64,000 bases of DNA from Deltaproteobacteria bacterium. Its GTDB lineage: Bacteria > Myxococcota_A > UBA9160 > UBA6930. The translations under genes and the position numbers were made by a program. Shown one piece after another: positions 1 through 64,000 of the stretch. Position 1 is the stretch's first letter; each line of letters opens with the position of its first letter. Under the pieces are notes generated by a model. The model had not been told where the DNA came from. It ran no database searches and saw only the letters and a program-made list of their open reading frames with translations. The stretch is taken from positions 23,965 to 87,964 of the forward strand of contig JAJDAQ010000061.1 of assembly GCA_029261815.1 (NCBI GenBank). The letters are read 5' to 3'.

Positions 1-13
1 TCGCGCCGCGGTC

Positions 14-490
14 GTGAAGTCTGGCGCGACCGCATTGTTCGACGGTGCGTTCACCCAGATGCGAAACTCGGCCGTGACCAGCCAGTTCGCCGAACACCGG
101 ACCTACTACGTCGACGGGAAGTCGGTGTCCGAAGCCATCCACTACGGCTACGACCTGGCCTCCGTTTCGGGCGCTCCGATCGAAGCCTCGAACGCCGGCG
201 TTGTCGTTCACGCTGAGCCGCTCGGGATCTACGGCAACTGCGTCATCGTCGACCACGGCCTCGGCCTGATGAGCTTGTACGCACACCTGCGTGAGATCGA
301 CGTGAAGGTCGGCGACCGCGTTGCCAAGGCGCAGCGTCTCGGACGCTCAGGCGCGACCGGCCTCGCGGGTGGTGACCACCTCCACTTCGCGATCCTGGTT
401 GGCGCCACCTACGTGGACCCCAAGGAGTGGTGGGACCCCAAGTGGGTTCGAGACCGCATCGCACCCGCAATGGCGGCCGCCTTGCCGTGA
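14..490 (+). CDS. M23 family metallopeptidase, C-terminal part (probably truncated by window start)
   Basis: HYGYD (HxxxD), YAHL and HLHF zinc motifs. Confidence 0.9.
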   Translation: MKSGATALFDGAFTQMRNSAVTSQFAEHRTYYVDGKSVSEAIHYGYDLASVSGAPIEASNAGVVVHAEPLGIYGNCVIVDHGLGLMSLYAHLREIDVKVGDRVAKAQRLGRSGATGLAGGDHLHFAILVGATYVDPKEWWDPKWVRDRIAPAMAAALP

Positions 491-1215
491 GCCGCGGCCG
501 TGCGGCCAGATCACTCCCCGTCGCGGCCGATCTCGAAGGGAAACTGATCAAGCGCTACAAGCGCTTCCTCGCTGACATCGAGCTGGACGATGGCCGCATG
601 ATCACGGCGCATTGTCCGGACCCCGGAAGCATGCGTGGCCTCGCCAACCCCGGAGCGCGGGTTCGCTGCTCCACTTCGGACAATCCGAAGCGTAAGCTGG
701 CCCAAAGCCTCGAGATGATTCGTGCCGGCCGCACCTGGGTCGGCGTCAACACGGCTCGCGCCAACGCCATCGCTCGGGTCGCGGTCGAGAATGGGCTGGT
801 ACCGGAGCTCGCCGGTTTCGCGTCGATGCGTGCCGAGGTTGTTGCCGAACCCGGTAGCCGTCTCGACTTCTTCCTCTCCGAGCACGACCGAGGCGCCCCG
901 CCGACCTGGCTCGAAGTCAAGAGCGTCACGATGGCCGAGGGAACCCTCGGGCGCTTCCCGGATGCCGTCACCGAACGCGGGCGCAAGCACGTCGAGCTCC
1001 TGCACCGCCTCGCGAAGGCCGGCGGACGGGCCGCTCTCCTGTTCGTCGTTCAGCGCGGCGACTGCCAGAGCGTCGAACCCGCCGACGAGATCGACCCAGC
1101 GTACGGCACGGCCCTGCGGGCTGCGGCAGCCGGCGGCGTCGAAGTGCTGGCCGTCCGCGCCCGCGTCAGCCCCACGCGCATCCGCCCCGAGTGCGCGCTA
1201 CCCGTCTGCCTATGA
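487..1215 (+). CDS. sfsA: SfsA DNA/RNA nuclease-fold protein
   Basis: RYKRFLAD, HCPDPGSM, EVKSVT, FPDAVTERGRKH; GTG start overlaps upstream TGA. Confidence 0.93.
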   Translation: MSRGRAARSLPVAADLEGKLIKRYKRFLADIELDDGRMITAHCPDPGSMRGLANPGARVRCSTSDNPKRKLAQSLEMIRAGRTWVGVNTARANAIARVAVENGLVPELAGFASMRAEVVAEPGSRLDFFLSEHDRGAPPTWLEVKSVTMAEGTLGRFPDAVTERGRKHVELLHRLAKAGGRAALLFVVQRGDCQSVEPADEIDPAYGTALRAAAAGGVEVLAVRARVSPTRIRPECALPVCL

Positions 1216-2273
1216 AGGCCTTGCGGCGCGACCTCCTCCGTTGGTACCGCGCGAACAAGCGCGACCTCCCGTGGCGCCTGACGCGCGACCCGTATGCCAT
1301 CTGGATCTCCGAGACGATGCTCCAGCAGACGCGCGTCGACACCGTCATTCCGTACTACGAGCGGTTCCTGAAGCGCTTCCCCACGGTCGAGGCGCTGGCC
1401 GATGCAGCGCCCGATGACCTGATGCAGCTCTGGGCCGGGCTCGGCTACTACTCGCGCGCGCGAAACCTCCATGCTGCCGCACGAACCGTATCCGACGAAT
1501 TCGGCGGCAAGCTTCCGGACGATCCCGAGGCACTCCAGACACTGAAAGGTGTCGGGCGCTACACCGCGGGCGCCGTGGCATCGATCGCCTTCGATCGCCC
1601 GGCACCCATCGTCGATGGAAATGTCATGCGCGTACTGACGCGCGTCCTCGACCTGCACGACGACATCCGGCTCCCGGCCACCCAGAAGCAGCTCTGGGCA
1701 GTGGCCGAAGAGCTGGCCAAGGGGCCCTCCCCCGGCGACCTCAACCAGGGCATCATGGAACTCGGTGCCATGATCTGCACGCCCAGGGCACCCAAGTGTC
1801 TACTCTGCCCGATCCGAAAGCACTGTCGGGCGCAGGGCAACGGGGAAGCGGAGAAGCTCCCGGTCAAGAGCAAGGCCGCAAAGGCCAAGCGCGTCGAGGC
1901 AGCCTGCGGCTTCCTTCTCCGCGATGGCAAGATCCTCGCCGCGCGCCGGCCGCCGGAGGGTTTGCTAGGCGGCCTCTGGGAACTCCCCGGCGACGATCTC
2001 GCCGACGGGGAAGCACCGGAGGAGGGACTCGCCCGTGGCCTCCGAGAACGGCTCGGCCTCGAGACGAAGAACCTCCGCGCCACCGCGGCCGTCAAGCACG
2101 TCTTCACGCACCGCGTACTGACCCTGCACGTCTTCCGCGGCGAGGTCGCTGGCCGCCGCGTACGGCGTTCCTTCTACGACGCGCACCGCTGGTGTACGCC
2201 GTCGGCGCTCCGCGGCCTGCCGTTCTCGGTCGTCGCGGACAAGGCCCTGCAGTCGGGAGACACCAACCCTTGA
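1212..2273 (+). CDS. mutY: A/G-specific adenine glycosylase MutY
   Basis: RDLPWR, SETMLQQT, GLGYYSRARNL, VDGNV, CTPRAPKCLLCPIRKHC Fe-S motif, Nudix-like C-terminus. Confidence 0.96.
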   Translation: MKALRRDLLRWYRANKRDLPWRLTRDPYAIWISETMLQQTRVDTVIPYYERFLKRFPTVEALADAAPDDLMQLWAGLGYYSRARNLHAAARTVSDEFGGKLPDDPEALQTLKGVGRYTAGAVASIAFDRPAPIVDGNVMRVLTRVLDLHDDIRLPATQKQLWAVAEELAKGPSPGDLNQGIMELGAMICTPRAPKCLLCPIRKHCRAQGNGEAEKLPVKSKAAKAKRVEAACGFLLRDGKILAARRPPEGLLGGLWELPGDDLADGEAPEEGLARGLRERLGLETKNLRATAAVKHVFTHRVLTLHVFRGEVAGRRVRRSFYDAHRWCTPSALRGLPFSVVADKALQSGDTNP

Positions 2274-2665
2274 CTGACAGCGCATTCGAGACCGCGCCGC
2301 GATCCGGCGGCACGGAGGGCTGGGCGCGCGGAACGGACCGCGCATTGGTCGCGCGACTTCGAAAGGGTGACCCGCCCCCGACCTGGGAGATCGACCTCCA
2401 CGGGTTCACGGCCGACGAGGCACGCGCGGACCTCCGAGATGCGGTGCGGGAGGCCTACGACGAGGGCGAACGCTGCGGGCTGGTCATTCATGGCCAGGGA
2501 CACGGCTCCGAAGGAGGCCCCGTGCTTCGCGCGGGCGTCCCCGCCTGGCTCAGCGCGCCCCCGATCGGCAGGCTGGTCCTCGCATTCACTCCCGCCCGTC
2601 CGGCCGAAGGCGGTGTCGGCGCGACGGTCGTGTTGCTACGACGTCGCCGAGCAGATCGGAACTGA
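2270..2665 (+). CDS. Small Smr-domain protein
   Basis: [25 protein letters not shown]; TTG start overlaps mutY stop. Confidence 0.85.
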
Positions 2666-2685
2666 ACGCCTATCCTGTGCCGACC

Positions 2686-3777
2686 ATGGCTTCCCAGTTC
2701 GGCACCCTCTTCCGCATTGCCACCTTCGGCGAGTCCCACGGCGGCGCCGTGGGCGTCGTGGTCGACGGCTGTCCGCCGCGACTCGCGATCTCGCGGGACG
2801 AGATCCAGTTCGATCTCGACCGGCGGCGCCCAGGCCAGAGCCGACTCACCACGCCGCGGCAGGAAGACGACCAGGTCGAGATCCTCTCCGGCGTATTCGA
2901 AGGCCGAACGTTAGGCACGTCGATCGGTCTCGTCGTCCGGAACAAGGACGCGCGCCCGTCCTCCTACGAAGACTTCAAGGACGTTTTTCGCCCGTCCCAC
3001 GCTGACTACACCACCGAGGCCAAGTACGGCATCCGCAATTGGCAGGGCGGCGGTCGGGCCAGCGCTCGCGAGACCATCGGCCGTGTCGCGGCCGCTGCGA
3101 TCGCGCGCAAGATCCTCAAGGAGGCAGCCGGCATCGAAGTGCTCGGCTGGGTCCAGAGCGTCCATGACATTGAGGCCGACGTTGACCGCGACCGCGTCAC
3201 CCTGGAACAGGTAGAAGCGCAGGACACCCGCTGCCCGGACGCGGCTGCGGCCACGGCCATGGAAGAAGCCATCGATGCCGCACGCGAACGCGGCGATTCG
3301 CTCGGCGGAACTGTCGAGTGCGTCGCACGCGGCGTTCCAGCAGGCCTTGGAGAGCCCGTCTTCGAGAAACTCGAAGCCGATTTCGCCCAGGGGCTGATGT
3401 CGCTTCCGGCCGCCAAGGGCTTCGAAGTCGGCAGCGGCTTTGCCGGAACCCGGATGACCGGCCTCGAACACAACGACCCGTTCGTACCCGGAGAAGGGGG
3501 ACGGCCGCGCACGACCTCCAACTACTCGGGCGGAATCCAGGGCGGAATCAGCAACGGCGAGCGCATCGATCTCCGCGTGGCATTCAAGCCGACGGCAACG
3601 ATTCGCTCGGCCCAGAACACCGTCAATCGAGCGGGAGAGGCTGTCGTCCTCGAGGCGCGCGGCCGTCACGACCCGTGCGTACTGCCGCGTGCCGTTCCGA
3701 TGGTAGAAGCGATGGTCTGCTTGACGCTATGCGACCACTGGCTGCGCCAGCGTGCAGTCGACGTACTCCCTCGCTAG
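2686..3777 (+). CDS. aroC: Chorismate synthase
   Basis: [29 protein letters not shown]. Confidence 0.97.
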
Positions 3778-3785
3778 GCACGGGA

Positions 3786-4229
3786 CTACGGAAGCAGAAC
3801 GAAGCCGGTGCCGAACGCGGCAGCGCCCGAGAACACCGAGAGCAACGCGAGGATTCCGTGGATCTCGGGCTCTCGACTCTGCCCTTTCTCCAGGCGTCGG
3901 CCGAGGGCCGCTGTCGCGAGGAAGAGCACGAGCGCTGTCGTACTGACGAAGCCATGCGCGGTGCTGAAGACATCCCAGCCTCGCAGCAGCACGACCGACA
4001 ACAGCCCGGCACCGAATCCGATCAGCAGCATTCCCATCGTCGGCTTCGCGAAGCGCAGGTGACTTCGATAGTCGGCCGCGTCCTTTCGAATTCCCCGTCG
4101 CCGCGCAGTTCGTAGCCGCAGCCCGGCGCGCAACGTCACGACGGCCATGGCGAGACTCGCCAACATCCACACAGGATGCAGGTAGGCCAGATAGAAGGAG
4201 ACAGGGTCCACTCCGGTGGCGTCTGCCAC
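3786..4229 (-). CDS. Four-TM membrane protein with His residues (DUF4079-like)
   Basis: Hydrophobic helices with YLHP, SHLR, TAHG, IHG; ends GFVLLP. Confidence 0.65.
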   Translation of the reverse strand: MADATGVDPVSFYLAYLHPVWMLASLAMAVVTLRAGLRLRTARRRGIRKDAADYRSHLRFAKPTMGMLLIGFGAGLLSVVLLRGWDVFSTAHGFVSTTALVLFLATAALGRRLEKGQSREPEIHGILALLSVFSGAAAFGTGFVLLP

Positions 4230-4234
4230 GCGCG

Positions 4235-4960
4235 CTACTCGACCTTGTGGATGGCATCGTCCGGGAGCTTGGCCAACAACGCGTCGAGCGAGTCCTGCAA
4301 ATAGCCCGCATCACGCGACTCAAGCGTCAGCAGCACGTGGAACATCTCCTCACCGATCTTGGGGTAGGAGCCCAGCATCAGCTCCGGGAATTCCTGCAGG
4401 AGTTCGTTCAGCGAGTGGGCGATGTCGCTCTCGCGCTGCTTGACGTAGACCTGCTTCAAGAGCACGGGAACACCGCGGAAGCGGCTGCGGATCGACTCGA
4501 ACTTCTTGTAGAGAAGCTCCGGAATTCCGGGGAAGACGTGCACGTTCTGGACGATCACCACGGGGAACCACAGGTCGCCGGCATCCACGAGCTGCGAGCC
4601 ATCGGGAACCATGGCCATCTTGAGCTGGCTCTCGTTCGGTGGCTTGTTTTGCGCGCGCTCGATGCGCGCCGCGATGCTCTCACTCTTCGTGATCTCGAGG
4701 TCGAAGGCCTGGGCGACGGCCTCCATCGTCATGTCGTCGTGGGTCGGGCCGATGCCGCCGGTCGTGAAGACGTGGTCATACGCGTCACTCATCGAGCGGA
4801 CTTCGCGTGCGATGCCTTCGACATCGTCCGGGATCGTCAGGATCCGCTCGACCTCGACGCCCAGCTCGCGCAGCTCGCGACACAAATAGGGCGAGTTCGT
4901 GTCCGTGACCTTCCCGGACAGAATCTCGTTTCCGATGATGAGAATCCCGGCTGTGGGCAT
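4235..4960 (-). CDS. Stand-alone CinA N-terminal / COG1058 molybdopterin-binding-fold protein
   Basis: IIGNEILSGKVTDTN, TTGGIGPTHDD, FPGIP, GSYP. Confidence 0.88.
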   Translation of the reverse strand: MPTAGILIIGNEILSGKVTDTNSPYLCRELRELGVEVERILTIPDDVEGIAREVRSMSDAYDHVFTTGGIGPTHDDMTMEAVAQAFDLEITKSESIAARIERAQNKPPNESQLKMAMVPDGSQLVDAGDLWFPVVIVQNVHVFPGIPELLYKKFESIRSRFRGVPVLLKQVYVKQRESDIAHSLNELLQEFPELMLGSYPKIGEEMFHVLLTLESRDAGYLQDSLDALLAKLPDDAIHKVE

Positions 4961-5047
4961 CGCGGTAGGGTATCCCAGCCGTCGGAGGGTTGCCGACGCT
5001 CTCGCAGCCCGACCCGTCGCGCTCTCCCGGTTGCCTACACTCGCGCG

Positions 5048-5356
5048 ATGGATCACGAAGTGCAGTTCGAACGCCGCGTTCGGGGCGTGACGGAGCGCGT
5101 GTACGTCCGCGTCGCGGACGGAACCTCGCTCTGGCATGCCGCCCGCGACCAGGGACTGCCGGTGGCCACGTCCTGCCAGGGCTCGGCCCTTTGTGCACGA
5201 TGCGGGATGCAGATTCGGGAGGGAGAGGCCGCGCTCAGCGCTGAGACGGAGCCCGAACGCGTCGCCAAGGGACGCGGCAATGTGGACCCCGCGCAGCGTC
5301 TCTCCTGCCAGGCCTTCGTGCACGGAAACGTCGTCGCCACGACGACATACTGGTAG
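5048..5356 (+). CDS. 2Fe-2S ferredoxin
   Basis: SCQGSALCARC...RLSCQ in the 3' part of ORF 4247..5356. Confidence 0.85.
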   Translation: MDHEVQFERRVRGVTERVYVRVADGTSLWHAARDQGLPVATSCQGSALCARCGMQIREGEAALSAETEPERVAKGRGNVDPAQRLSCQAFVHGNVVATTTYW

Positions 5357-5363
5357 GCGAGCC

Positions 5364-5750
5364 GTGGGCGGGCAGGCCATCATCATCGTTGACCACGGCA
5401 GCCGCGCGGCAGCTGCGAACGAGCAGCTCGACGAAATCGCCGAGCGGCTGCGTGCACGGCTGCCCGAAGCGCAGGTCGAAGCCGCTCATATGGAGCTTGC
5501 CCAACCCGACTTGCCGACCGCAATCGACCAATGCGTCACCCGGGGCGCATCCACGATCACGATCGCGCTCTGGTTCCTGGCCCCAGGTCGACACGGCGCG
5601 GGGGACATCCCGCGGATCGCGTCCGAAGCCCGCACGCGTCATCCGGGGATCGAGATCGTCACCACCGAACCGCTTGGTGTACACGATGGGCTCGTCGATG
5701 CCCTCACTGACCGCATCAACGAAAGTGCCAGTCGCTCGCGAAAGGCGTGA
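5364..5750 (+). CDS. CbiX/SirB-type sirohydrochlorin chelatase, short form
   Basis: IVDHGSR, AHMELAQP, FLAPGRH, PLGVH. Confidence 0.87.
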   Translation: MGGQAIIIVDHGSRAAAANEQLDEIAERLRARLPEAQVEAAHMELAQPDLPTAIDQCVTRGASTITIALWFLAPGRHGAGDIPRIASEARTRHPGIEIVTTEPLGVHDGLVDALTDRINESASRSRKA

Positions 5751-6456
5751 GTTCGAGTGCGCGAGCGACCGCCCGAGACGCCCCGTTGTCGAGGCGCGCA
5801 CTATAGAGCGGGACCACGCCGTGCCGAGTCATGGCTGCGGCCCAGGCATCGACCGCGTCGGCCGCGAATCCCCTGCCCCGATACGCCGCGAGCGTTTCGA
5901 CGCCGACCTCGCAGCCGCGGCCCGGCGTCGTCGCGCAGAACGCCAGCGAGACGGGCGCCCCGTTCTCCAGAATGCCGAACACGGGCCCACGCAAGGCGAG
6001 ACTTCCGGCCAGGTGCGGGAACGCCAGTGCCGCCTCCGAGACCTCGGCGGGCGTAAGCGGACGAGCCTGCGACCCCGCACGACCTCCCACATCGTCGAAG
6101 CGATAGGCCAGCCCGGAAAACGCGTGTGTGACCGGGTGCCGCTCCTCGATCCGGACGCGCATGGCGTGCAGTCGTTCCGGAACAGCTTCCAGATCGGGCA
6201 CTGCGCGTTCGGCTCCCGCGAGCCGGGCCAGGTCCCGCGTCAGATCTTCGTCCAGGCCTGCGCGCAGCCGCCAGAGGTTCCCGAGCCGCGTCTTCCCGAA
6301 GAACAGGAATGGCGCGCCGTCATCTTCCGCTGACGGATCGTTGAAGCGAACGATCCGGCCGTCGTCATTGTGTTCATAGAGCGAACCGATCTGGAGGGTG
6401 AGCCAATCGAGGTCGTGCCCCAGCGCGTCAGGCGTCGCGGCCATGCTCGTGCTCAT
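5716..6456 (-). CDS. GNAT family acetyltransferase
   Basis: GVETLAAYRGRGFA acetyl-CoA motif, NGASRAVARAL; start uncertain. Confidence 0.8.
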   Translation of the reverse strand: MSTSMAATPDALGHDLDWLTLQIGSLYEHNDDGRIVRFNDPSAEDDGAPFLFFGKTRLGNLWRLRAGLDEDLTRDLARLAGAERAVPDLEAVPERLHAMRVRIEERHPVTHAFSGLAYRFDDVGGRAGSQARPLTPAEVSEAALAFPHLAGSLALRGPVFGILENGAPVSLAFCATTPGRGCEVGVETLAAYRGRGFAADAVDAWAAAMTRHGVVPLYSARLDNGASRAVARALELTPFASDWHFR

Positions 6457-6706
6457 GGACCTTCCAGGTCGCGCGGGCGGCCATCGAGCCGGTTGCAGTG
6501 AAGATGGCGATACAGAAGAGCAGCGTCGCGGCAAAACTCCAACTCGCAAGACCTTCGGGGAGCGGAACTTCCTGGATGTTCATGACGACCAGCGACATCA
6601 AAGCGCCGAGCGGCAGCCCTCGGGACAACAAGCCCTGCCGAAGCACGAACGCGCGCGGCCCGCGCGCGCGAATCGCAGCCCACTCCTCTCGGTCATAGCG
6701 TCGCAT
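6428..6706 (-). CDS. Small two-TM hypothetical protein
   Basis: MRRYDREEWAAIRARG followed by two hydrophobic segments. Confidence 0.55.
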   Translation of the reverse strand: MRRYDREEWAAIRARGPRAFVLRQGLLSRGLPLGALMSLVVMNIQEVPLPEGLASWSFAATLLFCIAIFTATGSMAARATWKVHEHEHGRDA

Positions 6707-6734
6707 GCAGCGAGGATGGCGCCGGCTCGGGGGC

Positions 6735-7940
6735 ATGTCATCTTCGGCGCGCATGACGCGTCTCTCGGCATTCTGGTTCGTGTACATGGCCGGGCTCGGG
6801 CTCGTCTACCCGTTCCAGGCTGTCTGGTACCAGGACAGTGCGGGGCTCACGGGCTGGCAGCTCGGCATGGTGCTGGCCCTCCGGCCGATCATGGGCATCG
6901 TTGGCCAACCCTTGTTCGGCCGCATCGCGGACCGCAGCGGTCGGCGCGCCCTGACGCTGGCCGTCGTGCTGGCGGGTGCCGGCGTCGCCTACTTCGTCCT
7001 GCCCTGGGCGCCCGGCATCTGGGCCGTCGTTGGCGTGGCCGCGGTCGCCGCCTTCTTCGGAACGTCGGTGATGTCGCTCGGGACGTCCGTGAGCATGGCG
7101 GCCCTCGGAAGTCAGGCGAGCCAACGCTTCGGGAGCGTCCGCGTCTGGGGCACGGTCGGGTACGCGATCGTTCTCTTCGCGTTTCCGCGTCTGCTGGGAG
7201 CCTGGCGAGACCGCGAGGGCCTGACCGATGCCACCGGCGAGCCTGGCCTCGGCGCGATCTTCATGGGGATGGCCGTCTTCTGCCTGCTCGCGGCCGTGGT
7301 CGTGGCCCGGGTCCCGATCGCGGGCCAGGCCGCGGCGAAGAGCCGACGCGGCGATGTCGCCCTGCTGCTGAAGCACCGCCCATACATCGCCCTGTTGGTC
7401 GTGACCTTCCTGGGCCATGGCCTCCTCCAGGGCCCGATCCAATTCTTTCCACTGCTCGTCGCCGAGCGCGGTGGCGGATTGACCGATGTTTCGAACCTCT
7501 GGCTCCCGATGCTGGGGATGGAGACCCTGCTTGTCGCCTACTCGAGCCGAGGGGCCGACCGTTTCGGACCGAAGGCCCTGATCGGTGTCGGCATCGCGGC
7601 CGACGGATTGCGCTGGGTGCTGACGCTTCTCGCTCCGACCCTGGGCTGGATGATCTTCCCGCAGTTCCTTCACGGCGTCGTGATCGCCGGCTTCCTGATC
7701 GGGACCGCGCTCTACGTCGAACAGGTCACTCCCGATCGCTTGCGTTCAACAGGCCAGGCGGGGCTCGCAATGGTGGGTGTAAGTTGTGCGACCGCGTTCT
7801 CAAACCTATGGGTGGGCCTGAGCGTAGATTTATGGGGGATCAAGGCCCCATTTTGGGTGGGCGGAGTTGGAGCGATGACCCTGGGCGTTCTTGCGCTCCT
7901 TTGGCTCCCGAAGCCGCAGAAGATGGCCGAACTCCCCTAG
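6735..7940 (+). CDS. MFS transporter (MFS_1-like, HcaT/nucleoside permease type)
   Basis: About 12 TM helices, GRIADRSGRR, FGSVRVWGTVGY. Confidence 0.88.
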   Translation: MSSSARMTRLSAFWFVYMAGLGLVYPFQAVWYQDSAGLTGWQLGMVLALRPIMGIVGQPLFGRIADRSGRRALTLAVVLAGAGVAYFVLPWAPGIWAVVGVAAVAAFFGTSVMSLGTSVSMAALGSQASQRFGSVRVWGTVGYAIVLFAFPRLLGAWRDREGLTDATGEPGLGAIFMGMAVFCLLAAVVVARVPIAGQAAAKSRRGDVALLLKHRPYIALLVVTFLGHGLLQGPIQFFPLLVAERGGGLTDVSNLWLPMLGMETLLVAYSSRGADRFGPKALIGVGIAADGLRWVLTLLAPTLGWMIFPQFLHGVVIAGFLIGTALYVEQVTPDRLRSTGQAGLAMVGVSCATAFSNLWVGLSVDLWGIKAPFWVGGVGAMTLGVLALLWLPKPQKMAELP

Positions 7941-7962
7941 GGGCCGGTGTTTATACTCAAAT

Positions 7963-7990
7963 TTGACGATACTGGTTGAATTCGTACAAT
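7963..7990 (+). promoter_or_regulatory. Sigma70-type promoter of the tetR-RND operon, likely leaderless
   Basis: TTGACG-N16-TACAAT in an AT-rich patch; ATG 7 nt after the -10. Confidence 0.65.
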
Positions 7991-7997
7991 ATCGGCC

Positions 7998-8633
7998 ATG
8001 TCGCAAGTGGCCCCCCAACCGCTCCCGGCACGGATCGACCGTGCCGAACGAACTCGCCAGCGCATCCTCGATGCCGCCGGAAGTTGCTTTGCCGCCACCG
8101 GGTTTTCGAAGACCACGGTGGAAGAGATCGCCGCCCGCGCCGGCGTCTCCAAGGGCATCGTCTACCACCATTTCGATGGGAAGGACGGACTGCTCGAACG
8201 CGTGGTCGAGCGGCTGTGCGCCGACTGGGTAGAAGTCAGCGGACTCCACACGTGGATCACACGGACGGACTCGCTAGAGGACGCAATCAGCGGGATGCTG
8301 CGCGCGTCGCTGGCATACGCGCGAACCCATCCGCTGGTGAAGGGACTCTTTACCCTGGACCCGCTGGTCACCCGCGCGCTCGGCTCGAGCGAAAGCGTCA
8401 GACGCGTCACCGAAGCGTCTCGTCGGCACATGGTGGACGAGATCCGTGCCGGCATCGAACGTGGCGAGCTGCGCTCCAGCCTGGACCCCGACCGCGTGAC
8501 CGACGTCATCCGGTTGATCGACATGGCCCTGATCGACCACTTGCTGTCGCGGGACTGGATCGATGTCTCCGACGACGGGTTCGTCGATGCCTGCCTGGAC
8601 ATCCTCTTCAACGGGATCGGAGGTTCGCAATGA
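7998..8633 (+). CDS. TetR/AcrR family regulator
   Basis: TTVEEIAARAGVSKGIVYHHFDGK HTH. Confidence 0.95.
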   Translation: MSQVAPQPLPARIDRAERTRQRILDAAGSCFAATGFSKTTVEEIAARAGVSKGIVYHHFDGKDGLLERVVERLCADWVEVSGLHTWITRTDSLEDAISGMLRASLAYARTHPLVKGLFTLDPLVTRALGSSESVRRVTEASRRHMVDEIRAGIERGELRSSLDPDRVTDVIRLIDMALIDHLLSRDWIDVSDDGFVDACLDILFNGIGGSQ

Positions 8634-9811
8634 ACCGGCCTGCCTCGCCCACCACACTGCTCCTGACGGCCGTATGTGCCGCCGCCCTCCTCGTAGGCTG
8701 CTCGGAAGCCAATACGGCCGACGACCTGCCGCCCGTTTCCGCCACCGCCCAGGCACTGGGCGACGCCGACCAGCCAGAAGAAGGTATTGAAGTCGAACGC
8801 GTCGAACGGCTGGCTCTGCGCGCCCGCGTTGCAGCATCGGGCACGGTCGAGGCGCGCCGTCGGACCGAAGTCGGCGCCGAAGTCACGGGCCGCATCACCC
8901 GCGTTCACGTCGATGTCGGCGATGACGTGCCGGTCGATGCACCCCTGTTCCAGATCGATCCCGTGCCGTACCGCATGGTCGTGGCCGAAGCGCGCGCAGC
9001 CCTGGCCCTCGCAAAGGCCGAGAGTGCCAACGCCGACTCGGAAGCCGCGCGCATGCGCGTTCTGGTGGAGCAGGCGGTCGCATCCGAACAGCGCTGGGAC
9101 CAGCTCCAGACTGTCGCCGCGGTCTCGCGCGCCCGCGTGGCGGCCGCCCAGGCCCGCCTCGACCGCGCGCGCCGTGATCTCGAGCGAACCGTGGTGCGCG
9201 CTCCGTATGCGGCCAGCGTCGTGGAACGACGCGCCCACGAAGGCCACGTCGCAGGCATGGAACCCATTCTGGTGATCCAGGAGCAGCATGCGCTCGAGGT
9301 CATTCTCGATGTGCCGGAAGCGACGCCGGTGCCCGTACGCGTCGGCGACGCCGCGATGCTGTTCGTCGAGGGCCTGGCGGCGCCAATCGCGATCGAAATC
9401 GATCGCGTCGCCGGTCGCGTCGACCCCCATACCCGGACCTACGAAGTGCGCGCCGATGTCGTGGACACGCGCGGGCTCCTGAAGGCTGGAAGTTATGCGC
9501 GGGCCGAGATCCAGCCGACGCGGATGGCCCCCCAGGCAGTAGTCGCGGACACCGCCGTTCTCAACCGCGATGGCCGCAGCTATCTCCTTCGGGTCGAGGA
9601 CGGTGTCGTGCGGCACGTCCCGGTCCGCATCGGCATCCAGGTCGACGGACGAGCCGAAGTGCTCTCCGGCATCTCCCCCGGCGACTGGGTCGTGACCGGT
9701 GAAGCGGTCGTCCGCCTGGCGGATGGCACGCGGGTCGCTGGTGTCGGCGCTGACGTGCCTGCGCTCTCGACTGCGCATCAGCCGGCGACGCCCGAGGAGC
9801 CCGGCACGTGA
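8630..9811 (+). CDS. RND efflux periplasmic adaptor (lipoprotein)
   Basis: LLVGC lipobox, GRITRVHVDVGD lipoyl motif, helical hairpin, VDPHTRT. Confidence 0.93.
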   Translation: MNRPASPTTLLLTAVCAAALLVGCSEANTADDLPPVSATAQALGDADQPEEGIEVERVERLALRARVAASGTVEARRRTEVGAEVTGRITRVHVDVGDDVPVDAPLFQIDPVPYRMVVAEARAALALAKAESANADSEAARMRVLVEQAVASEQRWDQLQTVAAVSRARVAAAQARLDRARRDLERTVVRAPYAASVVERRAHEGHVAGMEPILVIQEQHALEVILDVPEATPVPVRVGDAAMLFVEGLAAPIAIEIDRVAGRVDPHTRTYEVRADVVDTRGLLKAGSYARAEIQPTRMAPQAVVADTAVLNRDGRSYLLRVEDGVVRHVPVRIGIQVDGRAEVLSGISPGDWVVTGEAVVRLADGTRVAGVGADVPALSTAHQPATPEEPGT

Positions 9812-12800
9812 AGATTGCCGACATCTCGATCGATCGGCCGGTCTTTGCCGGGATGCTCATCGTCTCGCTCGTGGTGCTGGGCCTCGTCTCGTTGCAACGA
9901 ACCGAGCTGCGTCTCGAGCCCGAGATCGACTTTCCCTACGCCTACGTCGTCACCGAACTTCGCGGCGCTTCGCCCGAAACCGTCGAACGCGAAGTCACCG
10001 ACATCCTGGAGCAGGCGCTGAACCCCATCGAGGGCATCAAGAACCTGTCTTCGACCTCGTCCCAGGGCATCTCGCGAGTCTTCATCGAGTTCGGCATTGG
10101 GTACGACGTCGATGTGAAGGCGCAGGAGGTCCGCGACAAGGTCGCATTGGCACGTCCGGACCTGCCACTCGATGTCGAATCCCCGGTCGTCCAGAAGTTC
10201 GACTTCGATTCGATCGGCTTCATGACGATCGTGATCGGTGGCAACCTCGGCCCCAAGGAACTAGCGGACTTTGCCGAGTTCGAGGTCAGAGAGCGACTCG
10301 AGCGCATTCCGGGCGTTGGCGGCGTAGCCCTCCAGGGTTCCAGGGAACGCGAAGTCCGCATCTGGCTCGACCCGCTGCGGCTCACGGGTTACGGCGTCTC
10401 GATCGACGATGTCGCGAATACCTTGCGCGCCGAGAATGCCGAGTTCGCGAGCGGTCGGCTGGAAGGCGAAGCGAAGGAATGGTCGGTCACGACCCAGGGC
10501 AAGGCCAGCAGCGTGCTCGAGTTCGGCGAAATCATCGTCGCCGAACGGGATGGTCGTGTCGTTCGGCTGCGCGACGTTGCCGTCGTCGAGGACGGGCTTG
10601 CCGAACGCAAGACCGTGGCGCGCTTCAATGGCCGGCCCGGTGTGGCCCTCGAGGTCGTCCAGCAAAGTGGCAGCGACCTGGTCGCCGCGACGCGACTCAT
10701 CCGCAAGGAACTCATCTCGATCCAGGAGACCGCACCGCCCGAGATCGAAATGACGGTCGCGCGAGACTATGCCCGCATCATCGAGGACCAGGTGGCATCC
10801 GTCCTGTTCGACATGATGCTCGCCGCCGCACTGGTCTTCGTCGTCGTCCTGATCTTCCTTCGCAACTACCGTTCGACGCTGATCGCATCCCTCGCGATTC
10901 CGACCAGCGTGATCTCGACATTCACCTTCCTCTACTGGCTCGACATCTCGCTGAACAACATGACCTTGATGGCGCTGTCGTTGTCGGTCGGCCTCGTGAT
11001 CGATGATGCGATCGTCGTGCTCGAGGGCATCTACCGGAAGATCGAAGAAGGCCACGATCGTGTGTCGGCTGCCCGCCTCGGCACGGCCTCGGTCGGTCTC
11101 GCCGTCCTGTCGACCACGGCCGCGGTCTGCGCCGTCTTCGTTCCGATCCGGTTCATGACCAGCACGATGGGGCGCTACTTCTTCGAGTTCGGTGTCACCG
11201 TCACGGCCGCCGTCGCGGTTTCGTCCCTCGTCGCGCTGACGCTGACCCCCATGCTCGCCAGCAAGTATCTGCGGCAGACGCCCAAGGAAGGCGCCTTCTT
11301 CCGAGTCTGCGAGAAAGGACTCGTCTGGATGGAGCAGCGCTATCGGCGCCTGCTCGAAGTCGCGCTCGGCTACCGCCGCGTCACCGTCGTGTTCACGATC
11401 GCGATCGTGTTCGGTGGTTGCTGGGTCCAGAGCACGGTCCCGGTCGACTACTTCACGCAGGACGACCTGAGCGAAGCCCGTGTTTCCATCGATCTACCGA
11501 TCGGGACGCCCCTCGCGGTGACCGACCGCGTGATGCGCGACGTCGAGGAAGCCATCGCACGCCATCCCGACGTGCGTGGCGTCTTCGCCTCCGCTGGCAA
11601 CGTACAGCAGCACCGCCCGAACGAGGCCGTGATCGATGTCCTCTTGATCCCCAAGGTCGAGCGCGAGAAGCCGATCGATGACACGTTCGTGGAGCTGCGA
11701 GAGATCGCCCGCGGCGCGGCGCCCTCCGTTGAGGACCTCACGGTGGGCCACCCGATGTACGCGAGTTCGAGCGGCGACGACATGGTCGACGTCGAGTACG
11801 AGCTTCGCGGGCCCGACCTCGACCGCCTCCAACGTTATGCCGCCGAGTTGATGCATCGAATGGAGAAGGAACCCGGACTCGTCGACGTCAGTTCGTCCCA
11901 CGAGACCGGCCGCCCGCAGATCACGCTCGACATCGATCGTGGTCGCGCCGCAGAAATGGGCGTCTCCGCGACCGCACTCGGTCGCACACTTCGTACCCTG
12001 CTCGCCGGCGAGAAGGTCGGCTCGTTCGAAGACCAGGGGCACCGCTACGACGTCCGCGTCCAGGTGCTTCCCGAGTACCGCGACGACCCGACCAAGCTCG
12101 ATCTGATCCGCGTGCGCTCGGTTCGCGGTGAACTGGTGCCGATCGCGAACGTCGCAAAGATCCACACCGAACTCGGCCCCGTCGAAATCCGGCGCTCGGA
12201 ACGTGCACGCGTGATCGAAGTCCGGGCGAACACGGCTGGCGATCTCTCGCTCGAACAGGCCGAGATCCTGCTCGAAGGCTGGGGCCAGGAACTCGGAATC
12301 GAAGCACCCGATGCGTTGATTGCGGGCGGCCAGAGTGAATCACGCGCGGAAGCCGCGGCCGACATTGGACTCGCGCTCGGGCTCGGAATGCTCGCGATCT
12401 ACATCATCCTCGCGTCGCTCTTCAATTCGTTGACGCAGCCGATCACGATCATGATGTCGGCTCCGCTCTCCTTCATTGGCGGCTTCCTCGCGCTCAAGCT
12501 CGCGGGTCAGAGCATGGACATCATGAGCAACATGGGGCTGCTCGTCCTGATGGGCCTCGTGATGAAGAACGGCATCCTGCTCGTCGACTACATCACGCAG
12601 CTCCGCGAATCGGGGATGGACCGCGATCAGGCGATCCTCGAGGCGGGCCCCGTGCGCATGCGCCCGGTCCTCATGACATCGGGCGCGCTCGTGTTCGGCC
12701 TGCTTCCGATGGCGCTCTCGACGGCAACCGGTGCCGAGTTCCGTGCGCCGATGGCCTGGATCGTGATCGGAGGCCTGGCGACGTCGACCGCGTTGACCCT

Positions 12801-12933
12801 GGTCATCGTGCCCGTTGTCTACACGCTGATCGACAGTGCAGCGGAAAGCACCAAGAACGCCGTACGATGGGTGGCGTCGGGCGGAAAGCGCAGCGACGCA
12901 CCAAAGAGCGAACCCAACCCCCTGGAGATCTGA
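9808..12933 (+). CDS. RND efflux permease (AcrB/MdtB-like)
   Basis: 1041 aa; GLVIDDAIVV, KNGILLVD, RMRPVLMT. Confidence 0.96.
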   Translation: MKIADISIDRPVFAGMLIVSLVVLGLVSLQRTELRLEPEIDFPYAYVVTELRGASPETVEREVTDILEQALNPIEGIKNLSSTSSQGISRVFIEFGIGYDVDVKAQEVRDKVALARPDLPLDVESPVVQKFDFDSIGFMTIVIGGNLGPKELADFAEFEVRERLERIPGVGGVALQGSREREVRIWLDPLRLTGYGVSIDDVANTLRAENAEFASGRLEGEAKEWSVTTQGKASSVLEFGEIIVAERDGRVVRLRDVAVVEDGLAERKTVARFNGRPGVALEVVQQSGSDLVAATRLIRKELISIQETAPPEIEMTVARDYARIIEDQVASVLFDMMLAAALVFVVVLIFLRNYRSTLIASLAIPTSVISTFTFLYWLDISLNNMTLMALSLSVGLVIDDAIVVLEGIYRKIEEGHDRVSAARLGTASVGLAVLSTTAAVCAVFVPIRFMTSTMGRYFFEFGVTVTAAVAVSSLVALTLTPMLASKYLRQTPKEGAFFRVCEKGLVWMEQRYRRLLEVALGYRRVTVVFTIAIVFGGCWVQSTVPVDYFTQDDLSEARVSIDLPIGTPLAVTDRVMRDVEEAIARHPDVRGVFASAGNVQQHRPNEAVIDVLLIPKVEREKPIDDTFVELREIARGAAPSVEDLTVGHPMYASSSGDDMVDVEYELRGPDLDRLQRYAAELMHRMEKEPGLVDVSSSHETGRPQITLDIDRGRAAEMGVSATALGRTLRTLLAGEKVGSFEDQGHRYDVRVQVLPEYRDDPTKLDLIRVRSVRGELVPIANVAKIHTELGPVEIRRSERARVIEVRANTAGDLSLEQAEILLEGWGQELGIEAPDALIAGGQSESRAEAAADIGLALGLGMLAIYIILASLFNSLTQPITIMMSAPLSFIGGFLALKLAGQSMDIMSNMGLLVLMGLVMKNGILLVDYITQLRESGMDRDQAILEAGPVRMRPVLMTSGALVFGLLPMALSTATGAEFRAPMAWIVIGGLATSTALTLVIVPVVYTLIDSAAESTKNAVRWVASGGKRSDAPKSEPNPLEI

Positions 12934-13622
12934 TGGAGAAGCTGGTCTACGTCGTCTGGAAGCGCGAGGGCGACTCCCACGAAGACTTCAAACGCCGCCT
13001 GCACGACGAAGTCGTTCCCGCATTGAAGACGGTGCCGGTCGAACGCATCCGCGTTTCGGTCACCGACGACGTCGTCGCACACGGCACGCCGATCGGCACG
13101 ATGGACCCGGGCAAGAGCGGCATCGTCACGTGCTGGATCGAGCAGAGCCAGGACCACGCCGCTGTCGAGGCAATCCTCGACCCCGCGTGTGGACGCGCCG
13201 AGGGCTACCTCGTCGTCGAGTCGCGACCCATCATCGGGAAGGAACTCGATACCCAGCCCGGCGAACGCACCCCCGGGTCGGCCCAGGTCACGTGCATCGT
13301 GAAGCGCGAAGGCCTTTCTCACGAGGAGTTCCTTGCGGTCTGGTACGGCGAACATCGCGCCGTAGCCACCGATACGCAGGACACGTTCGGCTATGTGCGC
13401 AACGAGATCGTGCGTGCCTTGACGCCGAACGCGCCCGCCTGGACGGCCGTGGTCGAGGAGAACTTCCCGATCGAGGCGCTGACCAACCCCGAGGTCTTCT
13501 ACGACGCGGTCGGCGACCCCGAGAAGCTGAAGCGGAACGCGAAGATCATGATGGACACGTGCTCCAAGTTCCTCGATCTGTCGAAGATCGAGGCCCATCA
13601 TTGCAGCCAGTACGACTTCTAG
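12933..13622 (+). CDS. EthD-domain (dimeric alpha-beta barrel) protein
   Basis: KREGLSHEEFLAVWYGEH, YVRN; related N-terminal half. Confidence 0.75.
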   Translation: MEKLVYVVWKREGDSHEDFKRRLHDEVVPALKTVPVERIRVSVTDDVVAHGTPIGTMDPGKSGIVTCWIEQSQDHAAVEAILDPACGRAEGYLVVESRPIIGKELDTQPGERTPGSAQVTCIVKREGLSHEEFLAVWYGEHRAVATDTQDTFGYVRNEIVRALTPNAPAWTAVVEENFPIEALTNPEVFYDAVGDPEKLKRNAKIMMDTCSKFLDLSKIEAHHCSQYDF

Positions 13623-13635
13623 CGGGAGACCCTCC

Positions 13636-14013
13636 TTGGCCAAGGTTCGCGACCCGCTCGGCAAGATGCGCAAGATCATTGCCCAATGGCCGGAGACGGA
13701 CGAACGCCTCTCTCACGGCTCTCCGACCTTCTGGGGCGGCAAGAAGACCTTCGCGAACTTCCACGACAACCATCACGACGACGGCCGGCGGGCGATCTGG
13801 TTCAAGGCGCCACCCGGGATGCAAGGAGAACTCGTCGAAGCCGATCCCGATCTCTTCTTCGTACCCCCCTACGTCGGACCCAGCGGCTGGGCGGCCGTTC
13901 GGGTGGACCGTGACGTCGATTGGAACATGATCGAAGGGCTGCTCGAGCAGGGCTATCGCCTGGTCGCCCCGAAGCGGGCGATCAAACTGCTCGACGAAGC
14001 GGCCGCAAAGTAG
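13636..14013 (+). CDS. MmcQ/YjbR family protein
   Basis: SHGSPTF, FFVPPYVGPSGW, YRLVAPK. Confidence 0.85.
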   Translation: MAKVRDPLGKMRKIIAQWPETDERLSHGSPTFWGGKKTFANFHDNHHDDGRRAIWFKAPPGMQGELVEADPDLFFVPPYVGPSGWAAVRVDRDVDWNMIEGLLEQGYRLVAPKRAIKLLDEAAAK

Positions 14014-14029
14014 GGCCACCGCGAAGGCC

Positions 14030-14473
14030 TCAGCCATCGACTCCGGGTAGGCCCGCCGTCGGGCTCGGCGGCCGGTGTTCGAACTGGGGAAGGTCGTCGG
14101 CAACCTCGTTCCACACCGCCTTCTGGCCAACGAAGGCATGGCGGAAGGGTCGCGTGCCCGGATCGTCGTCGAGAATTCCGGGATTGAGCATGACGAATGG
14201 CGTGCCCGTGATCTGGCACGGAAGCGGCGAGCCACAGGTCCGGCAGAACGCACGACGATAGGCGGGCGGTTCTTCGAGCAACGGGGCCTCGTAGACCTGG
14301 ACCAGGTCCTCGCCCGTGAGCCATCGCAACTCGGCAACGGGCGCCAGCATTTCCGGCGCGGCCGCCGCGCCACTGGCTTTCCGGCAACGCGCAGCATGGC
14401 AGAACTGCATCGGCGTCAGATCGCCGCCCGCTTCGAACGTCACACCCCCACACAGACAGCTTCCCCGAGCCAT
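14030..14473 (-). CDS. GFA/CENP-V family protein
   Basis: GSCLCGGV, CHAARCRK, FCRTCGS. Confidence 0.88.
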   Translation of the reverse strand: MARGSCLCGGVTFEAGGDLTPMQFCHAARCRKASGAAAAPEMLAPVAELRWLTGEDLVQVYEAPLLEEPPAYRRAFCRTCGSPLPCQITGTPFVMLNPGILDDDPGTRPFRHAFVGQKAVWNEVADDLPQFEHRPPSPTAGLPGVDG

Positions 14474-15033
14474 TACTCGCCTCCTCCGAGCGCGCGATCG
14501 AGCGCCCACCAATGGAATGCCGCGATCACGAGCGCGTGGTCGACATCGCCGGCGCGAAGGCGATCAGGAATTTCGGCCTCGGGCACGAGTTCCACCGTCG
14601 TCTCTTCGTTGGCGCTGTTCTGGATCTCGCCCTCCTGGACACAAGCCTCGGCCAGGTAGGTGTAGACGCGATTGCCGAAGAGTGCAGGATTCGGGTTGAC
14701 GGTGCCGATCTCGCGTACCGACCCCGCCCGGTAGCCGGTCTCTTCCCGAAGCTCCCGCGCGGCCGCGGTCGCCGGGTCTTCGCCCGGGTCCACGAGGCCT
14801 CCGGGGATCTCGAGGGTATTGGCGCGCAGGCCATGCCGGAACTGATGGACCATCACCACGTCGCCGGCCATCGTCACCGGGATGACATTCACCCAAGCGC
14901 CGGAATCGATGCGATAGAACGGGCGGGTCCTGCCGTCGCGCGGCGACCGCGTCCATGAGCGGCTCACGTCGAAGACCGCACAGTCCTGCAAGTGTTCGCG
15001 TCCAATCTCGGGCCAGGGCTTCGGTTGACTCAT
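14473..15033 (-). CDS. Nudix hydrolase (ADP-ribose pyrophosphatase-like)
   Basis: GGLVDPGEDPATAAARELREETGY Nudix box; QFRH. Confidence 0.92.
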   Translation of the reverse strand: MSQPKPWPEIGREHLQDCAVFDVSRSWTRSPRDGRTRPFYRIDSGAWVNVIPVTMAGDVVMVHQFRHGLRANTLEIPGGLVDPGEDPATAAARELREETGYRAGSVREIGTVNPNPALFGNRVYTYLAEACVQEGEIQNSANEETTVELVPEAEIPDRLRAGDVDHALVIAAFHWWALDRALGGGE

Positions 15034-15077
15034 GAGCCGAGGCTAGCGCGACAGTATCGCCTACCCTCCGGCTCCTC

Positions 15078-17150
15078 ATGGACGGTCGATTGCGGAACAT
15101 CGTCGGTTGGCGACGCGGCGGGCACCTCTTCACGGTGGCGGTCGCTGTTGCCTGTGGCCTGGCTGGCGCTTTCGGCGCCGTGGTCTTTCGCCTGCTGATC
15201 CGCGTCTTCCAGGCCCTCTTCTTTGAAGGCGCCGACGGCGTCGTGGCTGTCTGGGAAGAGGGACTCCTGGCCGAAGCCGGCGACCCACGCGCCGTCGCGG
15301 AGACCCTCAGCCCCCTCCGTCTCATCTGGGTACCCGCCCTCGGCGGCTTGATCGTCGGTCCGCTCGTCTGGTTCCTGGCGCGTGAGGCCAAGGGCCACGG
15401 CGTCCCCGAGGTCATGGAGGCCGTCGCACTGAGGGGCGGCGTCATGCGACCTCGCGTCGTGATGGCCAAGACGTTGGCTTCGGCTGTCTCGATCGGCAGC
15501 GGCGGGAGCGTCGGCCGCGAGGGCCCGATCGTACAGATCGGGTCCGCCATCGGAAGCGTGTTAGGCCAATGGTTGGGCGTCCCGACGCGACAGCTTCGCA
15601 CGATCGTCGGCTGCGGCGCCGCGGCTGGAATTGCCGCGACGTTCAATGCCCCAATCGCGGGTGCACTGTTCGCGGTCGAAGTCATCGTTGGCGACTTCGC
15701 CGTCACTCAGTTCTCGCCCATCGTGATCTCGGCCGTCGTCGCTACCGTGGTCTCGCGATACTTCCTGGGCAACGAGCCCGCATTCCCGATTCCCGACTAC
15801 GAAGTCGGCGGCCCACTCGAGTTGCTTCCCTTCATGGTGGTCGGGCTCGCGGCCGGCATCATCGGCACCGCCTTCGTTCGCGTGCTCTATCGGACCGAGG
15901 ACATCTTCACCTCGATCCCGATCCCTGAGTGGTCCAAGGCCTCGGTCGGTGGATTGATGATCGGCGGCATCGCGATCCAGTTCCCGCATGTCCTCGGTGT
16001 CGGCTACAGCACGATCGGCGATGCCCTCGCGGGCGAACTCTCGATGACGATGCTGGGCATGCTGTTGGCGATCAAGATCCTGGCCACGTCGATCACGATC
16101 GGTTCGGGCGGGAGCGGCGGCATCTTCGCGCCTTCCCTCTTCCTGGGCGCCATGACCGGTGGCTTCTTCGGCAAGGCCATGAACGGCTGGTTCCCGAGCT
16201 TCTCGTCCGACTCGGGTCTCTATGCCCTGGTCACCATGGGGGCCGTGGTCGCGGCGACGACCCATGCACCGCTCTCGGCCATCATCATCATCTTCGAGCT
16301 GACGCAGGAAATCGACATCATCCCGCCCGTGATGGCCGCTGCCGTCGTCTCGAGCATGCTGGCGATGCGCCTCTCCCGCGACTCGATCTACACGATGAAG
16401 CTCATGCGCCGCGGCATCGACCTGAAGAAGGAAGACGACCCCGACGTCCTCAAGAGCATGTACGTCCGCGAGATCGTGGACGAATCGCCCGGTGTCGTGT
16501 CCGCATCGGCACAGCTCGATGAAGTGCTGATGCACGTCGTCGAAGGGGACCACACCGAACTGTTCGTCGTGAACGAAGCCGATGAGTTGCTAGGTGCGAT
16601 CCATTTCTCCGAGCTCCGCCGGATCATTCTCGAACAAGATGCCTTGCGCGGCGTGATCGTGGCGAGCGACCTCCTCGAGCCCCACCGCGCTCGCGTGACG
16701 CTGGACGACAACCTGGCCACGGCGATGCAGCTGCTCTCGAACGACGAGGTGGAAGAAATCCCCGTCGTCGATGCCGACAACCCGCGCTCCCTCATCGGTT
16801 CGATCCACAAGCGCGACGTCATGTCCGCCTACAGCCGCGAGATCATGCGCCGCGACCTGGCGGGTGGTGTCGGCTCCACGGTGGCCGTCGTCGACCGCGT
16901 TCACCAGGTCGACCTCGGCGGCGGCTTCGTGGTCCAGGAGGTCATCGCTCCCGGTGAGTTCCACGGCCGCACGCTGCGAGACCTCGACCTGCGCGCGCAG
17001 CACGGGGTGCAGGTCCTGTTGCTCCGGAGCCCCACCGAAGACGGCGGCCGCCTGATTCGCGTTCCCGGGCCCATGGATCTCGTCGCCCCGGGCGACCGTC
17101 TGGTCCTCGCAGGCCCGAAGGACGCCGTCGACACCATCGCCGGGCGTTAG
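15078..17150 (+). CDS. ClC chloride channel/antiporter with CBS pair and TrkA-C domain
   Basis: GHGVPEV, GREGP, GGIFAP; C-terminal GRTLRDLDLR...GDRLVLAG. Confidence 0.93.
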   Translation: MDGRLRNIVGWRRGGHLFTVAVAVACGLAGAFGAVVFRLLIRVFQALFFEGADGVVAVWEEGLLAEAGDPRAVAETLSPLRLIWVPALGGLIVGPLVWFLAREAKGHGVPEVMEAVALRGGVMRPRVVMAKTLASAVSIGSGGSVGREGPIVQIGSAIGSVLGQWLGVPTRQLRTIVGCGAAAGIAATFNAPIAGALFAVEVIVGDFAVTQFSPIVISAVVATVVSRYFLGNEPAFPIPDYEVGGPLELLPFMVVGLAAGIIGTAFVRVLYRTEDIFTSIPIPEWSKASVGGLMIGGIAIQFPHVLGVGYSTIGDALAGELSMTMLGMLLAIKILATSITIGSGGSGGIFAPSLFLGAMTGGFFGKAMNGWFPSFSSDSGLYALVTMGAVVAATTHAPLSAIIIIFELTQEIDIIPPVMAAAVVSSMLAMRLSRDSIYTMKLMRRGIDLKKEDDPDVLKSMYVREIVDESPGVVSASAQLDEVLMHVVEGDHTELFVVNEADELLGAIHFSELRRIILEQDALRGVIVASDLLEPHRARVTLDDNLATAMQLLSNDEVEEIPVVDADNPRSLIGSIHKRDVMSAYSREIMRRDLAGGVGSTVAVVDRVHQVDLGGGFVVQEVIAPGEFHGRTLRDLDLRAQHGVQVLLLRSPTEDGGRLIRVPGPMDLVAPGDRLVLAGPKDAVDTIAGR

Positions 17151-17158
17151 GCGACGTT

Positions 17159-17731
17159 CTAGAGGACCTCGTCGATCTCGATCGCGATGCCGCTGTCGCC
17201 GGGCGAATGCGGCGTGAGCGCCGCACCCTGGAGGTCGCCGGGGTTTCGGGTCATCGCATTGCCGTCCGCGTCCACGCGAACGGTGATCGCGAACGGCCCC
17301 TGGAACGGCATCTGCTCGATCATGAGATGCTCCGGTCCGATCGCGAAGGACATGGGAAACGTGGGATCCGGCACGCGCAGCACCGCGGTCGGCGGCCCCG
17401 ACGGCCCCATCCGTGCGATCACGAACAAGATCGCCCCCTCGGGCACGCTTCCGGCCAGCGCCGGAGCGACACGCAACGTCCCGCGCATCGCTTCACCGGA
17501 CCCCGACCGCGCCTGAGGCGGCGCGGGAGCCCCACCGCTCTCGCCAGGGCCGGGCATGATCGGAGCCATCCCCTGATCGCCCTGCGCGGCTTCCGGGAAG
17601 ATCCGCCCAAGATCGGGCTCCGCGACCGCATCGTCCGTAAACGGCTCGATGTTCCGGTCACACCCCAGACCCCCTCCCAAAGAAAGGGCCCCGAGCAAGA
17701 CACCAACGCCGACGACTGATCCGATATGCAT
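17159..17731 (-). CDS. Lipoprotein with CcmH/CycH-like C-terminal Ig domain
   Basis: GLGC lipobox; LFVIAR..GPPTAV..FPMSFAIG..VRVDADGNA..PGDL. Confidence 0.65.
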   Translation of the reverse strand: MHIGSVVGVGVLLGALSLGGGLGCDRNIEPFTDDAVAEPDLGRIFPEAAQGDQGMAPIMPGPGESGGAPAPPQARSGSGEAMRGTLRVAPALAGSVPEGAILFVIARMGPSGPPTAVLRVPDPTFPMSFAIGPEHLMIEQMPFQGPFAITVRVDADGNAMTRNPGDLQGAALTPHSPGDSGIAIEIDEVL

Positions 17732-17793
17732 CGACGAAATCTAGCCGCCACCCGGCACCCCGTCCTCGACCCCGGAACGGAAGCCCAACTCGA

Positions 17794-17974
17794 GCCAGCG
17801 GCCGGCGGGGCGATGGCATGTGGAGACGAAGTCAAGCGCAGCTCGGGGTGGCCGGCGGAGGCAAGCCGGGCTCGGGCGAAGCCCGTCTGCCCGAAACCCC
17901 GTCCCCCAACGCATCGGAGACCCACGAGAGCGAGCCATTCGTCGGAACGTGCCATCGCTCCGCCGGCCGCTGGC
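17794..17974 (+). repeat. 181-nt structured element closed by a 28-bp inverted repeat
   Basis: 17794-17821 pairs with 17947-17974 (26 Watson-Crick + 2 G-U); nested inner stems. Confidence 0.7.
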
Positions 17975-18041
17975 GCCGCCCAGGCTCCCACCCCAAGGAA
18001 TCGGGCACGCGCCCGTCCCGCGTGCGCTAGCTTCGCCAACA

Positions 18042-18141
18042 CAGCCTGGGGGTGGACCCAGTGGTGCAAGTCGCGCTGCGAGGGATCCTGAGATGACACC
18101 CTTGGAACCTGATCTCGTTCGCGCGAGCGTAGGGAAGGCTG
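18042..18141 (+). ncRNA. TPP riboswitch
   Basis: GGGGTG...CTGAGA...ACCCTTGGAACCTGATC...AGCGTAGGGAA with P1 CAGCC/GGCTG, upstream of thiC. Confidence 0.92.
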
Positions 18142-18227
18142 GTCCGTCGGAACCGTGACCGCAGGCTCGCCCTGCCACCCTTCCCCGGCCCGTCCCCCGT
18201 GCTCCGCCCTCCCAAAGGAGCGTGACC

Positions 18228-19964
<1,737 letters not shown>

Positions 19965-19999
19965 AGCGCCGGCCACCTCGTTGGCCCGTGAATGCAAGA

Positions 20000-20029
20000 G
20001 CGCCCCGGAAACTCTCGTTTCCGGGGCGC
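20000..20029. terminator. 13-bp stem-loop after thiC
   Basis: GCGCCCCGGAAAC-TCTC-GTTTCCGGGGCGC; weak U-tract. Confidence 0.6.
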
Positions 20030-20137
20030 CACGTTCTCCGAGAGTCACCCCCCCTTGGATCAGCTCGGATACTTGAAGACTGTTTCGGCATCCAACCCGG
20101 GGACTTGAGGAAAAACCTGCGCACGGGGTGCATTTCA

Positions 20138-21172
20138 ATGGGTACGCAACTCCACCTCAGCGATGAGCAGCTTCCGGAGTACCTGCGAGGGTTGGGGCTC
20201 GCTGGACGCGATGAACGCGTGTCGGTGGAAACCGCGGGCGACGGCAACATCAATTGGGTGAGAAGGGCCACGATCGAAGGAAGCGAACATCGCTCCCTGA
20301 TCGTCAAACAGGCCCGCCCGCAGCTCGAGAAATTTCCCGAGTACGAGGCGCCGCCCGCACGCCTGGCCTTCGAGGCCCGTTGGTTCGAATTGGCGGCCCC
20401 CCATGACCCGGATGGGATCTGCCCCCACATTCTCCACTTCGACGCGGACAACCACGTCCTGCTGATGGAAGACCTCGGCCACTGCGAGCGGTTGGACGCT
20501 GCGCTCGCGCGCGGCGCCGATGTCTCGGAGGCAGCCGTCGCGCTTGCGACCTTCCTCGGCCGCCTGCAGTCCGCGACCGCGGGCGACAGCTCGCTGGTCG
20601 CGGAGTTCGAAAACGAAACCATGCAGCGCCTCCACGGCGACCACATCTTCACGCTTCCGTACCAGGAAGAGTTCCCGTGCCCGCCTGGGACCGCGCGCCG
20701 CGCTGCCGAGATCCGCGAAGACCGCGAACTGCGCGAGATCGCCGCGACCGCGTACGCACGATTCCTCACTCCGGATGGCGTCCTGGTCCACGCGGACGTC
20801 CAGGCCGGCAACGTGCTTCTCGACGTCGGTGGCGCGAAGCCCCGCCTCCTCGACGCCGAGATCGCGCACATCGGCGACCCGGCGTTCGATCCGGGAACGC
20901 TGCTCGCGCACCTGGCCTTGCCCGCGCTCGCCCGTGGCGAAGCGATCCCAACCGCCCTGTTGCGCAACACCTGGGATGGTTATTCGCGTTCTGCCGGCAG
21001 CGCGGCGGCTCCGATCGTGGAGAGCCTCCGCATCGCGGGGCTCGAACTCATCCGCCGCACGATTGGTGCCGCACGCGTGAGCGCGGTTGCGCGCGACGAC
21101 GCCGGGATGCGCGTCCTCGATGCCGGAGTGGAGTGGGTGCGTACGCCTGGATCGGTGGACCTGTCGTCCTAG
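20138..21172 (+). CDS. Methylthioribose-kinase-like phosphotransferase
   Basis: GDGNINWV, IVKQARP, HADVQAGNV, DAEIAHIGDPAFD, ELIRRTIG. Confidence 0.75.
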   Translation: MGTQLHLSDEQLPEYLRGLGLAGRDERVSVETAGDGNINWVRRATIEGSEHRSLIVKQARPQLEKFPEYEAPPARLAFEARWFELAAPHDPDGICPHILHFDADNHVLLMEDLGHCERLDAALARGADVSEAAVALATFLGRLQSATAGDSSLVAEFENETMQRLHGDHIFTLPYQEEFPCPPGTARRAAEIREDRELREIAATAYARFLTPDGVLVHADVQAGNVLLDVGGAKPRLLDAEIAHIGDPAFDPGTLLAHLALPALARGEAIPTALLRNTWDGYSRSAGSAAAPIVESLRIAGLELIRRTIGAARVSAVARDDAGMRVLDAGVEWVRTPGSVDLSS

Positions 21173-22092
21173 TCGTCTTCGGGCGCCACTACGGCCGAGC
21201 CCACCTCGATCGCCGCGCGCTCTGCGAATCGCGGCACCGGGGCATCATCGACCTCGGCCCACTGGATCTTCTGGTAGTCGAAGCCGCCGTTCTCGATGAC
21301 GTTGAACTTGACGACTTCGAAGTAGGGCGAGAGGTCGAAGTCGCGCGGCGTCAGGAGCGTCGGGTGACGCATGCGGAAGAGGCCGGTGTAGGCGTTGCTC
21401 TCGTAACCGAACACCCGGCGCAAGAGGCCCCCGCGTTTCTGGGCAGGACTCGGTGCATCGAAACCCTCGGGATGGTCCACCGCGGGCAGGATCGGAAAAC
21501 GCACATGGTGGAAGATGCGGCCGAGCAGACTCGAGCAGATCACCTCGGTGGCCTCCTTGCTCCCGAAATGCAGCGCCGTGCGTCGAAACCGGTCGGGCAC
21601 GACCCGGACCGGGATCAGGTATCGGGCGAGGTCGAGAATGTTCTGGACGTCGTACGACAGGCCGAGTGCGCCGATCGCGTCGTCCAGGATCTGCTTCAGA
21701 TCGTCGGGCCGCAGGCGATGCGGGCGCACGAGGCGGATGTTGTAGTCGATGTACTTCGTCACTGGGGCAAGCTCGACCCCTTCGGGAAGTGCTTCGACCA
21801 TCAGCCGCCGCGCGTCGTCAGCGCCGAACGCCGCGATCGCGGCGTCGGCCGCCGGCCCGCCGCGCCGCACGATCTCGTCGCCGATGTAGAGCGCAGCATG
21901 CGACCACGAGCTCTTCGTGAGGTACTGGATGATCTGGGCGACGCGCGTGTCGCCATCCACCAGCAAGATGTCGCCCGGGTGAATGTGCCGACGGAGCGCG
22001 GAAGGATCGTTCCAGACCCTGCGCTCGTAGTGCGGCATCGGCTGGGACAGCCAGTCCAGGATCCAGCCAGTGAGTCGGCTCCGAATTCCCAC
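21169..22092 (-). CDS. Permuted papain-like (YiiX/YaeF, NlpC/P60) enzyme
   Basis: PGDILL, WSHAALY, ICSSL, TPRDFD; GTG start with GGAGA RBS. Confidence 0.85.
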   Translation of the reverse strand: MGIRSRLTGWILDWLSQPMPHYERRVWNDPSALRRHIHPGDILLVDGDTRVAQIIQYLTKSSWSHAALYIGDEIVRRGGPAADAAIAAFGADDARRLMVEALPEGVELAPVTKYIDYNIRLVRPHRLRPDDLKQILDDAIGALGLSYDVQNILDLARYLIPVRVVPDRFRRTALHFGSKEATEVICSSLLGRIFHHVRFPILPAVDHPEGFDAPSPAQKRGGLLRRVFGYESNAYTGLFRMRHPTLLTPRDFDLSPYFEVVKFNVIENGGFDYQKIQWAEVDDAPVPRFAERAAIEVGSAVVAPEDD

Positions 22093-22226
22093 TTGTCTCC
22101 TCGGTGGTCGGGGTGAGGTCGTTGGATGTACGACCGTGCCAAGCCATTCGGCTTGCCGCGGTTCCGGGCTGAGCCTGGGCGAACCGTTGGGTTCCACCCT
22201 CGCTTCCCAGAAAAGCGTGTTTTTCC

Positions 22227-22256
22227 TTGGCCCTTTGGAAGGCCGTGGGGTATCCT
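22227..22256 (+). promoter_or_regulatory. Putative sigma70 promoter
   Basis: TTGGCC-N18-TATCCT. Confidence 0.35.
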
Positions 22257-22375
22257 AGCGCCCCTTCGAATCAGATTTCTTCTTCGATTTCAGGTAGTTA
22301 CGCGCGCATCACATGAGCGTGCGATGGCTCGACCCGTGTCGAACGACGCTTACGAGCGAAACAGGAACTTACGTC

Positions 22376-22588
22376 ATGGACGTCAGGATCAAGGCCAACC
22401 TCGCCTTCACCATCTCGGGCTCTGCCCTCGAGGATGCAATGGCGGAATACGACGAGCTGTCGCTGTCTGGCCTCATCAAGGAGGTCCTCGACAAGGCAGT
22501 CGCCATCGACGACATCCAGGTGGACATCGTCGAAGGCCCGAACACGCTGGAAGACTACGATAGCCAGACCGGCGGCGGCGGAAGCTAG
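22376..22588 (+). CDS. Small acidic hypothetical protein (70 aa)
   Basis: Host-like GC3 codons, AGGA upstream, free-standing ORF. Confidence 0.7.
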   Translation: MDVRIKANLAFTISGSALEDAMAEYDELSLSGLIKEVLDKAVAIDDIQVDIVEGPNTLEDYDSQTGGGGS

Positions 22589-22632
22589 CCCCTGGGCGTG
22601 CCGGCTCGACCTGGTTCGAGAACCGGCGGCCA

Positions 22633-23121
22633 TCACGGCCCCTTTGGGGAGAAGAGCGAGAGCTGTTCCGGGCGCGTTCCTGTAGGCGTGCGCTGACGCC
22701 GACGAGTCACCGTCGGAGCAGGCTCCACTGTGCTGGCTGCGACACGCGCGGGGGGCTGCTGCACCCGCCGACGGCGCGGCTCGTAGATCCCCTCCCGGCG
22801 GGCATAGGCCAGCAGGCGCTTGTAGAACGCTTGGAAGCCGGGCCCATGGTGCCAGTACTTCAAATGCGCGAGTTCATGGCAGAGCGTGTCGACCAGGCTC
22901 GAATACTTCAGCAGGTCTCCGCTCCCGACCTTGACCAGTCGGATCTTGATCGTGCCATCGTCGAAGCACGCTCCCCACCGACGCTTGACGCCGGCGCGTT
23001 CGGCTTCGACGACGCGGAAGCGCAATCCGAACGGCTCGGCGATCTGGCGCGCGTCGCGATTCAATCGCGCCACGACGCGGTCGCGCGTTGTTCGATCTAG
23101 GGTTTTCCTGGAGTCCGCCAC
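22633..23121 (-). CDS. Zinc metalloprotease domain protein (YgjP/WLM/SprT-like)
   Basis: RWGAC, CHELAHLKYWHHGPGF. Confidence 0.8.
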   Translation of the reverse strand: MADSRKTLDRTTRDRVVARLNRDARQIAEPFGLRFRVVEAERAGVKRRWGACFDDGTIKIRLVKVGSGDLLKYSSLVDTLCHELAHLKYWHHGPGFQAFYKRLLAYARREGIYEPRRRRVQQPPARVAASTVEPAPTVTRRRQRTPTGTRPEQLSLFSPKGP

Positions 23122-23172
23122 GCAAACGCCAGCTTCGCTGCGGCACTCCGAGGCGTCAAGTAACCTTGCGTC

Positions 23173-23835
23173 GTGTCGTCCGCCGAGATCCCGATCTTTC
23201 CGTTGGGCCAGGTCGTCTTGTTTCCAGACGCGACCGTGCCGCTCCACATCTTCGAGCCGCGCTACCGCCAGATGACGGCCGATGCCCTCGCGGGCGACCG
23301 TCGCATTGGCATGGTCGGTGTGCGACCGGAGAGCGCGCAGGAAATGGGCGGCGATCCGCCGCTCTACCCAGTTGGCTGCGAGGGCTTCATCGAGCAGCAT
23401 CAGGAACTCGCAGACGGCCGCTACCAGATATTGCTGCGTGCGACGTCGCGCTTTCGCATCGAGGCAGAGTTGCCGCGCGAAGGCGGCCGACTCTACCGCG
23501 TTGCGCGTGTGGTCGAGCTGCCTGAAGTCATGGGCGACCCGGCCGAAATCGCGAAGCATCGCGCGCGTGTCATCGCGCATCTGGAGGAGATCGCGCGGCG
23601 CGCGATGAGCGATTCCGCATCCGAACCCTTCGACACCGCTCCGCTCGCCGCACTCACAGACGAGAAATTTGCGAACGGTGTCGCACAGTCGATCGCGCTC
23701 CCGCCGCAAGAGAAGCAGAGCTTGCTCGCCGCGGACTCGATCGAGAGCCGGCTACGACAATTGGAGAGCGCACTGTCGTTCCACCTCACGGCGCGTTCCC
23801 ATTCGGCGCCCGGGGGCAACGAAACCCTGCATTGA
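23173..23835 (+). CDS. Lon N-terminal substrate-binding domain protein
   Basis: IPIFPL, VLFP, PLHIFEPRYRQM, DGRYQILL. Confidence 0.9.
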   Translation: MSSAEIPIFPLGQVVLFPDATVPLHIFEPRYRQMTADALAGDRRIGMVGVRPESAQEMGGDPPLYPVGCEGFIEQHQELADGRYQILLRATSRFRIEAELPREGGRLYRVARVVELPEVMGDPAEIAKHRARVIAHLEEIARRAMSDSASEPFDTAPLAALTDEKFANGVAQSIALPPQEKQSLLAADSIESRLRQLESALSFHLTARSHSAPGGNETLH

Positions 23836-24231
23836 GCGCCGAATTCGGGCGCGTTTTGGCGTTTCCGTTTTTCAGTGAATTTTCTCGTTTATCTTTGAAA
23901 TGGACCAGTTTCGAGAGATACGAGATTTGTTCGATCCACCGGAATGACACCGTTCCGTGACGCCGGGTGATCTCTTGGTTTTCCCGCGGAACCCCCCGAA
24001 ACCATGAAGGGTTCTGCATTGCAAACACCGGTTTCCGACGGCTTGAACGGTCGTTTCGCATGAACCGCTCATGTGTCACCCGGCCGGCCAGTTCGGAAGT
24101 CGATGTGATTGCGAAGCCGAGGCCTACATGCTCTACTCCGCCTTCCTGGGGAGCGTGAGCCGGCTGGATCTGGCCCAATCTCTCCAGATCCTCCAAAAAC
24201 CGCGTTCTGCTGCACTTTCTCGGAAGACCGG

Positions 24232-25728
24232 ATGCATCATCCCCCCGCGGTGTGGGACGACGTTTTACGTCGCCTTCGCACCGAGATGCCCGACTTTGCG
24301 ATTGAGGCTTGGATTCTCCCCCTATCCATCCGTGAAGACTTCACGGACGGCCATCGGGTGCTCCACCTCATCGCGCCCAACCCGTTTCATCGCGATCGGG
24401 TACGCAACCGCTTCATCCAGACGCTGACCGAAGCGGCGACGGCGGTCGCGAAGCAGCACGTGCACGTGCGCATCGGAGTCGAGGGGGAAGCGCTTCAGGA
24501 GAATCCCTCGGTCGTCGCCGCTAGCGCCCCGATGCCGATCGAACGCGCGGCACCCACGGCATCCATCGCGCGCGCCACGCTGTCGGTCGAGCCCAAGGAA
24601 CCGACTCTCGAAGTCGCCGCCACGGCAACCCCCGAGCCCCTTCCTGAACCGGAACGACGACCGCTGCGCGTGCGACCCGCCGCGGCGCACGCCGAAGACG
24701 ACGACGCGCCACAGCAGCTGAACCTTCCTGCGACGTTCGAGAACTTCGTCGTGGGCTCCGCCAATGCCCTGGCGCGGGAGGCGTGCCTCGCAGTCGTCGA
24801 GGGCCGCCAGACCGGAGCCAACCCGCTCTACATCGTGGGCAGCATGGGGTCGGGCAAGAGCCATCTTGCGCGCGCCCTTGTCAGCGAAGCGCGGCGTCGC
24901 AATGACGGCCGGACGGTCTACTGCTCGGCCGAGGGCTTCACCACCGAACTCACGCAGTCCATTCGTGAACGCGACACGAAGAAGTTCCGCAAGCGGTTCC
25001 GCGGGGACTGCCGCCTCCTCGTCATCGAGGACGTGCAGTTCTTCGAGGGCAAGGGCGCGACCCAGGGCGAACTCTTCCACACGATGGAGCACCTGCAACG
25101 GGTGGGCGGTCGCATCGTGCTCACGGGCGACCGCTTGCCGCGCGAGATCCAGCGCCTCGATCGACGGCTCGCGTCGAACATGGCCAGCGGCCTCGTCGCC
25201 GGAATCGAAGCACCCGACCGCACCCTGCGACGCGAGATCCTGCGCGCGAAAGCCTCGCGGGGAGGCCTGCGCGTTCCGGACGATTGTCTCGAACTGCTGG
25301 TCGACTCCGTGCGGGGGAGCGTCCGGGACCTCGAAGGTGCACTCGTGCAGGTCGTGGCCAGTGCCAGCCTCCTCGGCCGCCGGATCGACCTCGAACTGAC
25401 CCGGGAAGCGCTGCGCAAGGTCGCCGCCCCGGCCAATGGCCTCCTGACCCTGACCGATGTCATGGACTGCGTTTGCGGGTTCTTCGGCGTCACCGAAGCG
25501 CAGCTCCGCTCGCGCGCCCGGTCAAAGGGAGTCCTGGTTCCGCGCCAGCTCGTCATGTACCTCTGCCACCGCTACACCGACGCCAGCTTCTCCGAGATCG
25601 GTCGACAACTCGGGCGAAATCACCCGTCGGTGTCGAACGCCGTCCAGAAGGTCGAGCGCGAAATTCTCGAGCGCGCGCCGCTCCGCTACCAGGTCGAAGA
25701 ACTGGTCGCGCGCCTGGGCCGCGACTAG
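24232..25728 (+). CDS. DnaA-family protein (divergent paralogue)
   Basis: Domain I (AWILPL, APNPF), FENFVVG, GSGKSHL, IEDVQF, VRDLEGAL, domain IV PRQLVMYL..EIG. Confidence 0.9.
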   Translation: MHHPPAVWDDVLRRLRTEMPDFAIEAWILPLSIREDFTDGHRVLHLIAPNPFHRDRVRNRFIQTLTEAATAVAKQHVHVRIGVEGEALQENPSVVAASAPMPIERAAPTASIARATLSVEPKEPTLEVAATATPEPLPEPERRPLRVRPAAAHAEDDDAPQQLNLPATFENFVVGSANALAREACLAVVEGRQTGANPLYIVGSMGSGKSHLARALVSEARRRNDGRTVYCSAEGFTTELTQSIRERDTKKFRKRFRGDCRLLVIEDVQFFEGKGATQGELFHTMEHLQRVGGRIVLTGDRLPREIQRLDRRLASNMASGLVAGIEAPDRTLRREILRAKASRGGLRVPDDCLELLVDSVRGSVRDLEGALVQVVASASLLGRRIDLELTREALRKVAAPANGLLTLTDVMDCVCGFFGVTEAQLRSRARSKGVLVPRQLVMYLCHRYTDASFSEIGRQLGRNHPSVSNAVQKVEREILERAPLRYQVEELVARLGRD

Positions 25729-25902
25729 CCGAGCGAGTCGCACCGCCCGCGCCCGGAGCCATGCTCCGCTGCAGCGGAATCCCTTCGCCGTGCATGCTCC
25801 CGCCTGCGGCCAGCGGCGCCTGACGCCCGCTCCTGCGTTCCCCCGTTGGCCCCTCCCTTGCAAAAGGGTTCTCTGCCGCGCCGAACCCGCAAGGAGACCC
25901 AC

Positions 25903-27171
25903 ATGGCCGCTGATCAAGAGACCCGCCCCTTCATCGCTCCCGAACCGATCGTCGAGTTCGACTTCGCCGATCCCGCCTTCCAGGCCGACCCGTACCCGAC
26001 CTATCGTGCGCTTCGCGAGCTGGAACCCATCGCGTTCCGGGAACAGGATGGCTTCCAGGCTTTCTGGCTGACGCGTTTCGAGGATGTCGAGGCCGTGCTG
26101 CGCGACAGCCGCTTCACCAGCGCCGAAGGCCCTCCGGAACTTCGCCAGCCCGGCGTTCCCGAGAAGTTTCGGCGGCTCGGCGTACTGCTCGAGAACATGA
26201 TGCTGCTGCGCAATGGCGCCGACCACGCCCGCCTTCGGTCCCTGGTGAACAAGGCGTTCACGCCACGCATGGTCCAGAAGCTGGTTCCTCGCATCGAGCA
26301 GATCACCGACTCACTCCTCGATGCGGCGCTCGATCGCGAGACGGATGAGCTCGACGTGATCCGGGATCTCGCGACACCGCTTCCGGTCCTGGTCGTCGCG
26401 GAGCTACTCGGCGTTCCGTCGGAAGACCAGCCGCGATTCAAGGAGTGGTCCGACGACATCGCAGTCGTCCTCGACGGTTCGGTTCGAACCGCCGGACTCC
26501 CGGCAGCCGCCGAGAGTGCGAGTGCACTGGCCGAGTATCTGCGCGACGTCGTCGCGAAGCGCCGCGCCGAACCGCGCGAGGACCTCCTGTCTGCCATGGC
26601 CGCCGCACGCGACGACCGGGACGCGCTGACCGACGACGAACTCATCGCCAACGCCATCCTGATCCTGATCGCCGGACATGAGACGACCACGAATCTGATC
26701 GGGAACGGGACCCTCGCCTTGTTGCGCAACCGCGATGAACTCGCGCGTCTGCAAATGCGGCCCGACCTGGCAGAGGCCGCCACCGAAGAGTGCCTGCGAT
26801 TCGACCCTCCGGTTCAGCTCACCGCGAGACACCCGATCGAAGACGTTCCCTTCCGGGGGACCTGCCTGTTCCCGGGTGCCGAAGTGACCCTCTCGTTCGG
26901 TGCAGCCAATCGAGACCCTGCGTGCTTCGAAGACCCCGAGCGCTTCGACATCACGCGGTTCGCCAAGGGCACCAAGGCGCGCCGTCACCTCTCGTTCGGG
27001 CACGGTCTGCACTTCTGCCTCGGTGCCCCGCTTGCGCGGGCCGAGGGCGCCGTCGCCCTGCGAAGACTCGTCACGCGACTGCCCGGAATCGCGCTCAGCG
27101 ACGAGTCCCCCCCGCGGCGGCCTGGTCTGGTCCTCCGCGGAGTGAGCGCACTGCCGGTCAGCATCCGATGA
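25903..27171 (+). CDS. Cytochrome P450
   Basis: AGHETT, EECLR, FGHGLHFCLG. Confidence 0.96.
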   Translation: MAADQETRPFIAPEPIVEFDFADPAFQADPYPTYRALRELEPIAFREQDGFQAFWLTRFEDVEAVLRDSRFTSAEGPPELRQPGVPEKFRRLGVLLENMMLLRNGADHARLRSLVNKAFTPRMVQKLVPRIEQITDSLLDAALDRETDELDVIRDLATPLPVLVVAELLGVPSEDQPRFKEWSDDIAVVLDGSVRTAGLPAAAESASALAEYLRDVVAKRRAEPREDLLSAMAAARDDRDALTDDELIANAILILIAGHETTTNLIGNGTLALLRNRDELARLQMRPDLAEAATEECLRFDPPVQLTARHPIEDVPFRGTCLFPGAEVTLSFGAANRDPACFEDPERFDITRFAKGTKARRHLSFGHGLHFCLGAPLARAEGAVALRRLVTRLPGIALSDESPPRRPGLVLRGVSALPVSIR

Positions 27172-28565
27172 GTGGCGCGACCGCCGAGGTTCTCCCGACA
27201 GCTCCGGCGCCCGATCTTGCTGCCATTCCGACGGCGCACGAGAAACTGTCGCTCCGGACGATTGCCCTCTTCTCCTCCCCGATCGCTGGCGAGGGCTTCA
27301 TGCAGATGTTGACCAGCCTCTATCTCCTGAAATACACGACGGACGTCCTCGGCCTCGCGCCGGCAACCATGGGCTCGATCCTGTTGCTAGGCCGGATCTG
27401 GGACGCGGTCTCTGATCCGCTCGTGGGGTTGTGGTCGGACCGCACGCACACCACGATCGGGCGACGAAGACCGTGGATCCTGGCGGCGGCGATTCCAATG
27501 AGCGTCTCCTTTGTCGCGATCTGGGCTGCCCCCGTTTCGCTCGGCACCACTGCGGTGACCGCCTGGGTCGCCGTCGCGATCATGGCCTACTACACCTGCC
27601 GGACGGCGTTCGGGGTGCCACACGATGCCCTGGGCGCAGCGCTGACACCCGACTATCACGACCGGAATCGACTCTTCGGAATCCGACGGGCATTCTTCGG
27701 CGTCGGAGCGATCTTGGTATTCGTTGCGCTCGGTGGCTTTCTCGATGGCGAGGATCCTCGCGGCCACGCATTGCGGGTGACAACGCTGGCTGCCGTGGCC
27801 ATGGCCGTGGCGGCTCTCGGAACCGGGCTCTTCGTACACGAACGGCCCGAGCACCTTGGGCGCGGGAGCCGCGACATCGCCTCCGCGTGGCGCCATGTAG
27901 CCGCCAATCCACACGCGCGGATCCTCCTGGGTGTCTTCTTCCTGCAACAGGTCGGCACCACCGGCGTCACGATGATGGCCGCCTACTACGCCGAGTACGT
28001 ACTGATGGATGCCGGCGCGTTCGTCCGGATCATGGGATCACTCTTCGTCAGCTCCGTCCTCTCGATCCCGCTTTGGATCGCGCTCGGTCGCCGCTTCGAC
28101 AAGAAGAGGCTGCTGGTCACGTCGATGGTTGTGGTAGGTGCCGTCCTGACGTCTCTTGGATTTCTCGGCGAAGGCGATAGCGGGATCCTGCTCTGGGTCG
28201 GGATCAGCGCAGGAATCGCGATCGGTGGCCTGGACGTGCTCTTTCCTTCGGTCCAAGCCGACGTGATTGACTATGACGAGGCGCACACGGGGGAACGCAA
28301 GGAAGGCGTCTACTTCGCCGCCTGGCACTTCTCGGCCAAGACCGCGATGGGACTCGCGGCTTTGATAGGCGGCATCGCCCTCCAGTCGACCGGATTCGTC
28401 CCCAACGAGATCCAGACTGCCGAGACCCGCGACGCGATCCGGGCAACGATGTCACTGATCCCGGCCGTCACCTATGGCGCCGGTGTGCTCCTGTTCTGCC
28501 GCTTCGGCCTGACACGCGAGGAGCACGCGGCGATCCGCCGCACGATCGCGGACCGCGTCTCGTGA
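27168..28565 (+). CDS. GPH/MelB-family MFS symporter
   Basis: DAVSDPLVG..SDRT..GRRRPW, DVIDYDE..TGERKEG. Confidence 0.9.
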   Translation: MSGATAEVLPTAPAPDLAAIPTAHEKLSLRTIALFSSPIAGEGFMQMLTSLYLLKYTTDVLGLAPATMGSILLLGRIWDAVSDPLVGLWSDRTHTTIGRRRPWILAAAIPMSVSFVAIWAAPVSLGTTAVTAWVAVAIMAYYTCRTAFGVPHDALGAALTPDYHDRNRLFGIRRAFFGVGAILVFVALGGFLDGEDPRGHALRVTTLAAVAMAVAALGTGLFVHERPEHLGRGSRDIASAWRHVAANPHARILLGVFFLQQVGTTGVTMMAAYYAEYVLMDAGAFVRIMGSLFVSSVLSIPLWIALGRRFDKKRLLVTSMVVVGAVLTSLGFLGEGDSGILLWVGISAGIAIGGLDVLFPSVQADVIDYDEAHTGERKEGVYFAAWHFSAKTAMGLAALIGGIALQSTGFVPNEIQTAETRDAIRATMSLIPAVTYGAGVLLFCRFGLTREEHAAIRRTIADRVS

Positions 28566-28572
28566 GGATGCG

Positions 28573-29361
28573 TCAGTCCCTGGGCGCGGCGATACAAGTG
28601 CATTCGTCAGGATCGACGGACTGGCACTCCGGTGGAACCAACCAGTCTTCGTTCCAGCCGCGCGGGCTGGGAGAATGCCTCGCCACAAGGTGGCGCATCC
28701 CCACGAAGAGCCGACCCTCGGAGTCGATCGCCAGCGAGTTCGGGTCGAGACGTCGGTAGTCGACACGTCGGACCCGCTTCAGCTCCCCTTGCGCATAACG
28801 AAGGATCGCCTCGTGCGTCACGATCCAAAGCACCTCGGGGTCGCGCGGATCCACCGCGAATGCCCTGGGAGCCGCGCCGAGCGGAACGATGTGGCCCACA
28901 CGCCACTGTCCGTCCTGGTCGCGCGCGGGTTCGAGCAATGCGCCCTCGTCCCAGCTCATGAATGCGAGACCCGAGAGTGCGATGATGCGGCCGCCAAGGC
29001 GCACGATCCCCTGGATGTTCTCCTGGGAGACGCGCTCGGGTCCGCTCCCATCGCGCGGCACCCAATAGAGCGCGCCGCCGAGTTCGGTCCGATCGACGCC
29101 AAGCCAAGCACCGTCGACCTCTTCGAGGACGACACGGGGCCCAGAGAACTCGGTGGTGCCCGGAACATCGATCGAAGGCTCTATCGACGCGGGGCGCTGG
29201 TAGGGACGGACCGATGGTTTGCCGTCACGAGAGGACGCCACACTCCAGTTTCCGGAAGCCCCTTCCTGCCAACAGCCGCGTTCAGCGGGTCCCGGGCTGT
29301 GACGACCGGAAGGCAGAACCACCCAGTCTTCGAGTGAGGCCCCCAGTGCCGCCAGCGGCAA
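28573..29361 (-). CDS. Hypothetical, probably secreted beta-propeller-like protein
   Basis: Beta-rich repeats; frame extends upstream into a signal-peptide-like segment. Confidence 0.6.
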   Translation of the reverse strand: MPLAALGASLEDWVVLPSGRHSPGPAERGCWQEGASGNWSVASSRDGKPSVRPYQRPASIEPSIDVPGTTEFSGPRVVLEEVDGAWLGVDRTELGGALYWVPRDGSGPERVSQENIQGIVRLGGRIIALSGLAFMSWDEGALLEPARDQDGQWRVGHIVPLGAAPRAFAVDPRDPEVLWIVTHEAILRYAQGELKRVRRVDYRRLDPNSLAIDSEGRLFVGMRHLVARHSPSPRGWNEDWLVPPECQSVDPDECTCIAAPRD

Positions 29362-29411
29362 TGCCGCGAACGCAGCGCCGAGCAGTGCACCCCGAACTCG
29401 CGCGCGAGAAA

Positions 29412-30656
29412 TCAGTGCTGGAGGTCGTGCAACTGGACCCGTGCCAGGCCCCGCTCGTTGCGGAAGCGGCGGGGACCGGCCATTTCCCGATCATGGTCGG
29501 GCTCGAGGCTCGGCGGATCCTTCTCCGGATCCTCGAAGCGGCGCAAGATGTCGTACTTCGTGCTGCGCTCCACCGGCGTCCGGCCCATCTCGCGGATCAG
29601 ACGGCGCATTTCTTCAGCGGGAAGATTCTCTCCATGGTCGGCGCCACTCTCGCGCGAGATCGACTCTTCCATCAGTGTGCCACCCATGTCGTTGGCTCCG
29701 GACTGAAGCGCCAGTTGTGCCACCTTGGGACCCATCTTCACCCATGACATCTGGATGTTCTGGATGTGCGGGCGCAGCATCAGCCGCGACAGCGCGATCA
29801 GCTTCAGGTCATCGGCCGCTGATGGACCGTGCCCCTCGATGTTCACGTGACCCAGCGCGTTCTTCTCGTGAATGAAGCCCAACGGCACGAACTCGGTGAA
29901 GCCTCCGGTCTCCTTCTGGATCTCCCGGATCAACTCGAGATGTGAAACGATATGCCGAGGCTTCTCGATGTGGCCGTACATGATCGTGGCCGTCGAACGC
30001 AGGCCAATTTCGTGCGCTGCAGAGATGATCTCGCGCCAGCGAGCCGTCATCAGCTTGTTGGGCGCCAAGATGCCGCGGATCTCGTCGTCCAGGATCTCCG
30101 CCGCGGTACCCGGCATCGTTCCCAATCCGGCCTCAACGAACGAACGCAGCATCTCATCGAGCGCCATCCCACTCTTCGCGTGCGCATGGTCCATCTCTTC
30201 GGGCGAGTACGCGTGGATATGCAGGTTCGGGAACTCGGCCTTGATGCCGAGAAGCAGATTCCGATAGTCGTCGAAGTTCTTCTGCGGGTCGATCCCGCCC
30301 TGCATGCAGATCTCGGTCGCTCCGCGGGCGACCGCATCTCGACACTTCTCGAGGATCTGATCGATGGTCCGATCGTAGGCGTCCTCTTCTTCGCGATGCC
30401 GCGCGAAGCCACAGAAAGAGCATCCTACATAACAAACGTTCGTGAAATTGACGTTTCGGCAGACAACGAAAGAGACGTCGTCGCCCTTGTCTTCGGACCG
30501 CGCGACATCGGCAGCGCGCAGGAACGCCTGGAAGTCAGGGCCCTCGGTCGCCAACAGCCGCAAACCATCATCGTGGCCGAGTTCACGCCCCTCGAGTGCG
30601 CGATCGAGGATTTCCGCCACACCCCTCGAAACATCCGCGTAGAGCTTCTCCAACAT
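29412..30656 (-). CDS. cofH: FO synthase subunit CofH
   Basis: NVNFTNVCYVGCSFC, PGTAAEIL, FTEFVPL, QMSWVK, GGTLMEE; adjacent to cofG. Confidence 0.9.
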   Translation of the reverse strand: MLEKLYADVSRGVAEILDRALEGRELGHDDGLRLLATEGPDFQAFLRAADVARSEDKGDDVSFVVCRNVNFTNVCYVGCSFCGFARHREEEDAYDRTIDQILEKCRDAVARGATEICMQGGIDPQKNFDDYRNLLLGIKAEFPNLHIHAYSPEEMDHAHAKSGMALDEMLRSFVEAGLGTMPGTAAEILDDEIRGILAPNKLMTARWREIISAAHEIGLRSTATIMYGHIEKPRHIVSHLELIREIQKETGGFTEFVPLGFIHEKNALGHVNIEGHGPSAADDLKLIALSRLMLRPHIQNIQMSWVKMGPKVAQLALQSGANDMGGTLMEESISRESGADHGENLPAEEMRRLIREMGRTPVERSTKYDILRRFEDPEKDPPSLEPDHDREMAGPRRFRNERGLARVQLHDLQH

Positions 30657-31858
30657 CAAGCCGCCTCCAGGCCGCCGCGGGGCAGCGCATAGCCTCGGTC
30701 GTCCACGAATGTTTGTGTGCGTTCCAGCATGTCCCCAGCGAAGAACTCGGGCCGTCCCAGGTGCCGCGGATAGACAGGGAGCCGCTCGACAAGCCTTTGG
30801 CCCGCGGCCTCGGTGCGGTCGCGAAGGTCCCGCAGCGTCGGCCAGGGCGCCTCGGGGTTGATGAAGTCGAGGGTCACCGGCGAGACACCGCCCCAGTCGC
30901 CAACTCCGGCATGCAACAACTCTTCGAGGAGACCGGGCGCCAGGTTCGGCGGCGCCTGCAATTGGATGCGATGGCCTAGCACCAACCGGGACAGCGCGAT
31001 CCAACCGGCCACTTCGCTGTCAGGCAGCGCCGCGGCCCAACGCATTCGCGTCCCCGGCTTTGGGTGGAAGGGCTGGATGATGGCCTCCTGGATGTGATCG
31101 AACCGGTCATCCAGGTCGCGAATGGCATAGAGCGTATCGACCCGGTCAGCCTCGTCCTCGCCGATTCCGATGAGCATCCCGGTCGTGAACGGAATCTTGA
31201 GCTCGCCCGCTTCTTCGTGCATCCGCAGGCGCACCTTCGGATCCTTGTCCGGGGCGTACTGGTGGGCCTGTCCCTTGCCGCGCAGTTTCGGGCTCGTGCT
31301 CTCGAGCATGAGTCCCATCGATGCGTTGACGGGCTTCAGTGCCTCCATCTCGGGGACCGTGAGGATTCCGGCGTTGGTATGCGGGAGCAGGCCACCCGCG
31401 ACACCGACCTTGCAGCCTTCGACCAGGTACTCGGCCGTGCTGCGGAAGCCTTCGCCGGTCAGCCATTCCTTGTAGGCGCGGTAGGCAATCTCGGGCTTGT
31501 CGCCCAGGCAGAAGAGAGCCTCGATGCACCCGGTGCGGTCACCGCCTGAGATGAGTTCTGCCACTTCATCCAGCGTGTAGGTCTTCGCTTCGGCCGAGTC
31601 GGGTTGCTTGGCGAACGTGCAGTAGGAACAGCGATCTCGGCACAGGTTGGTCAGCGGAACGAAGACGTTTCGCGAAACCGTCACCACGTCACCGCAGGCG
31701 ATCCGCTTGCTCTCGGCCGCGGCGGCCATGACCGCGGCCCGGATCGATGCGTCTCCCAAGCGCGTGGCAAGCCACTCGGCGTCGGCGCGGTCGAGCCGGC
31801 CGGCCTCGGGGGCGTCGCGTAGAGCGCGCTCAGCGTGGGAGAGGTCGTGGGTAGTCAC
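30656..31858 (-). CDS. cofG: FO synthase subunit CofG
   Basis: FVPLTNLCRDRCSYC, EALFCLG, PHTNAG, SMGLMLE, GGVSP..DFINPE. Confidence 0.93.
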   Translation of the reverse strand: MTTHDLSHAERALRDAPEAGRLDRADAEWLATRLGDASIRAAVMAAAAESKRIACGDVVTVSRNVFVPLTNLCRDRCSYCTFAKQPDSAEAKTYTLDEVAELISGGDRTGCIEALFCLGDKPEIAYRAYKEWLTGEGFRSTAEYLVEGCKVGVAGGLLPHTNAGILTVPEMEALKPVNASMGLMLESTSPKLRGKGQAHQYAPDKDPKVRLRMHEEAGELKIPFTTGMLIGIGEDEADRVDTLYAIRDLDDRFDHIQEAIIQPFHPKPGTRMRWAAALPDSEVAGWIALSRLVLGHRIQLQAPPNLAPGLLEELLHAGVGDWGGVSPVTLDFINPEAPWPTLRDLRDRTEAAGQRLVERLPVYPRHLGRPEFFAGDMLERTQTFVDDRGYALPRGGLEAA

Positions 31859-31892
31859 GGGAGGGGGCCTCGGGGCGCGAGGTGGGAAAAGC

Positions 31893-32897
31893 CTACTCCA
31901 GCCAGGAGGGGCTGGGCAGTCCCTTCTCCTTCAAGAACGCCGGGTTCCAGAGCTTTGCCATGTAGCGGTTGCCCCAGTCGCACAGGACCGTGACCACCGT
32001 ATGGCCCGGTCCCAGCTCCTTTGCGAGGCGCACGGCACCGGCAACATTGATTCCCGAGGAGCCGCCCAGGCACAGCCCCTCTTCCTTCATCAGGTCGAAG
32101 ACGTAGGGCAAGGCCTCGGTGTCGGGGATCGCGAAAGCATCGTCGAACAGCCCACCCTCGATATTTCCGGTCACGCGTCCCTGGCCGATGCCCTCGGTGA
32201 TCGAGCCGCCCTCGGTCCGCTTCAGCTCGCCGTCCCGGATCCAGTGGTACATGCAGGCGCCGAGCGGGTCAGCGGCGGCGACCCGAATCCCCGGGTTCTT
32301 CGACTTCAGGAACTCGGAAACACCCGACAGCGTGCCGCCAGTCCCGATCGCGCAGCTGAAACCATCGACCTTTCCTGCAGTCTCTTCCCAGATCTCGGGG
32401 CCCGTCGAGCGAACGTGGGCGTTGCGATTGGACAGGTTGTCCCACTGATTGGCATAGAGGACGCCATTCGGCTCGCTCTTGGCCAATTCCTTCGCATAAC
32501 GTTCCGCTTGCTTCACATAGTGGTTGTCATCCGCCAGCGGGACAGCAGGGACCGCGCGGAGTTCGGCACCGAGCAGGCGCAGCATGTCCTTTTTTTCCTG
32601 GGACTGGGTGTCGGGCATGAAGATGACGGTCTTGTAGCCGCGCGCGTTCGCAACGCACGCGAGGCCGATCCCCGTGTTGCCGGCGGTTCCTTCGACGATC
32701 GTTCCCCCTGGTTTCAAATCTCCCCGCTCTTCCGCGTCGAGAATCATGTAGAGCGCCGCTCGGTCCTTGACGGAGCCGCCAGGGTTCAAGAACTCGGCCT
32801 TGCCCAGGATCTCGCAGCCCGTCATTTCGGACGCCTTTCGCAGCCTGATCAGCGGGGTATTGCCGACGGTTTCGGCGAAGCCTTCGCGTATGGTCAT
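31893..32897 (-). CDS. cysK: Cysteine synthase
   Basis: NPGGSVKDR, EGTAGNTG, GTGGT, EGIG. Confidence 0.9.
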   Translation of the reverse strand: MTIREGFAETVGNTPLIRLRKASEMTGCEILGKAEFLNPGGSVKDRAALYMILDAEERGDLKPGGTIVEGTAGNTGIGLACVANARGYKTVIFMPDTQSQEKKDMLRLLGAELRAVPAVPLADDNHYVKQAERYAKELAKSEPNGVLYANQWDNLSNRNAHVRSTGPEIWEETAGKVDGFSCAIGTGGTLSGVSEFLKSKNPGIRVAAADPLGACMYHWIRDGELKRTEGGSITEGIGQGRVTGNIEGGLFDDAFAIPDTEALPYVFDLMKEEGLCLGGSSGINVAGAVRLAKELGPGHTVVTVLCDWGNRYMAKLWNPAFLKEKGLPSPSWLE

Positions 32898-33496
32898 CGA
32901 TTCTCCTCTGCGACGCTGTCCGCCGCACGCTCCAGAAGCGCTCGGCCGTGCGGATCGAGCGGGAGCCCAACCGCGAGGTCGATCGCCTCGGCACTCATCT
33001 TCTTCATGCTCTTTCTCAGGACGTCGACCGTGTGATCTTCGTCGAGTTGTTCCGCAACGCCTTCGAGTTGTGTCTCGAGGAACACGAGGCAAAGGGCATC
33101 CTCGAATGCCTGCGCCTCGGCGTCGCGGCCGAGGCCTCGCTTCATCACCAGGTCCCGAACCCGTACGATCTCGTCTTCGGGCCACGCCTGCTGCGCAAGG
33201 ATCTCACCGACCGTGTCCGCATGGACCTTCTGCAGCGCTTTCCGCCAGACCAGGTAGCCCTTTCGCCCCGCCGGATGGTCCGCCCGCGGAATCGTCCAGC
33301 GCTTGATGTGGTGCGCGCGGGCCGCGACGAGCAGGGCGTCCGAAGGTTCAGCCACGAGCCGCGGGATCCAGGCGGTCGCCATCTCTGCGTGCGCCTGTTC
33401 CTTGGGACGTCTCTCGCCGCGCACGAAGAGCGTGTGCGGATCTTCCGCGTTCACGGCATCGATCGCCGCGTGCGCGCGGGCAACTCGGTCGCCCAT
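32894..33496 (-). CDS. DUF4202-like protein
   Basis: IDAVNAEDP, AARAHHIKRW, GYLVWR, EDALCLVFL, MKKMS. Confidence 0.8.
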   Translation of the reverse strand: MGDRVARAHAAIDAVNAEDPHTLFVRGERRPKEQAHAEMATAWIPRLVAEPSDALLVAARAHHIKRWTIPRADHPAGRKGYLVWRKALQKVHADTVGEILAQQAWPEDEIVRVRDLVMKRGLGRDAEAQAFEDALCLVFLETQLEGVAEQLDEDHTVDVLRKSMKKMSAEAIDLAVGLPLDPHGRALLERAADSVAEENR

Positions 33497-33497
33497 C

Positions 33498-34409
33498 TCA
33501 GTAGCGCGGAAGGCTCGGGTCGATGCGGTCGATCCAGGCGAGGATGCCGCCGCGCAGATTCCAGGCGTTCTCGAACCCGGCCTTGCGAAGATCCTTTACC
33601 GCCTGCGCACCGCGGCCACCGGCCTTGCAGTGAACGACGATGTGCGAGGACGCGTCGAGCTCGCCGCGCGCCTCGCCCAAGGTCCCCAACGGAATCAGAT
33701 CGCCGCCCAGGTTCACCGTGTCGAACTCACCTTGCTCGCGCACGTCGATCAGCCGGACGTCCTTTCCCGAATCGCGCATCTCCTTCAGCTCTTCGGCCGT
33801 GATGTCCCATTCGCTCTGCGGCGCCGCGTACGGAATCCGTAGCTTCGCCACCGCCGGAAGCTTGGCCATCACCGCTTCAAGATCGGCTGCCGCTGGCAAG
33901 ACCACCGAGAAGGCGACAGGAGCGCGTTCGTCCCCTGCGTTCGCACGCGCCACTGTTGCTCCGGCGCCGAACGCTTCGTCGAGTACCGGCTGGAGTTCGG
34001 CCAGGACGGCATCCGCACCATCGGCCGTGTTCGCCGAGCGCAGCCGGTCTGCAACGATGATGTCGAAACGAGCGAGATCAAAGTCCAACTCAAGCGTTCC
34101 GTCATCGGTGATTGCACGAACGGCGCCGAGCGCGATGCGCAACGTGTCGCGAAGTTGATCGGCGGCAGATACGTCGCCTTGCCGCTTTCGCGTTGTCGTG
34201 AGGCCCTCGTCGTTGAGGCTGTAGTCGACATCGTGGCCCACCAGGAGCACACCCGGGCCGTTCGGCACGTGGAGATAGTCCGCCACGTCGATCAGCAGGC
34301 CCTCGAGGAGCGCCTGCTGCATGCAGCGATGAAAGACGGGGATTGCGCCGGCGAGGTCACCGGAGGCGTTCGTAGCGGGAATCTTGACAGCAAGTCGAAT
34401 CGGATTCAT
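33498..34409 (-). CDS. Unknown N-terminal domain fused to MoeZ-type rhodanese
   Basis: IDVREQGE, HCKAGGR, LRGGILAW..IDPSLPRY; N-terminal DVADYLHV..GPG..GH. Confidence 0.8.
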   Translation of the reverse strand: MNPIRLAVKIPATNASGDLAGAIPVFHRCMQQALLEGLLIDVADYLHVPNGPGVLLVGHDVDYSLNDEGLTTTRKRQGDVSAADQLRDTLRIALGAVRAITDDGTLELDFDLARFDIIVADRLRSANTADGADAVLAELQPVLDEAFGAGATVARANAGDERAPVAFSVVLPAAADLEAVMAKLPAVAKLRIPYAAPQSEWDITAEELKEMRDSGKDVRLIDVREQGEFDTVNLGGDLIPLGTLGEARGELDASSHIVVHCKAGGRGAQAVKDLRKAGFENAWNLRGGILAWIDRIDPSLPRY

Positions 34410-34416
34410 GGGAGCC

Positions 34417-36681
34417 TCAGGCACCAGGGGCCGTGGGAACTTCGAGCGCAGCCTGCTCCGCCGCGATCCGGGCTTCGCAGCCGTGTGCGGCTTCGATGAA
34501 GAGCTGCGCTTCTTCCACGCGGCGCGAAGCGGCGTCGCGCTCGCCCGAAGGCGCTACCTCAGCGAAGCGTTCGAGCAGGTACTGACCGAACTTGCCCTTC
34601 GCGAAGCGATCGAAGAAACGCTCGTTGTCGAAGAATCGGGTCTTCCATTCGGTCACGATGTCCTCGGGATCCTCGGTGACATCGATGTGTTCGAGCCGTA
34701 CCAACGCCCGCGCCGCCGAAAGCATCGATCGATATGCCTGATCCTCAGCACTCTCGAAGTCGCCCTCTTCCAGGGAGCACTGTGCATCGAAGACCTGTGA
34801 CTCGGCCTTCATCACCTCGATCCCGAACAGGCTCACGACTTCACCGGCACACTCGCCGATTCCGAGGTCACCAATGGTGAACTCGCGCGCGTCGCCCCAG
34901 TCTGCATAGAACGACGGGTCCTGATCGTAGGCCGGGACCTTCATGAAGGGCTGGATGATGCCGCGTACGTTGCGCTTCCCGAGACGACCGATCCACTGCT
35001 GGAACGTCTCGCCCTTCTCGCGGCCCTGCACATAACCATCGGTCAGAGCATCGACCACATCGGGCGCGGCCTTGCTCGGGACCGACCCCATCGCCATGCC
35101 GTACTGTGCAGCATTGTCATGCGACTGGCCGCCCAGGATCACCTGGAAGTGCGGAACGCGACGGCCGTCGATGCCGCGTGAGTTTCCGTAGAACCCGATG
35201 TCGGCGATGTGGTGCTGCCCACAACTGTTGAAGCAGCCCGAAATCTTGATCCGCATGTTCTTGACGGCCGTGTCGAGCGAGGCGGACTTCGTTGCAAGGC
35301 GCGTGCGGAGTTCGCCCGCGAGCCCGCGGCTGGCAGCGATGCCGAGCTTGCAGGTATCCGTGCCCGGGCACGAGGTCACGTCGACGATGGTGCCGGCGCC
35401 AGGAATCGCGAGACCCACGGCATCCAGCGCCGAGAACAAGGCCGGGAGATCCGCCTCCGAAACGAAGCGCAGCAGCATGTTCTGCTCGACGCTGGTGCGA
35501 ATGTTGTCGCCAACGAATTCGCGCGCGATGTCCGACAGTGCACGCGCCTGAGCCGACGTGAGGTCGCCGAGCGGCAGGTTGATCGTGACGACCGAATAGC
35601 CTTCCTGCGCCTGGGCTCGAACGTTGGTCTCGAACCACTCGTCGAAGCCCTGCGGCTTCGCACCACCGTTCAGTCGCTCCGGCGGACGCGTTGCCGGACC
35701 GCCGGTCACTGCGAGATCATCGAGAAAGGCCGTGTGCCTCGGGTCGGGCGGCACCGTCTTGATTTCTTCGACCACGAGACGCTTGAACTCTTCGATCCCG
35801 AGTTCGGCGATCAGGAACTTGATGCGAGCGCGATTCCGATTCTTCTTCTCGCCGAGACGCGCAAAGACGCGAGCCACCGCCTGGATCTCGACCAGGAACT
35901 CTTCGACCGGCGTGAATTCGGAGAGCACGTGCGCCTGGTGGGGGACTGCGCCGAGTCCACCGCCAACGACGACCTTGAAGCCCCGGCGACCGTCCTTCAC
36001 GCGAGCGATGAAGCCGGCGTCGTGAAGCTGGACCAGTCCGCAGGCTTCCTGCTCGCAGCCCGAGAATGCGGGCTTGAACTTCCGTCCAAAGTCCTGCACG
36101 TCGGGGTGGCCCAGCAGGAACGTCATCAACGCCTGTGCGTAAGGCGAAACGTCGAAGCCTTCCGTGTTGCAGACGCCAGCGAGCGGGCACGCCGTGACGT
36201 TCCGGACCGAGTTGCCGCAGGCTTCGCGGGTGGTGATCCCGACAGCGGCCAACCGGCGCATCAGGTCCGGTGTGTCTTCGATGTGGACGTAGTGGAACTG
36301 ATAGTCCTGCCGCGTAGTGACGTGCAGAATCTCGTCCGAGTACTCCTCCGCCACGTCGGCCATGACGTCGAGTTGCTCCGGAGAGACGCCGCCGTAGGGC
36401 ACCTTGATCCGCACCATTCCGGGTGCGTCCCACACGGTCTCGGGCCCCTTCGTCGGGACATCGGCGAATGGCAGTTCGCGTGTCGCGAAGCCGTCATAGC
36501 GCTGGCCATTGTCGTAGCGCTGGCCGTAGACACCACGTCGTAGCCGGGTCTCGGCGAACGCCTTGTCGCTGAGCTTGCCCTGTTTGCGCAGCTCCACCTG
36601 GGCCTCGAACTGATCGATCTCTTCGACCCAGTCGGGATCCGTGGTGGAACTGAGCGTGTCCTTCCAGGTGGTTGCGGACAT
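34417..36681 (-). CDS. Siroheme nitrite/sulfite reductase with C-terminal extension
   Basis: GVYGQR, TTRQD, RKFK, CPGTDTC, SGCFNSC. Confidence 0.92.
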   Translation of the reverse strand: MSATTWKDTLSSTTDPDWVEEIDQFEAQVELRKQGKLSDKAFAETRLRRGVYGQRYDNGQRYDGFATRELPFADVPTKGPETVWDAPGMVRIKVPYGGVSPEQLDVMADVAEEYSDEILHVTTRQDYQFHYVHIEDTPDLMRRLAAVGITTREACGNSVRNVTACPLAGVCNTEGFDVSPYAQALMTFLLGHPDVQDFGRKFKPAFSGCEQEACGLVQLHDAGFIARVKDGRRGFKVVVGGGLGAVPHQAHVLSEFTPVEEFLVEIQAVARVFARLGEKKNRNRARIKFLIAELGIEEFKRLVVEEIKTVPPDPRHTAFLDDLAVTGGPATRPPERLNGGAKPQGFDEWFETNVRAQAQEGYSVVTINLPLGDLTSAQARALSDIAREFVGDNIRTSVEQNMLLRFVSEADLPALFSALDAVGLAIPGAGTIVDVTSCPGTDTCKLGIAASRGLAGELRTRLATKSASLDTAVKNMRIKISGCFNSCGQHHIADIGFYGNSRGIDGRRVPHFQVILGGQSHDNAAQYGMAMGSVPSKAAPDVVDALTDGYVQGREKGETFQQWIGRLGKRNVRGIIQPFMKVPAYDQDPSFYADWGDAREFTIGDLGIGECAGEVVSLFGIEVMKAESQVFDAQCSLEEGDFESAEDQAYRSMLSAARALVRLEHIDVTEDPEDIVTEWKTRFFDNERFFDRFAKGKFGQYLLERFAEVAPSGERDAASRRVEEAQLFIEAAHGCEARIAAEQAALEVPTAPGA

Positions 36682-36841
36682 CGAAAACCTCATCGCTTGG
36701 CGATCGCGGATGCGAACGGGTCGGGCGCAGACAGGAAATTGGGGGAGATCGCGTCAGCCGGGCGCGGCGGGGACGCGAGAGCGGCGGATCATAGCAATGG
36801 CCCCTTGAGATGCCGACTCCAAGGGTGCGGATTCGTTGAGG

Positions 36842-36867
36842 TATTTCCTACCAATGCGGTGTGGATT
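36842..36867 (-). promoter_or_regulatory. Candidate Rrf2/CymR-like operator
   Basis: AATCCACACCGCATTGGTAGGAAATA, AT-rich, upstream of the sulfur genes. Confidence 0.35.
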
Positions 36868-36978
36868 TTCCCCACGGGGCATCTCGTGGGATTTCCTTGA
36901 GGTTCCGCCGCTGTGCACCAAGAAGCATCAAGCCTGCGTACCCAAAAGCCGATGAACTGCAGGGGGAGAAGGACCCAC

Positions 36979-38568
36979 ATGTCCCGAGGGATCTGGAGAA
37001 CTCTGCGACCGCGCGGGATGGCATTCCGTGTGGGCATTCTGGTGTTGGCGAGCACGCTCGCCACGTCGGCCGCGATCTCCTGGGTCAGTGTCGGCTCACT
37101 CGAAGGATTCCTTCGCAGCCGGATCGACCAGAACTTCCCCGAGTTGCTCGAGTCGTCGCACGGCCGCCTCGACCTCTGGTATCGGCAACGTGTCCTCGAC
37201 TTCGAAGTCTTCTCGCGGAGTGAGATCGTCAGCGCCGCGCAGCACAGTCGCCCGAACTCTGTTTCCGAAGTCACTCGCTACCTCGAGTTCCTGTTGGCGA
37301 GCTTCCCGCAGTATGAAGGCCTCCTCATCACGGGGGCTGACAACGAAACCTGGATTTCTGTCGGCGCACACCCCGAACTTCCGGGTTCCGTCGTCGCGGA
37401 ACTCGCCCGCGTCGACGGACCGACGGTCACCGGCCTCCATGATTTCGGCGGGAGCCGCAAGCAGGTGGTTGCTGTTCCGCTCGATGAGGGGCCGCACAAA
37501 CACTTGCTCGTGGGCATTGTCCCGCTCGCGGCTCTGGCTGAACCGATCCTTGCGCCGGATCTATTCGACTCGATGGTCGGCATGATCGATGCGTCGGGGG
37601 CCCTCGTCGCCGGCGAAATTCCGGTGCGAAGCCTTGCGGGCGTTCCACTCACTGACGGCGTTCAGGTACTCGACGATGGCACCGGCGGGCAGTTCGTGAT
37701 CGCGGCGCGACCGCTTGGCCGGTTCAACTGGCAGCTAGTCGTGTCCCAGGATTACGGGACAGCATTTGCTCCCGTCCAGGAAACCGTCGATCGCACCCTC
37801 GTCACCAATCTCTTCCTCGGACTGATCTCGAGTCTGCTGGTTCTCGGCCTCGTCGCTTGGCGCATGCAGCCGATCATCCGACTGGTAGAGGGCGCCAAGC
37901 GCATCGCTGACGGTGATGACGACGTCCGCGTTTCCGAGATGGGCACGTTCGACGAAGTGGGCCAGCTGGCGCGGGCATTCAATGAAATGTCCGAGCGCCT
38001 CGCTGGTAACCGCCGTGAGTTGGAGACCCGGAACCAGGAATTGATCTCGGCCAACGAGGTGCTGGAACAGCTTTCGATCACGGACGGCCTGACCAAGCTG
38101 CATAACCATCGTCACTTCCAGGATCAGTTTGCCAAGGAAGCCAAGCGCACCGAACGCAACGGCGACCCGATGTGCTTGATCCTGATCGACATCGACGACT
38201 TCAAGAAGCTGAACGACCGGCTCGGCCATTCCGCCGGAGACCGCGTTCTCGAAGGCGTGGCGCAGGTAATGAACTCGCTCACCCGCGAGACCGACTACCT
38301 CGCTCGTTATGGCGGCGAAGAGTTCGCCATGATCCTGCCCAAGACCGACCTGGAAGGCGCGATCTCGCTGGCCGAGAAGATGCGCCTTGGCATCTCGCGG
38401 CTGGAAGTCCCGGTCACCGGCGGCGACGGCTGGGTCCAGGTCACGGCATCCTTCGGCGTGAGTCGCTATCGCGAGTCGACGTTCGTGACTTTCGAGGCTG
38501 CGGACAAGGCGCTCTACGAAGCCAAGGGTTCCGGCAAGGACTGCGTCATTCCCGCCGGCGAGGACTGA
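36979..38568 (+). CDS. Membrane diguanylate cyclase (periplasmic sensor-HAMP-GGDEF)
   Basis: Two TMs, DEVGQLARAFNEM, DIDDFK, RETD I-site, GGEEF. Confidence 0.93.
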   Translation: MSRGIWRTLRPRGMAFRVGILVLASTLATSAAISWVSVGSLEGFLRSRIDQNFPELLESSHGRLDLWYRQRVLDFEVFSRSEIVSAAQHSRPNSVSEVTRYLEFLLASFPQYEGLLITGADNETWISVGAHPELPGSVVAELARVDGPTVTGLHDFGGSRKQVVAVPLDEGPHKHLLVGIVPLAALAEPILAPDLFDSMVGMIDASGALVAGEIPVRSLAGVPLTDGVQVLDDGTGGQFVIAARPLGRFNWQLVVSQDYGTAFAPVQETVDRTLVTNLFLGLISSLLVLGLVAWRMQPIIRLVEGAKRIADGDDDVRVSEMGTFDEVGQLARAFNEMSERLAGNRRELETRNQELISANEVLEQLSITDGLTKLHNHRHFQDQFAKEAKRTERNGDPMCLILIDIDDFKKLNDRLGHSAGDRVLEGVAQVMNSLTRETDYLARYGGEEFAMILPKTDLEGAISLAEKMRLGISRLEVPVTGGDGWVQVTASFGVSRYRESTFVTFEAADKALYEAKGSGKDCVIPAGED

Positions 38569-38611
38569 GCGCCACGACACCGTCGGGACAGACCCTCGAC
38601 ATCGGCGCTAC

Positions 38612-39268
38612 CTAACGAAGAAGTGCGGCGTGGACCCAACCGACTTCGCCGCTCGAAGTTCGGATCAAGACCCACTCCTGTTCCTGGAGCTCTGGAAAGA
38701 CCGGAGTGCCTTGCGTCAGCACCGCGAGCACCTTCTCGTTGGTCGAAGGTCCACCGCGGAGGTTCACGCGCCCGGCGCGGATTCGCTTGACGCCGGGCTC
38801 GGACGCAGCGAGCCGCGCCTCTTCCAGGCTTCGCTCGGCGATGCGTTCTGCACGCCAGGCAAAAAAGATGGCGGCGCCAAAGTTGCCTGCCGCGATCTGG
38901 CTTTCGGCCTCGGCCAGCTTGACGTTGGCTTCGTCGATCTGGCCCGATCGCCAGGGAGCCTTGTCGCGCGCACGATCGATCTGGATGTGGGCACCCGCGA
39001 GTGCCGACACGGCGTCCGCGCGAGATCGGTCGCCTCGCAGACCCGACTCGGCCGCGACGAGCGCCTCCTCGGCCGCCACAAGGTCCGCACGGACACGCTC
39101 GAGTTCGCGTTCGAGCATCTTCGAACGCTCTGACTCCGCGCGGTGGTAGACCTTTTCTGCCGGGGCCGGGGCCAGGGCGGCCGGCGGCGGTGGCGGCGTT
39201 TGCGCGCAACCGGCGGCAAACGCCCAAACGACCGAGCCGGAAATCAGCAGATGGCGGGGGAACTTCAT
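38612..39268 (-). CDS. Lipoprotein with coiled coil and C-terminal SH3b domain
   Basis: AAGC lipobox; VNLRGGPST...GWV. Confidence 0.8.
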   Translation of the reverse strand: MKFPRHLLISGSVVWAFAAGCAQTPPPPPAALAPAPAEKVYHRAESERSKMLERELERVRADLVAAEEALVAAESGLRGDRSRADAVSALAGAHIQIDRARDKAPWRSGQIDEANVKLAEAESQIAAGNFGAAIFFAWRAERIAERSLEEARLAASEPGVKRIRAGRVNLRGGPSTNEKVLAVLTQGTPVFPELQEQEWVLIRTSSGEVGWVHAALLR

Positions 39269-39330
39269 TCCGGACGTATCGTCCAGTCCGCAGAAACCCT
39301 TAGGCGCCGCCATGGATGCCGGCCGCCGAG

Positions 39331-40302
39331 CTAGCTGTAGTCGGGCGCTGACTCCCCAGGGGGATACGTTCTCCAGCGACGATGCGTCCAGATCCACTGG
39401 GAGGGCAAGCGCCGGATCTCGTCCTCGATGACGCGATTCATTCGACGCGCGTTCGCGACAATGGCGGCGAGCGGGTTGTCGGCATCTTCGACCAACGGGA
39501 GCACGGGTCGGATCCGGCAGACGTGGTGGATGCCATCGGCCTCGCGTTCGATGAAGACCGGAAGGACCGGAGCACCCGTCTTCTGCGCCAGGCGAACCGG
39601 GGCCACGCGACTCGCAGCCAGTCGCCCGAAGAACGGAACGAAGACGCCCTCGTCCCGGCGGCAGTTCTGGTCGTAGGGCATGGCCAGGAAGCGACCGGTC
39701 CGCAGGGCTCGGAGCGCCCCCCGGGCTGCATTCCCCCTCCGTAGCAGGTCGCTCTCGGCACCACTGCGCGCTTCGGCGGCGAGCGATTCGAGGATCGGAT
39801 TGTCGCGCCCGCGGTGCACGATGCTGAGCGGATAGCCGTGCGCCGTCATCGCGCGGCCCAGCAGCTCCCAGTTTCCAAGATGAGCGGTCAGGACGATCAC
39901 GCCCCGCTGAGCATCGTCTGAGGACCCTTTCGCCGCCTCCAGGTGCTCGACGCCTTCTACGCGAACGCGTTCGCGAAGAGCATCGTCGGACTGCCGGGCC
40001 ATCCACGCGAACTCAGCCACGCAGCGACCGAGGTGCTCGAACGCTTCGCGCAGGACCTGCTCGCGCTTCGCCTCGGTCCACTCGGGAAAGGCAATGCGAA
40101 GGTTCACGCGTGCGTCTCCCACACGCGGTCCACCGGCCCGAACGTATGCGCGCCCGATCGCGGCGCCACGCCGGAGGCCGACCTCAGGGGGGCCCATTCG
40201 CAGTGCAGCGAGAAGCCCCGCTCCCGCCTTGCCTACGATCCGATCCAGCCAGCCGACGTCGGACTCAGCCGCCGGACCGGCGCTCAGATCGCGGCCGCCC
40301 AC
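39331..40302 (-). CDS. Lipid A late acyltransferase (LpxL/HtrB family)
   Basis: AHLGNWE, DQ, VPFFG, QWIWTHRRWR. Confidence 0.9.
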   Translation of the reverse strand: MGGRDLSAGPAAESDVGWLDRIVGKAGAGLLAALRMGPPEVGLRRGAAIGRAYVRAGGPRVGDARVNLRIAFPEWTEAKREQVLREAFEHLGRCVAEFAWMARQSDDALRERVRVEGVEHLEAAKGSSDDAQRGVIVLTAHLGNWELLGRAMTAHGYPLSIVHRGRDNPILESLAAEARSGAESDLLRRGNAARGALRALRTGRFLAMPYDQNCRRDEGVFVPFFGRLAASRVAPVRLAQKTGAPVLPVFIEREADGIHHVCRIRPVLPLVEDADNPLAAIVANARRMNRVIEDEIRRLPSQWIWTHRRWRTYPPGESAPDYS

Positions 40303-40856
40303 TCCGCCTCGACCTCTTCGAGTTCAGCCCAGACTTCCCGGTCGATCGCGCGAAAGCGTTCGATCGCCGCTTCGAAGCGCTCGGGCGTACCTTCATCGAT
40401 TGCCAACTGGCGACCCTTGTCGCGGACCCAATCGATGTGCCAGCCCTCATCCTTGCTCACCGCGCGCAGCACCTCGAGGGTTCGCTCCGGGGTGTCGGGA
40501 CGCTTGAGGTGTTCGACGTAGCGCTTCAGTGCGCGCTGCTCGACGACGACGGTGAGCGCCAGGAGGTCAACGGGATGCCGCGGCAGACCCGCTCGCTTGC
40601 CAATCCGCACCTGGTAGCCGTCGGTGATCGGCACAGGCGACGCGCCGAGCTCCTTGATGCGTTCCGTCCAGAGCCACGCATGGCGCGTCTCGTCTGCCAG
40701 ATGCTCAGAGAGGAGTATCTGTGACTCGGGATCGGTCAGGATCCGGAGCAGGCGATAGATGAGATTCGAACCGCGAAGTTCAGCATCTCGGTAGTACGAG
40801 TACGAAAGCACTTCGTATTCGAAACTCTTCGGACGTTCGGGAGCAACTGCCGCCAT
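40284..40856 (-). CDS. Ferritin-like di-iron protein
   Basis: AELRG, DETRH, EQRA, DEGWH. Confidence 0.8.
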   Translation of the reverse strand: MAAVAPERPKSFEYEVLSYSYYRDAELRGSNLIYRLLRILTDPESQILLSEHLADETRHAWLWTERIKELGASPVPITDGYQVRIGKRAGLPRHPVDLLALTVVVEQRALKRYVEHLKRPDTPERTLEVLRAVSKDEGWHIDWVRDKGRQLAIDEGTPERFEAAIERFRAIDREVWAELEEVEAEWAAAI

Positions 40857-40984
40857 GTCTTCCTGCACCATTGGGGGGTGGGGTTCAGCGGGGGTAGAGA
40901 GCGCCACTTGGCGTGGGCGACGATCATAGCCGCGGGTTTCAATGCGGTCGAAGGCGGACGAACTCGAACTGATGGTAAAACCCA

Positions 40985-41434
40985 TCACTTCTGAGAAATT
41001 TCGTGGGCCATCACCCGGTGCGGACCGAGTTCGTCGAGATCGAACCGCTCCCCGTAGCCGTCGAAACCGAGCCTCTGGTAGAAGCCCTCGGCCGATGCGC
41101 GCGCATTGCACCAGACCCACTCGGCTCCTCTCGCGCGGGCGTGGTCCAGGCAGGCTGCCACGAGCGCCGCACCGAACCCGGCCCCTCGAACTTCGGCGTG
41201 CGTGGCCATTCCACGGATCCGCTGGGCCGGCCGCAGCCCCCTCAGCGCGAAGGGCTCGCTGTAGAGCGACGCGATCCCCACGATTTCGCCGTTTCGCATC
41301 GCACCGAAATGCCGCGATTCGGGCGCTTCGTCGCCCGGGTAGTCCAGGCGTTCGGGCGGGGCGGCTGGCCGCAACACCGCGGCGCGAAGCGGCCGTGTCT
41401 CGGCCGCCGTGATCGGACGGACGTCGACCGCCAT
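40985..41434 (-). CDS. GNAT acetyltransferase
   Basis: RGMAT..RGAGFG, WCNAR, FYQRLGF. Confidence 0.9.
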   Translation of the reverse strand: MAVDVRPITAAETRPLRAAVLRPAAPPERLDYPGDEAPESRHFGAMRNGEIVGIASLYSEPFALRGLRPAQRIRGMATHAEVRGAGFGAALVAACLDHARARGAEWVWCNARASAEGFYQRLGFDGYGERFDLDELGPHRVMAHEISQK

Positions 41435-41439
41435 GTCGG

Positions 41440-41805
41440 CTACGAGCTGCCTCGCTCCCGGCGGATGCTGACCCCGGCGAACTGGAGGACGCCGGCCATC
41501 GGGCTCGGCTTTCGCACCGTGATGCGGACGGCGTCGACCTCGAACTGCGCGAGCACCGCATCCGCGATGCGTTGGCCGAGCGCCTCGACAAGCTTGTGGG
41601 GCTGGTTCCCGGCGACCTCCTCGACCACTTCGAAGACGCGCTTGTAGTGGACGGTGTCCTGGATGCGGTCACTGCGCCCAGCGTCGCGCAGGTCGCGCTC
41701 GAGGACGATGTCGAGCGTCACGGGGCGACGCATCTTGCGCTCGGCCGCGGTCACACCGAGTGCGGCCGGAATCTGGATGCCTTCGATCAGGATCTCGTCG
41801 GGCAC
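41440..41805 (-). CDS. folB: Dihydroneopterin aldolase
   Basis: GV..AER, SDRIQDTVHY, LVEAL, VRKP. Confidence 0.88.
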   Translation of the reverse strand: MPDEILIEGIQIPAALGVTAAERKMRRPVTLDIVLERDLRDAGRSDRIQDTVHYKRVFEVVEEVAGNQPHKLVEALGQRIADAVLAQFEVDAVRITVRKPSPMAGVLQFAGVSIRRERGSS

Positions 41806-41947
41806 GGGAAGCCCTCCTCCACGGGGAGGGCGGAGCCTAGCCCGCGGCACGTGGCGCGGCGATGCACCCAATGGTTGACGCCGCCGCAACATCGGCGGAA
41901 CCTCCATCGTTCGCGCTGCCAACCGTCCGGCGCAGCAGGAGCCCAAG

Positions 41948-43132
41948 ATGACCCTGACCGAGATCCAGCAGCGGGAGGCGCGGACGTTCCTCCCGGTCGT
42001 CAACCGCATGCCGGTCGCGTTGGTCCGAGGAGAGGGATCGCGGGTCTGGGACATCGACGGCCGCGAGCTGGTCGATCTGACAGCCGGTTGGGGCGTGACC
42101 GCGATCGGCCATTGCCATCCCACCCTGGTGGAGGCGATTTCACACCAGGCGGGTCAGCTCATGCAGACCACGAACCTCTTCTACACTCTCCCTCAGCTCG
42201 ACCTGAGCGACGCACTCAACGCATCGACGCCGCCCGAGATCACGCGCTCGTTCTATGTCAGCTCTGGCGCAGAGGCCGTCGAAGGCGCGCTGAAGATGGC
42301 CCACCGCGCGACCGAAAGGCGCAAGTTCATCTCGACCGGCGGCTCCTTCCATGGGCGAACGCTGGGTGCACTGCAGGTCATCGGTCAGGCCAAACATCGC
42401 GACGCCTATCGCGACCTGATGCCGGAGCAGGTGGTCGTGCCCTTCAACGACATTGATGCGGCGCGTGCCGCGATCGACACCGACACGGCCGCCATCATTG
42501 TCGAGCCGATTCAGGGGGAGGGCGGCGTCAATGTCGCGAACCCCGGATACCTCCCGCAGCTGAAGGAACTCGCCCACGCAGCCGGTGCGTTGCTGATCCT
42601 GGACGAGATCCAGACGGGCGTCGGACGGACCGGGCGCATGATGGCGCTTGAACACGACCCGGTCGTGCCCGACATCCTCACGCTGGGCAAGGGACTCGGT
42701 GGAGGTTTTCCGATCGCCGCATTCCTCTGCACGGAAGAGGTCTCGAAGACGGTGTCGCCCGGCGATCACGGCGGAACCTATGCCGGAAACCCGCTCGCCT
42801 GCGCCGCGGCCCTCGCGACGCTCGACGTGATCCGCGAAGAGAAGCTCTGCGAGCGCGTCGCCGATGTCGGGGAGCGGCTTCTGGCGCACCTCGATGGCTT
42901 CGCGACCGAGCACCCGTCGTTGGCATCCAACGCGCGCGGGCGCGGCCTGTTGCTCGGCATGGAGATCAACGACCCTGAACGCGCTGCCGCCCTGCCCGGT
43001 CGCTGCCTCGAAGCCGGCATCCTGATGAATGTGACGGCCGGAAACGTCCTACGGCTGTTCCCGCCGCTGAACATCCCCGAGGACCTGTTGTTCGAAACCG
43101 TCGACCGTATTCTGGCGATCGTACGTGACTAA
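41948..43132 (+). CDS. argD: Acetylornithine aminotransferase (class III)
   Basis: SGAEA, FHGRT, EPIQGEGG, DEIQTG, GKGLGGG, HGGTYAGNP. Confidence 0.88.
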   Translation: MTLTEIQQREARTFLPVVNRMPVALVRGEGSRVWDIDGRELVDLTAGWGVTAIGHCHPTLVEAISHQAGQLMQTTNLFYTLPQLDLSDALNASTPPEITRSFYVSSGAEAVEGALKMAHRATERRKFISTGGSFHGRTLGALQVIGQAKHRDAYRDLMPEQVVVPFNDIDAARAAIDTDTAAIIVEPIQGEGGVNVANPGYLPQLKELAHAAGALLILDEIQTGVGRTGRMMALEHDPVVPDILTLGKGLGGGFPIAAFLCTEEVSKTVSPGDHGGTYAGNPLACAAALATLDVIREEKLCERVADVGERLLAHLDGFATEHPSLASNARGRGLLLGMEINDPERAAALPGRCLEAGILMNVTAGNVLRLFPPLNIPEDLLFETVDRILAIVRD

Positions 43133-43134
43133 CG

Positions 43135-43977
43135 TCAGGCAGGCGGGACTTCGTCCTTGCCGAGGGTGAGGACCTCGACGCCATCGTCGGTGACCAGGAG
43201 CGAGTGCTCCCATTGCGCCGAGAGTGATCCATCGGCGGTGACGGCCGTCCAACCATCGTCGAGGATCTCGGTCCGCCAGTGGCCGAGGTTGATCATCGGC
43301 TCGATCGTGAACGTCATGCCGGGCAGAATGCGGTCGCCGCTATTCGGCTTGCCGTAGTGGAAGATCGTGGGGGCCGTATGGAATTCCCGGCCGACGCCAT
43401 GACCCGTGAACTCGCGAACGACGCCATAGCCCTCGCCTTCGGCGAACTGTTGGATGGCGTGGCCGATGTCGCCCGTGGTCCCACCCGGCTTCACCGCGCG
43501 GATGCCGAGCCACAGGGCATAGCGCGTGTCAGCCACCAACCGCTTGACCTTGGGCGTGGCGGAGTCGCCGATGATGAAGGTGCGCGACGAGTCTCCGTGG
43601 AAGCCGTCGAGGATCGGCGTCACATCAACGTTCACGATGTCGCCGTCCTGCAGAATGCGATCCGTGTCAGGGATCCCGTGGCAGACGACATCGTTCACCG
43701 AGGTGCAGCAGTGGCCCGGGAACGGCGGAGAACCGTGGCCCTTGTAGCCATAGGGAGCCGATATCGCGCCGCCCGCCTGGGTCACTTCGTCCACGAGGCG
43801 ATCGACATCGGCTGTGCTCATACCGGTTTGGATCTGCTCTGCGACCTGATCCAGGATTTCACCCGCGAGCTTGCCGGCTGCGCGCATCGTGTCGGCCTCG
43901 CCAGGCGACAACACAGGCGGTCCGCCGCGGCGCGAACTGCGGCCGGGGACCTTTCGCTTCTTGATGCGCTTGACCAT
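43135..43977 (-). CDS. map: Methionine aminopeptidase type I
   Basis: CHGIP, NVDVT, HGDSSRT, GHGVG, FTIEPM, QWEH. Confidence 0.96.
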   Translation of the reverse strand: MVKRIKKRKVPGRSSRRGGPPVLSPGEADTMRAAGKLAGEILDQVAEQIQTGMSTADVDRLVDEVTQAGGAISAPYGYKGHGSPPFPGHCCTSVNDVVCHGIPDTDRILQDGDIVNVDVTPILDGFHGDSSRTFIIGDSATPKVKRLVADTRYALWLGIRAVKPGGTTGDIGHAIQQFAEGEGYGVVREFTGHGVGREFHTAPTIFHYGKPNSGDRILPGMTFTIEPMINLGHWRTEILDDGWTAVTADGSLSAQWEHSLLVTDDGVEVLTLGKDEVPPA

Positions 43978-44050
43978 GGGGCCTCCTGAAGGGAACGGAG
44001 GATAGGCGAGAAATTCGGCGCGTCCCATCCATGCCCGGCTGCAGAGCCGA

Positions 44051-47000
44051 TCAGCCGGCTTCGTCGTCCAATAGGCCAATGAGATAGGCCCGCATGTCGG
44101 CCGGCGCGACGATCTCCTCGAGAGAGCCGACCTCCCGGGCCCGTTCGACCGAGTGGATCCGATCGAACTCTTCGGCCATCTCCTGCTGCTTCTCAAGCAG
44201 GACATCGGCATATCCGCGCTCGTACGCCAGGCGCGCGGCATCACTCTGGTCACGTTCCCGGGCGAGCTCAACCACCCGTGGATCCGCCACCGCTCGCGCG
44301 CGGACTTCCCTTCCGAAGACGACCTTGGCAGCCGGCCCGCCGCCGATCACCGACGCATAGGATCCTTCCAGCGCGGAGGCGCGCAGCCGCGGGTTCAGCG
44401 CGCGGGAGAAGACGACGTAGGCGCCGCCGTGATAGCGCGAGACCACCAGGAACAGGATCGGTCCATCGAAGTTCACCACGGCGCGCGCTATCTCGGCGCC
44501 GTACTCGAGCTGGAGCTTACGCATCGACTCGGGCGATCCGTCGAAGCCCGAGAGGTTCGCCAGGATCACGACCGGCCGGTTGCCGCTCGCGGCATTCAGC
44601 GCGCGCGCCACCTTCTTGGATGACTGCGGGAACAACGTCCCGCCATTCCAGGCATCGGGGCCATCGTGGGGACGGAAGCCGTCGCGGCTCACGTTCTGAC
44701 TCTCGATCCCGACCAAACAGACGGGATCACCTCCGAGGTGCGCGTCCCACACGATCGCGGTTTCTGCGCCGACCCAGCTCCGCCAGCGTTCGAGGTGACC
44801 GCCGTCTTGATCGATCACCGCGTGCATCACAGCGCGCATCGAGAAGGGTCGCTTTCGGCCCGGATTCGATTCGCCCGAGAAGATCTCGCCCACCGAAGAG
44901 AACTCGCTCGTGGTCTCGATCGTGTGCTCGCCAACGCTGCGGGTGGCGGGGTCGCCGCTCTCGGTGCCGCGGGGCCCGGCTTCGCCCGGAACCACGTAGG
45001 TGTAGCGGTAGTGCTCGTAGAGGATGCGGAATGCTTCGGCGAGGTCGCCGGCGAAGTATTGCGCCTGGCCATTCGGCCCCATGATGCGCTCGAAGCCGCC
45101 GATCGCGGCCTCGTCTTCCGCGGATACGGAACCGGATGCCTCGAGCGCCGCTCGCCCGGTCAACACCATCGAGGCGTTCTGCGTCATGATCAGGACGCCG
45201 CGGGTGTGCATCAGCATTGTGGACAGCGCGTCCCAATAGCTCTGCGCGCCGACGTTCACACCCGCAATGATGAGATGGATCGTTCCGCCAGTCTGGGTGA
45301 ACTCGATGATTCGCCGCACGACGCGGGCCGTGGCATCAAGGTTCTCGGTCCCACTATCCATCGCGATACGGGCGCCGGACGAAACCGGGATCCACTCAAG
45401 CGGTACACCGCGCTTTTCGGCGAGGTCGATCGCGGCCACGATGCGATCGCACTCGGCACCCGCGAGCGAACCCATTCCGCGCGTCGGATCGGAAAGCACG
45501 ATCACGCGCTCCATTCCCTCCGGGACCTTCTCCGTCGGTGTCGTGATCCGCCCGATGACCACGCCGCAAGTGTTCTCGCCATAGGCGCGGCCGGAAACGC
45601 TGACCGCTGTCGGAGTGGGCGCGGCCGGGTCGAGGTCGTACTCCTCGAAGTCGCCGGCAGGCAGATCGAGGTCCGGATCGACGCCAGAGGCTGCGCGCCC
45701 CGAACCCGTCAACATGCGCACGATCTCGTATGGGTAGACCAGCCGACGTCGGCGCGCGTCGACGACCTTTCGCTCGTAGTCGCTATGCGGCAGCAGAACG
45801 CTCCGCCTCGGTTCGCGCATGAGGATGGTCATGCTCATCCCCGTCACGTTCGAAATCACGACCTCGAGTTCGCGACTCGGACGTTCAGGCGCGTCGCGGT
45901 CGAGCGTGCGGAGCCGGGCGACGACCTTCTCCAAACCCAGGTTTCGTGTGGCCGGCGCCAGCTTTCGCGACAGTCGCTCGGACACTTCAGGGCCGAGGAA
46001 GACCTCGGCACCGAGATAGATCGCGATGCGGTTCCACTGGAGCCGACGCTTGGGGTCGCGCTCGCGAAGGATGCTGCGCAACAGTCGCGTCGCTTCGTGG
46101 AACGCGTGCTCGAACGCGGGTAGGTGGAGATCCGCCTCGTGGCCGTCTTCTGGTGAGCGCGTTCGCAGGTCGGCGAGAACGAAGATTCGCTCGTCCCCGG
46201 GTTCGTCCTTTGCCCGGCCGTGAAAAGCGTAGATCCCCTCGCTGGTCGCCACCGCCTCGAGGTCGAAGCCCGAGAGCCGCTCCAAGTCGACACGGTCTGC
46301 GGCTTCCGGGTGCAGGCCGTGCAGGCGAGCGTCTTCGCGATACCCCGTCGGCGTCGGCAGGAATGTCCGATGGCGGTCCGGCGCGTGGTCACGAACCTCG
46401 GTCACGGTCAGCCGACCGGCCGGGAGCCCATCGCCGAGAAGCGGCGCGAGCGCCGCCTCGACGTCGAGTGCGTCGTCCTCGGATTCGGTGCGCGTGAAGA
46501 GTTCGAGCGCGTGCACCGAGGGCCACTCGTGGGACTCACGGCCGCGGCGCGCCTCGTCCATCAGATGCGCCGCCGTACTGGCGAGTGTCTCGGGTGCGCA
46601 TGCGCCACCGATGACGACGCGGCCGCCCGGAAGTTCCATCCGCTCGAGCCAGTGTTCGCCCTCGCGAATCGTGGCTTGCTCGACGGGGATCTCCGGCGAG
46701 AACGCGCGACGGAGATGCGCCGCGAGTGCGATCGCGCGCCGTCGCGGATCCGGATCCGAAACCCAGCCCCCGACACGGTCGAACACCGCGCGCCTAGCGT
46801 CTGCCAGATCTCGCAGGACCCGCTCGGGCGGTGCTGTGGGCTGACTCGCAGCAGTGTCGAGCCATCCCTGAACGCCCTTGGTCGTTCTCTCGGCCTGCGT
46901 CTCGACCTCGGGCCGCTCGAAGATTTCGTAGTGAGCCTCGATCGCAGCATCCGCCACGAGGTGGGAAACCAAGCCACGCATTCCGGACACCGCATCGAGT

Positions 47001-49624
47001 GCGCGCGCCAGGACTGCATCCCCGCTCATATGGACGCCGCGGCGCGCCAGCGCGACCAGCCGACGGAGCATCGCCAGGCCCAGCCGGTCGCGGAGTTCGG
47101 GTTGGCGCTGGGTCGCCAACAAGCGAAGCACGGCGCGTTCGACCGCGTCGTTGGGGGTCAGACTCCCGATGCCATAGTGCCCAAGCGCCGCGCGCACCAG
47201 GTCGAGGTACGCCTCATCGAGCCCGGCGCCACCGGCGCGAACGCGGCGAGCGTACATTCGCAACCGCGCCTCGTTCGACGGGCCGTGGTCCCCGGCGATC
47301 GACGCACCGGGCGCGCGAATGAACAAGCGCGCCACGTCAGCAAGGGCCACCAACTCGGAGCGGATCTCGGCGAGCTCCCAACAAAAGGCATCTGAGACGT
47401 CGTCGGGAACTTCAGCTTCGAGGAAGCGTCCGAGCGCATCGGCCCGTCCCGGATTTGCGTCATAGCCGAGCAACACCCGGCGGGTCTCTTCCCGAACGCC
47501 CGCGATGGCGGAACGGCGCTGCGCGAGTGGAGCGCGATCCGCGGCCGAAAGGTCCGGGACTCCCAAAGGTTCACCCTGCATCGGCGCGAAGAGAGGCTCG
47601 AGCGGATCGTCCAGCTCGGCCAATGCGATGCGCGCGGCGCCCGCCTCTTCGTCGCCATCGGCCTGCGGGTCGATGACCAGGATCACGTCGCCAGCAGCAA
47701 CCTGCTCGCCCTTTCGGACGCGGACTTCGGTCACCACGCCGGCCACGGGCGCATCGAATCCGACTTCCATCTTCATCGCTTCCAGGACGCCGAGCGCCTG
47801 ACCACCCTTGACCACGTCACCGGGCTGCACATGGATCGTAACGACCATCGCGGGCGCACCGGCACGAACCTGGCCCGCCGTCTGCGACGAGAATGCGTAG
47901 GCGCGGCCCTCGACTTCGACACGCATGCCGACGTCGCCGACGTCGTAGAGGATACGAAGTGTCTCGTCGCCGATCTCGAGACGCGCAGTGTGCGCACCCT
48001 CCTCGCGAAGCGTTGCGCCAACAACCCGACTGTCGAGATGCACGCGGTAGCGCCAGGCTCCGAGTGCGAACACCTGGAGCCGGTACTGCTCGCCCTCATA
48101 GGAGAGATCGATCTCTTGACCCTGACTCGCCCCGACACGGGAAAGGTTCGATGCGTCTGCGAAGAAATTCAGTCGTTCGTTCGCGCGGTTCCGTTGATAG
48201 GTGAGGATCGCCGCGGTCACCAACGCGGATGCGTCATGGCCTGCATCGTGCGATCGCGCGTCGCCGAACCGATCGAGCCAGGTCGTATCTACGGCGCCAC
48301 GGCGATAGTCCGGGTGTTCCAGGATCTCGGCGATGTATCCCTTGTTCGTTGCGCCACCCTCAATGACGAGGTCGAAGTCCGCAAGCGCCGCGACCAGACG
48401 GGCGCGTGCCTCTTCCCGCGTGGACCCGGTCGCAATGACCTTGGCGATCAGCGAGTCGAACGCCGCAGGGACCACGCTACCGCTCGCAACCCCGGTATCT
48501 ACGCGAATGCGTGGCCCGAGCGCAGGCTCGAAGCGCGCGATGCGGCCGGGTGCCGGCAGGAAACCCTTGTCTGGATCTTCGGCGCATACACGCGCCTCGA
48601 TTGCGTGGCCCTGCTCGACGATCACGAGGTCAGCCAGAGACTCGCCGCGGGCAATGCGGATCTGGGTCTGTACGAGATCGATGCCCGTGATCTCCTCCGT
48701 GATGCCGTGCTCGACCTGGAGTCGCGGATTCATTTCGAGAAAGCTGTATTCATCGCCGGAAACCAGGAACTCGACGGTGCCGACGCCGGCATAACCGACT
48801 TCGCGCGCGATCTTGGTCGCGGAGTCCTGGATCCCCTGCAGCACGGCCGGAGCAAGACCCGGCGGCGGTGCTTCTTCCAGGACTTTCTGGTGGCGACGCT
48901 GCACCGAACAGTCGCGGGTGCCGACGGCATGCACGTTGCCATACAGGTCTGCAGCGATCTGCACTTCGATGTGGCGCCCACCCACGACCTTCTTCTCGAC
49001 GAAGAGGCGGCCGTCTCCGAACGCGGCCTGGGCTTCCGACGCCGCCGAGGCGAACGCGGTCTCGAGGTCTGCCGGGTCATCGACGACCCGAATGCCACGG
49101 CCCCCGCCTCCGGCCGACGCCTTGACCACGACCGGGAAGCCAATGGCTTCTGAGTGACGCCGGGCATCTTCGGCTGTCTCGAGAACACCACGGCTCCACG
49201 CAGTGACGGGAACAGCCACCGACTCCGCCAGGTGCTTCGATCCGATCTTGTCCCCGAGAGCGCGCATGGCATCTGCCTGGGGGCCGAGGAATCGGATTCC
49301 CTCTTCGGCGAGGCGATCGACGAATGCGGGGTCTTCGGCGACGAAACCCCAGCCCGGCCAGACCGCATCCGCGTCCACGGAGCGGATGGCGTCGATCAAT
49401 GCGCCGTGGTCCAGGTACGCAGCGACGCCGACGCCGGCGAGTCGAACCGCGAGATCTGCATGTCGCACGAACGGTGCGTCGCGCTCGACCTCGGTATACA
49501 ACGCGACCGCCTGGAGATCCGAACCCTCCTGGGCGCGTAGTGCCTTCACGGCGCGAATGCACCGCATCGCGGACTCGCCGCGGTTGGCAATGGCGAGCCG
49601 CCGGATCGGTTGGAAGCCGCTCAA
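44051..49624 (-). CDS. Single-chain multidomain acyl-CoA carboxylase (BC-BCCP-central-CT)
   Basis: ANRGE, GGGGRG, RDCSVQRRHQK, EMNPRLQVEH, EAMKME, SSGARI, ANLSGFDGS, GGAYVV; TTG start overlaps upstream TGA. Confidence 0.93.
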   Translation of the reverse strand: MSGFQPIRRLAIANRGESAMRCIRAVKALRAQEGSDLQAVALYTEVERDAPFVRHADLAVRLAGVGVAAYLDHGALIDAIRSVDADAVWPGWGFVAEDPAFVDRLAEEGIRFLGPQADAMRALGDKIGSKHLAESVAVPVTAWSRGVLETAEDARRHSEAIGFPVVVKASAGGGGRGIRVVDDPADLETAFASAASEAQAAFGDGRLFVEKKVVGGRHIEVQIAADLYGNVHAVGTRDCSVQRRHQKVLEEAPPPGLAPAVLQGIQDSATKIAREVGYAGVGTVEFLVSGDEYSFLEMNPRLQVEHGITEEITGIDLVQTQIRIARGESLADLVIVEQGHAIEARVCAEDPDKGFLPAPGRIARFEPALGPRIRVDTGVASGSVVPAAFDSLIAKVIATGSTREEARARLVAALADFDLVIEGGATNKGYIAEILEHPDYRRGAVDTTWLDRFGDARSHDAGHDASALVTAAILTYQRNRANERLNFFADASNLSRVGASQGQEIDLSYEGEQYRLQVFALGAWRYRVHLDSRVVGATLREEGAHTARLEIGDETLRILYDVGDVGMRVEVEGRAYAFSSQTAGQVRAGAPAMVVTIHVQPGDVVKGGQALGVLEAMKMEVGFDAPVAGVVTEVRVRKGEQVAAGDVILVIDPQADGDEEAGAARIALAELDDPLEPLFAPMQGEPLGVPDLSAADRAPLAQRRSAIAGVREETRRVLLGYDANPGRADALGRFLEAEVPDDVSDAFCWELAEIRSELVALADVARLFIRAPGASIAGDHGPSNEARLRMYARRVRAGGAGLDEAYLDLVRAALGHYGIGSLTPNDAVERAVLRLLATQRQPELRDRLGLAMLRRLVALARRGVHMSGDAVLARALDAVSGMRGLVSHLVADAAIEAHYEIFERPEVETQAERTTKGVQGWLDTAASQPTAPPERVLRDLADARRAVFDRVGGWVSDPDPRRRAIALAAHLRRAFSPEIPVEQATIREGEHWLERMELPGGRVVIGGACAPETLASTAAHLMDEARRGRESHEWPSVHALELFTRTESEDDALDVEAALAPLLGDGLPAGRLTVTEVRDHAPDRHRTFLPTPTGYREDARLHGLHPEAADRVDLERLSGFDLEAVATSEGIYAFHGRAKDEPGDERIFVLADLRTRSPEDGHEADLHLPAFEHAFHEATRLLRSILRERDPKRRLQWNRIAIYLGAEVFLGPEVSERLSRKLAPATRNLGLEKVVARLRTLDRDAPERPSRELEVVISNVTGMSMTILMREPRRSVLLPHSDYERKVVDARRRRLVYPYEIVRMLTGSGRAASGVDPDLDLPAGDFEEYDLDPAAPTPTAVSVSGRAYGENTCGVVIGRITTPTEKVPEGMERVIVLSDPTRGMGSLAGAECDRIVAAIDLAEKRGVPLEWIPVSSGARIAMDSGTENLDATARVVRRIIEFTQTGGTIHLIIAGVNVGAQSYWDALSTMLMHTRGVLIMTQNASMVLTGRAALEASGSVSAEDEAAIGGFERIMGPNGQAQYFAGDLAEAFRILYEHYRYTYVVPGEAGPRGTESGDPATRSVGEHTIETTSEFSSVGEIFSGESNPGRKRPFSMRAVMHAVIDQDGGHLERWRSWVGAETAIVWDAHLGGDPVCLVGIESQNVSRDGFRPHDGPDAWNGGTLFPQSSKKVARALNAASGNRPVVILANLSGFDGSPESMRKLQLEYGAEIARAVVNFDGPILFLVVSRYHGGAYVVFSRALNPRLRASALEGSYASVIGGGPAAKVVFGREVRARAVADPRVVELARERDQSDAARLAYERGYADVLLEKQQEMAEEFDRIHSVERAREVGSLEEIVAPADMRAYLIGLLDDEAG

Positions 49625-50229
49625 CCCACTGCTCCAGTCTCCAACGTACGACCCCTCAGGTCTGCGGCCCACGCGACGAATCGCCCATGGTGAGACAACG
49701 AGAGGTCTACCCCGGCGGGCGTGTCGCCGTTCATCAATACCGGTATGCGCTCTTCGCGCGCGACGGACAACCGCTCGGGCGGCTGACCAAGGTGCTGGGC
49801 CAGGCCTGCAACCGCGAGTGCGCGAGCCGCCAGTCCCTCGTCTTCGCCGACGGCGAGATGAGCGACCTGCCAACACTGCGCTTCTGCGCTTGGCGTTGCT
49901 GCGCTGACCAGCGCGTGGACATGCTCTCCGTCTTCTTCAACCCACATCGGAAACTTGTGGCCCGCGTGCTGCACGGTGCCAGAGAGGTTTGCGTCGAGCA
50001 GGACCTCGAAGCGACGCGGCGACCAGATGACGCTTGCGTCGAGTTTCTTGTGGACCTTGTACGCGGCTTCCTTCGCTGCCCAGTACATCCAGCGCAATCG
50101 GTCGGGCGCTCCGCTCGAAGCGAGGGCCTCACGCTCCGCGCGAGAGAAGACACGGGCGTCGAAGCGGACATGACGCGCTCCCGGCTGTGTGCTCGGGTGG
50201 CGCAAGTCGACGACATCATTGCCGATCAT
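49621..50229 (-). CDS. 4'-phosphopantetheinyl transferase
   Basis: IGNDVVD, WAAKEAAYK, SLSHHG. Confidence 0.9.
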   Translation of the reverse strand: MIGNDVVDLRHPSTQPGARHVRFDARVFSRAEREALASSGAPDRLRWMYWAAKEAAYKVHKKLDASVIWSPRRFEVLLDANLSGTVQHAGHKFPMWVEEDGEHVHALVSAATPSAEAQCWQVAHLAVGEDEGLAARALAVAGLAQHLGQPPERLSVAREERIPVLMNGDTPAGVDLSLSHHGRFVAWAADLRGRTLETGAVG

Positions 50230-50971
50230 CGAACCAGACCTTCTCCATTTCGACGAGCTTCGTGACGATCTGACGCGACAGGTCGAGCGAACCGCGCAAG
50301 CCACGTGCGTCCGTTTTCGGTTCGAGACATTCGAGCGAGACGCGGAAGGTTTCGCCCCGGACCGGGGACTTCGACCACGTCTCCTGCTGGTCACCTCTCA
50401 GGTAGACGCAAAGGACGCGGCACCCGGGAAGCGAAGACACGAGCCGACCGACCCCGTACGCGGCGCTGTCGACCTCCACGCGGCCCGTACGGCTGCGTCC
50501 GCCTTCTGGAAAGATCAGTGCGGTTTCGCCGCGTGCGACCAGGAATCGGATCTTCTCGAGAACCTGGGCCACCGCTTTTCGATCAGAGCCCCGCTCGACC
50601 GGAACGCACTTCAACAAGTAGGCGATCACTCGCTTCCACCAGGTGGAAGCGAAGTTCGCCTTCTCGGGCGTATTCCACGCCAAGGCCGCGAAGTCGCGCA
50701 GGTAGTAACGCGGACCCGCCAACGCCCACTCGATCGCGAACGAGTCGTACATCGTCAGGTGGTTGGCGCAGATCAGGAGAGGCGCATCCGACTCCGCCCG
50801 CAACCGGGCGAACTCCTCGCGAACGACGTCGATGTTCTCGACCCGCCAGCGCAGACCCCATCTCATCACTGCAGTGAAGATGGGAACCCACAGCGGCGAC
50901 AACAGACGGCTCACCGCATGCTGCCGAAGCAACGTGCGGCGCTCGCCATCCGCTAGCGCGCTCTCGGCCAA
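50216..50971 (-). CDS. PlsC-family lysophospholipid acyltransferase
   Basis: NHLTMYD (HX4D), FPEGGRS. Confidence 0.88.
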   Translation of the reverse strand: MAESALADGERRTLLRQHAVSRLLSPLWVPIFTAVMRWGLRWRVENIDVVREEFARLRAESDAPLLICANHLTMYDSFAIEWALAGPRYYLRDFAALAWNTPEKANFASTWWKRVIAYLLKCVPVERGSDRKAVAQVLEKIRFLVARGETALIFPEGGRSRTGRVEVDSAAYGVGRLVSSLPGCRVLCVYLRGDQQETWSKSPVRGETFRVSLECLEPKTDARGLRGSLDLSRQIVTKLVEMEKVWFDDRQ

Positions 50972-50980
50972 GGATCGCGC

Positions 50981-51226
50981 CTAGAGCTTCTGGCCGATGA
51001 GCGTCACGCAGTCGCCGATCGTGTTCACCGTGTCGACGTCTTCGTCTGCGATCTCGATGTCGAACTCGTCCTCGAAGGCCAGCACGACGTCGACCAGACG
51101 GGCCGAATTCACCTTCAGGTCTTCGAGCAGGTTCGTTGTCGGGCTCACGGACGCGAGCGCCTCTTGATCCTTCACGTAGGGCGTCAGGATCTTGACGACT
51201 CGTTCCTGGATTTCGGTGGTTTCCAT
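50981..51226 (-). CDS. Acyl carrier protein (NSAR motif)
   Basis: DLKVNSARLVDVVLAFEDEFDIEI; GAGGAG RBS. Confidence 0.92.
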   Translation of the reverse strand: METTEIQERVVKILTPYVKDQEALASVSPTTNLLEDLKVNSARLVDVVLAFEDEFDIEIADEDVDTVNTIGDCVTLIGQKL

Positions 51227-51308
51227 GGGTTCTCCTCTTCGAATATCGATGGCTTGAATACGGTTGGAATGAATGGGCGCGCTGCGAGAGGCACGACGAC
51301 CGGGTCGC

Positions 51309-52586
51309 CTAACCTTCCCACTTGCGGAGCAGAAGGGACGCGTTGACATCGCCGAAGCCGAAACCGGCTTTCATGATCACCTTGAGGTCCGGAATTTCGC
51401 GCATCTCGCTGGCGATCGATGCGGCGTGCGGCTCGATCTCGGGATGCACGTCCTCGCAGTTCAGCGACGGATGCACGAAACCTCCGTCGAGCATCAGGAC
51501 GGCTGCCACGGATTCGATCGCCCCGGCGGCGCCCAGGGTGTGCCCGATCATCGACTTCGTCGACGTGATGACCGGTAGCGCCCCGGGTTCGCGACCCAGC
51601 GCCTTCGCCCAACTCCCCACTTCGCGGGGGTCGGCCCCAGTCGCGGTCAGGTGCCCGCTGATGGCCTGCACCTCTGCGGGGTCGACTCCGGCCTCTTCGA
51701 TGGCGAGGCCGATGCAGCGACGAACCGCTTCGGGATTGGGCGCCGTCATGCTGCCGCCCATCCGGTGGCCCCCGCAGTTCACGCCGGTCCCCAGGACCTC
51801 GGCGTAGATCCGTGCGCCGCGGTCCTGTGCACTCTCGAGGCTCTCGACCAGGACCGCGCCGGCGCCGGCTCCCGGGACGAAACCTCCAGCCGTGGCGCTC
51901 ATGGGCCGCGATGCGCGTTCGGGCTCTTCGTTGAACTTGCGGCACATCACGCGCATCGAATCGAATCCTGCCCAGTTGTAGATACTGGGGACCTCGGCGC
52001 CGCCGCAGATCATGCGCTCCGCCTTGCCGGCACGAATCCGTGCTGCGCCGTCGACGATGGCTTCGACTCCGGTCGCGCAAGCGCTCGAATTCGTCGTGAC
52101 CTGGTTCCCGAGCGCGAAGAGGCCGGACAATCGCGCCGAAACGCCACTGGCCATGACCTGCTCCACCGCGGTAGATCCGAGACGACGCACCTTCTTGGCG
52201 TTGACCAGCGGGACGACGCGCTCGGCGATCGTATCCATGCCCCCGATTCCGGTCCCCATGATCGCGCCGGTTTCCCAATGGACGGTGTCGTCCGCCGCAT
52301 CGGGTTTCTCCAGACCGGCATCGAGCCAGGCCTCGAGCGTCGCCAACGACGCATAACGATGGATCGCGTTCATCGCGAGAAGCACTTCATCGTCGAATGC
52401 GGCTTCAGCGAGTGCATCCACGCCCTGCGGAACACCGGCGACCGTGCATCCGAATCCATGCTCGGCCATCTCTTCGACGTGGCGGATTCCGCTCTTGCCC
52501 TTCCGCAACGCTTGGCCGAACTCGGCCAGACCGTTCCCGTTCGGGGAAATGACACCCAGGCCCGTGATGACTACGCGGCGACTCAT
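51309..52586 (-). CDS. Beta-ketoacyl-ACP synthase II family
   Basis: SSACATG, GHLTAT, KSMIGHTLGAAG, GFGFG. Confidence 0.93.
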   Translation of the reverse strand: MSRRVVITGLGVISPNGNGLAEFGQALRKGKSGIRHVEEMAEHGFGCTVAGVPQGVDALAEAAFDDEVLLAMNAIHRYASLATLEAWLDAGLEKPDAADDTVHWETGAIMGTGIGGMDTIAERVVPLVNAKKVRRLGSTAVEQVMASGVSARLSGLFALGNQVTTNSSACATGVEAIVDGAARIRAGKAERMICGGAEVPSIYNWAGFDSMRVMCRKFNEEPERASRPMSATAGGFVPGAGAGAVLVESLESAQDRGARIYAEVLGTGVNCGGHRMGGSMTAPNPEAVRRCIGLAIEEAGVDPAEVQAISGHLTATGADPREVGSWAKALGREPGALPVITSTKSMIGHTLGAAGAIESVAAVLMLDGGFVHPSLNCEDVHPEIEPHAASIASEMREIPDLKVIMKAGFGFGDVNASLLLRKWEG

Positions 52587-53044
52587 ACCGTGACTCCGAT
52601 GCCGGCGAGCGTTCCGCTGCAGACGACCGTTCCGTCTTCGGTCTTCATCTCGGAAGCAATCTTGAGCTTCCGTCGCCGGTAGAAGACCCGCTGCGATTCA
52701 ACCGTGACCGTATCTCCCGGATAGACGGAGCGGTTGAACTCGATCTCGGCCTCCGTGAAGAAGGTCGTGATCTTCTCCGCCTCGTCCGCGTGGTCGCGGT
52801 AGCTGAAGAAGATGCCGAGCGGCACGACGCCGCACTGTGCCATGCATTCGATCAGCAGGACGCCGGGTGTCACCGGGTTCCCGGGGAAGTGCCCGCGATA
52901 GCATTCGAGCGCCGGATTCCAGGTGTACCGCCCGACGACGCGCTCGTCACTGAGCTCGAGGATCTCGTCAACAAAGCGAAACGGGTCCTGCTGCGGGATC
53001 AGCGGCAGGATCTCTTCGCGTGTGAGGATGCGGCTATCCGCCAT
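52583..53044 (-). CDS. 3-hydroxyacyl-ACP dehydratase (FabZ/FabA hotdog)
   Basis: PFRFVD, GHFPGNPVTPGVLLIECMAQ. Confidence 0.92.
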   Translation of the reverse strand: MADSRILTREEILPLIPQQDPFRFVDEILELSDERVVGRYTWNPALECYRGHFPGNPVTPGVLLIECMAQCGVVPLGIFFSYRDHADEAEKITTFFTEAEIEFNRSVYPGDTVTVESQRVFYRRRKLKIASEMKTEDGTVVCSGTLAGIGVTV

Positions 53045-53762
53045 ACATTCCTCCGTTGACGTGGATCACGGTTCCATTGACGTAGCTCGCACGCGTCGCA
53101 AGCCAGGACACAGCGTCGGCGATCTCTGCCGCGGCGCCCATTCGTCCGAGCGGAATACGGGACAGGATGCCCTCACGCACTGCCTCGGGGAGTTCCTCGG
53201 TCATCTCGGTGTCGATGAATCCCGGTGCGACCGAGTTCACCAGGATCGCGCGGCCGGCCATCTCCTGCGACAACGAACGCGTCATCGCATCGAGTCCAGC
53301 CTTCGCCATCGTGTACGGGACCTGCCCGGGGTTCCCGGTATGCCCGACGACGCTCGTAATGTTGATGATGCGCCCCGACTTCTGGCGAAGCATGAACCGA
53401 CGCAGCGCGAGCTTCGTCAGGTACCACGTACCGCGTTCGACAGCGCGGACGGCGTCGTAGTCGTTGATGCTCATCGCGGGCGTCAAGCCGTTGACGTTGT
53501 ACCCGGCGTTGTTGACGAGAACGTCGAGCCTGCCGGCTTCGGCTTTGATCGTCTTGATCATCGCGTCGATGTCGTCGGTCTGGGCGATGTCGCCCTTCAC
53601 CAGGAACGCGTCGGGAAGCTTCTCCGCGACTTCGCGCGCACCGGCTTCGCTCGAGCGGTAATGCACGCCGATGCGGAAGCCCTCATCCGCGAGGCCCTTT
53701 GCGATGGCGGCGCCAATTCCGGTCCCGGCGCCGGTAACGAGTGCGACCGGCGTCTCGCTCAT
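53034..53762 (-). CDS. 3-oxoacyl-ACP reductase (FabG-like)
   Basis: TGAGTGIG, NNAG, YTMAK, PGFIDTEMT. Confidence 0.9.
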   Translation of the reverse strand: MSETPVALVTGAGTGIGAAIAKGLADEGFRIGVHYRSSEAGAREVAEKLPDAFLVKGDIAQTDDIDAMIKTIKAEAGRLDVLVNNAGYNVNGLTPAMSINDYDAVRAVERGTWYLTKLALRRFMLRQKSGRIINITSVVGHTGNPGQVPYTMAKAGLDAMTRSLSQEMAGRAILVNSVAPGFIDTEMTEELPEAVREGILSRIPLGRMGAAAEIADAVSWLATRASYVNGTVIHVNGGMYGG

Positions 53763-54760
53763 TGTTCTTCTCCGAAGCGCACGAGTCCGTGCGCCCATGT
53801 CAGGCCCCCGCCCACGACCACGACCGCGACGTCGTCTCGGGGCGTGAACTTGTCCCACTGCATCGACAGGACAGACGGGGCGCTCGCGCCGCCGGTGTTG
53901 CCGCGAATATCCACATTGGCGTGGTGCCGCTCAGGCGGAATTCCGCAGCGCTTGCACACCTGATCGAGCACGCGGAGGTTCGCCTGATGACCGATGAAGT
54001 GGAGGTCGCGCGCATCACCGCCGTCGGCCGACAACTGGGCGACTTCTTCGTAGCCCTGACGGGTCTTTCGGATCGCGAACTTCTGGACGGCCGCGCCGTC
54101 TTGCGCGAAATAGCCGGTTCGTGGAATCACCACCTTGTGGGCACTCGCCGGGTCACTGGCCACCGAAGAGCCCAGGAAACGCGCACGCCCCGGTGTCCGG
54201 GTGGACACGATCGCGGCGGCGGCGCCGTCGCCAAACAACACGCAGCTTCCGCGGTCGTTGTAGTCGACGGTCGTCGTCAGGCCTTCGGTCGCCACGGTGA
54301 GTATGAACTCGGGTGTGCGCGCCGGGTCCATCATCGCCAAGTTCGCGAGCTGCGTCAGGAAGGTCGAGCATGCCGAGCTGATGTCGTAGGCGGGAACGTC
54401 GAGCCCCAGTTCGCCTGCAACGAAGCAGCCCTCGGCCGGTGTCGCCATCGTCGGTGACGAGGAACCACTGATCACGAGACCGATCTGCTCGGGCGCGATC
54501 CCGGCGCGCTCGATGGCGAGCCTGGCCGCCTCGGCACCCAGCTTGTACGTAGGCGTCTCGACCGCTTCCTGGGCTGCGCGCGTATCGACATTTCGCGTGT
54601 CCCGGATGTAGTCGAGAGGCAGCACGCTTCGGCGCGTACGAATCCCGACGCGATCGACGATCCACGAATCGCTGGTCCCGATGTCGAGCGACTCGAGAAA
54701 TGCGTTCGTGATCTCGGTCGCGGGATGCGCGTGGCCGACCGCGTGCAGGTGAAGACTCAC
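53759..54760 (-). CDS. Beta-ketoacyl-ACP synthase III (FabH-like)
   Basis: SACSTF, LFGDGA, HQAN, GNTG (Cys-His-Asn triad). Confidence 0.92.
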   Translation of the reverse strand: MSLHLHAVGHAHPATEITNAFLESLDIGTSDSWIVDRVGIRTRRSVLPLDYIRDTRNVDTRAAQEAVETPTYKLGAEAARLAIERAGIAPEQIGLVISGSSSPTMATPAEGCFVAGELGLDVPAYDISSACSTFLTQLANLAMMDPARTPEFILTVATEGLTTTVDYNDRGSCVLFGDGAAAAIVSTRTPGRARFLGSSVASDPASAHKVVIPRTGYFAQDGAAVQKFAIRKTRQGYEEVAQLSADGGDARDLHFIGHQANLRVLDQVCKRCGIPPERHHANVDIRGNTGGASAPSVLSMQWDKFTPRDDVAVVVVGGGLTWAHGLVRFGEEQ

Positions 54761-55701
54761 GCACTGCTCCCGGAAATATGCTCGCCACCGTCGATGCGAA
54801 TGATCTCGCCGTTGATCCACGCCGATTCGGGCAAGCACATCAGGTAGAGAACATTCGCAACGTCGGGCGGCGTGGTCAGCCGACCGTAGGGGTTGCGCAG
54901 GCGCGCATGCGCCTTGAGATGGTTTGCTCCCGGGATGGCTGCCAATGCCTGGGTCTCGGTCACACCGGGCTGGAGCACATTGCAGCGCACGCCGTACGGC
55001 GCAAACTCGGCCGCGATTGAACGCGCCACGGCTTCCAGCGCCACCTTCGCCGCCGAAACCGCCGCATAACCCTTCCACGCCAGGACGTTGCCCTCGCTGG
55101 TCAGGCCGAAGGTCCGTGCATCGGCCGCGAACAATCCCTTGCCGTGGATGTCCTGGACCCAGTCCAGCAAGCTCGTGCCCATCGTGTGGATGGTGCGTGC
55201 GACGTCACCAGCGTCCAGGTAGGAATACGCCGGATACTCGGGTTGCGACGAAATCTCGGCGACCTCGTCGAGGCCCTCCTCGAGGAGCGCATCGGCCGCT
55301 TCCACCAGCTTGCTTTCATCGATGCCCAGCTTGGCTGCGAGTTGCTTCGTCGCTGTACGTTCGCGGCGCTTCTCGGGAACGATCAGCTTGAGGTTCCCGA
55401 ACGCAATCGAATGAAGCAGGCACTTCACGCGGCCGGACTCGCCCATTTCGGACTGCAGTTCGGTCAACAGCTCGGCGCGCTTGTCGTCGGCAAGTGCGTC
55501 GGCGTTACGCGTCAGCACCTTCACGCCGGAACCCTTCAGCTTCTCGAACTCGGGCTCGATCCGCTTCATGGCGCCACGCCGGTCACGGTGGACGATGAAC
55601 AGGTTCATGCCGTGCGCGGCCAGCTTGTGGGCGCTCGCGAGGCCGAAGCCGCTCGAGCCACCCAAGATCAGGGCCCAGTCATCGCCCGTGAATGCACTCA
55701 A
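54757..55701 (-). CDS. FabL/FabI-like enoyl-ACP reductase (SDR)
   Basis: LILGGSSGFG, YAAVSAAK (Y-x6-K), TTPPDVA; TTG with AGGAGG RBS. Confidence 0.85.
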   Translation of the reverse strand: MSAFTGDDWALILGGSSGFGLASAHKLAAHGMNLFIVHRDRRGAMKRIEPEFEKLKGSGVKVLTRNADALADDKRAELLTELQSEMGESGRVKCLLHSIAFGNLKLIVPEKRRERTATKQLAAKLGIDESKLVEAADALLEEGLDEVAEISSQPEYPAYSYLDAGDVARTIHTMGTSLLDWVQDIHGKGLFAADARTFGLTSEGNVLAWKGYAAVSAAKVALEAVARSIAAEFAPYGVRCNVLQPGVTETQALAAIPGANHLKAHARLRNPYGRLTTPPDVANVLYLMCLPESAWINGEIIRIDGGEHISGSSA

Positions 55702-56088
55702 CGTGGATCCTCCTCGCCGACACGCGAAGACCACCCGCCTCCCGGTTCCACCGGGGCCAGATGCTTCCTCGTGCATGGGCTTTGCGGGGTTTCACCCCCT
55801 CCGCTTTTCAACCGAACGGGTGGAGCCCGGCCATTCCGGGTTGCCTGGACCCCAATTCCCCCGATCTGCGGACAGTGACCGGATGTGACTCCGAGTCATT
55901 TCCGCGATCGGGTTCAGGATCGCCCAAGCGCCGCGTCTGTCAACCCGCGTTGCCTGGCTCGAACAAGGCGCGTGCCGCGCCCCTCACCCGCGGGCAAGCA
56001 TCCCCCCAACCGGTGGGAGTGGCAAGGATTTCCTGGGATTGACACAGGACTTTGACACGCCGACGGCCCAGCCGCGCGTGGCCGGGCA

Positions 56089-56859
56089 CTAGCCCATCCA
56101 GGCGCCGTTGTTCGGGTCGAGGGCCTGGCCCGTGAAGGCCACGCCGGCTGGCGAGAGCAGGAAGGTCACGAGGCCGGCGATTTCCTCTGGCGCACTGATC
56201 CGTTGCAACGGCACGGCCGCAAGCTGTGCCGCCCGGGCGTCCTCGTACCCAAGACCCTCGTCAGCGCCGAGTTCGGTCATCCGCGCAACCGCCATGTCGG
56301 TCTCCACCCAGCCCGGGCAGATCGCGTTCACCAGGATGCCGCGCGCCGCCCATTCGGCGGCAAGCGACCGGACGAGGCCGAGCTGTCCGGCCTTCGCCGC
56401 GCTGTAGGCCGAGATCCCAGGCACGCCGAACCGGGCGACACATGAGGAAATGGCGATCGCGTGCTTGAAGCCACCGTCCGCCGCCGCGTGCCGTTCGAAC
56501 GCGCGAAAGCAAAAGTAACTGCCATCGAGGTTCGTTCGGACGATCTCGTCCCAGCGATCGTCCCCGTCGCCAAGGTCGTTGGGGCCGCCGACGCCGGCAT
56601 TGGCGACGACCGCGTGCAGGGGACCCTTGGCGCGGGCGACCTCGGCGAACCCTTGATCCACCGCGGCGCGATCTGCGACATCGACCGGGACCACGTGCGT
56701 CTCGCCCGGTGCTTCGGCCGCTACGGCTTCCAACGTCGCGCGCGTGCGACCCATCAAGGCCACGACTGCGCCGCGCGCCGACAGCTCCAGCGCGATCGCC
56801 CGACCGATCCCACTGCCAGCGCCGGTCACGACGGCAACGCGGTCGCTGAAGTCGGTCAT
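56089..56859 (-). CDS. Short-chain dehydrogenase/reductase
   Basis: TGAGSGIG, ANAG, YSAAK, CPGWVETDM. Confidence 0.92.
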   Translation of the reverse strand: MTDFSDRVAVVTGAGSGIGRAIALELSARGAVVALMGRTRATLEAVAAEAPGETHVVPVDVADRAAVDQGFAEVARAKGPLHAVVANAGVGGPNDLGDGDDRWDEIVRTNLDGSYFCFRAFERHAAADGGFKHAIAISSCVARFGVPGISAYSAAKAGQLGLVRSLAAEWAARGILVNAICPGWVETDMAVARMTELGADEGLGYEDARAAQLAAVPLQRISAPEEIAGLVTFLLSPAGVAFTGQALDPNNGAWMG

Positions 56860-59666
56860 GCATCCTCTCCGTTCGGGGGCTCGAGCGGCTCGATCCCGAC
56901 TTCGCGCAGCTTGTCCAGGAGATCTGCCGAGCGCGTCACGTGGACTTCGCAACCTGCCGGCAGCGCATCCGCCAGCCGTCGGAAATAGCGACGGTCCGGC
57001 CGACCCTCGACGAGGATCACGACGCCGCGGTCCTCCTCCGTTCGGATCAAGCGTCCCGACATCTGCTTGAGATTGAGCAACATCTTGCCCAGGCCGTAGC
57101 GGTTGAAGGCGTCGATCCCGCGCTCCTTCAAGCGCTGCTCGCGACGACGGCGCAACTCCGTCGGCACTTCGAACGGGAGCTTCTCGATCACGACCGCCTG
57201 AAGGGCATCGCCCGGGATATCGATCCCCTGCCAGAATCGCCGCGCGCCTAACAAAACTCCGGAACCGTTCACGAAGCGAGTCACGAGCGCCGAAGGATCG
57301 TCGCTCGCACGTCGAGGCGTGATGACGTCGATCCCTTCTACACGAAGCTTCGCATCGAGGTCGTCGGCGACTTCGTTCATGCGACGCAGACTCGTAAAGA
57401 GACCGAGCGTCCGTCCCCCGAGCGCGTTCGCCATCTTCTCGAGAACGTAGGAGGTCTCGGCGACGAGATCCTGACCGCCGCGCATCGCGATGACGCGCAT
57501 GTGGTTCGGGTAGTCGAACGGGCTCGGGACGATCAGCGTCTGCAGTCGCTCGCCGGCGCGGTCCTCGAGTCCCAGGTCACCGAACGCGGCAAAGGAGTCG
57601 CCTCCCACGAACAAGCTGGCGGAGACGCCGGCGAAAGAACGCATCCCCTCCATGAATCCAGCGTGGAACGGATCCGCCGGGGAGACCTGGCGAACCACGA
57701 GACGCCAGCGATCAAACGGCGCGGTGATGTTCTCGAACGATGCCACGGCGTCCGGCTCGTCTTCGGCGAACGCAAGGCGCAGGCCTTCCGCAGCGTCGCG
57801 CAGCTCCGAGGTTGCACGGTTCAGTGCGGGTTCGCCTTCATCGCCACCGGGTATCTGGCCCGCGATGTGGTCCAGCCGCTCGGCGACCATCTCGGCCGCG
57901 CGCGCTGCGGGCGCGAGCCCCCGATCTGACGGGTCCGCAATATGGACTTCGCCGAACTCGCCGGCGGCATCGGCCAATGCCCGGCCAACTGCCGTCAGAT
58001 CGAGCAACAACTCCCGGCGCCATGCACGGGAGTCCTTCTCCAGTTCCCGACGCTGTGCCGCGGGAAGGAGCGAGTCTCCTCGCTTTCGACCGGGTGCGGC
58101 CGGACGGCCGAAGATCTCGTCGAAACGATCGAGGACATCATCGGGTCTGACCGAAATCGCATAGACCTCGTCAGCGACGTCGGCGAGTTCATGGGCCTCG
58201 TCCACGATCGCGTGCTCGAAACTCGGATAGTCGGGCGGCCAGCGCAACAGGAGATCGTGATTGGCCACGATCAAGTGTGCGCTTGCGAGCGCAGCGCGAC
58301 GGCGGCCGAGCGGACAGGCGCGTTCCTTCGCACACTCTTCCCGGGAACAGTGCTCCGAACGCGACGCAACAGCGCGACGCAACAGACCGCGGAGCGGCGG
58401 ATAGCGACGCAAGAGTGCGCCCGGAACGCTTCCCACCTCGCCGTGGGGGCGAGTGTGTGCACACGCGTCGAGCACGGAGTAGGCGAGCTGATCCTCCGGG
58501 AACATGCTCGGGTCGTGCCCGTCCGCCAGGGCCGTGCGCAGCCGTCGCGCGCATGCGTAGTTGGCGCGTCCCTTGATGGACACTGCTCGCAGCTCCGGGT
58601 ACCCGAGGAACCGAGCAGCGGCCGCGATGTCCTTGTCCATCAATTGGTCTTGCAGGAGTTTGGTTCGCGTCGAGATTACGACGGGGATGACTTCGCCCGC
58701 GGCCTCGGCCTCCATCACGAAGGGAATCGCAGCCGCCAGATACGCGAGCGACTTCCCCACGCCGGTTCCGCCTTCTGCGAGCAGGACTTCTTCCCGGTCG
58801 AGGTTGCGCGCGAAGTGCCGCGCAAGTTCGACTTGTTCGTTCCGCACCCGATAGCCGGGGAAATGACGCTGTCCGCGGGCTTCATCTTCGAGTGCCGCTG
58901 CGATCGCGTCCTCGTGGAAGGGAACCGGCGTCTCTTCGGTGACACCGATCGGGGCCCAGGCCTCCGCCGGGGGCGGGACGCCGCGCCGCTTGCCACAGGC
59001 GAGCAGGCCGAGCCAGGGGTGATCCGGCGAGAAGTCCTCCAGGGCGCGACCGGCCGTCACATAACGAGCTTCGCCGTCCTGGGCGCCGGCACCCGCGATG
59101 GCCATGACGCGCGCGGTATCGAGGGCATCCTCCAGACCGCGGTGGTGCTCTTCGCTGTCGAGCATTGCCCGGGTGAAGGACTCGAGTCGCAGGTCGGGCG
59201 CATCCGGGTGCGTCAGCGCGAGCAAGTCGAGGGTGTCGAGGTAGGTGGCCTTCTCCAAGGTTTCGTCGACGTACGCCGCCAGGAAGGTTCGCTCGAACGA
59301 AGCATTGTGCGCGACGATCACGCGGCCGGTGAGCGCTGTGCGCACTTCCTCGAGGAGTTCATCGAGCGCAGGCGCGGCCCAGGCCTCACGATCTTCGATC
59401 CCCGTGAGCCGCTTGACCGCGCGCGGGATCGGGCCCGATGGACAGACCAGGCTCGACAGCGTCGTCATCCGCTCCGTGCCCGGGTCCACGAGCAGGATGC
59501 CGAACTCAAGGATCTCTGCGCCGTCGCTCGGCGAAAGCCCGGTCGTCTCGAGGTCGACTACGGCCAGCGGACCCAGCCGGTCAGCCAGACCCGACAGCAC
59601 GCCGGGGAGGATTCGGAAGTCGCCCGGCTCCCCATCGCGACGCTCGAGCATGGTGGGCCCAGACAT
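56856..59666 (-). CDS. DEDDh exonuclease-DinG helicase fusion
   Basis: DLETTG, HNASF, HRGLEDA; GTGVGKS, DEAH, Cys cluster, QMSGRLIR. Confidence 0.92.
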   Translation of the reverse strand: MSGPTMLERRDGEPGDFRILPGVLSGLADRLGPLAVVDLETTGLSPSDGAEILEFGILLVDPGTERMTTLSSLVCPSGPIPRAVKRLTGIEDREAWAAPALDELLEEVRTALTGRVIVAHNASFERTFLAAYVDETLEKATYLDTLDLLALTHPDAPDLRLESFTRAMLDSEEHHRGLEDALDTARVMAIAGAGAQDGEARYVTAGRALEDFSPDHPWLGLLACGKRRGVPPPAEAWAPIGVTEETPVPFHEDAIAAALEDEARGQRHFPGYRVRNEQVELARHFARNLDREEVLLAEGGTGVGKSLAYLAAAIPFVMEAEAAGEVIPVVISTRTKLLQDQLMDKDIAAAARFLGYPELRAVSIKGRANYACARRLRTALADGHDPSMFPEDQLAYSVLDACAHTRPHGEVGSVPGALLRRYPPLRGLLRRAVASRSEHCSREECAKERACPLGRRRAALASAHLIVANHDLLLRWPPDYPSFEHAIVDEAHELADVADEVYAISVRPDDVLDRFDEIFGRPAAPGRKRGDSLLPAAQRRELEKDSRAWRRELLLDLTAVGRALADAAGEFGEVHIADPSDRGLAPAARAAEMVAERLDHIAGQIPGGDEGEPALNRATSELRDAAEGLRLAFAEDEPDAVASFENITAPFDRWRLVVRQVSPADPFHAGFMEGMRSFAGVSASLFVGGDSFAAFGDLGLEDRAGERLQTLIVPSPFDYPNHMRVIAMRGGQDLVAETSYVLEKMANALGGRTLGLFTSLRRMNEVADDLDAKLRVEGIDVITPRRASDDPSALVTRFVNGSGVLLGARRFWQGIDIPGDALQAVVIEKLPFEVPTELRRRREQRLKERGIDAFNRYGLGKMLLNLKQMSGRLIRTEEDRGVVILVEGRPDRRYFRRLADALPAGCEVHVTRSADLLDKLREVGIEPLEPPNGEDA

Positions 59667-59684
59667 TCGCGTCTGCGTTCCACC

Positions 59685-61331
59685 CTAGACGTAGATCCCG
59701 CCCGAGTACTCGCGGTCCTGGCGGATCTCGACGTTGATGAGCGACGGCAGTCCACTCTCGACGGCGCGTTCCAGCGCCGGGCGGAGCTGATCGGGCTCGG
59801 TCACGTGCTCGCCGTGCCCGCCAAGGGCTTCGACGACCTTGTCATAACGCGTGCGGTTCAGAAGCACAGCGGCGAGGCGATCCTTGCCGTAGATACCGAG
59901 CTGCGGACGCATCATCTGCCCCCAAGCTCCGTCGTTCCCGACGATGCCGATGATGGGCAGGTTGAAGCGCACCGCAGTGTCGAACTCCATTCCGTTGAAG
60001 CCGAATGAGCCGTCGCCGTACATGATGACGACTGAGCGATCCGGGTGCGCGAGCTTGGCTGCGAGCGCGAACGGCATGCCGACACCGAGCGTTCCGAGCG
60101 GACCCGGGTCCATCCAGGCCCCTTCACCGCGCACGGGAAGGATCTTGGCCGCAGTGGCAACGATGTCGCCGCCGTCGCCGATCACGATGGGCTCGTTCTG
60201 GGTCTCGAGCCAGTCCCGGACCTCACGACACATCCGCTGCGGGTCGATCGGGACTTCGTCGCTGTTCAGGCTCGCTTCGACCTTCGCCTCTTCGGCGTTC
60301 TCGATCTCACGCAGCTGGTCGCGCCAGCTCGAGAAGTCGAGGGTCACTCCCTGGTTCTTCATCTCCTCCTGGAGCATTTCGAACGAGCAAGCGAGATTGC
60401 CCACGATCGGCACGTCGGTCTGCCGGTTCTGGCCGATCAACGTGTTGTCCATGTCGAGCTGGATGATCTTCGCGTCGGCCGGGATCGAGGCACCGAAGCG
60501 AAGGCGGAAGTCGAGCAGCGTTCCCGCCAGCAGGATCACGTCGACCTGCTTCATGGCATCACGGCGCGAGCGGTTCAGGAACTCGGGCGAATCCCACGGC
60601 ACCGAGCCGCGGCCCATGCCGTTGCAGTAGGTGGGCAGGTGGGTTTCGGAGATGAACTTGTTCATCTCCTCGCTTGCGTACGACCACTTGACCGAGGTGC
60701 CGGCCATCATCATCGGGCGCTCGGCCGTCTGGAGGATCTCGATCGCGTTGCGCACTTCGGCGCGGTCGGGCGAGATGCGCGGGGCCACCGTGCGGATCTT
60801 CGGAACCGGCGACTCTTCCCACTCGGCCTGCCCCATGAAGACGTCCATGGGAATCTCGAGGTAGGCGGGGCCGGGGATGCCCGAAATCGCGTGACGCACG
60901 GCGAGTTCCACATACTCGGGAATGCGCTTGGTCTGGTAGATCGCGTCGCAGTACTTCGTGATCGGGCGGACCACACCGAGGTGGTCCATTTCCTGGAGCG
61001 AACCGCGTCGCAGGTTCTCGAATGGGCCCTGGCCACCGAAGACCAGGATGGGCGAGTTCGCGCGCCAGGCGTTCGCGATGCCCGTGACGCCGTCGGTCAC
61101 ACCCGGGCCGGCCGTAATCGCAGCGACGCCGATGGAACCCGGGTTGCAGCGGGCCCAACTGTCGGCCGCGTGGACGGCGGCTTGTTCGTGACGGACATCG
61201 ACGATCTTGATGCCTTCGTCGATGCAGCCGTCATACAGCGGCATGATGTGGCCGCCGGACAGGGTGAAGATGACTTCGACGCCGGCTTCCTTGAGTGCGC
61301 GTGCCGCGAGTTGTCCGCCGTGTGCGGGCAT
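59685..61331 (-). CDS. ThDP-dependent enzyme (acetolactate synthase-like/2-hydroxyacyl-CoA lyase family)
   Basis: VRHEQAA, GPGVT, GTLGVG, GDGSFGFN..GND. Confidence 0.88.
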   Translation of the reverse strand: MPAHGGQLAARALKEAGVEVIFTLSGGHIMPLYDGCIDEGIKIVDVRHEQAAVHAADSWARCNPGSIGVAAITAGPGVTDGVTGIANAWRANSPILVFGGQGPFENLRRGSLQEMDHLGVVRPITKYCDAIYQTKRIPEYVELAVRHAISGIPGPAYLEIPMDVFMGQAEWEESPVPKIRTVAPRISPDRAEVRNAIEILQTAERPMMMAGTSVKWSYASEEMNKFISETHLPTYCNGMGRGSVPWDSPEFLNRSRRDAMKQVDVILLAGTLLDFRLRFGASIPADAKIIQLDMDNTLIGQNRQTDVPIVGNLACSFEMLQEEMKNQGVTLDFSSWRDQLREIENAEEAKVEASLNSDEVPIDPQRMCREVRDWLETQNEPIVIGDGGDIVATAAKILPVRGEGAWMDPGPLGTLGVGMPFALAAKLAHPDRSVVIMYGDGSFGFNGMEFDTAVRFNLPIIGIVGNDGAWGQMMRPQLGIYGKDRLAAVLLNRTRYDKVVEALGGHGEHVTEPDQLRPALERAVESGLPSLINVEIRQDREYSGGIYV

Positions 61332-61378
61332 GGGGGAGCTCCTTCTGGATGGGCAGGCAGTGTAGCCGGCCAAACGCA

Positions 61379-61410
61379 GAAGGGCGCCGGGCCATGGCCC
61401 AGCGCCCTTC
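61379..61410 (-). terminator. Stem-loop downstream of pal
   Basis: GAAGGGCGCCGGGCC-AT-GGCCCAGCGCCCTTC. Confidence 0.55.
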
Positions 61411-61450
61411 GAAAGCGATTGGCGCCGCCTGGCGGCACCGTCGGCGCGTC

Positions 61451-61963
61451 CTAGCGGACGACCCGGAACTCGGCGCGGCGGTTCTTGCTCCACGCCGTTT
61501 CGTCATGGCCGCGTGCGGCCGGTCGGGCTTCGCCGAAGGATACGGTGTCGATCCGCGAGGATGAGATACCGCTGTCGATCAGGTACTGCTTGACCGCGCT
61601 GGCGCGGCGCTCGCCGAGGCCGAGGTTGTACTCCTCGCTACCGCGCTCGTCGCAGTGCCCCTCGACGACCACGGTGCTCCACGAGCCGCTGCGAATCGCC
61701 TCGGCGTTGGAGCGGAGCGTGGCCTTCTGGTCGGCCGTGATGGTCGCCTGGTCGTACTCGAAATAGACGGACGAAAGTTCGGGCACCGACACTTCGGGCG
61801 CGCCGCGATCTTCGACGCCGTCGTCTTTGAAGCCGCCGTTGTCGGTCTGCGTCGTATCCGGCGCCGGCGGCGGCGGATCCTCCTGGCAACCGGCGCAAGA
61901 AACGCCGAAGGCCAAGACGAACATCAGAGCAAAGGCAAGCTTGGAAACTGAGTGGAGCCGCAT
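61451..61963 (-). CDS. pal: Peptidoglycan-associated lipoprotein (OmpA-C)
   Basis: VYFEYD, EGHCDERGSEEYNLGLGERRA, NRRAEF; lipobox Cys. Confidence 0.9.
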   Translation of the reverse strand: MRLHSVSKLAFALMFVLAFGVSCAGCQEDPPPPAPDTTQTDNGGFKDDGVEDRGAPEVSVPELSSVYFEYDQATITADQKATLRSNAEAIRSGSWSTVVVEGHCDERGSEEYNLGLGERRASAVKQYLIDSGISSSRIDTVSFGEARPAARGHDETAWSKNRRAEFRVVR

Positions 61964-62025
61964 GATGGGTTGATCTCCCGGTTCTGCGTGCAGGAATGGC
62001 ACGGCAGGGTCCCCGATCCGGCGAC

Positions 62026-62054
62026 ATTGTCCCTACTCGCTTCTAAGCGTGCAA
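62026..62054 (-). promoter_or_regulatory. Sigma70-type promoter of pal
   Basis: TTGCAC-N17-GACAAT on the minus strand. Confidence 0.5.
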
Positions 62055-62148
62055 GAGAAAAGCCGAGGGATTTAGCGACCTTGAACCTCAGTCACCCCAA
62101 TAACGTGGTGTTATTCCCTCAGTCTTGGCCAATTCTGCTCGTCGAGGA

Positions 62149-62931
62149 CTACCGGCCCTGGAACCTTGGCGCGCGTTTCTCCATGAATGCGCGCACCCCT
62201 TCCTTGTAGTCATCACTGTCGAAACAGCGCTGGATGGAGTCTCGCATCTCGTCGTGGTCGCGCGCAGCCGGCTCACGAGCCAGTTCTCGCACGATGCCTT
62301 TCACACTCCGGATCGTGAGCGGTGCGTTCTCGGCAATCTGTGCCGCAATCCGCCGGACCTCAGTTTCGAGATCGGCTTTTGGAAAGACGCCGTTCAACAG
62401 GCCCATCCGGAAGGCTTCGTCCGCGCCGAAGCGGCGAGCGGTGAAGAAGATCTCCTTCGCGACGGACGGACCGACCAGGGCCTGCAGCGCCTCGATCCCG
62501 CCGGCGTGGTAGCCGAGGCCGAGACGTACTGCGGGAATGGCGAACTGGCCATCGTCGGCCGAGTACCGGAGGTCCGCCCCGAGCGCGGTGGCCATGCCAC
62601 CGCCCACACAGAAGCCGTGGATCATCGCGATCACGGGTTTTCGGATCGCGCCGATGGCGGCGAATGCCTTGCCCGTGGTCGTCTCGTAGGCGGCGGCCCC
62701 ATCGCCGGTCCGACGCTTCTCGAATTCGGAGATGTCGGCGCCGGCCACGAAGGCAACCTCTCCCGCGCCGCGGAGCAGTACGACACGGATGTCGGGATCG
62801 CGATCGAGATCCTGTGCCGCGGCCGGAATCGCCTGCCACATGGCCTCGGAGACCGCGTTCCGTCGCTCGGGTTGATCGAATACGATCCAACCCAGCGCCC
62901 CTTCCTTCTCGACCTGGATACGTCCGCCCAT
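62149..62931 (-). CDS. Enoyl-CoA hydratase/isomerase family
   Basis: FVAGADISE, CVGGG, EGVRAFMEKRAPRF. Confidence 0.93.
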   Translation of the reverse strand: MGGRIQVEKEGALGWIVFDQPERRNAVSEAMWQAIPAAAQDLDRDPDIRVVLLRGAGEVAFVAGADISEFEKRRTGDGAAAYETTTGKAFAAIGAIRKPVIAMIHGFCVGGGMATALGADLRYSADDGQFAIPAVRLGLGYHAGGIEALQALVGPSVAKEIFFTARRFGADEAFRMGLLNGVFPKADLETEVRRIAAQIAENAPLTIRSVKGIVRELAREPAARDHDEMRDSIQRCFDSDDYKEGVRAFMEKRAPRFQGR

Positions 62932-62973
62932 GGCCGACACCGTAGCGGACGGCGCGGCTCGCGAGGGGCCGCC

Positions 62974-63417
62974 TCAGGCCCCGGCGCCGGCTTCGCTGGC
63001 CGCCCAACGCATCGACTCGAGCACGGCGTCGTCAAAGACCTCGGCCTCGACGAACGTGCGGGGCGCGATGCCTTCCGCCGCCAGCGTCTTGAGGCTCGCG
63101 TCGCAGCTGTCGGGACCGAGACCTAGCATCATGGCGCGCGCATACTGGCCCGCGTCGGCCGGCTGCTCCAGATCGAGTTGAACGATCTGACAGTCGTCTC
63201 CACCTCGGCGCAATGCGAGCCGGAAGCCCACCCGGGCGTCGCTTCCGGTTCCGATGGTGGCCGCAAACGCACGCTCGATGCGCTGCCACGGCAGGACGAA
63301 GGCCCCGTCTTCCCGCTGGAACAAGAGGCCGCCTTCGGTGGGCTTGGCCAGCGCCAGCGCGTGCAGGCGTAACCGCGACGGGACGCCGCGCGTGATCCGT
63401 TCGGTTGCGATCGACAT
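62974..63417 (-). CDS. Hypothetical protein
   Basis: Open frame between ECH and ggt with globular composition; start uncertain. Confidence 0.5.
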   Translation of the reverse strand: MSIATERITRGVPSRLRLHALALAKPTEGGLLFQREDGAFVLPWQRIERAFAATIGTGSDARVGFRLALRRGGDDCQIVQLDLEQPADAGQYARAMMLGLGPDSCDASLKTLAAEGIAPRTFVEAEVFDDAVLESMRWAASEAGAGA

Positions 63418-63521
63418 GACCTTTGCTGTGTCGGTCGTTGCCGTCGATGTCTGAAGCCGCGGAGCCGACTGCAAGCAGGCCGAAGGCAACCGAGCGGCAA
63501 GCTCTCGCCTATCCTTTCTGG

Positions 63522-64000
63522 ATGCTCGCCACGCGCCGCGACCGGAGAGATGACCCGTTCCGAAGCGAGCGCTCGTGCACCCTCGCCCGGGGCGGCATGG
63601 TCTGCGCGAGCGTGCCGGTCGCCGCCGAGGCCGGGCGCGAACTCCTCGCGGCTGGCGGCAACGCCTTCGACGCAGCGATCGCGACTGCGGCCACCCTGTG
63701 CGTCGTCGAACCCTTCATGACCGGGATCGGGGGCGATGCCTTCGTCCTGGCCTGGTCGGCCCAGGAGGGGCGGCTCGTGGGGCTCAATGGCAGCGGCCGG
63801 GCGCCATCGGGGCACTCGATCGAGGCGCTGACCGCGGCCGGTCACGAGACGATTCCCGAGACCGGCATCTGGTCGGCAACGGTCCCAGGGACCGTTCACG
63901 CTTGGGCGACCCTCCACGAACGTCTGGGTCGGCGCCCGTTCGCAGAGGTTCTGGCACCCGCGATCCGGGCCTCGGAGGAGGGCTTTGCCGTCGCCGAGAT
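63522..64000 (+). CDS. ggt: Gamma-glutamyltransferase, N-terminal part (runs off window; absent from ORF track)
   Basis: Manual translation: GGMVCAS..AGGNAFDAAIATAATLCVVEPFMTGIGGDAF..TVPG. Confidence 0.92.
   Translation, partial: MLATRRDRRDDPFRSERSCTLARGGMVCASVPVAAEAGRELLAAGGNAFDAAIATAATLCVVEPFMTGIGGDAFVLAWSAQEGRLVGLNGSGRAPSGHSIEALTAAGHETIPETGIWSATVPGTVHAWATLHERLGRRPFAEVLAPAIRASEEGFAVAE

Follow-up and report, generated by a model that had tools for sequence, protein, structure and literature searches.

We found that the DnaA protein encoded in the window (the whole stretch of 64,000 nucleotides analysed here) belongs to a clade, termed clade A, in which the arginine-finger column of box VII varies freely while the upstream box VII arginine, R312, stays fixed. 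We lean towards the view that clade A DnaA is the lineage's own replication initiator, in which R312 may have taken the role of the trans-acting arginine or in which that role may be dispensable. The original prediction had read the same gene as an orphan paralogue and not as the initiator. Clade A occurs in no fewer than 129 species genomes, most of which are MAGs with the label Myxococcota or Deltaproteobacteria, and no account of such a clade was found in the literature searched. Coordinates of the features are collected in Table 1.

Table 1. Features of the clade A dnaA locus, in window positions.
Feature	Position	Strand	Basis or remark
LON_substr_bdg protein (Lon N-terminal domain only), 220 aa	23173..23835	+	Pfam, conserved synteny
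LonN-dnaA spacer	23836..24231	.	Length and sequence conserved
Promoter-like element TTGCGA, 17 nt, TCTACT with preceding TG	24109..24137	+	Conserved in 60/75 loci
dnaA-family ORF P0001, clade A	24232..25728	+	Translation, Pfam, TIGR00362
Domain I (DnaA_N)	24247..24441	+	Pfam, alignment to E. coli
Walker A GSMGSGKS	24838..24861	+	K209 in 74/74 clade A rows
T241, ssDNA-binding H-motif position	24952..24954	+	Equals T. maritima V176 (alignment; available part of PMC10316083)
Walker B LLVIED	25015..25032	+	First acid E in 71/74 clade A rows
Box VII RRLASNM	25162..25182	+	Alignment to solved DnaAs
R312	25165-25167	+	Equals E. coli R281
N316, arginine-finger position	25177-25179	+	Codon AAC
Sensor II SVRDLEG	25318..25338	+	R365 in 74/74 clade A rows
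R438	25543..25545	+	Equals E. coli R399, minor-groove contact (available part of PMC5742627); in 74/74 clade A rows
Recognition helix start GRNHPSVSNA	25612..25641	+	Alignment, clade A rows

The gene is a stop-free ORF encoding a 498-aa protein, and its start is backed by the aligned N-termini of homologues. Pfam matched DnaA_N at residues 6-70, Bac_DnaA at 166-323 (E-value, 1.5e-40) and Bac_DnaA_C at 409-474; all four domains of DnaA are thus present, as had been predicted. The match to B. subtilis DnaA (8btg) had an HMMER E-value of 6.4e-67, and in domain I residues W8 and F52 aligned with E. coli W6 and F46, with A23 opposite E21. The score against the DnaA equivalog model TIGR00362 was borderline (359.9 bits versus a cut-off of 343.9), and the cut-off was reached by 8 of the 13 clade A proteins tested, the other 5 falling below it. 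Hda is a short protein without domains I and IV. The window protein shares with Hda/HdaA a homologous AAA+ domain but scored only 85.8 bits against TIGR03420, far below its cut-off of 194.8; moreover, the Hda model spans 226 positions, whereas the DnaA_N and Bac_DnaA_C matches indicate that the window protein has domains I and IV.

Residues for nucleotide binding are all in place, namely K209 of Walker A, E266-D267 of Walker B, D300 of sensor I (LTGDR) and R365 of sensor II. This bears out, from the alignments, the expectation that the ATP-binding motifs are retained (residue counts for clade A were taken from 74 full-length rows). Walker B indeed reads IED, but a glutamate at its first acidic position is also present in 12/119 representatives of ordinary DnaAs, and "ED" is therefore no rarity among DnaAs. 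The AID-1 arginine R257, the B-motif lysine K274 and the AID-2 leucine L321 are intact. Among the ssDNA-binding motifs K274 is thus retained, and the H-motif position is occupied by T241; this position carries I or V in 107/117 other DnaAs, M, T or L in clade A and T in 119/120 clade B proteins.

Gap-free HMMER alignments placed N316 opposite the finger arginines of B. subtilis 8btg, T. maritima 2z4r (R251) and Aquifex 1l8q. Both alignment and codon therefore confirm that the window DnaA lacks the arginine finger (E. coli R285) and has asparagine instead. The finger column of clade A held Q in 46 rows, R in 11, H in 7, E in 4, K in 3, and N, T and L in one each (n = 74), while the position of R312 was arginine in 72/74. 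The best 120 homologues gave a similar result: Q in 101, R in 3 and other residues in 16 at the finger, with arginine at the R312-equivalent position in every one (120/120). Asparagine at the finger was seen only in the window protein (1/74 rows, 1/120 homologues). The finger column thus varies freely in clade A while R312 stays fixed. Clade B shows the reverse, with arginine at the finger in 119/119 proteins and upstream in 11/120, and other DnaA representatives (n = 117) mostly carry both (finger R in 113, upstream R in 100).

In domain IV, "G-RNHPSVSNA" of the window protein aligned with "GGRDHTTVLHA" of E. coli (1j1v). R438 and H464 are kept, and E. coli positions 433, 435 and 439 became N, P and N; proline at the T435 position (P465) was found in 60/74 clade A rows and asparagine at the H439 position (N469) in 64/74. 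The alignment therefore upheld the predicted change of the recognition helix: two residues differ within the E. coli 434-451 helix, the element that recognises the 3' part of the DnaA box (available part of PMC5742627). Since P465 and N469 lie in this helix, the lineage probably has its own 3' half of the box. T. maritima DnaA has "RSHPVV" at the same place and reads the noncanonical box ACCTACCAC (available part of PMC10316083). This protein is a true initiator that resembles the window protein in its helix ("SHPVV" versus "NHPSV"), but it keeps finger R251, and the window shows no enrichment of its box. Overall, the window protein has in common with the canonical DnaAs of E. coli, B. subtilis (8btg) and Aquifex (1l8q/2hcb) the four domains, Walker A and B, sensors I and II, the AID-1 arginine, the AID-2 leucine, the upstream box VII arginine, the domain I Trp and Phe, the minor-groove arginine and the histidine opening the recognition helix. 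It differs from them in the finger (N here, variable in the clade), in the H-motif residue (T instead of I/V), in the P and N at 435/439, in the position of its gene apart from dnaN and oriC and in a TIGR00362 score only at the cut-off.

Clade A was recovered in a tree with 56 of its rows (SH-aLRT, 96), nested among R-type DnaAs, and FastTree concurred. The finger is arginine on the earliest clade A branches, and the tree requires at least 20 state changes in this column, at least 10 of them between R and non-R. Even very closely related proteins disagree at the finger (R in L046 versus H in L041). On this phylogeny, the genes at this locus are orthologues whether or not they encode the finger arginine. 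The nearest relative of the window protein (L002, about 70% identity) has glutamine there. Clades A and B are each other's nearest relatives (SH-aLRT, 99), with similar root-to-tip lengths. NCBI lists the clade B proteins (P0150 and its relatives) under the name [quoted passage not shown]; they resemble clade A in phylum label, Walker B "ED", H-motif threonine and borderline TIGR00362 scores, but differ in an invariant finger arginine, in an upstream box VII residue that is mostly lysine, in a canonical-like helix ("RDHTSVMYA") and in a sensor II helix without the "EG" of LEGAL. TIGR00362 scores were 332.8-347.6 bits in clade B and 317-365 bits in clade A, compared to 409.7 and 458 bits for two ordinary DnaAs. 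Both clades thus score equally near the cut-off, which gives clade B no claim to being the more canonical partner.

We then considered the gene neighbourhood, using 80 kept clade A loci on 80 different accessions (one copy per assembly). The order is a LonN-domain gene, a spacer of about 400 bp, dnaA and mqn genes. Across 74 loci this synteny held over DnaA identities of 41-66%, with the LonN-domain gene at -1 in 51/74; position -2 or -1 was taken by a YgjP-like gene, and position +1 or +2 by mqn radical-SAM genes. Housekeeping genes in the window include chorismate synthase, a MutY-like gene, ThiC, mqn, a lipid A acyltransferase and fatty-acid synthesis genes, and three clade A loci lie on records titled chromosome (3.67-5.83 Mb). 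The predicted lack of dnaN and gyrB nearby held within the scanned window ORFs: the Pfam families of DnaN, GyrB and RecF were absent from 59 window ORFs and 15 further ORFs, in a scan that took in all spacer ORFs of at least 30 aa and, elsewhere, ORFs of about 90 aa or more, so that a distant rpmH may have escaped it. Of the 992 ORFs called at clade A loci, DnaN was found neither among the 769 in 35 annotated clusters nor among another 52 with lengths of 300-470 aa.

Measured on the + strand, GC skew was negative throughout the 64 kb for genes of either strand and did not switch. Among the 30 loci with two flanks, the skew pattern was (-,-) in 8, (0,0) in 13 and (-,+) in only 2. The gene is therefore away from the origin and appears to lie on the lagging strand. 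Given no DnaN in the scanned ORFs and no skew switch, the gene does not occupy the usual, though not universal, place beside oriC and dnaN. DnaA boxes were not enriched in the window, either for canonical boxes with at most one mismatch (1 match versus 2.47 expected) or for the T. maritima type (6 versus 3.95 expected). For a sole dnaA without dnaN at its side, a precedent is reported from this phylum: in Sorangium cellulosum, also of the Myxococcota, dnaA lies about 2 Mbp from an oriC that adjoins dnaN and is itself only predicted (available part of PMC8538405; PMC2650636).

The spacer upstream of dnaA is AT-rich in its 5' part (about 23850-23940) and also holds conserved blocks, which a PWM scan found to be unique in the window (22.1 bits, with the next best match at 18.4 bits inside a coding region). 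Its promoter-like element, so called for its conservation, would leave a leader of about 90 nt to dnaA. A sigma-70 consensus scan of positions 23600-24400 returned no promoter-like site; it missed this element on account of the C at position 2 in the second hexamer. The spacer was rejected for now as an oriC, since there is no GC-skew switch and no repeated 9-mer and the blocks are single copy. A structured RNA was likewise rejected (RNAalifold predicted 0 pairs from 35 sequences, and Rfam yielded nothing above chance). Its 9 small ORFs of at least 30 aa had no Pfam match. The motif TTYTNCGWC occurred in excess in the locus spacers (48 GAC/GTC endings versus about 4.7 expected), with matches mostly in one orthologous block and in A-tract repeats; the window spacer holds no exact copy, and the whole window has 12 versus 7.9 expected. 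We regard it as a candidate lineage box and as a lead only.

Clade A could be an old, lineage-wide DnaA paralogue whose genomes also contain another dnaA, either of clade B or of a more ordinary type; it would then serve as a nucleotide-binding transcription factor, or modulate or cap DnaA filaments, much as the original prediction had it. We judge this rather unlikely, although several observations suit it. The finger column is unconstrained through its 20 or more changes, the H-motif residue is noncanonical and the recognition helix altered, no dnaN was found within 10 kb among the scanned locus ORFs and there is no skew switch. Moreover, a sister clade named DnaA exists in MAGs of the same phylum label, the reciprocal loss of arginines also fits duplication followed by complementary degeneration, and, within the best 150 representatives, clade B forms fewer 50%-identity clusters than clade A (3 versus about 30), as might be seen in a partner that evolves more slowly. 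A bolder variant would have both clades share cells and form mixed filaments with complementary box VII arginines. Yet TIGR00362 does not rate clade B as more canonical, clade B has the same odd H-motif residue, root-to-tip lengths are similar, and the helicase- and oligomer-contact residues F52, R257, K274, L321 and R312 are kept in the window protein. No contig of at least 100 kb was common to the lists of both clades, a comparison of low power with about 0.2 co-occurrences expected. One coincidence in length between the two lists, at 3,195 bp, is too short for a comfortable fit of both genes. The literature searched held no Myxococcota case of two dnaA genes and, to our knowledge, few genomes carry two full-length dnaA genes. 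The claim of an orphan paralogue was thus not supported, given a neighbourhood kept across 74 loci, a gene nested inside the DnaA tree, a finger arginine in 11/74 same-locus orthologues and a sole close relative, clade B, that is no more canonical.

Two further explanations carry little weight. An initiator of a secondary replicon or chromid would fit a distant dnaN and the lack of an origin signal in the window, but it is highly improbable next to core housekeeping genes and three loci on chromosome-titled records of megabase size. We give practically no credence to the idea that a dying copy of dnaA has decayed privately, or that the substitutions arose as an artefact of sequencing or assembly: asparagine at the finger is indeed private to the window, but the frame is intact with a coding GC3 pattern (0.79), L002 has glutamine at the finger, no arginine is fixed there clade-wide, all other motifs are conserved and a conserved promoter-like element lies upstream. 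That the substitutions are unique decay is refuted by the homologue counts and the 74 rows, in which they are clade-wide.

The reading of clade A DnaA as the lineage's initiator has its own difficulties. A free finger (glutamate in 4/74) and an odd H-motif would also be expected of a paralogue freed from initiation, 5/13 clade A proteins score under the TIGR00362 cut-off, and the window has no origin-type skew or box cluster. Reviews and the available part of PMC10316083 hold the finger (E. coli R285, T. maritima R251) indispensable for ATP-DnaA to form the origin-opening oligomer; indeed, the mutants T. maritima R251A and E. coli R285A do not unwind origins (available parts of PMC10316083 and PMC5742627). 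The lethality of E. coli DnaA(R285A) was nevertheless suppressed once oriC was rebuilt as oriC-allADP, so that a fingerless DnaA sustains viability when the low-affinity ATP-dependent sites have been replaced (available part of PMC6727663). This illustrates how an initiator could do without the finger; the system is an engineered one, and clade A would be a natural case.

Were clade A DnaA the initiator, it would still bind ATP and assemble head to tail. Box VII is helical, and R312 may supply the trans-acting arginine, with the finger shifted by four residues, as its conservation suggests; alternatively, the origin of the lineage may be made of sites independent of finger-mediated cooperative binding. 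R438 would keep the contact to the 5' half of the box, the 3' half probably being lineage specific, and dnaA would be separate from oriC and dnaN throughout clade A.

We tentatively propose, as a possibility, that this lineage initiates replication with a DnaA without a fixed arginine finger, either because the arginine moved to R312 or because finger-dependent, ATP-specific assembly is not needed. With such finger-free initiation in view, the sequences suggest that sister clade B took the opposite route. If true, E. coli R285A with oriC-allADP would have its natural equivalent in clade A. A large natural clade with a finger drifting among Q, R, H, K, E, N, T and L offers a handle on the universality of finger-dependent assembly, and the pattern in clades A and B bears on whether the two box VII arginines can replace each other. 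About a third of the tested clade A proteins fall under the NCBI DnaA equivalog cut-off, which matters for annotation. Finally, clade A bears on how origin architecture and DnaA-box specificity coevolve with the initiator.

The window dnaA is an open reading frame of 498 codons, and its GC3-rich composition is that of coding sequence in this window of 66% G+C. DnaA_N, Bac_DnaA and Bac_DnaA_C were all matched in its product (Pfam), which scored 359.9 bits against TIGR00362, the NCBIfam DnaA equivalog (cut-off 343.9), and far below the cut-offs of the Hda models. Box VII aligned without gaps to solved DnaAs (HMMER), with N316 at the position occupied by the finger Arg in the DnaAs of B. subtilis, T. 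maritima (R251) and Aquifex. The original prediction had observed correctly: the frame, the Asn in place of the finger (by codon and alignment), the IED form of Walker B, and the retained Walker A and sensor-II Arg were all recovered, and its remark that dnaN and gyrB are not nearby was borne out, since no DnaN, GyrB or RecF was found among 59 window ORFs scanned. In domain I, the aligned counterparts of E. coli W6 and F46 are kept. In domain IV, 'G-RNHPSVSNA' aligns to 'GGRDHTTVLHA' of E. coli (1j1v) and to 'NRSHPVVVDS' of T. maritima DnaA.

Against 5.8 billion proteins, 992 matches were obtained, the best 120 at 51-73% identity. Among these best 120 of 992, the finger column held Q in 101, E in 5, W in 4, A in 3, R in 3, T in 2, and Y and N once each; the first acid of Walker B was E in 110, helix position 435 was P in 112, position 439 was N in 113, and the upstream box VII Arg was present in all 120. 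With each GTDB species represented by one genome, a scan detected 129 relatives, of which 80 were kept, each on a separate assembly; 60 of the 80 are labelled Myxococcota, Myxococcales, Myxococcaceae or Deltaproteobacteria, and 3 records are titled chromosome. Across 74 full-length rows of this group, termed clade A (73 loci plus the window), the finger column read Q46 R11 H7 E4 K3 N1 T1 L1; K209, R365 and R438 were invariant, and R312 (E. coli R281), four residues upstream of the finger, was R in 72. Decay unique to the window gene, the outcome that the original prediction had set against itself, is refuted, since the substitutions characterise the whole clade. One clade A copy, L053 (dnaA at about 10001-11515), has 'VEN' at Walker B and 'ECVRDQ' at box VII, with both box VII arginines missing; it may be decaying or functioning differently.

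Among 1.84 billion cluster representatives, 23,300 DnaA-like matches were found. About 30 clusters (50% identity), scoring from 497 down to about 280 bits, were assigned to clade A, and below these the scores step to ordinary DnaAs of 29-44% identity, mostly 33-38%. In a quick IQ-TREE analysis (LG+G4, 72 rows), clade A (56 rows) had an SH-aLRT of 96 and was sister to a small clade B (proteins P0150, P0154 and P0166; support 99). Clade A was nested among R-type DnaAs, in agreement with FastTree on 125 rows, and its earliest branches carry R at the finger. To explain the finger column within clade A, at least 20 changes are required, of which a minimum of 10 are gains or losses of R (4 forced by well-supported branches); the column differs even between very close relatives (R in locus L046 versus H in L041). 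Thus, the R-bearing and R-less genes at the dnaA locus are orthologues, and constraint on the finger position in clade A is weak.

With P0150 as query, 329 proteins were retrieved (best 120 at 55-89% identity), several of them named 'MAG: chromosomal replication initiator protein DnaA [Myxococcota bacterium]' by NCBI. Among these best 120 of 329, the finger was R in 119/119, and the upstream position was R in only 11/120 (K77, G12, A8, Q5, others 7). Of 117 other DnaA representatives, 100 carry the upstream Arg and 113 the finger Arg (both 98, finger only 15, upstream only 2, neither 2). The upstream Arg is therefore fixed more tightly in clade A than in DnaAs generally, with the finger freed. 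Clade B is the opposite, with the finger fixed and the upstream Arg freed. Nor is clade B a 'normal' DnaA that makes clade A look degenerate: TIGR00362 scores were 332.8-347.6 bits for clade B and 317-365 for clade A, and two ordinary DnaAs reached 409.7 and 458. The ssDNA-binding H-motif position is noncanonical in both clades (T in 119/120 of clade B; M25 T22 L20 Q4 V3 in clade A), and other DnaAs have I or V in 107/117. Both clades retain the Arg of AID-1 (R257), the Lys of the B motif (K274) and the Leu of AID-2 (L321).

The window dnaA is flanked by the same genes as the related loci. In 74 loci where gene calling recovered dnaA, the Lon-N gene lies at -1 in 51, a YgjP-like metallopeptidase gene at -2 in 40 and -1 in 11, and two MqnC/MqnE-like radical-SAM genes at +1 in 33 and +2 in 36; ThiC, an APH-family kinase, sulfite reductase and a GGDEF protein occur further out. 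By tblastn, a Lon-N homologue is present in the window and in 59 other loci. A link between this protein and DnaA turnover is speculative; its gene probably forms a separate transcript from dnaA, because a terminator-like hairpin follows it. The YgjP-like ORF, about 540 bp of which lie within the Lon-N gene, is probably overlong, with its true start much further downstream, because homologues in related loci have only about 150 aa. Between dnaA and the mqn genes, the P450 (window only) and MFS_2 genes (just two related loci, L071 and L074) look like a local insertion. Of 992 ORFs called in the related loci, the DnaN check covered 769 ORFs of 35 annotated clusters and 52 further ORFs of DnaN-like length, and found no DnaN.

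Features of the window
Feature	Coordinates	Strand	Remarks
TPP riboswitch (Rfam RF00059)	18038-18152	+	57.5 bits, gathering score 54.3; directly upstream of thiC
thiC	18222-19964
YgjP-like/WLM ORF	22633-23709	-
Lon-N gene	23173-23835	+	220 aa; Lon substrate-binding (N-terminal) domain only
Terminator-like hairpin	23847-23864		3' of Lon-N gene
Lon-N-to-dnaA spacer	23836-24231		about 400 bp
Promoter-like element	24109-24137		conservation
dnaA	24232-25728	+
Asn316 codon AAC	25177-25179	+	finger position
Walker A			GSMGSGKS, present
Walker B			LLVIED, present
Sensor I			LTGDR, present
Sensor II			SVRDLEG, present
Cytochrome P450 and MFS_2 transporter genes	25846-28565	+
Acetyl-CoA-carboxylase-like ORF	44051-49936	-	1961 codons; biotin carboxylase, biotinyl carrier, ACC_central and carboxyltransferase in one chain
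Cluster adjoining carboxylase-like ORF	49621-55791	-	phosphopantetheinyl transferase, acyltransferase, ACP, ketosynthase, FabA-like dehydratase, ketoreductase, KAS III, enoyl reductase
Exonuclease-helicase fusion	56856-59684	-	942 aa; RNase_T-type exonuclease domain and DinG-like helicase C-terminal domain

The spacer upstream of dnaA measures 353-492 bp in 60/61 loci (654 bp in one), and its sequence is conserved across loci. It contains a promoter-like element (TTGCGn, 17 nt, TCTACT with a preceding TG; 60/75 loci), not called by a simple sigma-70 scan and followed by a leader of 64-130 nt. The AT-rich 5' part carries CGAAA-type motifs, with 30/46 pairwise spacings of exactly 10, 20, 30 or 40 bp, and several conserved blocks occur in single copy, e.g., TTGCAAACAGCGGTTTTCCGACG. 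Neither a consensus RNA structure nor an Rfam match was found in the spacer. We read it, from these patterns, as promoter plus regulatory DNA; a reading as oriC was not adopted.

According to excerpted text of PMC5742627, ATP-specific cooperative binding and unwinding in E. coli depend on Arg285, which recognises ATP in the adjacent protomer, and Arg281 serves oligomer stabilisation and is required for DnaB loading; Arg399 contacts the 5' TTA of the box and helix 434-451 its 3' part (TnCACA). T. maritima R251A is described as keeping ATP and single-box binding and losing unwinding (PMC10316083, in part), and the lethality of E. coli R285A as suppressed once low-affinity origin sites were rebuilt as oriC-allADP (PMC6727663, in part). 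The window DnaA would bind ATP and would retain head-to-tail assembly, either with R312 as the trans arginine or at an origin able to work without it; its box would have an ordinary 5' half and an altered 3' half. T. maritima DnaA is a real initiator with an 'HPxV' helix and a noncanonical box, so such a helix is compatible with initiation.

The original prediction took the gene for a noninitiator paralogue. That clade A is an old co-resident paralogue, including a variant acting in mixed filaments, seems to us the less likely reading. Variation at the finger (even to Glu) and an altered H motif would also be expected of a paralogue freed from origin opening. Throughout the window, the + strand skew (G versus C) is negative for + and - strand genes alike (-0.032 and -0.026) and does not switch across these 64 kb of a 136,666-bp contig, and 30 loci with both flanks included 8 (-,-), 13 (0,0), 2 (-,+) and 1 (+,+); dnaA is therefore away from the origin and seems to be on the lagging strand. 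In Sorangium, dnaA is likewise reported distant from dnaN and a predicted oriC (PMC8538405, in part; PMC2650636), and M. xanthus is described with a dnaA-dnaN-gyrB arrangement (PMC12390754, in part). No large contig was common to the clade A and clade B match lists, which carries little weight, as only about 0.2 co-occurrences were expected.

We somewhat favour the reading of the window DnaA as a lineage-specific initiator whose finger is relocated or dispensable. No description of such a DnaA clade was found in the literature searched, supplements aside, and the clade is of real interest to replication specialists.

Follow-up and report, generated by a model that had tools for sequence, protein, structure and literature searches.

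A widespread FabA/FabB-type fatty acid synthesis cassette as a probable part of the single FAS II in a Myxococcota-labelled lineage

A nine-gene operon for type II fatty acid synthesis (FAS II) occupies positions 44051-55701 of the window, by which we mean the whole analysed stretch of 64,000 nucleotides from a Deltaproteobacteria bacterium of a Myxococcota-labelled lineage. Operons of this kind, hereafter the cassette, are common to hundreds of mostly uncultured bacteria. As far as its sequence allows us to judge, the operon is, on balance, probably a widespread "FabA/FabB-type" FAS II cassette that forms part of the lineage's single FAS II and is not an extra line, because no separate FabZ was found in this genome or in 50 cassette holders of the same order.

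Organization of the operon

Based on the inspection of start codons and ribosome-binding sites (RBS), nine gene models were established, all on the minus strand. From the first gene to the last, they encode an enoyl-ACP reductase (ER), a priming ketosynthase (KS3), a ketoreductase (KR), a dehydratase (DH), an elongating ketosynthase (KS), an atypical acyl carrier protein (ACP2), an acyltransferase (AT), an AcpS-like PPTase and a single-chain carboxylase. Six of the eight junctions overlap; in the same order, there are overlaps of 4, 4, 11 and 4 nt, gaps of 82 and 9 nt, and overlaps of 14 and 4 nt. The layout given by the initial annotation, nine mostly overlap-coupled genes with no FabD among them, was confirmed: Pfam backs each assignment and detected no Acyl_transf_1 (FabD) domain in the nine proteins, and FabD is encoded on another contig. 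Also supported was the description as a FAS II-type operon that has an ACP of its own, a carboxylase to supply malonyl-CoA and an acyl-transfer step, as was a gene order unlike that of the standard fab cluster. A scan for promoters and terminators gave no promoter-like sites; of terminator-like sites there were 4, fewer than the 7.5 expected.

The Pfam domains of the discrete KS, KSIII, KR, hot-dog DH, ER and ACP all scored above cut-off, and the catalytic residues of the five cycle enzymes and the pantetheine serine of the ACP are kept in alignments to the E. coli counterparts. In having discrete FabH, FabG, FabZ, FabB/F, ER and ACP components with catalytic residues kept, the operon resembles the dissociated FAS II of the E. 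coli type. In contrast to E. coli FAS II, all of its parts lie below the NCBIfam equivalog cut-offs (0/9 proteins reached the curated values), so the label "atypical" is fair. Furthermore, the ER is FabL-like and not FabI, the KS and ACP carry the motifs GHLTAT and VNSARLVD, and a second ACP, an LPLAT, a PPTase and a single-chain carboxylase are added within one operon. The unusual motifs pointed out at first (NSAR in the ACP, GHLTAT in the KS and IPQQDPF in the DH) are real, and two of them are family signatures.

Fatty acid cycle enzymes

The first gene (54757-55701), with a TTG start preceded by the RBS GGAGGA, encodes a FabL/FabI-like SDR enoyl-ACP reductase of 314 aa. Pfam assigned it adh_short_C2 (1.5e-35, in two stretches) and Enoyl_reductase (3e-8), and the protein carries an insertion of about 60 residues. 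B. subtilis FabL (3oic) was the best PDB match; the NCBIfam FabL score stayed below cut-off (NF005975, 107 bits in two stretches vs 328). Tyr212-x6-Lys219 aligns with Y156/K163 of FabI. The start of the following gene (53759-54760) overlaps the ER stop by 4 nt. Its product, a FabH-like β-ketoacyl-ACP synthase III, matched ACP_syn_III (4e-16) and ACP_syn_III_C (2.3e-17), retains the Cys131-His258-Asn288 triad and scored under both cut-offs (PRK09352, 210.9 vs 249 bits; TIGR00747 for FabH, 170 vs 292.1 bits).

The KR (53034-53762) is a FabG-like 3-oxoacyl-ACP reductase (adh_short_C2, 1.4e-54) that retains Ser137-Tyr150-Lys154. It was the best tblastn match of E. coli FabG in the genome, with 42% identity, and reached 251.6 bits against the FabG equivalog cut-off of 297.75 (TIGR01830). 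The FabZ-like 3-hydroxyacyl-ACP dehydratase (52583-53044; FabA-like, 5.1e-17) has His52 and Glu66 aligned with H54 and E68 of FabZ and scored below the FabZ cut-offs (79 bits vs 155.15 for TIGR01750 and 83.8 bits vs 113 for NF000582). Its IPQQDPF belongs to an (I/L/V)PQQxPF motif family, present in most of the 74 orthologues covered.

The elongating β-ketoacyl-ACP synthase of the FabB/FabF family (51309-52586) showed the domains ketoacyl-synt (3.5e-33) and its C-terminal counterpart (3.5e-27), and Cys170-His312-Lys344-His349 are retained. Its best PDB matches were KAS I/FabB structures (4xox, 7pps, 1dd8), and its pairwise identity was 37% to E. coli FabB and 33% to FabF. It missed the cut-offs for FabF (TIGR03150, 295.3 vs 493.75 bits, the genome's own FabF on contig C27 reaching 551) and FabB (PRK07967, 269.8 vs 630 bits). 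GHLTAT was found in 120/120 of the KS orthologues among those listed.

ACP2, acyltransferase and PPTase

ACP2 (50981-51226, 81 aa), the second ACP, matched PP-binding with 5e-7 and scored 44.4 bits against the AcpP cut-off of 70.45 (TIGR00517), the genome's AcpP on C27 having 105.9. NSA replaces the DSL motif, Ser41 aligns with Ser37 of AcpP, and a 6-residue loop insertion distinguishes ACP2 from the genome's own AcpP. The motif VNSARLVD was invariant in 80/80 ACP2 orthologues.

The AT (50216-50971, 251 aa) is a predicted, divergent member of the PlsC/LPLAT superfamily. Pfam assigned it PF01553 (Acyltransferase, 1.6e-12) and detected no PF03279 (LpxXL-type) domain; the translation shows an HX4D motif (NHLTMYD) and FPEGGRS. 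The score against the AGPAT/PlsC model TIGR00530 was 34.8 bits (cut-off 102.95), and the sole PDB match in a sequence search was PlsC 5kym, a weak one (E 0.19). In the protein atlas, the matches were PF01553 clusters only, from Myxococcota. The AT ranked 12th among the 14 PF01553 genes of the genome, and housekeeping-grade PlsC homologues sit elsewhere in it.

The PPTase (49621-50229, 202 aa) consists of an AcpS-like N-terminal domain (ACPS, PF01648, 1.1e-11 over residues 2-107) and a C-terminal extension of about 95 residues, for which there was no Pfam match.

Single-chain carboxylase

The last gene (44051-49624), which has a TTG start and shares 4 nt with the end of the PPTase gene, encodes an acyl-CoA carboxylase that depends on biotin and has 1857 aa with six Pfam domains: Biotin_carb_N, CPSase_L_D2, Biotin_carb_C, Biotin_lipoyl, ACC_central (8.3e-7, 28.1 bits vs a cut-off of 23.2) and Carboxyl_trans. 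It has the eukaryote-type multidomain ACC layout, with BC, BCCP, the central region and CT in one chain, and the biotinylation motif EAMKME is present in its translation. Whole-chain PDB matches were yeast ACC (5csk) and human ACC1.

No E. coli-type accA was found in this genome. The idea that the single-chain ACC replaced AccABCD was rejected, because accA is missing class-wide with or without the cassette, with 0/10 genomes in family f11 and 0/7 in f4. The gene was present only in 4/4 genomes of f13, in a single genome of f3, where it lies at a contig end, and in 4/7 genomes reached through loci.

According to the available part of PMC6491548, the multidomain carboxylase SACE_4237 of Saccharopolyspora erythraea is essential, supplies malonyl-CoA for fatty acid synthesis and carboxylates acetyl-CoA and propionyl-CoA; the same text places SACE_4237-like enzymes among actinobacteria. 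Compared by domain layout, the operon carboxylase resembles SACE_4237 as described there in being a single chain with BC, BCCP, ACC-central region and CT, and differs in coming from a Myxococcota-labelled lineage and in its translational coupling to fab genes. It would extend the "eukaryote-type" single-chain ACCs beyond actinobacteria.

Remaining FAS II genes in the genome

The genome is 89% complete. It keeps a canonical fabD-acpP-fabF on another contig than the operon (acpP and fabF on C27) and the first 111 residues of a canonical fabH, cut by a contig end. The supposition that FabH comes only from the operon was rejected in view of this truncated gene and of the canonical FabH of relatives. 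Two PF07977 genes were present, the operon DH and an unlinked FabA of the cassette type, which scores above the NCBIfam cut-off for FabA and shares 62-66% identity with the FabAs of cassettes; the tblastn search with E. coli FabZ returned the operon DH only. The operon KR was the genome's best TIGR01830 match, and 0/57 listed matches passed the cut-off. The operon PPTase was the only PF01648 gene found. The genes lpxA, lpxB and lpxD are present, and in the lipid A locus bamA-x-lpxA-lpxI-..-lpxB the usual fabZ slot is empty of fabZ. A divergent FabI-like gene on C97 scored 120 bits (cut-off 337), so the operon ER need not be the sole reductase.

A separate canonical fab/acc set, which the initial annotation had proposed to look for, therefore exists in part: fabD-acpP-fabF and the cut fabH are there, a second FabZ-type gene and accA were not found. 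In this genome, the idea of a self-contained pathway alongside a full canonical set is not supported, the only FabZ-type gene and the best FabG being those of the operon. The same is true of the "private" ACP/PPTase pair, as the operon holds the sole PF01648 gene found. Service as the sole FAS had been named as speaking against an alternative pathway; this has come about in part, with the operon apparently woven into the lineage's one FAS II.

Distribution of the cassette

A cluster-conservation search showed that the synteny of the cassette holds across dozens of loci (ACP 79/79, AT 77/77, DH 72/72). The AT follows the ACP in 77/77 loci, the PPTase follows the AT in 67/71, and the carboxylase follows the PPTase in 37/65. 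A FabA gene lies between KS3 and DH in 59/64 loci (Pfam 2e-39 to 7e-41). This FabA partner, unlinked in the present genome, likens the cassette family to the E. coli FabA/FabB branch. In four families of the order, the cassette KS was found in 11/11, 2/2, 11/11 and 25/25 genomes.

With the cassette DH, unlinked FabA and PUFA-type megasynthases set aside, a stand-alone FabZ was found in 0/50 same-order cassette holders (two near-closed ones included), and 8/12 same-order genomes lacking the cassette had no PF07977 match at all; these counts cover PF07977, and MaoC/Had-type dehydratases fall outside them, so that having no PF07977 gene does not mean having no dehydratase. The closed or near-closed genome G128 has only a verified FabA and the cassette DH in PF07977, the near-closed G051 only the cassette DH, and Syntrophus buswellii, whose genome is complete, only FabA and DH of the cassette. 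In 8 of 12 family genomes the cassette PPTase was the sole PF01648 match; a second PPTase is present in both G128 and G051. By match counts, FabA is absent from 7/12 family genomes. Canonical AcpP was kept in 13/13 genomes checked and canonical FabH in 4/4 near-complete relatives, where it scored 337-344 bits.

The cassette coexists with canonical FabZ and accA in Gemmatimonadota, Longimicrobiales, Acidobacteriota and the Myxococcota family f13. In such FabZ-keeping lineages, its original role is presumably something other than bulk fatty acid synthesis. What is left as a conserved branch of the cassette is ACP2 with the divergent acyltransferase.

Candidate operator

The palindrome TGACT-N3-AGTCA (55886-55898), 185 nt upstream of the ER start, is a candidate operator. 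It was the single match in the window (at least one match in 4/100 shuffles), and genome-wide there were 3 matches against about 1.4 expected. A site was found just upstream of the cassette in 5/5 further genomes. In 23/62 loci, the 450 nt upstream of the first gene of the cassette contained the looser TGAC-N5-GTCA, the background being 0.028 per kb. One regulon with the canonical fab genes was unsupported: the other sites in five genomes are not close to FabA, AcpP or FabH, except for one adjoining a second acpP-like gene in G408, and in the present genome no palindrome was close to fabA, to fabD-acpP-fabF or to the FabI-like gene. No regulator was found at the paired palindrome in G128, next to which a YdjC-like and a Somatomedin_B protein are encoded.

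Proposed pathway and alternatives

What the analysis shows directly is the gene content, the integrity of the catalytic residues, the conservation and the lack of paralogues; the activities in the following scheme are predicted from these. The single-chain carboxylase would make malonyl-CoA, which the unlinked FabD would load onto ACP. Priming would be carried out by the FabH-like KS, and the elongation cycle would be run by the FabG-like KR, the FabZ-like DH, the FabL-like ER and the FabB/F-like KS. The AcpS-like PPTase would activate the carrier proteins, and the divergent PlsC-family acyltransferase may move acyl chains from ACP2 to a putative lysolipid acceptor; the product is likewise a matter of prediction. 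The resident FAS II in this bacterium and its order appears reduced to fabH, fabD, acpP and fabF; the sole FabZ-type dehydratase and the best FabG come from the cassette, as does the one PPTase of most family members. Since these components belong to the cassette, its enzymes would also have to work with canonical AcpP, for lipid A for instance; this cross-service is inferred. Only the ACP2-acyltransferase pair still looks like a dedicated branch in this lineage.

A specialised-lipid pathway, namely an insulated second FAS that works on ACP2 only and puts one special chain on one lipid while bulk fatty acids come from other genes, has in our opinion a modest chance of being correct. It keeps this chance because AcpP and canonical FabH are retained in the genomes checked (13/13 and 4/4), and the present genome has AcpP, FabD, FabF and FabH. 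It also fits an ACP2 that is invariant, unlike AcpP, and that always occurs with the divergent LPLAT and nearly always with the PPTase, the housekeeping-grade PlsC homologues being located elsewhere, as well as the complete canonical sets that Gemmatimonas, Longimicrobiales, Acidobacteriota and f13 keep beside the cassette. However, such insulation would leave AcpP with no FabZ-type DH here, in 50/50 same-order holders and in Syntrophus buswellii, and with no PPTase in 8/12 family genomes, and universal retention in four families suits a core function better than an optional one. A transferable anaerobic FabA-FabB branch adding cis-unsaturated chains to membranes, as inferred for Coxiella CBU_0034-0038, seems less probable still. 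The FabA between KS3 and DH in 59/64 loci agrees with it, and so do the KAS I/FabB structures nearest to the KS, the unlinked FabA with its 62-66% identity and score above the FabA cut-off, and the homology-based assignment of the Coxiella operon to unsaturated fatty acid synthesis in the available part of PMC5423948. Yet this operon has no fabA, 7/12 family genomes have no FabA by match counts, the KS misses the FabB equivalog cut-off (270 vs 630 bits), and the KR, ER, carboxylase, PPTase and second ACP would all be superfluous to a FabA/FabB branch.

Discrete KS, KR, DH and ACP with an LPLAT-type acyltransferase and a PPTase also occur in aryl-polyene clusters, but a type II polyketide or aryl-polyene-like secondary-metabolite cluster is very improbable here: a full reducing set including the ER is present, and by Pfam a chain-length factor, an ammonia-lyase, a thioesterase and tailoring genes are all missing from the nine. 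A real aryl-polyene/flexirubin-like cluster does exist in the genome, on contig C63, with an ammonia-lyase, KS and Ketoacyl-synt_2, an ApeI-like gene and a halogenase. Returning to the cassette as part of a single FAS II, we put forward a broader proposal with reserve, as possible though doubtful: the cassette would be a mobile, nearly self-sufficient FAS II able to take over host synthesis after transfer, having displaced fabZ, fabG and acpS in this order and in Syntrophales, and ACP2 (VNSARLVD) with the divergent LPLAT would form an undescribed carrier-to-membrane-lipid acyl route in at least 593 species of at least 5 phyla.

Comparison with known systems

In the rhizobial cluster acpXL-fabZXL-fabF2XL-fabF1XL-lpxXL, a dedicated ACP and FAS II paralogues stand beside a lipid-installing acyltransferase, LpxXL, which belongs with the lipid A acyltransferases in PF03279. 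PPTase, ER and carboxylase are all absent from that cluster, which runs beside a complete FAS II. The operon AT differs in belonging to PF01553, not PF03279.

Off-loading is the role of the AGPAT domain in Pfa3. The available part of PMC6731297 describes this domain in the myxobacterial PUFA synthase Pfa3, and in both cases a physical or genetic tie joins a PlsC-type acyltransferase to a synthase and its ACP. By analogy, this tie suggests a direct hand-off of the ACP-bound chain to a lysophospholipid. As described there, the Pfa3 domain belongs to a type I megasynthase making polyunsaturated chains, whereas the operon AT is a free-standing protein of 251 aa in a type II system.

In the available part of PMC5423948, Coxiella burnetii CBU_0034-CBU_0038 are ACP, FabB, FabZ, FabA as well as FabH with functions assigned by homology, a Spirochaeta africana operon is ordered alike, and horizontal transfer of the Coxiella operon from a deltaproteobacterium or spirochaete is inferred. 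Compared by this described gene order, the five genes resemble the cassette core FabH-FabA-FabZ-FabB-ACP; the present operon differs in having no fabA and in its ER, KR, AT, PPTase and ACC. Likened by description, the anammox amxACP-amxFabZ "ladderane" cluster also combines an unusual ACP with variant FabZ/KS paralogues apart from the standard fab genes; as far as the available part of PMC10139942 describes it, it differs in taxa and gene set and has no LPLAT-PPTase-ACC tail.

In a literature search, no paper was found on the nine-gene operon, ACP2 or its acyltransferase. What is already in print, judging from the available part of PMC5423948, is the core cassette by homology only, as the five Coxiella genes. 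The test of the cassette against whole genomes, including the absence of a separate FabZ, is new.

Significance

FAS II counts as a core pathway of vertical inheritance and as a target for antibiotics. In the present case, core FAS II genes of whole lineages seem to have given way to a transferable fab cassette, which coexists with them in others. This offers a natural series from "add-on" to "take-over", with cultured representatives in Gemmatimonas aurantiaca (a spare FabZ) and Syntrophus buswellii (none). Where genome-based metabolic reconstructions of uncultured Myxococcota lack canonical fabZ or acpS, fatty acid auxotrophy does not necessarily follow. Furthermore, the conserved ACP2 and acyltransferase may represent an additional step in bacterial membrane-lipid assembly.

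Organization of the Fatty-Acid Operon

The operon comprises nine genes on the minus strand (44051–55701), and their content and order agree with the initial annotation: a FabL-like enoyl reductase (ER), a FabH-like enzyme (KS3), a FabG-like enzyme (KR), a FabZ-like dehydratase (DH), a FabB/F-like enzyme (KS), an atypical ACP (ACP2), a PlsC-family acyltransferase (AT, PF01553), a PPTase and a single-chain carboxylase. With gene starts picked by RBS and homologue length, six of the eight junctions overlap (4, 4, 11, 4, 14 and 4 nt), in keeping with the mostly overlapping arrangement proposed initially; the remaining two junctions are spaced by 82 and 9 nt. The reported absence of FabD was also reproduced, no FabD domain being found among the nine genes. 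The GC content of the stretch (0.64–0.68) matches that of the genome (0.659).

In the five cycle enzymes, all catalytic residues align with their E. coli counterparts, as does the serine of the ACP, and none of the nine genes reached a curated NCBIfam equivalog cut-off. In 120/120 listed orthologues, the KS sequence flanking the first catalytic histidine reads GHLTAT, not HGTSTP; KS shares 37% identity with E. coli FabB and 33% with FabF, and its best matches among solved structures are FabB proteins. The closest relatives of ER are B. subtilis FabL and 2,4-dienoyl-CoA reductases, and an insertion of ~60 residues separates its two Pfam stretches. The carboxylase combines BC, BCCP and CT with an ACC-central match and resembles yeast and human ACC along the whole chain. 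ACP2 has an invariant VNSARLVD motif, as opposed to the usual DSLD-type motif, and a six-residue loop insertion. The PPTase consists of an N-terminal AcpS-like domain and ~95 residues without a Pfam match. An ordinary AcpS may be incompatible with the ACP2 motif, which would be a likely reason for the PPTase travelling with ACP2.

A type I methionine aminopeptidase gene (43135–43977) lies on the same strand, 73 nt downstream of the carboxylase gene, a position shared by the four closest loci. The window shows no terminator-like site between it and the operon. Upstream of the operon (56089–56859 and 56856–59666), a DnaQ-exonuclease/DinG helicase fusion is ATGA-coupled to a classical SDR (SDR2). 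SDR2 is FabG-like, scores below the cut-offs and is kept only in the four loci with the window's architecture (70–74% identity). Many loci of the window's order have DinG as their upstream neighbour.

Full-text literature searches gave no description of the operon, ACP2 or AT. The nearest published case found is an operon of Coxiella burnetii, which, according to a comparative genomics study, has an order like one in Spirochaeta africana and was assigned to unsaturated fatty-acid synthesis by homology (PMC5423948); it is likened to the window's operon through this published description. The only characterised bacterial enzyme found with the build of the operon carboxylase, and likened to it by that build, is SACE_4237 of Saccharopolyspora erythraea, described as essential there and acting on acetyl- and propionyl-CoA (PMC6491548).

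Distribution of the Cassette

The operon belongs to a wider family, here called the cassette, which usually includes fabA. In the cluster-conservation search called for in the initial annotation, a KS scan of one genome per species gave at least 593 relatives among at least 600 matched stretches, and the cassette is widespread. In metagenomes, at least 8000 candidates were scored at E ≤ 1e-20, with 70–100% identity among the 120 listed. The record titles include Myxococcota/"Deltaproteobacteria" MAGs, Gemmatimonadota (one being a Gemmatimonas aurantiaca MAG), Longimicrobiales, Acidobacteriota, Binatia and Syntrophales (among them Syntrophus buswellii, with a complete genome); a few other groups also appear.

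Locus comparisons were based on the best 80 loci of the at least 593 relatives, and neighbours were counted by tblastn with the window's proteins only in loci with enough flank. The core neighbours of KS were ACP (79/79), AT (77/77), DH (72/72) and KS3 (64/64); PPTase (67/71), ER (42/58), KR (32/64) and the carboxylase (37/65) were less constant. In 59 of 64 loci from this set, KS3 and KR/DH are separated by a gene with a strong FabA match (Pfam 2e-39 to 7e-41). This gene is missing from the window, from the close relatives L009, L012, L032 and L053, and from one Smithellaceae locus. The exact architecture of the window was found in 4 of the 46 fully covered loci from the best 80. The Syntrophales versions contain a FabD-like gene and an acyl-CoA dehydrogenase gene where ER would be. 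Among the best 80 loci, those bearing the carboxylase were mostly labelled Myxococcota/Deltaproteobacteria and never Gemmatimonadota, Longimicrobiales, Acidobacteriota or Syntrophales.

The window's KS is mostly 65–69% identical to those of Gemmatimonadota/Longimicrobiales loci (57% for two Gemmatimonadaceae loci) and 59–62% identical to those of other families of its own phylum. The mostly higher identity to the former loci points to exchange between phyla. Within the phylum, a KS orthologue (E ≤ 1e-100) was present in 62 of 401 genomes, including all genomes sampled from four families in the window's order (11/11, 2/2, 11/11 and 25/25); in other families the numbers were 1/8, 2/14, 4/29 and 3/29.

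Canonical Fatty-Acid Genes in the Window's Genome

The initial annotation had also asked for a check for a separate canonical set. In the genome containing the window (4.9 Mb, 181 contigs, 89% complete) this set was found only in part: fabD-acpP-fabF and the start of FabH were present, but FabZ, a FabG above the cut-off, a second PPTase and accA were not. Contig C27 holds fabD-acpP-fabF, with FabD (350 bits) and FabF (551 bits) above their cut-offs and AcpP, the canonical carrier, at 105.9 bits. The first 111 residues of the canonical FabH are present at the end of contig C156. The operon KR was the best FabG match of the genome (251.8 bits), and none of the 57 matches listed reached the cut-off. 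The operon PPTase was the only PF01648 gene found, and no E. coli-type accA was detected in this genome (best score 38 bits). A divergent FabI-like gene on contig C97 scored 120 bits against a cut-off of 337.

Only two PF07977 genes were found in this genome, the operon DH and a FabA on contig C118, and the operon DH was the sole match of E. coli FabZ in tblastn. The C118 protein is a true FabA (210 bits vs. a cut-off of 124, NF003509). It is 62–66% identical to cassette-embedded FabAs elsewhere and so represents the cassette's own fabA, relocated. This gene (C118:41734-42120; L086:3627-4220) stands by itself, with a PilZ-domain gene on one side and a NYN/OST-HTH gene on the other. According to match counts, the cassette-type fabA was lost altogether in 7 of the 12 genomes from the window's family.

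The operon AT ranks 12th of the 14 PF01553 genes of the genome, two others scoring 122–128 bits; judged by sequence, it is probably not the housekeeping PlsC. In the PUFA synthases of myxobacteria, the AGPAT domain has an off-loading role. This domain, named in PMC6731297, offers the nearest parallel to a PlsC-type enzyme linked with a synthase.

Contig C63 carries a third KS and two ACPs as part of an aryl-polyene/flexirubin-like cluster (L082:393-13705). This cluster encodes an aromatic ammonia-lyase, KS and Ketoacyl-synt_2 (chain-length factor), an ApeI-like dehydratase, the two ACPs, a halogenase-like flavoprotein, two AMP ligases, LPLAT and lipid-A-type acyltransferases and a glycosyltransferase. 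In addition, seven carboxyltransferase genes were counted in the genome, and a second single-chain carboxylase is located at C86:60087-61529 (frame of ~1150 residues).

Canonical Genes in Related Genomes

The PF07977 search covered 80 genomes, namely 60 of the 61 other KS holders (G203 was left out, as its KS is truncated at a contig end) and 20 non-holders listed in the KS survey; it should be noted that these are kin genomes and their counts are not independent. No stand-alone FabZ was found in any of the 50 cassette holders of the window's order. Their strong PF07977 matches were KS-adjacent cassette FabA/DH, unlinked FabA (seen in four members of the window's family) or tandem FabA-like domains in frames of 800–2960 residues. 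The latter belong to PUFA-synthase (PfaC)-like megasynthases of several cassette holders (G353:C46, G103:C82, G008:C475 and the chromosomes of G403 and G404). The closed genome G128 had only FabA (205.6 bits vs. a cut-off of 124) and the cassette DH, and the two-contig genome G051 had the cassette DH alone. Within the PF07977 family, the cassette looks like the only source of FabZ-type activity in the window's order.

In family f11, of the same class and another order, canonical FabZ was found in 10/10 genomes (89–115 bits), including two cassette holders, and family f13 had the cassette and FabZ together in 4/4 genomes. An extra FabZ is also kept in Gemmatimonas, two Longimicrobiales chromosomes and one Acidobacteriota genome, all reached via loci; Gemmatimonas aurantiaca retains accA as well. 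In some phyla, the cassette appears to be an add-on. The complete S. buswellii genome and a second Syntrophales genome contained only the cassette FabA and DH, and in Syntrophales, independently of the window's order, the cassette likewise looks like the only source of FabZ-type activity.

Canonical AcpP (78–116 bits) occurred beside the cassette ACP (40–50 bits) in 13/13 genomes. Canonical FabH was found in G128, G051, G308 and G408 and not in S. buswellii. The best FabG of G128 was the cassette KR, and the cassette-free G198 has a FabG above the cut-off. In 8 of the 12 genomes from the window's family, no PF01648 match other than the cassette PPTase was found; G128 and G051 have one further PF01648 gene each. 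Judging by gene content, the resident FAS II in the window's order is reduced to FabH, FabD, AcpP and FabF, and the cassette, there as in Syntrophales, is probably the only source of FabG and would often be the only source of PPTase.

A link between the carboxylase and the loss of AccABCD was considered. It is unsupported, because accA was lacking throughout the class, in cassette holders and non-holders alike (search of 73 genomes among the 80 of the PF07977 search and of seven reached via loci).

Among cassette-free genomes of the window's order, 8 of 12 had no FabA/FabZ-family genes (G228, G313, G083, G073, G168, G178, G248 and G393). In the closed genome G228 (L096), the sole KS forms part of an NRPS-PKS hybrid (C-A-Ox-T, then KS-AT-KR-DH-ACP-TE), next to an Sfp-type PPTase. 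G228 apparently has no fatty acid synthase and may thus be a fatty-acid auxotroph.

Candidate Operator

The 387-nt gap upstream of ER contains a palindrome, TGACTCCGAGTCA (55886–55898), its sole match in the window; three matches were found in the genome vs. ~1.4 expected. Another genomic copy (C80:6936) precedes the start (L085:3961 = C80:6960) of a second FabH-like ORF by ~12 nt. Close relatives have two copies at the corresponding place, and the sites in L009, L032 and L053 are upstream of ER genes. The recurring form is TGAC(T/C)-N3-(A/G)GTCA. In 23 of 62 loci, the looser TGAC-N5-GTCA was present in the 450 nt preceding the first cassette gene, against a background of 0.028 per kb in the same loci. 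None of the 23 bears a Gemmatimonadota, Longimicrobiales, Acidobacteriota or Syntrophales label. A site just upstream of the cassette was also found in 5/5 further genomes. In the window's genome and relatives, the palindrome was not near canonical fab genes and no regulator was found. We consider it a candidate operator for some regulator.

Role of the Cassette in Fatty-Acid Synthesis

Lipid A synthesis requires 3-hydroxyacyl-AcpP. The genes lpxA, lpxB, lpxD and lpxI were detected in the window's genome, and on the basis of this set the organism is predicted to make lipid A. The lipid A locus on C27 (L091) has the order bamA, a 296-aa ORF without assignment, lpxA, lpxI, an oxidoreductase gene and lpxB; fabZ and lpxD are missing from their usual slots there, and lpxD is on contig C26. 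Because lipid A needs 3-hydroxyacyl-AcpP, we infer that the cassette enzymes must serve AcpP as well as ACP2, and they would therefore act on both carriers.

The initial annotation had suggested a private ACP/PPTase pair. This label fails for the PPTase, which is often the only one of the genome, since the cassette enzymes would serve AcpP too. It still fits ACP2 and AT, the two being paired in every locus. The operon is a real and conserved variant of FAS II, not a new kind of system. What is newly added is that, in the window's lineage, the operon would belong to the single fatty-acid synthase of the cell.
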